In this document: positions 1 to 26,807 of the stretch, piece by piece
Layout of the letters: each line of letters opens with the position of its first letter
Position numbering within the stretch: the stretch's first letter is position 1
IMG/VR virus record: IMGVR_UViG_3300032305_001842
Span: 1 to 26,807 of that record
Length of the DNA: 26,807 bases
Direction: 5' to 3' (one strand)
Source: a virus
Taxonomy: Duplodnaviria > Caudoviricetes
The notes under the pieces: generated by a model
Databases searched by the model: none
What the model saw: the letters and a program-made list of their open reading frames with translations, nothing else
What the model was told of the DNA's origin: nothing
Program-made: the position numbers and the translations under genes

Positions 1-3000
1 CGGGAGCTGATGTTGCTGTCAATATAGGACTGACTTGCATTCTGCCCGAGTAAGGAGTATTTGCGCCCACACCGTTTCCTAACGTGCCCAAGAAGTTAGT
101 GACTTGCACTAGTCTATAATAAGTAGGATCACTTGTAAGTACCACATTTGATCCAGAGACTGGGTTACTTGGCAATCCTTTGACATTGAAGTAATATCCA
201 GTTTGATAATCGTCTCCGTAGCCGTTGCCACTAACTGTTGCAGATGCTGTGGTAAATTGTAATCCTCTACAGATAAATGTCGGATTGCCCAATGCGCCAT
301 TGCCTATACGTGCTTGTAAATTCATTGAGAAAGTTAATCCTGTAGATGAACCTACAACTGTTGTTAGCTTACTAGAGCTGGCTATTGCATTGGCATACGA
401 ATCGGTGATAGTGATTACCGTGACTCCGGTGCCGCCTGTTACCACATAGTAGATTTTGCCCGATGTATACCCTACAATGCTTCCGGTGCCGCTGTTTGTA
501 CCAGTTACGATAATTGCACTGCCCACAGGATATGTGCCAGTTGGTACAGTTAACTGACCAGTTGTGCCTCCGCTAAATGCCACTCCTGAAATTACAGATG
601 ACAGCGGAGTTGCACTTTGATTTGGGTCAGTTAGTGTCATTGTGGGAGCAGATGTGTACCCGCTACCAGGTTCTATCATTCTAATTTCACTGATGGTTCC
701 TGCTGATACTTTGACACGAGCCTTGGCAGTAACGCCGGTTACAATACTGTTTGCCACTGTAGAAGCATCAGTCAACGCAACCCACAGTGGTGATGCATTG
801 TTATTACCAAATGTCACTGTAGGCCAACTTGCTGTTGCTGTAAGTGTGCGAGAAGTCCAAGTAATACCATCTTCACTAGTTGCGGCAATATTGGTTGATC
901 CCGTTGCTGTTGCAAAGAATAAGCCTTGGCCGTATTCAACGTGTGCCCATGCTTGGCTGGCTGGCATTCCAGTCGGGCTTTGTACCCAAGTAATACCATC
1001 TTTTGAATATGCTGTAATTTTACTACCTGAAGAAATAGCAACAAATCTTCCGTTGCCAAATGTCACACTAGACCATGTGGCACTTGCTGGCAATGTTTGA
1101 GCTACCCATGTTGCGCCGCCGTCTATAGAAGAAGCAGCCACTGTTCCGCCTGATGCTATGGCAACAAATATTCCGTATGTTGGAGATACTGCTGGGCTTA
1201 CTGTGCCGCCCCATGCACCATATGCAACCCCGGTCCAGGTAGTGCTAGACGGCAATGCTGAATATGTCCACGCAGTACCAGCCGCACTACTTGCAGATGT
1301 TGCAGTACCCGATGCTACTGCTACAAACGTGCTGTTACCATAACACACTGATGTCCAGTTACCGCTGGTAATGGTACCTGCTGTCCATGTCAATGCATCA
1401 GTGGTTGTTGATGTTGCTGTTCCATTTGCCACTGCAACCCATCGTCCGTTACCGTGAGTTATTGCTGTCCAGGACGCACTTGCTAGCGCAACTGTTGTGC
1501 CAGCTGCCACCCAGGATGTGCCGTTGGTACTGTACATTGTGGTTGAACCGCTTGAAGGAATAGCTAGATACAAGCCGCCAATACCTGTTCCTGTCCAGGT
1601 GTAGTTAACAACAGCACCTGAGCTGACCAAATTTACAACAACTGTAATATCGTTTGCAGGGCTAGTTCCGCCTAGACTTGTTCCTGGAACTGTCAGTACG
1701 TCTCCTACTTTATAACCAGCGCCGCCGCCTGCTAACACAACCGAGTATGCTACTCCAGTTCTATTTACAGTGAATGATGCGACAATAGTTGGTGAGCCGC
1801 CTGTAGCCGCAACACTTGAATATACGCCAGTCGTTGCACCGTACTGTACATCTGTCCAGGCTGCATTTGTCTGTGTTCTAGCTGTGGCTGTAAATCCAGG
1901 AGCACTAAATTTCAAACGAGGCTCAATAATATATGCGCTAGTTAAATCAAGTGCGGCAGCAATTGCAGTGCCCGGAACAACATGATCCCATCCCACAGCG
2001 TTTAGTGTCATTGGGCCACCTGAGCTAGCAGTGCCTACTGATATTGCTGAGCCGCCAGAGCCTGATGCCACACTAAATTGTGTTGCTGTAATACTTGCGC
2101 CAACCACATAATAAACAGTGCCGATTGCCAATGTACAACCTGTTAACAATGTGCCTGTAAATATAATTGGCATGTTATTATACAGTGCAGATGTATCAGC
2201 TACAGTTAGTAGACTTGAGCCAGCCGCTGTTACTGCCAGTGCAGAGAATGATTCTTTACAAACATAACCTATCTTTGCTCCAGAGAATGTGGCAAAATAT
2301 GCAAACTGTCCTGCGCCTGAGCCGCTGGTAATTTGAATTCGCATACCGATGTAAGCGCCTGCGGCTCCTAGGTCAGTTGCAGAAATAGTTACCAACTGAG
2401 CAGTGCCGCCCTGACATACGTTTGTTTGGGTCACAAAGTTTGAACCATAACTAACTACGTTTCTAGTTTGGAATACTGCACCGTCTCGGAATTCGTCTGC
2501 GACGGTTAGCACGTTATATCCTGTTCCACTTATAGAATATGTAGCTGTATTGTAATTAGATCCAGCATTTAAATATTCAAAACATAAAATTTGATCTTTA
2601 CCATCTGTAACTACGTTTTGTACAGTTGCAGGATAGTATCTGTTGTCTACAGTAGCAGTAACGGGAGTTTCAAATGTATCTACGCCTTCAGCAAGAACAC
2701 CGTATGTACCGTACGAGCTGTTGCCGTTAGTAGCACGGATTTTTCCGCCTAATTCTGCTAGGTATCCCACATACCCATAGTATGAGAATACTGATACAAG
2801 CTCTGTCAATGCGTTAGAACCAGTACACCATACTCCAATACCGTCACTTAATACTTGCGTGAAGTCATTGGAAACGATAGATCGATTTCCACCTTGATGT
2901 AGCGCACCGTCAATTTTACAACCAACACAGGCAGTACCAAATGTTGTCACGTTTTGTATGTATGGCGAACGTTGTTTAATCCATGCGTTACTGTCATAAG

Positions 3001-6000
3001 GGCCAAAGCCTGGATCTAAACTGGTGTATGCTCCAGCAGTTGGACGTTTTGTGCCGTATGCATTATCTGCACTCAATGTACCAGTAAGGCCGCTAACAGT
3101 CATGTTGCGCAAGCCGGTGGCATTGCGTACATAGTACATGTCTGACAACAATGATCCGCTAACTGCATTGTTGTACAATGTGACTGCACGACGTGTTTTG
3201 TAATTTCCAGGGAAATTTGTATCATACACCAACGCATCGATGTAAGTTTCCATGTCTTTAATGATATTAGCATTACCTGTATACGTTACAACCATAGTGC
3301 CGCCAGATGCAACATTGCTTAATCCTAGAACAGTTCCGTTAAACTGCTGAGAAATAGTAAATGTTGTACCAGTTAGACTAGTAGATGTTACATAGTATGT
3401 TGTACCCGCAACAATATTGCCGCCAATAACAGTTCCAGAGAACACAACAGGGTCACCAGCTAACAAATTATGTGCTGAACTGGTTGTAATAACGTTGCTG
3501 GCAATACTTTGACATGTGCCTCTATTGACTGATTTAATATACGCATCTGCTTCGTATACTAAGAATTTTTTATTAGCACGTAAAATTTCAGCGCCTTTGA
3601 TTGTTGAAAGCGTGTTATTATATGTTGTTGTGCCGCTGGTCACTAACAATCCATTTACAGTTGTTGCGATTGTTGAACTAGTAGTTGTCCACAAGGCAAC
3701 AGCACTGCCGTTATAACTAGCAGTGACGGTTAACTGTGTTGCATTTACTACTGATGCAATCCAATAAGTTTTATAAGCCTTTAGACCGCCGGTTGCTGAT
3801 GCAAACACAATAGTCATACCAGCTGCCATATTAGCTGTACTTGTTACTGTTACATAATTTGTACTAGTTGTTGTAGCAGTTGTGGTTGTTGTAATTGAAC
3901 CAATAATTGAGTTTGTTGCATCATTGATAATTTCACCGGCTGCTACAGTAAATCCTGTTGCGACATATGATTCAGCTTTGGCTCCAATTAATGTAATTGA
4001 TGAGATAGTTGCACTGTTCTGAGAATTAATATCATTGATAATCGCCTGTGCAGAGGTGTTTGCAGAATTATAACGGCGTGCCGCTTGCAAACTATTAAAG
4101 TTAGTACCCAATACCATGTCATAGCTTAGTGCATCAACTACTAGGCCCGCATCACGGATAGTTAATGTATCACTAATGTTGTATGCTTGGTAATATTTTC
4201 TAATCCAACCATATGCATCGTTTGCAATTTCTGTTCTTGCGCCTTGCAATGAATTGTAAGCGGATTGTAGTGCAGATGTTGCCAGTGCTATTGAAGCTGC
4301 CTGTGAAACTGTTGCAGGTGCCGTTCCGTTAGTTGACCAATCGATAACATCCTGCACACGAGCTTGCGCAAAAGTTGCAGAGCCTGCTGATCCTGCTGTT
4401 CCAGTAGTAACTTGTGTTGCAGTATTTCCAGCTGATACGCTGACTGCTGTTTTTAGAATAATTTGTCCAACAACAACTTTTAATCTTGCCAGGGCGGCAG
4501 CAGTTGCACCAACATAGCCATTAACAATTTGATTAATTCCTAATGACCAATATGCACTGCCGTTAACTAGGCTGGCTTGGTTGCCACCGTAGGTCATATC
4601 ATACTGGAGACTGTCTAGTAGATAGTATATATCACGCAGTGTAGATGCTTGATTGTCTGCACCAATAGTGCTCCAGTTAAATCCGCCTGTAGTGTAACCA
4701 TTTAAAAACGCTTGAATTTCTTCACGGATGAATTGATAGTTTTGTACAATCTGTGCTTTGCCATCACCGTATCCTACTAGATAACTTGAATTGTAACCTG
4801 TTGGATTTGTAAATGTAAATGCCGAACCACCGTTGGTAACACCGGTCATTGTACCACTAGCGGCTGTGAATGTAATTGCACTTCCACCTTGTGAGGCACT
4901 GATTGTGATAGTAGCCGCATCCACAACTGAAACTACCCAGTACAGTCTATTGGCAACCAATGTACCAAATGCTGTTCCAGATAATATTAGTGTGTCGCCA
5001 GCAGTAATTTTAGCTGTGCTATCAACAGTTACACTGGTTCCTGTTGCAATTGCTGTCACAGTAATAGATGCTGAAATGCCGTTTTTAATAAACTGATTAA
5101 TTACTTGCGCACTGGATACTACACTATTAACAGCGGCTTGGCTACCGGTGTCGCCAGTAAAGCCCAAGTTAAGAACGTTGCTGTTAACTGTACCGGCAAC
5201 TGTTTGCGGGCCTGCTGTGGCATTGGTATAACTTACACTGGTTGTTGTGCAGGCAGTAACAGTATAACTACCGTTAAATCCTGCTGGTGTCACACCAGCA
5301 ACATAAATTGTTGAACCTACAACAAACGGTGCTGTTGTTTGTGTAGCAAAAGTTAGCGTGGCAGTACCTGCTATATTGCTGGCACTAGTTGTTGCTAGAT
5401 TCTGTAAATTGCCGCTGGTTGCTGTGATAGCGGTATTGGCCATCAAGTTAGACAACTGGCTCTTGATTCTAGTTAATCCTTGAATAGATCTTAATTTATC
5501 ATTAGATAGATTAGGATTAGAAAAAGCAGGTTGAACCACAGTACCACGAAGTTCATCACCGACTATAGCAGTGTATGTTGGAATTACGATAGGTAAAATT
5601 TCGCTAAATGTTCCTGTCTTAACATTGATTGTAGTCTGAGGATAAATTGGAACTGGAACTGATGTAGTATTGCCTGCGGTAAGTCCTGATGTGATAATAG
5701 TTAATAGGTTTGAAACAACTGATGATGTTCCATTTTCTGCAAGCAACGATGCATCTTTGATTTGCAATGCTTGATTTCCGCCAGCAACACTATTTAAAGT
5801 TTGATAATTGCTAGCAGGAGTTGATTGTGCTAATACATTGCCAATAAGTGTTGACATATATGTTAGTGCTGATACAAATGCGGTTATGTCTCCAGCAATA
5901 ACACCAGATACATATGCATTGCCTGCGGCATTATAGTAAGCATACAAATTAGTAACAGTGAAACTTGTTCCGCCACGGCTAATATCATTGGCTAGTCCGT

Positions 6001-8434
6001 CAACTATCAAACCAGCATCTCTTTCTGTTTTGCTAACGCTGAATGAGTAATTACCAGTGTTGGATATTGCTCCGGCATTATTTAAAGAAACAATACTTCC
6101 AGCTAGCGCAGTTGTACCAATACTAAATGTTGTGCTAGTAAAGTTTGTAGAAATTACAAAATATGTTGTTCCAACTGTAACTCCACCGGCGGTGCCAGTA
6201 AACGTAATTGGCATTCCAATATAAATTCCGGCAGTAGATGCTGTAGTAAATGTAGTAGCACTGGCATTAGTCACAGTTACTTTATAGGTATATGTTATAT
6301 AATTACTAATTTCTTTGATAATGAATTGCTTGTTTTTAGCAATTAAATCCCGTGTGCTGACATTTAGATAACCATCTTCAACTGCCCTGGCGGCATATTG
6401 AACAGTCTTCCAAGGCTTATCCAATGTTGTGCCTGCGCCTGCAGCCAAGGTATCTGTTCCTGTTAAGCCTACATATACTACATTGTTGATTTGTCCAAAG
6501 TATGACCATGTTGGGGTTGTACCAGTTGCACGTAGAATTTGTCCGTCTGTTCCTATCGGCAAGCGTGTTGGGCCACCTCCGCCCATATACACCATATCGC
6601 CTTGTGTGGTTAAAATATTAGCAACCGAGCCTGCTGCCATTAGATTCCAATAAGTTCCTACAGTATCATTGTCTGGTCTATTACCAGTACCGGATGTGTG
6701 ATTTAAAATACAAATATAAGAATTAACACCAACGGTAACTGTATCGCCTAGATAGTAAACAGTAGTAGTTGCCCAAGTTGCGGCAAATCCTGTAGATGAA
6801 ATACTTGCAATAGCACCTGTAGATACAGAAGCAACTGTTATTAGAATATCATTAGCCGGGCTGATGCCGCCAACTTGTGTACCTAAAATCTTAATAGTAT
6901 CATTAACAGCATATCCGCTGCCATTGGCATTTCTTGTTACTGCATATGTTGTACCGCTAGTAGTAACATTGAATGTTGCACTTACGCCTGAACTAATAAC
7001 GTTAGTTCCGACTAGAGCTGTGTATGTTTTTGCAGTGTCAGCCCACTTAATTCCGCTGTTTAGTCTAGACCAGAAAGTTGCATTTGGCGGTACATTTGCG
7101 CCGCTTGACGTGTTGTCAAGAATACAAACATAAGTGTATCCGTTGACTCGTACAACGTGTCCAACTCTGTATGCAACTGACGATGCTGACCAGTCGCCCT
7201 GGAAACTAAATCCAGTAGTAAACACAGTCCAATCTGACGGACTGCTTGTTGGAACTGCGTTGGTATTTACTGACAGTCCGACAAACACAAAACCACCATA
7301 GGTTACCAAATCGCCCGGTTGATATGTTGTTGAGCTTGACCAGCTGTTATAAAACTGTAGGCCGGCAACCCAAATAGACCAGTTACCTGTAGCAAATGCC
7401 GCAGTTGATGTATGTGCTGTTGTACAAATCCAAAGGTCAGCACCATATTTTACAACATCGTTTAGTTTATAACGTACTGCACTGGCACTCCAGTCACCTA
7501 AGTAAATAATACCTTTGTGAAATATGTCCCACTTGGCTAGATCAGCTTCAAGAGCCAGTTGTCCGACACCAGTTATGGTACCAGCAACAGTTTGAGGACC
7601 GTGTGTTCCTGCTAATACATATGTCACCTGAGTTGTTGAACAAGTTAAAACTGTAGCAGTTATGTTAAATGCTACTGGAGTTACTCCGGCAACCGTGATT
7701 GATGCTCCAACAGCATATGGCGGAACTACCTGTGCCGCAAATGTTAATGTTGCTGTGCCGCCTGTTGCAGATGCGGCTGTGGTAACTATTACTGCATTTG
7801 TTGCTTGAGAAGTGTGGCCGGTGTTACAAATGTACGAAACACCGCCGTAAAGAACAACATCGTTAATTTTGTATCGAGTGGCATTTGCCCACGAGCTTAA
7901 CCAATTAAATCCTTTTGAATAAACATCCCAGTAAGCCAAGTTTAATTCTAAACCGTTAGCTACTGTGGCTGCTGAAGTATGTCCTGTATTGGCAACATAT
8001 GTGTTTCCGCCGTATCTTACAAGATCATTTGCCTTGTATCGTGTGCTGATTGCCCAGTCACCCTGGAAACTAAAACTAGTCGCATAAACGTCCCACTTTG
8101 CCTGATCGTTTTCAAGACCCAAACTGGCTGTGGCTGCTGAGGTGTGAGAAGTGTTACAAATATATAAACGGCCACCATAAATTACTAAGTCGTTTATTGA
8201 GTACAGTGCGGTTGTAGTCCATGCATTTTTCCATGCACTGCCGTCACTGACCTGACTCCAGTATGTGGGATTGTTAGTTACATCTGTACTAAAACTTGAA
8301 GAGCTAGTATGCCCAACGACGCACAAGTATGTTCTACCACCCACACGAACGATATCATCTTTCGTAAAGGTTGTAGATCCGGCCCAAGTACCCTTCCAAA
8401 TAAAGCGTATTCTACCTAGTTTAAATTCAGCCAT
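1..8434 (-). CDS. Giant modular virion/fibre protein A (>2810 aa, 3' end outside the window); paralog of 8496-18089
   Basis: Not in the ORF track. Manual translation from ATG at 8434 (GGAG upstream) gives MAEFKLGRIRFIWKGTWAGSTTFTKDDIVRVGG, matching MADFKINRIRFTWKNTW of the neighbour. The same frame at bases 2-165 reads NPVSGSNVVLTSDPTYYRLVQV...MQVSPILTATSAP, matching PTPGAALNISGDPVQYRVV...FQISPPLTITKAP. A stop in this frame would have produced a listed ORF from 8434. Confidence 0.93.
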   Translation of the reverse strand, partial: MAEFKLGRIRFIWKGTWAGSTTFTKDDIVRVGGRTYLCVVGHTSSSSFSTDVTNNPTYWSQVSDGSAWKNAWTTTALYSINDLVIYGGRLYICNTSHTSAATASLGLENDQAKWDVYATSFSFQGDWAISTRYKANDLVRYGGNTYVANTGHTSAATVANGLELNLAYWDVYSKGFNWLSSWANATRYKINDVVLYGGVSYICNTGHTSQATNAVIVTTAASATGGTATLTFAAQVVPPYAVGASITVAGVTPVAFNITATVLTCSTTQVTYVLAGTHGPQTVAGTITGVGQLALEADLAKWDIFHKGIIYLGDWSASAVRYKLNDVVKYGADLWICTTAHTSTAAFATGNWSIWVAGLQFYNSWSSSTTYQPGDLVTYGGFVFVGLSVNTNAVPTSSPSDWTVFTTGFSFQGDWSASSVAYRVGHVVRVNGYTYVCILDNTSSGANVPPNATFWSRLNSGIKWADTAKTYTALVGTNVISSGVSATFNVTTSGTTYAVTRNANGSGYAVNDTIKILGTQVGGISPANDILITVASVSTGAIASISSTGFAATWATTTVYYLGDTVTVGVNSYICILNHTSGTGNRPDNDTVGTYWNLMAAGSVANILTTQGDMVYMGGGGPTRLPIGTDGQILRATGTTPTWSYFGQINNVVYVGLTGTDTLAAGAGTTLDKPWKTVQYAARAVEDGYLNVSTRDLIAKNKQFIIKEISNYITYTYKVTVTNASATTFTTASTAGIYIGMPITFTGTAGGVTVGTTYFVISTNFTSTTFSIGTTALAGSIVSLNNAGAISNTGNYSFSVSKTERDAGLIVDGLANDISRGGTSFTVTNLYAYYNAAGNAYVSGVIAGDITAFVSALTYMSTLIGNVLAQSTPASNYQTLNSVAGGNQALQIKDASLLAENGTSSVVSNLLTIITSGLTAGNTTSVPVPIYPQTTINVKTGTFSEILPIVIPTYTAIVGDELRGTVVQPAFSNPNLSNDKLRSIQGLTRIKSQLSNLMANTAITATSGNLQNLATTSASNIAGTATLTFATQTTAPFVVGSTIYVAGVTPAGFNGSYTVTACTTTSVSYTNATAGPQTVAGTVNSNVLNLGFTGDTGSQAAVNSVVSSAQVINQFIKNGISASITVTAIATGTSVTVDSTAKITAGDTLILSGTAFGTLVANRLYWVVSVVDAATITISASQGGSAITFTAASGTMTGVTNGGSAFTFTNPTGYNSSYLVGYGDGKAQIVQNYQFIREEIQAFLNGYTTGGFNWSTIGADNQASTLRDIYYLLDSLQYDMTYGGNQASLVNGSAYWSLGINQIVNGYVGATAAALARLKVVVGQIILKTAVSVSAGNTATQVTTGTAGSAGSATFAQARVQDVIDWSTNGTAPATVSQAASIALATSALQSAYNSLQGARTEIANDAYGWIRKYYQAYNISDTLTIRDAGLVVDALSYDMVLGTNFNSLQAARRYNSANTSAQAIINDINSQNSATISSITLIGAKAESYVATGFTVAAGEIINDATNSIIGSITTTTTATTTSTNYVTVTSTANMAAGMTIVFASATGGLKAYKTYWIASVVNATQLTVTASYNGSAVALWTTTSSTIATTVNGLLVTSGTTTYNNTLSTIKGAEILRANKKFLVYEADAYIKSVNRGTCQSIASNVITTSSAHNLLAGDPVVFSGTVIGGNIVAGTTYYVTSTSLTGTTFTISQQFNGTVLGLSNVASGGTMVVTYTGNANIIKDMETYIDALVYDTNFPGNYKTRRAVTLYNNAVSGSLLSDMYYVRNATGLRNMTVSGLTGTLSADNAYGTKRPTAGAYTSLDPGFGPYDSNAWIKQRSPYIQNVTTFGTACVGCKIDGALHQGGNRSIVSNDFTQVLSDGIGVWCTGSNALTELVSVFSYYGYVGYLAELGGKIRATNGNSSYGTYGVLAEGVDTFETPVTATVDNRYYPATVQNVVTDGKDQILCFEYLNAGSNYNTATYSISGTGYNVLTVADEFRDGAVFQTRNVVSYGSNFVTQTNVCQGGTAQLVTISATDLGAAGAYIGMRIQITSGSGAGQFAYFATFSGAKIGYVCKESFSALAVTAAGSSLLTVADTSALYNNMPIIFTGTLLTGCTLAIGTVYYVVGASITATQFSVASGSGGSAISVGTASSGGPMTLNAVGWDHVVPGTAIAAALDLTSAYIIEPRLKFSAPGFTATARTQTNAAWTDVQYGATTGVYSSVAATGGSPTIVASFTVNRTGVAYSVVLAGGGAGYKVGDVLTVPGTSLGGTSPANDITVVVNLVSSGAVVNYTWTGTGIGGLYLAIPSSGSTTMYSTNGTSWVAAGTTVALASASWTAITHGNGRWVAVANGTATSTTTDALTWTAGTITSGNWTSVCYGNSTFVAVASGTATSASSAAGTAWTYSALPSSTTWTGVAYGAWGGTVSPAVSPTYGIFVAIASGGTVAASSIDGGATWVAQTLPASATWSSVTFGNGRFVAISSGSKITAYSKDGITWVQSPTGMPASQAWAHVEYGQGLFFATATGSTNIAATSEDGITWTSRTLTATASWPTVTFGNNNASPLWVALTDASTVANSIVTGVTAKARVKVSAGTISEIRMIEPGSGYTSAPTMTLTDPNQSATPLSSVISGVAFSGGTTGQLTVPTGTYPVGSAIIVTGTNSGTGSIVGYTSGKIYYVVTGGTGVTVITITDSYANAIASSSKLTTVVGSSTGLTFSMNLQARIGNGALGNPTFICRGLQFTTASATVSGNGYGDDYQTGYYFNVKGLPSNPVSGSNVVLTSDPTYYRLVQVTNFLGTLGNGVGANTPYSGRMQVSPILTATSAP
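760..1900 (-). repeat. W-x-x-V-x-Y/F-G-x-G-x-F-V-A-V repeats, probable beta-propeller, in giant A
   Basis: Repeated WxxVxYGNGxFVAV-type blades with S-x-D/N-G-x-x-W turns. An equivalent block is in giant B at about 10200-11600. The fold is inferred; bounds approximate. Confidence 0.65.
1649..1689. repeat. 41-bp exact direct repeat, copy 1 (encodes PGTSLGGTSPAND)
   Basis: ATCGTTTGCAGGGCTAGTTCCGCCTAGACTTGTTCCTGGAA, identical to 10668-10708. Confidence 0.95.
3150..6380 (-). repeat. Four alpha-helical repeats (N-x-x-F-I-x-x-E ... R/K-D-x-x-x-x-x-D-x-L-x-x-D-x-x-x-x-G/T-N) in giant A
   Basis: KTERDAGLIVDGLANDISRGG (~6030), TLRDIYYLLDSLQYDMTYGGN (~4640), TIRDAGLVVDALSYDMVLGTN (~4160), IIKDMETYIDALVYDTNFPGN (~3260). 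None found in giant B. Confidence 0.8.
6640..8400 (-). repeat. Eight W-x3-T-x-Y-x3-D-x-V-x-Y-G-G-x2-Y-x-C repeats (CBM5/12-like) at the N-terminus of giant A
   Basis: Examples: WAISTRYKANDLVRYGGNTY, WANATRYKINDVVLYGGVSYIC, WSSSTTYQPGDLVTYGG. The motif resembles chitin-binding type 3 (CBM5/12) modules; family assignment by recognition only. Confidence 0.75.
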
Positions 8435-8462
8435 TCAAAACTCCAAGTTTCTTAATATTTTA

Positions 8463-8470
8463 TATTTATG
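8463..8470 (-). promoter_or_regulatory. Putative T4-type late promoter (CATAAATA)
   Basis: 1 mismatch to TATAAATA; intergenic, 28 nt upstream of the giant A start. Confidence 0.6.
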
Positions 8471-8495
8471 CTTTTGCTACGATCATGTTTCGATC

Positions 8496-11400
8496 TTATT
8501 CATCAGTGTTTGCGCCGCCGCTAAACGAACTATTAAAGAATGCCGCTGCCAACATTGTTCCATTTATACCGCCTGTTTTTCCGGCTGCACCTGTTCCGCC
8601 AGCTCTACCTTGAGTAAAGTTAACTGTTCTTGGAACATTAATTGTACTTAGGGTTGAGGAGAAAATTCTGTTCGGGCCGCCAATTCCAACAGTACCAGCA
8701 GTTACTTGACCTGCTGTAGCGTTTGCTCCACCACCTGCAACGTTTCTAGCCAAATAAGTTTTAATTGCTCGTTGTGTTGGTATGATGCTGTCGCTATTTG
8801 CTGTAAAATAACTATCTGTGCTAAACTGATTAATAACAATCGCATTAGGTCCAACGCTTAATCCGCCAATGGTCAAACTTTGCAACCCTTGCAAGCTGAA
8901 CTGATCAGCACTAATTGTAACAATCCCTGATGCCTGTTGAACTCCGAACAAATTGCCAACTAAGAAATTACCATCTTGGTCTGTACTTGTTTGGAATACC
9001 CGGCCGCCTGCACTTTCTGTAATCTGTCGATAATTTAATGAAGTTGATACATCAACATTAGGATAGTTAGTAGTTGCGGCATTGCCAGTACCAATTAACA
9101 AGAAATCGTGTCCAGTGATACGACACTGGCTATATTTTTGTCTAATAGTCAGGCCAATACCGTGTCCTGGTGCTTTTGTTATGGTAAGTGGCGGTGATAT
9201 TTGGAACAAATATTTAGTAGCTCCTAAAGTTGTAATAACAACCACCCGATACTGTACAGGATCGCCTGAAATATTCAAGGCAGCTCCTGGCGTCGGTGCA
9301 GATGCTAATCCAGTTACTGATAAAAATTTTGCTGGTTGGAATATATCTGCATAACCATTACCAGCAATTGTTACAGTAGTTGTTGACGTTCTATAACCCG
9401 TGCCTCGATTACCAAATGATGGCTGGCCCAGTACACCTAGTCCGACTCTGACAGTAGAATACATCGGTGTAGTAATACTTGGATCTATTATATTAACTGC
9501 TACAGATCCAGCTGACACTGCCTGCATGTTAGTAAGGCCAACTGTTAGTGAAGTGTTTATAGTATAGCTCGTGCCTGTTATTTCTGTACTAGGTACTGTC
9601 TGAAATTGATTTATAGTATACAGTGTACCGGTTACACTCTTGCTTCCGCTAGTAGCTGCCTGGCTTAGTGTAAATGTTGGGCTTGTTCCGCTTACTATAT
9701 ATGTTCCGGCCGTTATGCCTACACCTGTTACCATCATTCCTACTGTAGGAATTGTGCCGCTGTTGTATGTTAATGTTGTAAGTCCGGCTCCTCCTACAGT
9801 TCCAGTAAATGACACTGAGGAGATTGCAGTTATTATAGTTCCTGCCGATATATTATTACCTACTAGTACAAGGCCAACTGTTAGCGCAGTGGATGGAACT
9901 GATAGAACATATAATCTATAACCATCTGTACTACCCGTAAACGACACTGTGTTTATTTGAGTAACTGTTGGAGAAATTAAACCAGTACTGCCGTATATTG
10001 TTTGTCCCACTTGCAGTGGTAGTGGCAATGAAGATCCTTCATTTATACCAGTTACTGATAACGTAGTGTTCGAAATCTGGCCAGCAAATGATATGACAAA
10101 ATTGCTAGTTTGATAATTTGATCCCGGTTCCCATATTTTAACTGCACCAATCTTACCTGATGTTATTGCCGCTCTGCCAATTGCCGGTGTTCCGGTAATT
10201 ATGTAATTAGAAATATTACTATCACCAGCAATTATCCAACCAGCAATGCTTGATAAATTGCCCCAGCAGACTGTTGTTCTATTTGTTTCACCAGAGACAG
10301 CAACTAATTTCCAATCTGATCCATTAGGGCTTTTGGCAACAAGTGTTCCAGTTCCGCCAACTGCGACAAATTGGCCGGCACCGTACGCTACACTGTTCCA
10401 GTTTCCTGTTGCTGGCAAGTTGCCAGTGTACCAAGTAACCCCATCGAATGAGAACGCTGATTTATTTGTATTTTTTCCTACTACCACAAATCTGCCGTTG
10501 CCGTATGAAATGTTGCTCCAGGTTGCTGATCCAACTGCTGGAAGAGTTGATGCAGTCCATGAAGATCCCATATCAATACTCGACGCACACATTGGAGCGG
10601 TTGCAGTTCCAACAAAGCTAATTGTAGAAATTGCACCTGCTGATACTGTTAGTACTCGAATTGATACATCGTTTGCAGGGCTAGTTCCGCCTAGACTTGT
10701 TCCTGGAATAGTAAGTTTATCACCCACAGTGTAGTTTGCACCTGCTGTAGTATTTGTTAAACTATATGTTGTGCCGTTTCTAGTCACAGTATAAACTGCA
10801 TTTGAACCCCTAACAACAATATTTGTTATAGTACCTGCGATCGGAGTTGATCCACCAACTACTGCAAAGGTAATGCTAGTATTGGCTACAAAACTTTGTA
10901 CAGTACAGCTGGTAGGTGTTCCGCCAAACAAATTGCCGGTGCCGTTAGTGGCTGTGATTGGACTGCCTTCAACTATACCTGTTGTAGCACTAACTCCTGT
11001 GATAGTTGCAATCCACGGGCTAGCAATAGTGCCTGCACCGGTCACTGCACCGATTGTACCCGTAGTACTGGCTATTGAACCGGTTGTAGTAACGTTTGAC
11101 GGTAGCACTGATGCATAAGTTGCGCCGCTGGAAATTACTACCAGTATACCATTTGCAGTGATTGATTGGTATCCAGAATTTCCATAAGCAATGTCAGTCC
11201 AGCTGGCCACCGCAGGCAGTGTCACTTGCGACCATGCACTAAGATCTGTAGATTTTGTAACAATGCTTGTGTTTTTCGCTACAGCAAAATATGTGCCATT
11301 ACCGTAAGTACAACCCGACCAACTGGTGGCAGTGTTTACTAAAGAAGTTGACGTCCATGTAAGACCATTTGTGCTTGTTGCGGCAGTATAGCTTGCGCTT

Positions 11401-14400
11401 GATACTGCTAGGAATCCCAAAGCACCATATGTAACATCGGAGTAAGCCACTGCGGCAAAGCCGCCGCCTGCGGCCCAGCTGTTACCGGTAGTGCTTCTGT
11501 ATATCCCGCCCGAAGCGCCACTGTCCACAGCAACATAGGCGCCTGCACCAAATGCAGATCCAGACCATGTTCCGCTTGGCGCAACAATTCCGCTTGATAC
11601 TGAGCTAGTGGTTGGTAGTGTAAACTGTACTCTTGGTTCAATACTGTATGTTGTAGTTGAATCCAATGCCACAGCAGCCGGAGTTCCGGACACTATATTG
11701 TCCCACCCCATTTCTATAACATTCATTATGCCAGGGCCGCTATATGCAGTCAATGTCAATGGAACAGTTCCGTTAACAGTTTCTGTAACAGTAAATGATG
11801 TCGAAGTTAAATTGGCTGGCATCACATAATAAGTAGTGCCTAATGATAATCCTCCATATATTCCTGTAGTTCTTGCAGACATCACAGCAGATAATACTGA
11901 TACAACTGTTTGGTTGGCACCACCTGCTGATAAACTAACAGTGACATTGTTTCCAAATATATTTGTAATGTAGTATGTTTGGTTGCCTGACAATCCGCCA
12001 TAAATTACACTGCCTGAAAATACGATTTGTTGCCCAACCCACATACCTGCTGTGGATGCCAGTGTGATAATGTCTTTTGTTGCAGTGATAGTTGTGCTGG
12101 CCTGTACGGTAGTAGTACTGGTTTGCCATGTGCTGCCGGCGCCTGCACCGGAAATATTACTTAGGATAAATGTAGTGCCGTTGACTATGCTGCCGCCGGT
12201 CAAGCACATACCAACTTCAATAGCACCTGATACAGTCCCAACTGTCAATATTCCAGTAGCACCTATAGATGATGATCCAAGATTAGCTGAACTGTGTGAT
12301 GTTGAAACAGTTGTAGTTACCTGTTCAATTGGTAAAAACTGAACTGGTTGATTAGCGTAAATGCTTGTCTGGCCGGCTGTTGTTATAGAATTAAGTGCGG
12401 CATTGATAGCTGTTGGTGCTGAATAAAAACTATAAATTCCTGCAGCCTGTGTTGAAAAATTAGCAGTCAATGTAACTGTTTTTGTAAGAAGATTGACAGC
12501 TTGTACAGTTGTTCCGCCAGCAACTCCAGTTCCGACTACCAGTTGACCGATGGCAATGCCTGTAGTGTCTTGTAGTACAACAATCGCTTGAGCTGATGCT
12601 CCGCCGCTTACAAACACTGTTGTATTGATAGGTGCATGTACATTGCTGACAGACCAAGATGATGCATTTCCGCTACCACCAAGATTTGCAGTAATATAAG
12701 TACCAGCGGTAACTCCAGTGCCAGTAATAATTTGTCCTACTGCTAGAGTTCCCGATGCCAGTGTACCTACCACCAGTGTGCTTTCAAATATATAACTTCC
12801 AGTTGTGGTTGCTGTGGTTCTCACAACCGTTGTAGCAGTAATTGGAGTATATGATTCTTTTGCTACTGCTATTGTTTTTGTAGTAACATGATCATAAGTA
12901 ACTACGTAACCGTACTGTCCTACTCCTGTACCCGAAGTGATCAATACTCTCATACCTTTGTATGCTGATATTGTATTGACATCACTGGCAGCAATTAAAA
13001 TTGTAGTATCATCGCCAGCTTGTGCATTGTTACTGATGCTGTTATATCCTTGACCACCTGCGGCAAAATCAGTACCTAGTATTCTAACTTCAAATACTCC
13101 GCCGTCTCTATATTCATCTCCAACTGCTACCGCATATTGTCCCGCGCCGTTAAATGCATAGGTTGCTGTGGAATATCCTTGGCCTGCGTTGGTGTATTCT
13201 AGAGCAAGAATTTTATTAGTAGCTTCGCCGATAAACACTGATGCCACTTGAGCACCTTGATTTCTATTGTTAACTGTTGCAGTCAATGCAGTTTCTGTAG
13301 GATCAAATCCTTCTGCAACACATCCAAAACTGCCGTATGATGTGTTTCCGTTAGTAGCACGAATACGTCCACCGTTCTCTGCCAGGTAACCAATATGTGC
13401 ATAGTATGAGAATACTGAAACTGCTTCAGTCAGTGCTCCACTTCCGGTACACCAAATGCCAATACCGTCGCTGATAACCTGAGTAAAGTCGTTAGATACG
13501 ATAGATCTGTTTCCAGCGCCGTGTAGTGTTCCGTCAATCTTTAATCCGGTACATCCAAAACCAAATGTTGTTACGTTTTGTATGTAAGGGGATTTAGAAG
13601 AAATCTGTACTGTAGCATCTGATGGGCCTGCACCCGGATCCAAACTCACATAAGCGCCTGCTAATGGGCGTTTAGTATCATAGAGATTTTGTTGAGTCAA
13701 TCCACCATTTAAACCTCTTAAGGTCATATTTCTAATGCCGCCAGCATTGCGAACATAAAACATATCACTAAGTACGTCGCCACCATATACTATCTGTGAC
13801 TGGGCTGTGGTGTTTGCTAATGTTACTGGAGTACTACTGCCTAATGTTGCTGACACACTAAACTGTGTTGGGGTCAGTGTGCTGCCAATGACGTAGTACA
13901 ATCTATCAGAATATAATCCTGCAAAAGTTTTGATATTGGCTGTCATTACACCAATAGCATCAATTTGAGGCATAATGGCAAGGAAATCTGCAGTCGTTGA
14001 TATTGTAATGGTAATTCCTGAAAGTACTTCACGGACATAGTATTGTGTTCCTGCAACTAAATTACCAAATGCTGTTCCAAAGAATACGATAGGCTGTCCT
14101 GGTTGTATTCCCACATTGCTTGTTATTGTTACTACACCGCCGGCTGACGATGTAGACAATGCTGATACTACTATGCTTGCGCTGTTAAATCTGATAGGAG
14201 TACCGTTTCTCATATTGGCAGTTGTTGTTACTGCAATTGCATTGTTGCCAGCTGAGAACGACATAGCCAGCGGGTTGGCATTGGTTATTAGATTTGTTAT
14301 GGTTGCGCCGCCTGCGGTTGCGCTGACTGTTACATAATTTCCAGGAACTGTACCGATAGATGTAATATAATATGTTCCAGCAGGCAAATTGCTTGCTGCC

Positions 14401-17400
14401 AAAGACGTGCCAGTTACTACAATCTGTGATCCGACTGCCAAATCCGCTGGTGAGCCGCCTGTGCTTATATAAACCTGGCTAGGAGTTAGTACACTTGTAA
14501 TTGTACCTGTTACTATTTTATAACTGGCAGTTGCTGTTTGATTGATTGTTGCATACGGTTGGATGGTTGTTCCGCGAAGTTCATCACCTGCCAATGCAAC
14601 TCCAGCTGGAATTGAAATTGGTAACTGCTCGCTGTAGAGTCCTGTTTTGATAAAAATTGTTGCAGGGCCTGTTACATTTGCACATGCATATTTAACAGTG
14701 GCATATGGTGCGTTTAATGTTAGGCCGTATCCCGGGGCATCTGTTCCGTTGGTGCTTACATAATACACTCCTGGAATTGAACCAAAATTGCCCCAGTAGA
14801 CTGCTGGCAACGGTGTCGATCTATCAACTTTTAATGTTGTTCCGTTGGCGCCGATTGCTAAATTTGTGTTTGCTCCGTTGCTGTAAACTTGTAGATCACC
14901 TGGATTTTGTAGAGTTAACCAATTGTCACCCTGAGCATACTTGACCCAATGTGTTGCTGTGCGCACAGTGGCACTGCTCACATATGCGGCAACATTGGTA
15001 CTGGCAACAGTTGCTTGTGAAACTGACGCTGTTGTTACTTCATACGTTCCGTTATATGAACTGGGATTTGAATTTGCAACAGTAATAGATGTTCCTACAG
15101 GAAACGGTGTCGATGACTGAGCTGTAAAATTAAACGTGACGGTTGAGCCGGTTGTGTTTACAGATGTTATAGACAACAATGATGCTGTTGGATTTAAATA
15201 AGGGCTGGCGGTAGAAGTAGCAGTATGTTTTATTAAACAGCTATATGCAGTTGCATAAAATGTTGCAACATCGCCTGGCAAGTACGTTGTACCAGTCACC
15301 CAAGGACCTTTCCACTGCATGCTCGGTACTACTAAAGTCCAGTATGCTGTGTTAGTAGTTTCTTGTCCAATATTATCTTGGATACAAACATATAAGTAAC
15401 CGCTTCTTCTTATAGTGTCACCGACCAAATATGTTGTGGTTGCACTCCATTCTCCACGAATGTTATAATTTGTTTGTAATAAATCCCACGAAGCTGAACT
15501 GGTTGAAGGTGTTTGACCTACGTTGTTTGTTACCTTACTGGTATACTGATATCCGCCATATGTTACTACATCGCCTCGTGCATATGATTCTGTAATTGAC
15601 CAAGTGTTTGCGTATTCTAAACCTGGAACATAGATCGTAAATAAATTTGTATCTATAACATTTGTAGACGTGTGATATACTGTACAGATGTATAAATTTG
15701 CGCCGTACGTAACAACGTCATTAATTTTATATCTAGTAAAGTTATTCCACTCTCCGCGATTTTCTATACCACTGTGAACAGTGGTCCACTTGCCTTGATC
15801 AGTTTCTAATCCCAACGTACTGCCTAAAAGCGGACTAATTACAATTCCGCCACCATTAGTTGTTGTCGTAGCATCACCGTAGAATGTATTTCCTATAACA
15901 TAGGGATATGCTGGTTTCTGTGCAGGATCAAGTGTGATAAAATAAGCATAGGTTCCGTTTGGATAGTCAGGAGTAACGCAATAACGACCATTCTTGCTGT
16001 CAAGATCTTGTCCTCCAACAAATGTATAATCTTCAGCAAACATACCCAGTGGATATGTTGCATTAACGGGAGGTGTTACGCCATTGGCTGTTCTAGAACT
16101 GTTAATATTATATCCGCCGCCCATTCTTCTAACAATAGAACCAGAGCTCATTGCAGTTCCGTATCCAAACGGTCCGTAGATCGGATAGCCGTCTAACGCC
16201 CAGCCAACAATTTTACTGTGTCCGTCTGGGAATTGTAGTGCGCTGTCAATGTATGGGATTAAACTGGCATCAGCAAGACCGGTTGATGTTGTTGAGCCAG
16301 CAACATGTCCTAACCCAGATACCCAATTGTCTTGGAAACTGAAATCAACATAGTGGTATTGTCCGTTAGATTCAGCAACGCCGCCTGCTAAATCTTGACC
16401 AAATGTATAATTATTTGTTTGGCCGGACTGATATGAAATATTATAGTGCCAGTTGGGTAAAAATGATGCTTTTCCTGTTGGCACATTGTTTGAAGCTGGA
16501 CTAAAAATTGCCACGCCGTTGAGCCAATAACCGACAACTCCGTTACCACGAGATACCGCAGATCCTGCAGCCACGTTTGTTCCACCGCGAAGGCTCCATG
16601 TTCTATTATAATTTTGAGCATACGGCTGTGTAGTAGCTGATGGGTTTCCGTAACTGTGATAAGGTAGTCCGGATGATTGTAAATTAATTGTGCCGCCAGT
16701 AAATGTCCAAGATGTTGATTCAGGTACACGATTAGGACCAAGTTCCAGTGCTGTTGCTGAACTGTTTTGATCAATACTTGTTGTTGCTACTAGGGTAGCA
16801 GGACTAGTATGTCCGGTTACGCACTTGTAAACAATGCCGCCGTATCTAACAACATCACCAACTTTGTATCGTGTATTCACGTTCCAATCAGTTTTCCATT
16901 CGCTGTTGTATGTAATAGCATCCCACTTGCTTTGATCAGATTCTAGTCCCAAGGTGATTGTGGTACTGCTGGTGTGGCCATTGTTACAACGATATATTGT
17001 TGCTCCATATCTAACAATATCATTTTTTCTATATCTAGTTGATACTGCCCAATCTTTGACCCAGTTGTCTCCAACTGCATAGCTTGCCCATTTGCTTTGA
17101 TCAGCTTCAAGTCCGCTTTGTGCTAGTCCAGCAATAGTAGCAGTGGTCACGGGAGTTACTGGTACGAATGTTATTGAAATGTATTCAGCAATAACTGTGT
17201 ATGCTGAGCCGGCAAAGTCGGCAAGCGTATTCCAATTTTCAGGACTTGCGATTAAGTCTGTAGGAATTAGATAACCAGTTCCACCAGTGATAGTGTAACT
17301 TTGAATTGCCGCACGTTTAGTAAATGTATATGTTAAGGTAGCAACAACACCTGTTGATTTATTTCTAGAATTAATTGTTGCTGTAAATGTACGTCCGATT

Positions 17401-18089
17401 GGCTGGGTGTTTAGAACATTTAGTAATGTTGCACTTGGATTGCTGATAACTAAACCGTAATATGTTGCAGTATTGTCTGTACCGTAAACTACTTGCCCAA
17501 GGCCGTGAGAGTTATTGCTGTTAAAATCTGTTGTGATTGCAAATGTGCCGCCTGGAGCACTGACAACTGGACTGCTATAAGTCACACTGGTATTACTGCT
17601 TGATACTACAACAAACGTTCCGTTGAATCCTGCTAATGATACACCTGCAATTGTTACCGTACCACCTGTTTTATATAGAGTCAATCCTTGATCAGGGAAA
17701 GATGCTGTGGCAATAGATCCAGTGCCGGTAATGGCGCTCAATGTTAAAGTTTTACTAGTTGGCACCAAAGTTGCGCTGGTATGCGAAGTGGTACAAAGAT
17801 AAACAATGCTGCCGTATTGTACAATATCACCAAGCTGATAAAAAGTGCTAGGTTGCCATGCACCGTTCCACTCGTAACCATCAAACCATAATACCCAGCG
17901 TGGATCTGCATTATTATACACGTCGACTGCGTAAAAATCTGTATAGAAATTAGGCGACGCAGTGTGCGCAACTAGACATACATAGGATTTTCCACCGTTT
18001 CGAACAATGTCGTCTTTGAGGTAAAGGGTACCTGTTGACCAGGTATTTTTCCATGTAAATCTTATTCTGTTTATCTTAAAATCGGCCAT
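8496..18089 (-). CDS. Giant modular virion/fibre protein B (3197 aa): CBM5/12-like repeats, inserted YHYH domain, probable beta-helix core, beta-propeller, nested beta modules
   Basis: Uninterrupted ORF rich in Thr/Gly/Ser/Ala/Val. The second ATG (18089) is preferred: better spacing from GAGGT, and it aligns with MAEFK of the paralog. Confidence 0.93.
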   Translation of the reverse strand: MADFKINRIRFTWKNTWSTGTLYLKDDIVRNGGKSYVCLVAHTASPNFYTDFYAVDVYNNADPRWVLWFDGYEWNGAWQPSTFYQLGDIVQYGSIVYLCTTSHTSATLVPTSKTLTLSAITGTGSIATASFPDQGLTLYKTGGTVTIAGVSLAGFNGTFVVVSSSNTSVTYSSPVVSAPGGTFAITTDFNSNNSHGLGQVVYGTDNTATYYGLVISNPSATLLNVLNTQPIGRTFTATINSRNKSTGVVATLTYTFTKRAAIQSYTITGGTGYLIPTDLIASPENWNTLADFAGSAYTVIAEYISITFVPVTPVTTATIAGLAQSGLEADQSKWASYAVGDNWVKDWAVSTRYRKNDIVRYGATIYRCNNGHTSSTTITLGLESDQSKWDAITYNSEWKTDWNVNTRYKVGDVVRYGGIVYKCVTGHTSPATLVATTSIDQNSSATALELGPNRVPESTSWTFTGGTINLQSSGLPYHSYGNPSATTQPYAQNYNRTWSLRGGTNVAAGSAVSRGNGVVGYWLNGVAIFSPASNNVPTGKASFLPNWHYNISYQSGQTNNYTFGQDLAGGVAESNGQYHYVDFSFQDNWVSGLGHVAGSTTSTGLADASLIPYIDSALQFPDGHSKIVGWALDGYPIYGPFGYGTAMSSGSIVRRMGGGYNINSSRTANGVTPPVNATYPLGMFAEDYTFVGGQDLDSKNGRYCVTPDYPNGTYAYFITLDPAQKPAYPYVIGNTFYGDATTTTNGGGIVISPLLGSTLGLETDQGKWTTVHSGIENRGEWNNFTRYKINDVVTYGANLYICTVYHTSTNVIDTNLFTIYVPGLEYANTWSITESYARGDVVTYGGYQYTSKVTNNVGQTPSTSSASWDLLQTNYNIRGEWSATTTYLVGDTIRRSGYLYVCIQDNIGQETTNTAYWTLVVPSMQWKGPWVTGTTYLPGDVATFYATAYSCLIKHTATSTASPYLNPTASLLSITSVNTTGSTVTFNFTAQSSTPFPVGTSITVANSNPSSYNGTYEVTTASVSQATVASTNVAAYVSSATVRTATHWVKYAQGDNWLTLQNPGDLQVYSNGANTNLAIGANGTTLKVDRSTPLPAVYWGNFGSIPGVYYVSTNGTDAPGYGLTLNAPYATVKYACANVTGPATIFIKTGLYSEQLPISIPAGVALAGDELRGTTIQPYATINQTATASYKIVTGTITSVLTPSQVYISTGGSPADLAVGSQIVVTGTSLAASNLPAGTYYITSIGTVPGNYVTVSATAGGATITNLITNANPLAMSFSAGNNAIAVTTTANMRNGTPIRFNSASIVVSALSTSSAGGVVTITSNVGIQPGQPIVFFGTAFGNLVAGTQYYVREVLSGITITISTTADFLAIMPQIDAIGVMTANIKTFAGLYSDRLYYVIGSTLTPTQFSVSATLGSSTPVTLANTTAQSQIVYGGDVLSDMFYVRNAGGIRNMTLRGLNGGLTQQNLYDTKRPLAGAYVSLDPGAGPSDATVQISSKSPYIQNVTTFGFGCTGLKIDGTLHGAGNRSIVSNDFTQVISDGIGIWCTGSGALTEAVSVFSYYAHIGYLAENGGRIRATNGNTSYGSFGCVAEGFDPTETALTATVNNRNQGAQVASVFIGEATNKILALEYTNAGQGYSTATYAFNGAGQYAVAVGDEYRDGGVFEVRILGTDFAAGGQGYNSISNNAQAGDDTTILIAASDVNTISAYKGMRVLITSGTGVGQYGYVVTYDHVTTKTIAVAKESYTPITATTVVRTTATTTGSYIFESTLVVGTLASGTLAVGQIITGTGVTAGTYITANLGGSGNASSWSVSNVHAPINTTVFVSGGASAQAIVVLQDTTGIAIGQLVVGTGVAGGTTVQAVNLLTKTVTLTANFSTQAAGIYSFYSAPTAINAALNSITTAGQTSIYANQPVQFLPIEQVTTTVSTSHSSANLGSSSIGATGILTVGTVSGAIEVGMCLTGGSIVNGTTFILSNISGAGAGSTWQTSTTTVQASTTITATKDIITLASTAGMWVGQQIVFSGSVIYGGLSGNQTYYITNIFGNNVTVSLSAGGANQTVVSVLSAVMSARTTGIYGGLSLGTTYYVMPANLTSTSFTVTETVNGTVPLTLTAYSGPGIMNVIEMGWDNIVSGTPAAVALDSTTTYSIEPRVQFTLPTTSSVSSGIVAPSGTWSGSAFGAGAYVAVDSGASGGIYRSTTGNSWAAGGGFAAVAYSDVTYGALGFLAVSSASYTAATSTNGLTWTSTSLVNTATSWSGCTYGNGTYFAVAKNTSIVTKSTDLSAWSQVTLPAVASWTDIAYGNSGYQSITANGILVVISSGATYASVLPSNVTTTGSIASTTGTIGAVTGAGTIASPWIATITGVSATTGIVEGSPITATNGTGNLFGGTPTSCTVQSFVANTSITFAVVGGSTPIAGTITNIVVRGSNAVYTVTRNGTTYSLTNTTAGANYTVGDKLTIPGTSLGGTSPANDVSIRVLTVSAGAISTISFVGTATAPMCASSIDMGSSWTASTLPAVGSATWSNISYGNGRFVVVGKNTNKSAFSFDGVTWYTGNLPATGNWNSVAYGAGQFVAVGGTGTLVAKSPNGSDWKLVAVSGETNRTTVCWGNLSSIAGWIIAGDSNISNYIITGTPAIGRAAITSGKIGAVKIWEPGSNYQTSNFVISFAGQISNTTLSVTGINEGSSLPLPLQVGQTIYGSTGLISPTVTQINTVSFTGSTDGYRLYVLSVPSTALTVGLVLVGNNISAGTIITAISSVSFTGTVGGAGLTTLTYNSGTIPTVGMMVTGVGITAGTYIVSGTSPTFTLSQAATSGSKSVTGTLYTINQFQTVPSTEITGTSYTINTSLTVGLTNMQAVSAGSVAVNIIDPSITTPMYSTVRVGLGVLGQPSFGNRGTGYRTSTTTVTIAGNGYADIFQPAKFLSVTGLASAPTPGAALNISGDPVQYRVVVITTLGATKYLFQISPPLTITKAPGHGIGLTIRQKYSQCRITGHDFLLIGTGNAATTNYPNVDVSTSLNYRQITESAGGRVFQTSTDQDGNFLVGNLFGVQQASGIVTISADQFSLQGLQSLTIGGLSVGPNAIVINQFSTDSYFTANSDSIIPTQRAIKTYLARNVAGGGANATAGQVTAGTVGIGGPNRIFSSTLSTINVPRTVNFTQGRAGGTGAAGKTGGINGTMLAAAFFNSSFSGGANTDE
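10668..10708. repeat. 41-bp exact direct repeat, copy 2
   Basis: Identical to 1649-1689. Confidence 0.95.
14940..18050 (-). repeat. Eight CBM5/12-like repeats at the N-terminus of giant B, three of them interrupted by insertions
   Basis: WSTGTLYLKDDIV, WQPSTFYQLGDIV, WAVSTRYRKNDIV, WNVNTRYKVGDVV, WNNFTRYKINDVV, WSITESYARGDVV, WSATTTYLVGDTI, WVTGTTYLPGDVA. Confidence 0.78.
15870..16720 (-). other. YHYH-family domain inside giant B
   Basis: SGLPYH, GVVGYWLNGVAIF, NGQYHYV, HSKIVGWALDGYPIYGPFGY, DLDSKNGRYCVTPDYPNGTYAYFIT and YPYVIG are typical YHYH-protein motifs. Confidence 0.8.
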
Positions 18090-18116
18090 CATCTACCTCA
18101 AATTATGTAATTATTA

Positions 18117-18124
18117 TATTTATA
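18117..18124 (-). promoter_or_regulatory. T4-type late promoter, perfect TATAAATA
   Basis: Plus strand TATTTATA. It overlaps the TAA stop of the 119-aa gene and lies 27 nt upstream of the giant B start. Confidence 0.7.
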
Positions 18125-18479
18125 CGCCTGTTGGGTACGTATAGCTTGTGTTAACTCTTGCTACCAATTGACCGTCTGCGTCAATGTAATAAAAAATATT
18201 CCTGTCGTCCCAGCGATATTGCTCGTAATTTAAATTACTGTATACTAGATCGTGATTGACGTCTCGGCCTTCATAAAAATCTACACCACCTTGGAAATCA
18301 GGCATGTTATCATCACTTGTGCCGCTGTTGTTTATTGTTACGCTGTCAGTTTTACTCAGTTGATTTACCTTGGCAAGATACAACTCGCCGGCATCGGTTC
18401 TACGTAATCCGTAAAAATACTTGGTATTGTTACCTAGCTGGTCTTCTTGAGGATTACCAAATATATAATTAGTTGACAT
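18120..18479 (-). CDS. Hypothetical protein, 119 aa, acidic and Tyr-rich
   Basis: AAGGA RBS; tight packing within the operon. Confidence 0.85.
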   Translation of the reverse strand: MSTNYIFGNPQEDQLGNNTKYFYGLRRTDAGELYLAKVNQLSKTDSVTINNSGTSDDNMPDFQGGVDFYEGRDVNHDLVYSNLNYEQYRWDDRNIFYYIDADGQLVARVNTSYTYPTGV

Positions 18480-18491
18480 GTTATTTTTCCT

Positions 18492-18821
18492 TTAAATAAT
18501 TTCAGCGTAGCTAATGACTGCATCAATGCTGGTAGCGGTATCTGACGTTATTGTTAATATTGTGTTTTCCATCAGAATTAATTTCTCACCATTGGTGATA
18601 ACTTTTAAACTGGTGTACGGGGGTATCTGCATCAAATTGATGTACTTGCCGGTCACTGCGCTTCCATCAGTCACTGATATTGAAACTGACACATCAAAGT
18701 CAGTGGTGTTTGCTAAATTGCAACCAATAATAGTAAATCTACTGGCGGCGCCTGGGACCAAAACATTGACAGGAGTTGTTCCTATGTCTTTTGATACTTT
18801 AGTTCTAAAATAAGTTGCCAT
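18492..18821 (-). CDS. Small beta-rich virion protein, 109 aa; paralog of 24174-24494
   Basis: Shared pattern IIxCN...IP..T/S.....EKL(I/V)L; starts 3 nt after the upstream stop. Confidence 0.88.
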   Translation of the reverse strand: MATYFRTKVSKDIGTTPVNVLVPGAASRFTIIGCNLANTTDFDVSVSISVTDGSAVTGKYINLMQIPPYTSLKVITNGEKLILMENTILTITSDTATSIDAVISYAEII

Positions 18822-18824
18822 ATG

Positions 18825-20609
18825 TTATCCAAAAATTAATCCTGATAAAATACCAATGTCGTATGCTTCGTTGCTTGTAATTCCAGAAGCCGAACCTGCT
18901 ACGCTGGCCCATCCTGTTCCGTTATAAACTTCAACATACTGAAAATCTGTATTAAATCTTACCATTCCTACCTCAGGAGCACCGGGCCTCTGAGTTAGTG
19001 TATTACCTGACGGAATTACAACACCGTTAGTTCCTGCAAGTCTAACGTATCCTGTACCCGTTTCACTGAATTCTGTTACTGCATTTGACTGCGTATTAGT
19101 AATTGTACTATTATATATCCTTAAATTGCCTGCTACAATTCCGCCTGTTCCGGCAGTTGTAAGATTAATATCAGTGTTAGTTACCACTGTACCAATGGTA
19201 TTTCCGCTGATTGAAAGACTACTTGTATTTACTTGAGGACTGTATAGTTTGGTGCTATCTATGGTTGCTGCCAGAGTGCTGTTGGCATAAAAATACAAGG
19301 TATGATCGTTTGCGCCCGGGGTAACTTCAGGTAAAATATAAGTTGTGCCAGCAACATCAGTAACTCCACTAAGCTGAATCCAATAGCTTCCAGTATAGCC
19401 CTCGTAACGAGTTCTATCAGTATTATAGCGAATCATCCCGTTGGCTGGGCTTACCGGGCGTTGAGCATCTGTTCCTACAGGAATCTTAAATGCGTTTGTA
19501 GAATCAATTATAACACCGCCAGTTCCTTGTGGTGTTAGGGTAATATCGCTGTTAGCTGAAACACTAGCGATAACATTTGTTGTTATTTTAATATCTTGAG
19601 CTACTATACTTCCACTGCCTGCGGCTGTTAACACTAGGTCTGTATTGGCGGGAGTTGTAGCAATTGTGTTTCCGGATATTGTAATCTGAGGCAGTTGTAA
19701 TATACCAGTTGCTGTGATATTTCCGGTAACTTGTGTATTTCCAGAAGTTGTAAAGTTACCTGTTAGGTTTAAGTTACCTGTTTGAGTAACTGCTCCAACT
19801 ATGTTTGTGTTACTTAAACTACTTGTTCCGGTAACAGTTAAAGTACCACCTACTGCTAGATTTTGCGCAATATTTACGTTGTTAGAAGGAAGTGAAATTA
19901 TTCCAGAACCGTTGGCCTGCAATACTAAATTACTATTTGTAACTGATGTAGTAATCGTGTTACCGCTAATAACAATGTCTGCCCAGTTGATTGTAGTTGC
20001 TTGTAGTGTTTGAGCCCAGACTGTTTTCCAGCTTTTGCTAGAAGATCCTAAGTCGTAGGTATTGTTGACATCCGGTATAATATTACTAGTGATATCTGCA
20101 TTAAAAGTAATGCTATCTGTAGTTGCATCACCTAATGTTAGATTGCCGTCTGCGGTAATATTTCCGGTAGCATGCAGGTTGCCGTTGACAAGTGTATTGG
20201 AATTTACAACTACTTGCCCAGTTCCATTGGGAGATAAATTAATATCTGAATTGGTAACAGTGCTTGCTATTACATTGCTTGATACTTGTAGATTACTGTC
20301 AATTAGAGCGCGAGCTTGATAAACTACAGCATTACTTCCGCTGGGAGTTAATGTTATTGTTGAGTCTCGGCTTGAGATTGTACTGCCAGATATTGTAAAA
20401 TTAGCAATATCTGATTGTGTTGTTACTTGTAAATTTGTAGTTTTACTAGTACCAACAATGTCAAGGTCGTATCTAGGTGAAGTTGTATTGACACCAACGC
20501 GGCTGTTTACAACATCCAAATAGAGAAGGCTCGTCTCGAAGGCTAAATTTACTCCGTTACGAAGTAAGTTATCCTTTAAGAGCGGCCCTGAAATTCGACC
20601 AACAGCCAT
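18825..20609 (-). CDS. Fibre-like virion protein, 594 aa; paralog of 20756-22687
   Basis: Start moved to ATG 20609 (AGGGAG RBS; MAVGRISGPLL aligns with the paralog's GRISGPLL). About 7 repeats of I-x-x-N-x-I-x5-N-x-D-x2-L-x3-G-x-G and two GM(I/V)R(Y/F)NT..E.Y.G..W motifs. Confidence 0.9.
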   Translation of the reverse strand: MAVGRISGPLLKDNLLRNGVNLAFETSLLYLDVVNSRVGVNTTSPRYDLDIVGTSKTTNLQVTTQSDIANFTISGSTISSRDSTITLTPSGSNAVVYQARALIDSNLQVSSNVIASTVTNSDINLSPNGTGQVVVNSNTLVNGNLHATGNITADGNLTLGDATTDSITFNADITSNIIPDVNNTYDLGSSSKSWKTVWAQTLQATTINWADIVISGNTITTSVTNSNLVLQANGSGIISLPSNNVNIAQNLAVGGTLTVTGTSSLSNTNIVGAVTQTGNLNLTGNFTTSGNTQVTGNITATGILQLPQITISGNTIATTPANTDLVLTAAGSGSIVAQDIKITTNVIASVSANSDITLTPQGTGGVIIDSTNAFKIPVGTDAQRPVSPANGMIRYNTDRTRYEGYTGSYWIQLSGVTDVAGTTYILPEVTPGANDHTLYFYANSTLAATIDSTKLYSPQVNTSSLSISGNTIGTVVTNTDINLTTAGTGGIVAGNLRIYNSTITNTQSNAVTEFSETGTGYVRLAGTNGVVIPSGNTLTQRPGAPEVGMVRFNTDFQYVEVYNGTGWASVAGSASGITSNEAYDIGILSGLIFG

Positions 20610-20736
20610 GTACGCTCCCTTGACCCCGTGTTTCACGGTTAACCACATTTGCACTTGTCGTGCGCATCCTTTCGGCTCTTTGCGGGTTTACCACAGTTTA
20701 ATCATACAAAAAATGGTCGTTCTTTGTAATCAGTAG
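20610..20736 (-). promoter_or_regulatory. Structured ~127-nt 5' leader, candidate cis-regulatory RNA
   Basis: Hairpins UACAAAGAA/UUUUUUGUA, UGUGG-UAAAC-CCGCA, CC-GAAA-GG, GCAC-GACAA-GUGC and CCGUG-AAA-CACGG lie between the late promoter and the RBS. Confidence 0.55.
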
Positions 20737-20744
20737 TATTTATC
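20737..20744 (-). promoter_or_regulatory. Putative late promoter (GATAAATA)
   Basis: 1 mismatch to TATAAATA; 11 nt after the stop of the 643-aa gene. Confidence 0.6.
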
Positions 20745-20755
20745 GGATTTTGAGT

Positions 20756-22687
20756 TTAGCCTATTACAATGGCCATGATATTTAGAATGTCGGTAACTTC
20801 TGCGGCACTGAGCTGTGCGCCTGCTACTCCTGAGATGGGGATCCAGCCATTGTCGCCGGCAGCTGGATTTCCTGAATAAATTTCTACTTTATCAAGCGTA
20901 GTATTAAATCTAGTCATGCCTGTTTCAAAGACTGTGGGCCTGCCGCCCACCCCGGCAGTTGCTCCCACTGGAAGAGTAACTGCGGTTGTTCCGGCAAATC
21001 TAACAAATCCCGTACCTTGATTTACAAAAGTTGTAATAGCATCAGTAGTTGTATTTTTGATGACGCTTGTAGTGCCTGTTGAAACATATGTTTGTATATT
21101 ATTAAAGTTTACTTTGCCAGTTCCGGTAGCAGTCAAATTGACATTGTTAGCACTGACCTTGTTGCTGATAATATTAGATGTAAACGAAACGTTACCTGCA
21201 TCTAGTCGATTGGTAGTTACTCCCACACTGGTCATGGTTGTATTAGCTAGGCCGTTGGTGGTAAATCTTATAGTTTTATCGTTATTACCCGGAGTTAGTT
21301 CAGCAGTAATACCAGTAGTTCTAGATACACTATACACATTGTTAAAACTATCAAATCCATAAGATTGATAGCCTTCGTACAGTCCTGTTGTTCTATTGAG
21401 CCTAACATTACCTACACTAGTCAACACTTGATCTGAGTTGTTTGAGTAGGGTATTTTTACAAAACGTGTTGAATTGACTACTAGAGTTTTAGTAGGACTA
21501 ATAACAACACTCTTGTCTAAATCTGTTGTGGGGCTCGCGGCAGTGTTAGTAATTCTACTATTTTTTATAGATAAACTTTCTAAAACTACACTGCCTGTTC
21601 CTGTCGAGCTAAGAGTTATATCAGCATTTCCAACAGTTGTGTTGCTGATAACATTGTTTTGAATTTTAAAATTTGGAGCCGCAATATACGAGCTTGTCCC
21701 AGTAATAGCAATATTATTGTTAGCAAATGTGCCGTTTATAAAAGACGACCCTGTTTGATTGTATGCGCCAGCCAGTACACTATCAAGAGTATATGCCCCA
21801 CTATCAAAACTCAACAAACTGCCGTCAAGCAACGTGCCGCTGATATTAACAGCGCCAATTATTCCTGTTGCAGCCAGTGTGGTTGTGTTTGTTACTGCTA
21901 CTGTTCCGCCAACTGCTAAGTTTTGCCCCAACACCACACGATTATTAGGTATGTTTATAATACCAGCGCCGTTGGCTGATAGTATCATACTTTGATTAGT
22001 AGTACTAATTGAAATTACATTATTGGTAACTGTAAACTCAGCTATAGATCCCGTGGTCAGCGTTGCTGTATTGGCGTATAATGTTCTCCAAGCTAGATTT
22101 CTGCCACTTGGGCCACTACCTAAATCGTAAGTATTAGTAACGTCAGGAATTATATTACTAACTACATCTGCACCAAATGTAACGTTGTCAGTATTACCGT
22201 TACCTATAGTTACATTGCCATCAAACGTGACATTGCCCGTTGCGTGTAAATTTCCATTTATTAAAACTGATTTGTTTGAAATCAGTCGGCCAGTGCCGTT
22301 GGGTGAAAAGTTAATGTCACCGTTGGTTGTGGTGTTGCTGATTGTGTTGGTGCTAAGAACAAGTTGCCCAGCTTGTAACTTTGGAACAACCACTGTTGGT
22401 GTGTTAAATTGACTGGGTATTAGATTGATCGCATCACTAACATTTTGAATTGTGCTAGCATTGATTGTAAAATATCCCAAGTCTGCTTGAGTATTAACAA
22501 TTTGATTTGTGGTATTTGTTAGACCGTTGACTAAAAATTCGCGAGTGGGGATATCAGTGTTGATACCGATATACTTGTTTGTTACATCAAGGTACAGCAG
22601 TTGAGTGTCAACTGCAAGATTGGAGCCGTTACGTTTGAGATTGTCTGCTAGTAACGGGCCGCTTATTCTACCTAGTTCTCGCCCCAT
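20756..22687 (-). CDS. Fibre-like virion protein, 643 aa
   Basis: AGGAG RBS. Collinear with the 594-aa protein (GRISGPLLxDNL, LLYLDV, DINxSPNGTG, NGNLHATGN, SNIIPDV.NTYDLGS, GMxRFNT). Confidence 0.9.
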   Translation of the reverse strand: MGRELGRISGPLLADNLKRNGSNLAVDTQLLYLDVTNKYIGINTDIPTREFLVNGLTNTTNQIVNTQADLGYFTINASTIQNVSDAINLIPSQFNTPTVVVPKLQAGQLVLSTNTISNTTTNGDINFSPNGTGRLISNKSVLINGNLHATGNVTFDGNVTIGNGNTDNVTFGADVVSNIIPDVTNTYDLGSGPSGRNLAWRTLYANTATLTTGSIAEFTVTNNVISISTTNQSMILSANGAGIINIPNNRVVLGQNLAVGGTVAVTNTTTLAATGIIGAVNISGTLLDGSLLSFDSGAYTLDSVLAGAYNQTGSSFINGTFANNNIAITGTSSYIAAPNFKIQNNVISNTTVGNADITLSSTGTGSVVLESLSIKNSRITNTAASPTTDLDKSVVISPTKTLVVNSTRFVKIPYSNNSDQVLTSVGNVRLNRTTGLYEGYQSYGFDSFNNVYSVSRTTGITAELTPGNNDKTIRFTTNGLANTTMTSVGVTTNRLDAGNVSFTSNIISNKVSANNVNLTATGTGKVNFNNIQTYVSTGTTSVIKNTTTDAITTFVNQGTGFVRFAGTTAVTLPVGATAGVGGRPTVFETGMTRFNTTLDKVEIYSGNPAAGDNGWIPISGVAGAQLSAAEVTDILNIMAIVIG

Positions 22688-22704
22688 TGTGCGCTCCTAG
22701 CTAA

Positions 22705-24174
22705 TTATCTGTCAAAGCCAATAAGTGCGGTAACTGGTTTTCCGTACGGTACTGGTGTACTAAAATAAACGTAGTAGTCGTTATTTGATACAACGCTGGT
22801 GCTTTCTACAATGGTTAATACTGCGTTGGCCACAGAATTTGAGGAAGTTGGTATCACTGCTACCCTAACTAATGCTCCTGTATCAGCGTCAACTTCATAC
22901 GAATTAATAGTTGTTAACGGTAGACCTGCTTGGCTTATTGAAGCGCCGCCAATATTGACCGCAGGGTATATTGCATCAATTGCTGATACTGTTCCTTGAA
23001 ACGTCATTGCTCCAGTTGCTGTACAATTATAACTTACTGATGATGTAGAGCAAGCAGTTACAGTATATGTTCCATTATATCCCAGTGGGCGCATTCCTGT
23101 TACTGAAATCGTTGCACCCACTGCAAACGGCTCAGCTGGTCTAGTTGTAAATGTTAGTACTGCTATAGTACCAGTGCAGGTAATGGTAATGCTACCGGTA
23201 TTGGTTTGGCTTACACTGACTGTGTAATTTGTGCCGGTAGTTAAAATTTGTGATCCTACTGAGCCAGCAGTTTGTGAAGTACTGACAGTATAGGTTCCGG
23301 CGCCACCAGTAGTTCCAGTCAATTGATTTACAATATAAGTGCCAGCTGTGATTCCGGCTCCACTTAGTACCATGCCTGTTTTAATAACACCACTGTTTAA
23401 TAATGACACTGTTAATGTTGTTGTGGCAATATATCCGTTGAATGAAACTGTGTTGATTGCAGAAATTGTTGGTGAGCTGGCAATGCCTGTGCCGGATAAC
23501 ACTTGCCCCAACTGTGGTGCTGTGCTAAATGCAGTCACGGACATGGTTATTCCGTTGATGAATCCAGTTACAGTGACAAATCCAGTATTGCTTGCGCCGG
23601 TTGCTACCAAGCTACTATTGAAATAAATTGTAGTAGTACCGCTTGGGTGTGCAATACTTGCCGATCCCACATATGTTTCTGTTGGTATTGTTGGATTTTG
23701 TACCACAGTATAGTTGGTGCCAGCTAGTTGTAATACGTTTTCAACTACTACTAAAATACTTTTAGCGATTGCTGTGGTATCCCAAGTGACACCGCTCTGT
23801 GCATTTACACCATATGGTGTTGGGTTCAACGGGCCAAAATATTGAGTCGAATCATCACCGGCGCCTAGATTTTGTTGGGTAATTGCGCCTGGTTCTCTGT
23901 AACGCAATGCTCTCCAGTTGCCGCCTTGATAAACTTCCACATCAGTAGTTGTGGTGTTATAACGAATCATGCCAGCAGTTGCTGAAGATCCAGCTAGTAC
24001 GCCTGGCATTTGTGTAGTAGGACCGCTGGGTAGTACCATCGCACCGCCAGCCGCTGGATTTAACCAGACATTGTAATTGCCAGGAGTTGCTGCCGCAGTT
24101 GGAGCAATATCACTGTAGACAGTGGTATCTCTAAGCTGTCTGCGATTAAGAGTTTGGCGTTTAAGGAATCTCAT
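22705..24174 (-). CDS. Virion structural protein, 489 aa, with nested beta modules
   Basis: TAATG stop/start overlap with the upstream gene; [16 protein letters not shown] motif; modules shared with the giants. Confidence 0.9.
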
Positions 24175-24494
24175 TATACTGGAAGTGTGCTAATTGTAAA
24201 TGTCAACATTGAGTTAACGCTTGCTATTGCGATTAGTGCATCGCCGTTTGCTAAAACTAGTTTTTCTTGATCTAAACTTACAGTTTCACCTGCAGGAATT
24301 GGTAATGCTGAAATAATAGTATGTCTAACACTTGTAGTTGTTCCGCTAACATCTGCGGCTGGAACTGCAAATAGTGTCAAGTTGCTTAACGATGCTCCGT
24401 AATTACATATAATTATACTGGTGATTGCATTTGCACCACTGCTTGCGTACATAACTGAATTTGTGTTTGTAATTAATGTGTTTTTAATTGCCAT
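24174..24494 (-). CDS. Small beta-rich virion protein, 106 aa
   Basis: AAGGA RBS; paralog of 18492-18821. Confidence 0.88.
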
Positions 24495-24503
24495 GTTCTT
24501 TCC

Positions 24504-25535
24504 TTATAAGAGTATGCTTAACAGCACTGCTCTATTTTTACTTACTAGTTCATCATTATTGTATGCAGTTGCTCCATATGCATTGCTCGAAGTAAAGTAT
24601 ATACCAGTTCTTCCAGGGCCTTCTATAGCTTTTGAATAAACTTTGTTGGCATTGCCTGATGGTGCTAACTGATCCGGTTGATGATTTAAGTTTAGTGTTC
24701 CGGCAAGTTCTACATTGTTATTAGATGCAGTTAGTATTAGATTATTTGCAGATATATTGGAAACGGTGTCGTTTGCAATCAATACATTGCCCATTGTAAC
24801 TCCAGCTCCACTAATCAATAACTTGGTAATGTTAGCTGTGCCATTCCAAATAGTTGACGTAACAGTGCCTGAAGCGCATACCACATTAGATTGTACAGGT
24901 GTACCAGTTACCGGAAAATGTATATTAGTAACATCTGCAATGCCACCAGTTGCCGCAACATAATTTGTGATAAATTTTCTATTAGGAATATGATTATCAT
25001 CAATGACTCGAGTATGATAATCAGTAGTGTTGGCCACTTTGAGAACTGGTGTTGCGCCCTGTAAATCAAATGTAAAATCCTGTGTGCCGTTATTTAATAA
25101 CACGCCAACTTGTAATGCACTGAGTGCCCCGTCAGCAGTTTTTAAAACAAATGATCCCGGAACTGTTGTACTAGTCGCTGGATTCCAACGATTAATAAGT
25201 TCACTGAACAACACTTGAGCTGTGCTTCTGCTGCCTCGAATTATTTCTAAACCGGAGACTTGAGCGCCTGTACCGTTTCCAATGCCGGCGCCTGTTTGTC
25301 CGTAGTTTAAAGTAATAACTGTATCTTTAAGAAAGGTGTCAGTAGATTCAATTGTAGATGTTGTACCCTTAACCTCTAAGTTACCCAGTATGGTAACCAT
25401 GCCATTGAGTGTGCCAGATGACTTGGTATCTAAAATAATACTGCCACCTGTGGTTGGCAAGCCCGTGGCTGGATTCAAAGCACCTTGTACTTCGACTCTA
25501 TAATCACCACCGCTGACTTTTACAATCTTTGACAT
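24504..25535 (-). CDS. Virion structural or fibre-like protein, 343 aa
   Basis: TAAGGA RBS; V.I.GNL.V.GTT...D..ITLN..G...SGLEI.RG motif, often seen in phage fibre proteins; hydrophobic C-terminus. Confidence 0.85.
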   Translation of the reverse strand: MSKIVKVSGGDYRVEVQGALNPATGLPTTGGSIILDTKSSGTLNGMVTILGNLEVKGTTSTIESTDTFLKDTVITLNYGQTGAGIGNGTGAQVSGLEIIRGSRSTAQVLFSELINRWNPATSTTVPGSFVLKTADGALSALQVGVLLNNGTQDFTFDLQGATPVLKVANTTDYHTRVIDDNHIPNRKFITNYVAATGGIADVTNIHFPVTGTPVQSNVVCASGTVTSTIWNGTANITKLLISGAGVTMGNVLIANDTVSNISANNLILTASNNNVELAGTLNLNHQPDQLAPSGNANKVYSKAIEGPGRTGIYFTSSNAYGATAYNNDELVSKNRAVLLSILL

Positions 25536-25553
25536 TCTATATCCTTATAGTTA

Positions 25554-25569
25554 GGGGACCTAAGTCCCC
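25554..25569 (-). other. Intergenic GC-rich hairpin GGGGAC-UUAG-GUCCCC without a U-tract
   Basis: Perfect 6-bp stem between the 233-aa stop and the RBS of the 343-aa gene. Confidence 0.65.
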
Positions 25570-25577
25570 AATCCTAA

Positions 25578-26279
25578 TTATTGATTTTCAATAGTTACTG
25601 TAGTACCGGCCACGGCTGCACCAAAAGTCCATTTAGCAGTTGTGCCAACATAAAATTGTGTACCGGCAGAGGTTGAGCCACCGTGTACATTAGCTGCCGG
25701 AACTAATACCGCAAGACGAGCTGTTAGTTTAGCAACAAAATATGTATTGCCGTCACTGTCAGTAGCTTTGATTGACATTTGGTTAGCATCTTTAGCTTCT
25801 GTTGTGACTAGATTACAAACTGCTGTGCCATCGCTAGTTTGAACTGTGTAGCGGCGTCCAGCAACTTGTTTGATGATATCGCCAGTGGTAACTTCACTGC
25901 CCGCCCCAATTTGTGCTTCGCACTTGATACCGTTTTGACGAGCAGTTGCGCCAGTTGTTAACACCGGAGTTAACGTTAATGTGGTTTGAGTGCCAGTACC
26001 TGATATAACTGTAGCTGTTGGAGCAGAAGTATATCCTGAACCGCCGCTGGTTATTACAACACTAGTTACTGCTCCAGCAGTTGCTACAATAGTAGCTACT
26101 GGATATTCTCCTCCGGTAATTTGTGGAGCAGAGAATGATACGAAATTACCTGTTACATAACCTGCGCTGTTACCGGTAACTACAGTTACGCTTGCAACTG
26201 ATTCACCGCCAACATTAGCTGTACCAAATGTTGCATAGTTTGTGTTAGCAAAGAATTTTTTATTTAAAGGACGTCCCAT
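25578..26279 (-). CDS. Structural protein directly downstream of the major capsid gene, 233 aa
   Basis: AAGGAG RBS; contains a VTSVVITSGGSGYTSAPT module typical of phage virion proteins. Confidence 0.88.
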   Translation of the reverse strand: MGRPLNKKFFANTNYATFGTANVGGESVASVTVVTGNSAGYVTGNFVSFSAPQITGGEYPVATIVATAGAVTSVVITSGGSGYTSAPTATVISGTGTQTTLTLTPVLTTGATARQNGIKCEAQIGAGSEVTTGDIIKQVAGRRYTVQTSDGTAVCNLVTTEAKDANQMSIKATDSDGNTYFVAKLTARLAVLVPAANVHGGSTSAGTQFYVGTTAKWTFGAAVAGTTVTIENQ

Positions 26280-26292
26280 TTTATTTTCTCCT

Positions 26293-26367
26293 TAAGAAAG
26301 ATGGCGTTCTAGGCCATACGCGGTTGGATTTCCGCATAAAATCCACCCCATGTGAATCATTACTATG
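26293..26367 (-). promoter_or_regulatory. Structured 5' leader with three tandem hairpins and an alternative pairing
   Basis: AUUCAC/GUGGAU, UAUGCGG/CCGCGUA, AUGGC/GCCAU; alternative UGGAUUU/AAAUCCA. Confidence 0.5.
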
Positions 26368-26375
26368 TATTTAGT
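26368..26375 (-). promoter_or_regulatory. Putative late promoter (ACTAAATA)
   Basis: TAAATA core 7 nt downstream of the capsid-gene terminator. Confidence 0.5.
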
Positions 26376-26382
26376 CGAGAAT

Positions 26383-26408
26383 AAAAAAGGGCTCCGAAGA
26401 GCCCTTTT
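26383..26408 (-). terminator. Rho-independent terminator of the major capsid gene
   Basis: AAAAGGGCUC-UUCG-GAGCCC-UUUUUU: C(UUCG)G tetraloop, GC stem and U-tract. An A/T tract on both sides means it may be bidirectional. Confidence 0.92.
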
Positions 26409-26435
26409 AGTACTATAAAAGTAACTAAACTTAGA

Positions 26436-26807
26436 TTAACTAAATTTAACGTTACCTGATGTGATAGCAACACGGCCTAGGTAGTCAGCGGCATTACCCA
26501 ATGAACTTGCTGTGTTTGACAACTCAACATATCCATAACGTGTCATGAAGCTTACTACTGGTTCGAATGTTGATGGATCCAATACAACACCACTGCTCAT
26601 CAATGGAATGTATGGGCAATAGAATGCAGGAGCATCAGACTCTGAACCGCCTTTGTAGCCGATCAAAATGTCTGTACTGTCAACAGCGTAGCTGTTAACA
26701 TAGACTTTCATAGCATTGTTCAATGTACCAACAAACTTGGTGTTTGTAGGTGCTTCGAATGTACCTTCTGTTGTACGAGCAAATGCGCTTGTAGTAGCAG
26801 ATTGTAG
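26436..26807 (-). CDS. gp23: Major capsid protein, T4 gp23 family, C-terminal part (5' end outside the window)
   Basis: The frame is open to the window edge (LQSATTSAFARTTEGTFEAPTNTKFVGTLN...). Diagnostic gp23 motifs: GYKG.SE.DA..FYCPYIPL, DP.TFEPV..F.TRYG. Confidence 0.93.
   Translation of the reverse strand, partial: LQSATTSAFARTTEGTFEAPTNTKFVGTLNNAMKVYVNSYAVDSTDILIGYKGGSESDAPAFYCPYIPLMSSGVVLDPSTFEPVVSFMTRYGYVELSNTASSLGNAADYLGRVAITSGNVKFS

Follow-up and report, generated by a model that had tools for sequence, protein, structure and literature searches.

A conserved leader RNA with a predicted pseudoknot ahead of a fibre-like virion gene of uncultured T4-like jumbo phages

Genomic context

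The window (the whole stretch of DNA analysed here, 26,807 nucleotides; positions 1 to 26,807 of IMG/VR record IMGVR_UViG_3300032305_001842) is one viral contig of 26.8 kb on which every large gene lies on the minus strand. Along this strand a gp23-type major capsid gene is followed by fibre-like structural genes, and the source is an uncultured T4-like jumbo phage from a lake. The C-terminus of the capsid protein is 69-78% identical to those of cultured jumbo phages (e.g. Phosso, GAP32, CBB and PA5oct); in cultured relatives, the N-terminus of the fibre-like gene described below was without a match, and the leader ahead of it was matched by chance only (E 0.6 or worse). Kindred contigs of 160-270 kb were rated 45-71% complete, which corresponds to genomes of about 350 kb. 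The genes and the previously known RNA that are important for the locus are:

18825-20609, minus strand: downstream gene, a fibre-like virion structural protein of 594 aa (MAVGRISGPLL) with PHROG virion structural and baseplate-wedge matches
20756-22687, minus strand: upstream paralogue of 643 aa (MGRELGRISGPLL), which shares the N-terminal peptide with the 594-aa gene, lacks the leader RNA and has GGU AGA at Gly-Arg
26277-26357, minus strand: freshwater-2 RNA (RF02980), identified by an Rfam match, with its own TAAATA box and preceding an MGRPL gene

The element occupies the gap between the two paralogues (20610-20755, 146 nt). As stated in the initial annotation, it is the longest gap among the fibre genes, although in the window as a whole a longer one (156 nt) follows the capsid gene; the annotation had also called it more GC-rich than the other spacers, but its G + C content of 0.43 is close to the window average and those of a 17-nt and a 9-nt spacer are higher. 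The 594-aa protein itself had no Pfam or PDB sequence match, and no recognised RNA-binding domain appeared among its PHROG and Pfam-type domain matches; some of its homologues bear PF26696 (PTL_trimer). Two giant tail-fibre-like proteins, in both of which CBM_5_12 modules are repeated and one of which has a YHYH domain, are encoded at 2-8434 (>2800 aa) and 8496-18092 (3198 aa) on the minus strand, and a TAAATA box lies between their genes, 20 to 30 nt ahead of the next gene. Directly 3' of the capsid gene lies a clear hairpin that resembles an intrinsic terminator, with UUCG as its loop and a U-run (approximately 26385-26410, minus strand). A search for RegA as a candidate regulator matched none of five partial contigs, and the search's own control was likewise unmatched.

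The elements of the leader and of the gene start are:

20737-20744, minus strand: predicted T4-type late-promoter-like box GATAAATA, with TAAATA at 20742-20737
20731, minus strand: predicted transcription start (+1 = G) from promoter spacing, the sixth base after the box
20705-20728, minus strand: P1 hairpin of 9 bp (stem 20728-20720/20713-20705) with loop CGACCA (20719-20714)
20681-20695, minus strand: 5' half of the predicted pseudoknot, with S1 UGU (20695-93)/GCA (20683-81), loop GGU (20692-90) and the S2 5' strand AAACCC (20689-84)
20651-20677, minus strand: a CC-GAAA-GG arm and a GCAC/GUGC arm, both of them optional additions to the pseudoknot's long loop and absent from short-loop leaders
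20640-20646, minus strand: S2 3' strand, with G20646, bulged U20645 and GGUUA (20644-20640)
20626-20638, minus strand: P4 hairpin CCG-UGAAACA-CGG (type A, one of two types among homologues), then an invariant G at 20624
20613-20619, minus strand: Shine-Dalgarno (SD) region GGGAGCG, whose predicted partner is the CGCUCUU of 20584-20578 (duplex -10.3 kcal/mol)
20597-20601, minus strand: UGGUC in codons 3-5 (Val-Gly-Arg), which likely pairs with GACCA in the loop of P1, as judged from loop/codon co-occurrence
20578-20584, minus strand: CGCUCUU in codons 9-11 (Pro-Leu-Leu), the predicted SD partner, under leader-dependent synonymous constraint

According to the excerpted text of PMC1524935, the T4 late promoter consensus TATAAATA sits at -13 to -6, which places the predicted +1 at G20731. 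The sixth base 3' of the box is a purine in 134/138 leaders, and the leader is predicted to comprise 122 nt (20731-20610, minus strand). The initial annotation had drawn the element as 20610-20736; most of this range stands, but its first 5 nt are predicted to be spacer of the promoter, and at the other end about 30 nt of the gene form part of the element. Lake-water metatranscriptomes are among the sequencing runs that contain the stretch, and one metatranscriptome contig covers 20491-20719 (leader and gene start). Strand, ends and level are not readable from a contig, and it provides weak evidence for transcription of the leader.

Distribution

A scan anchored on the first codons of the gene yielded 121 loci among the matches listed, a sample of about 710 stored stretches, of which three were cut off. 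Of the 118 orthologous gene starts with enough upstream DNA, 116 bear the leader RNA; the TAAATA box and the RNA core were found together by pattern in 115 of them, and the 116th (L063), whose variant core was missed by the pattern, was counted by eye. The start in L036 is without the leader RNA, and a second copy on the same contig has it. In L034 only the 3' half of the knot is left; its 5' half is missing, as are P1 and the promoter box, which may reflect a deletion or a misassembly.

The reverse scan, with the RNA core only, yielded 120 loci among the matches listed (about 690 stored stretches estimated), all of which (120/120) precede the same fibre-like gene family. In the metagenome collection, 116/120 lie before this family, four are cut off and none precedes another gene; the viral and metagenome collections overlap, so their counts are not independent. 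In GTDB, five of 19 pattern matches are genuine, all five ahead of the same gene start, and the other 14 are not real. The five copies (L373, L375, L383, L385 and L388) place leader and gene start in metagenome-assembled genomes (MAGs) of four unrelated bacterial groups and are probably phage contigs mis-binned into MAGs. Each of five large contigs has one leader copy, and the window has no second one. The pooled set comprises 245 distinct leaders.

No Rfam family reached its gathering score at this locus: the Rfam 15 covariance models gave a best E of 3.7-4.7 on the minus strand, for unrelated families, and a single chance match (E 1.4) on 15 homologous loci. The earlier remark that the element could not be matched to a known riboswitch or ribozyme is in agreement with this empty scan.

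Predicted structure

By covariation, the core of the leader is an H-type pseudoknot with a predicted 3-bp stem (S1) and a predicted 6-pair stem (S2). Among all position pairs in 136 leaders, 20684:20646 of S2 ranks first in mutual information; it is canonical in 129/129 leaders with four pair types, and RNAalifold finds the S2 stem unaided. A 14-pair model, consisting of the knot and the loop-codon pairing described below, was evaluated on an alignment (A1) of 64 leaders drawn from these 136, namely that of the window plus 63 obtained with the gene-anchored scan. It has 93.3% of its cells paired, against at most 54% in slid controls, and double changes are seen in 69 cells, compared with 21 in shuffles (0/500). 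S1 is paired in 100% and S2 in 90.9% of cells; the outermost S2 pair is A-A in about half of the rows, including that of the window. On a FastTree phylogeny of 129 proteins, which has few columns and weak resolution, joint changes at four pairs compare with the changes on either side as 29 vs 28/26, 8 vs 8/8, 18 vs 16/16 and 24 vs 24/19, and the supported independent pairs agree in direction (5/5, 6/6, approximately 3/3 and 7/7). Beyond the box, 12 leader positions are invariant in A1. A putative core-closing helix would include C20696-G20624, which is found in 127/127 leaders, invariant and without covariation. In the variant leaders L030, L039, L080 and L098, the GGU loop is reduced to GC, GU or GA, and in the first three of these several S2 pairs are swapped together (e.g. 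GGAC/GUCC).

The sequence elements from which the initial annotation had built its fold are all present: hairpin 1 with loop CGACCA (P1 of the list above), UGUGG-UAAAC-CCGCA (UGUGGUAAACCCGCA, 20695-20681), the GAAA loop (20673-20670), GCAC/GUGC (20663-20660/20654-20651), CCGUG-AAA-CACGG (20638-20626) and GGUCAAGGGAG. Several of the pairings that it drew between them are not conserved. A 5-bp hairpin of UGUGG and CCGCA has its fourth pair broken in 29/61 rows, and the alternative of CCGCA with the second UGUGG is paired in 66.6% of cells only; the three-way junction and the switch between two UGUGG partners fall with these pairings. The motif UGUGGU(A/U)AACC does occur twice (20695-20685 and 20647-20637), but what had been read as a duplication is mostly the two strands of S2, and the second UGUGG is found in 13/139 leaders. 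Nor are the 127 nt nearly fully paired when folded alone: the minimum free energy structure pairs 70/127 nt with a z-score of -0.46, and 57 of 200 shuffles fold equally well (plus strand, z +0.89).

The stem of P1 is free to vary in sequence, whereas its loop GACC is conserved; the hairpin is stable, with a mean z of -2.6 over 138 P1 regions (137 distinct sequences). The long pseudoknot loop is just 7 nt in 64/129 leaders (e.g. AUGUAAG). P4, a 13-nt hairpin between the knot and the ribosome-binding site (RBS), is conserved in 127/129 parsed leaders, and homologues of type B have GGG-ACAGGAU-CCC in its place. The P4 loop may resemble a T-loop, and other loops may resemble a K-turn and a GNRA loop.

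Predicted pairing with the gene start

The loop GACC of P1 likely pairs with GGUC in codons 4-5 of the gene. The initial annotation had proposed a GGUC next to the RBS as partner, but GGUC precedes the RBS in 10/139 leaders only. Gly4-Arg5 is encoded with GGUC in 136/139 leader genes, compared with GGU at 480/1016 other Gly codons, and the Ser/Thr codon two places further on is scrambled. In a separate scan of paralogues with the same peptide, GGUC was found in 19/20 with the leader and 10/73 without it. Over the 245 leaders, GACC in the P1 region is accompanied by GGUC in 180/180 cases, and 11/11 genes without GGUC have no GACC (Fisher 2e-7, kinship ignored). Six of these 11 genes have a matched loop and the other five have none: the change GUCC/GGAC is found in L070 and L093, which are far apart on the tree, GUCU/GGAC in L490, and UCUU/AAGA in L441, L468 and L496, probably as one event.

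GGUC is kept in 54/65 leaders without GACC, including 10/10 without any P1, and the P1 loop is therefore not the sole cause of the constraint on codons 4-5; the existence of P1-less leaders indicates that the knot can function without the loop. RNAalifold finds an alternative hairpin within the coding sequence that uses the same GGUC. A fifth loop pair, between the base after GACC and the wobble base of codon 3, was rejected: its raw count is 92/113, but joint changes on the tree are 19 vs 13/11 and the independent pairs are null. Members of a deep clade (L157, L169, L184, L192, L206, L235, L242 and others) have another 5' hairpin (GAUGCC...GGCAG) and no GACC, and still have GGUC in codons 4-5, which may have another partner there. 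In L320, L321, L356 and L359, the P1 loop is UGGC instead of GACC and the genes, which start with MSQ, have GCCA in codons 2-3, a possible shifted partner of this loop.

A second helix is predicted between the SD region and codons 9-11. CCGCUCUU is present in 13/20 leader-bearing vs 2/73 leaderless genes, and CUCUU occupies codons 9-11 in 177/245 leaders. The complementarity between the SD and codons 9-11 averages -7.8 vs -5.2 kcal/mol; partner matching in this helix is slight (7/200 shuffles), and its pairing probability in the nested fold of the window copy is approximately 0.16. The real codons raise the opening cost of the start region over that of synonymous controls in 116/139 leader genes vs 25/64 leaderless genes, and the start region of the window copy is no more closed than its synonymous controls (139/300). 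The predicted SD helix is supported for the family, and only weakly for the window copy. At the sequence level, the comparison of leader-bearing with leaderless genes shows codons 4-5 and 9-11 to be under leader-dependent nucleotide constraint.

Interpretation

Conservation and covariation, both of which had been suggested as checks on ortholog leaders, are found at 116/118 starts and as joint changes on the tree, respectively. As judged by sequence comparison, the gap encodes a conserved RNA with covariation that is fixed ahead of one fibre-like virion gene. The initial reading of it as an undescribed phage cis-regulatory RNA gains from the covariation in 245 leaders, the link to one gene family, its non-coding nature and its absence from Rfam. 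The alternative of a small structural RNA is disfavoured, because the sites listed by the promoter-terminator scan include no terminator-like one in the interval from the box to the start codon, and because the constraint enters the coding sequence.

In the proposed mechanism, a late transcript would begin at 20731, and P1, the knot and P4 would form in it. Codons 4-5 would then be bound by the loop of P1, and codons 9-11 by the SD, which would close the start. These closing helices are short and should breathe, so that a bound factor would set the state. The ligand would be a protein, because the target is a single structural gene, there is no metabolic context and unpaired bases are invariant; speculatively, it could be fibre protein that is still free and unassembled, or one of its partners in assembly, and such feedback could match the supply of fibres to the binding sites on the virion. 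In this reading, to which we assign a probability of about 0.5, the leader would be a translational operator: probably upon binding of a virion protein to the knot, the start region would close and translation would be shut off. A broader proposal, which we put forward tentatively and with considerable doubt, is a phage RNA switch of a new class, i.e. a pseudoknot sensor of a virion protein or a host metabolite by which one jumbo-phage virion fibre would be metered or switched, with a kissing-loop cage on the start codon formed by the leader, the ribosome site and the first eleven codons.

A paper by Wyckoff and Casjens from 1985 is said to be tied to the autoregulation of the P22 scaffolding protein. 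That this protein regulates its own translation is stated in the accessible part of a preprint (10.1101/2022.12.13.520362). A virion-assembly protein that limits its own translation would be a precedent for the proposed feedback, although phage and protein are unrelated to those considered here. If the leader binds the fibre protein, it would exert feedback control over tail assembly. The balance among the dozens of virion parts of large phages is poorly understood, and the knot is found on jumbo-phage contigs of aquatic origin by the hundreds. Controls exist in nature, in the form of variants with compensatory changes and of paralogues without the leader, and the leader is short enough for direct probing and reporter use.

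Among the other explanations, an unlikely one is a ligand-free tuner of translation, in which the fold alone would determine how fast or when initiation takes place, either as a constant brake or as a landing pad for the ribosome or S1 through which a closed start could be read late in infection. Occlusion of the start is a trait of the family, and the end of P4, 17 nt short of the AUG, lies at what we take to be the edge of the 30S footprint; a plain brake, however, needs no invariant unpaired bases in a tertiary core, and such bases are among the 12 invariant positions. In the excerpted text of PMC3014915, the SD and/or start regions of T4 e, soc, 49 and I-TevI are held in RNA helices with a late promoter close upstream, i.e. 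they are covered by protein-free structures, and the start of gene e is freed because its late promoter removes the 5' strand. The fibre leader resembles them, as far as they are described there, in its predicted late promoter box nearby, and would resemble them in the helices predicted at its SD and start region. The T4 late promoter removes structure, whereas all paired parts of the fibre leader lie 3' of the predicted late start at 20731; its fold is moreover pseudoknotted and has likely partners in the coding sequence.

Rather unlikely is a new class of riboswitch, in which a pocket of the knot would bind a metabolite or ion and toggle the start, making the fibre conditional on the state of the host; if the leader did bind a small molecule, it would represent a phage-only riboswitch class. 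PreQ1-I, SAM-II and guanidine-III are small H-type pseudoknot riboswitches, and the leader is similar to them in that a compact knot of two stems, with conserved bases in its loops, lies close to the ribosome site; like several small aptamers, it also tolerates a variable arm. Riboswitches are carried, rarely, by marine phages according to the available text of PMC9004378. Unlike the small pseudoknot riboswitches, the leader has no covariance-model match, its SD lies outside the knot and no metabolic genes lie downstream. Every readable copy is tied to one structural gene family, and among the 19 GTDB pattern matches (14 of them not real) there is no chromosomal or metabolic-gene copy.

It is improbable that the leader is an assembly or packaging signal, which would tether the mRNA to the assembly site or enter the virion without translation rate being the main effect: it is single-copy and strictly linked to one virion protein, and the same module contains a second conserved leader, freshwater-2, but the constraint is centred on the SD and the first codons and the terminator-like site that would release a discrete RNA is not among the sites listed. 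Quite improbable is a self-cleaving ribozyme or processing site that would trim a polycistronic late transcript. The pseudoknotted core with invariant bases bears a superficial resemblance, presumably, to the first pseudoknot of pistol, but no Rfam ribozyme matched, the genetic context is single, the dedicated promoter box already supplies a 5' end, and cleavage would not need conserved pairing across the start codon region. A 13-codon N-terminal extension (MWLTVKHGVKGAY), as annotated by gene callers in close relatives, has an in-frame ATG at 20648 and was called in 8/120 of the homologues listed (one more has a shorter form), but this reading has practically no chance and was rejected, the region upstream of MAVGR being non-coding: only 8/139 leaders have an open frame throughout the last 15 codons, and the distance from core to start modulo 3 is 44/42/53.

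Relation to known RNAs

The preferred reading, a protein-controlled translational operator, has its closest analogue in the gene 32 mRNA of T4, T2 and RB69, whose pseudoknot is an autogenous translational operator (PMC3014915, in excerpt). As described there, both are H-type pseudoknots in the 5' leader of a T4-like phage, tens of bases before the start codon, and protein-controlled translation is predicted as likely for the fibre leader as well. In contrast to gene 32, the gene that would be regulated encodes a fibre-like virion protein and not the single-stranded DNA-binding protein gp32; the unstructured, A+U-rich spacer of UUAA repeats reported in that excerpt is absent, a hairpin follows the knot instead, and there is an additional 5' hairpin whose likely partner lies in the coding sequence. 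By analogy, the fibre leader would work like the gene 32 operator and yet not be a member of it, given the other gene and the lack of the A+U-rich spacer. The same excerpt states, as of 2010, that the gene 32 knot may be the sole viral pseudoknot known to autoregulate translation. The fibre-gene knot would be a second one, compact and unrelated to that of gene 32, for which autoregulation is proposed here.

The motif strings of the leader occur in no relevant paper of the literature searched. None of them was found in four supplements of Fremin et al. 2023 (PMC10690425; 8495 IMG/VR candidates), the alignments and models of which lay outside the search. Among the leader RNAs by which phages control translation, which are a known kind, we consider this one a new family, with an unusual reach from leader to coding sequence; it may already be among the automatically listed candidates of Fremin et al.

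In the literature, no papers were found on the freshwater-2 RNA motif and none on jumbo-phage leaders, and the accessible main text of PMC5737381 does not mention the freshwater motifs. Freshwater-2 shares with the fibre leader the phage group, the late structural module, a TAAATA box and a position directly before a structural gene; it differs in sequence, fold and gene, and its model misses the fibre-leader locus. Each of the five large contigs has freshwater-2 a few kb upstream of its leader copy (5/5). In all six copies inspected (the window and L390-L394), the loop of the middle hairpin of freshwater-2 is UCC/CCC and the gene opens with AUG GGA, and it is possible that this loop pairs with the gene start in a manner similar to the loop-codon pairing of the fibre leader.
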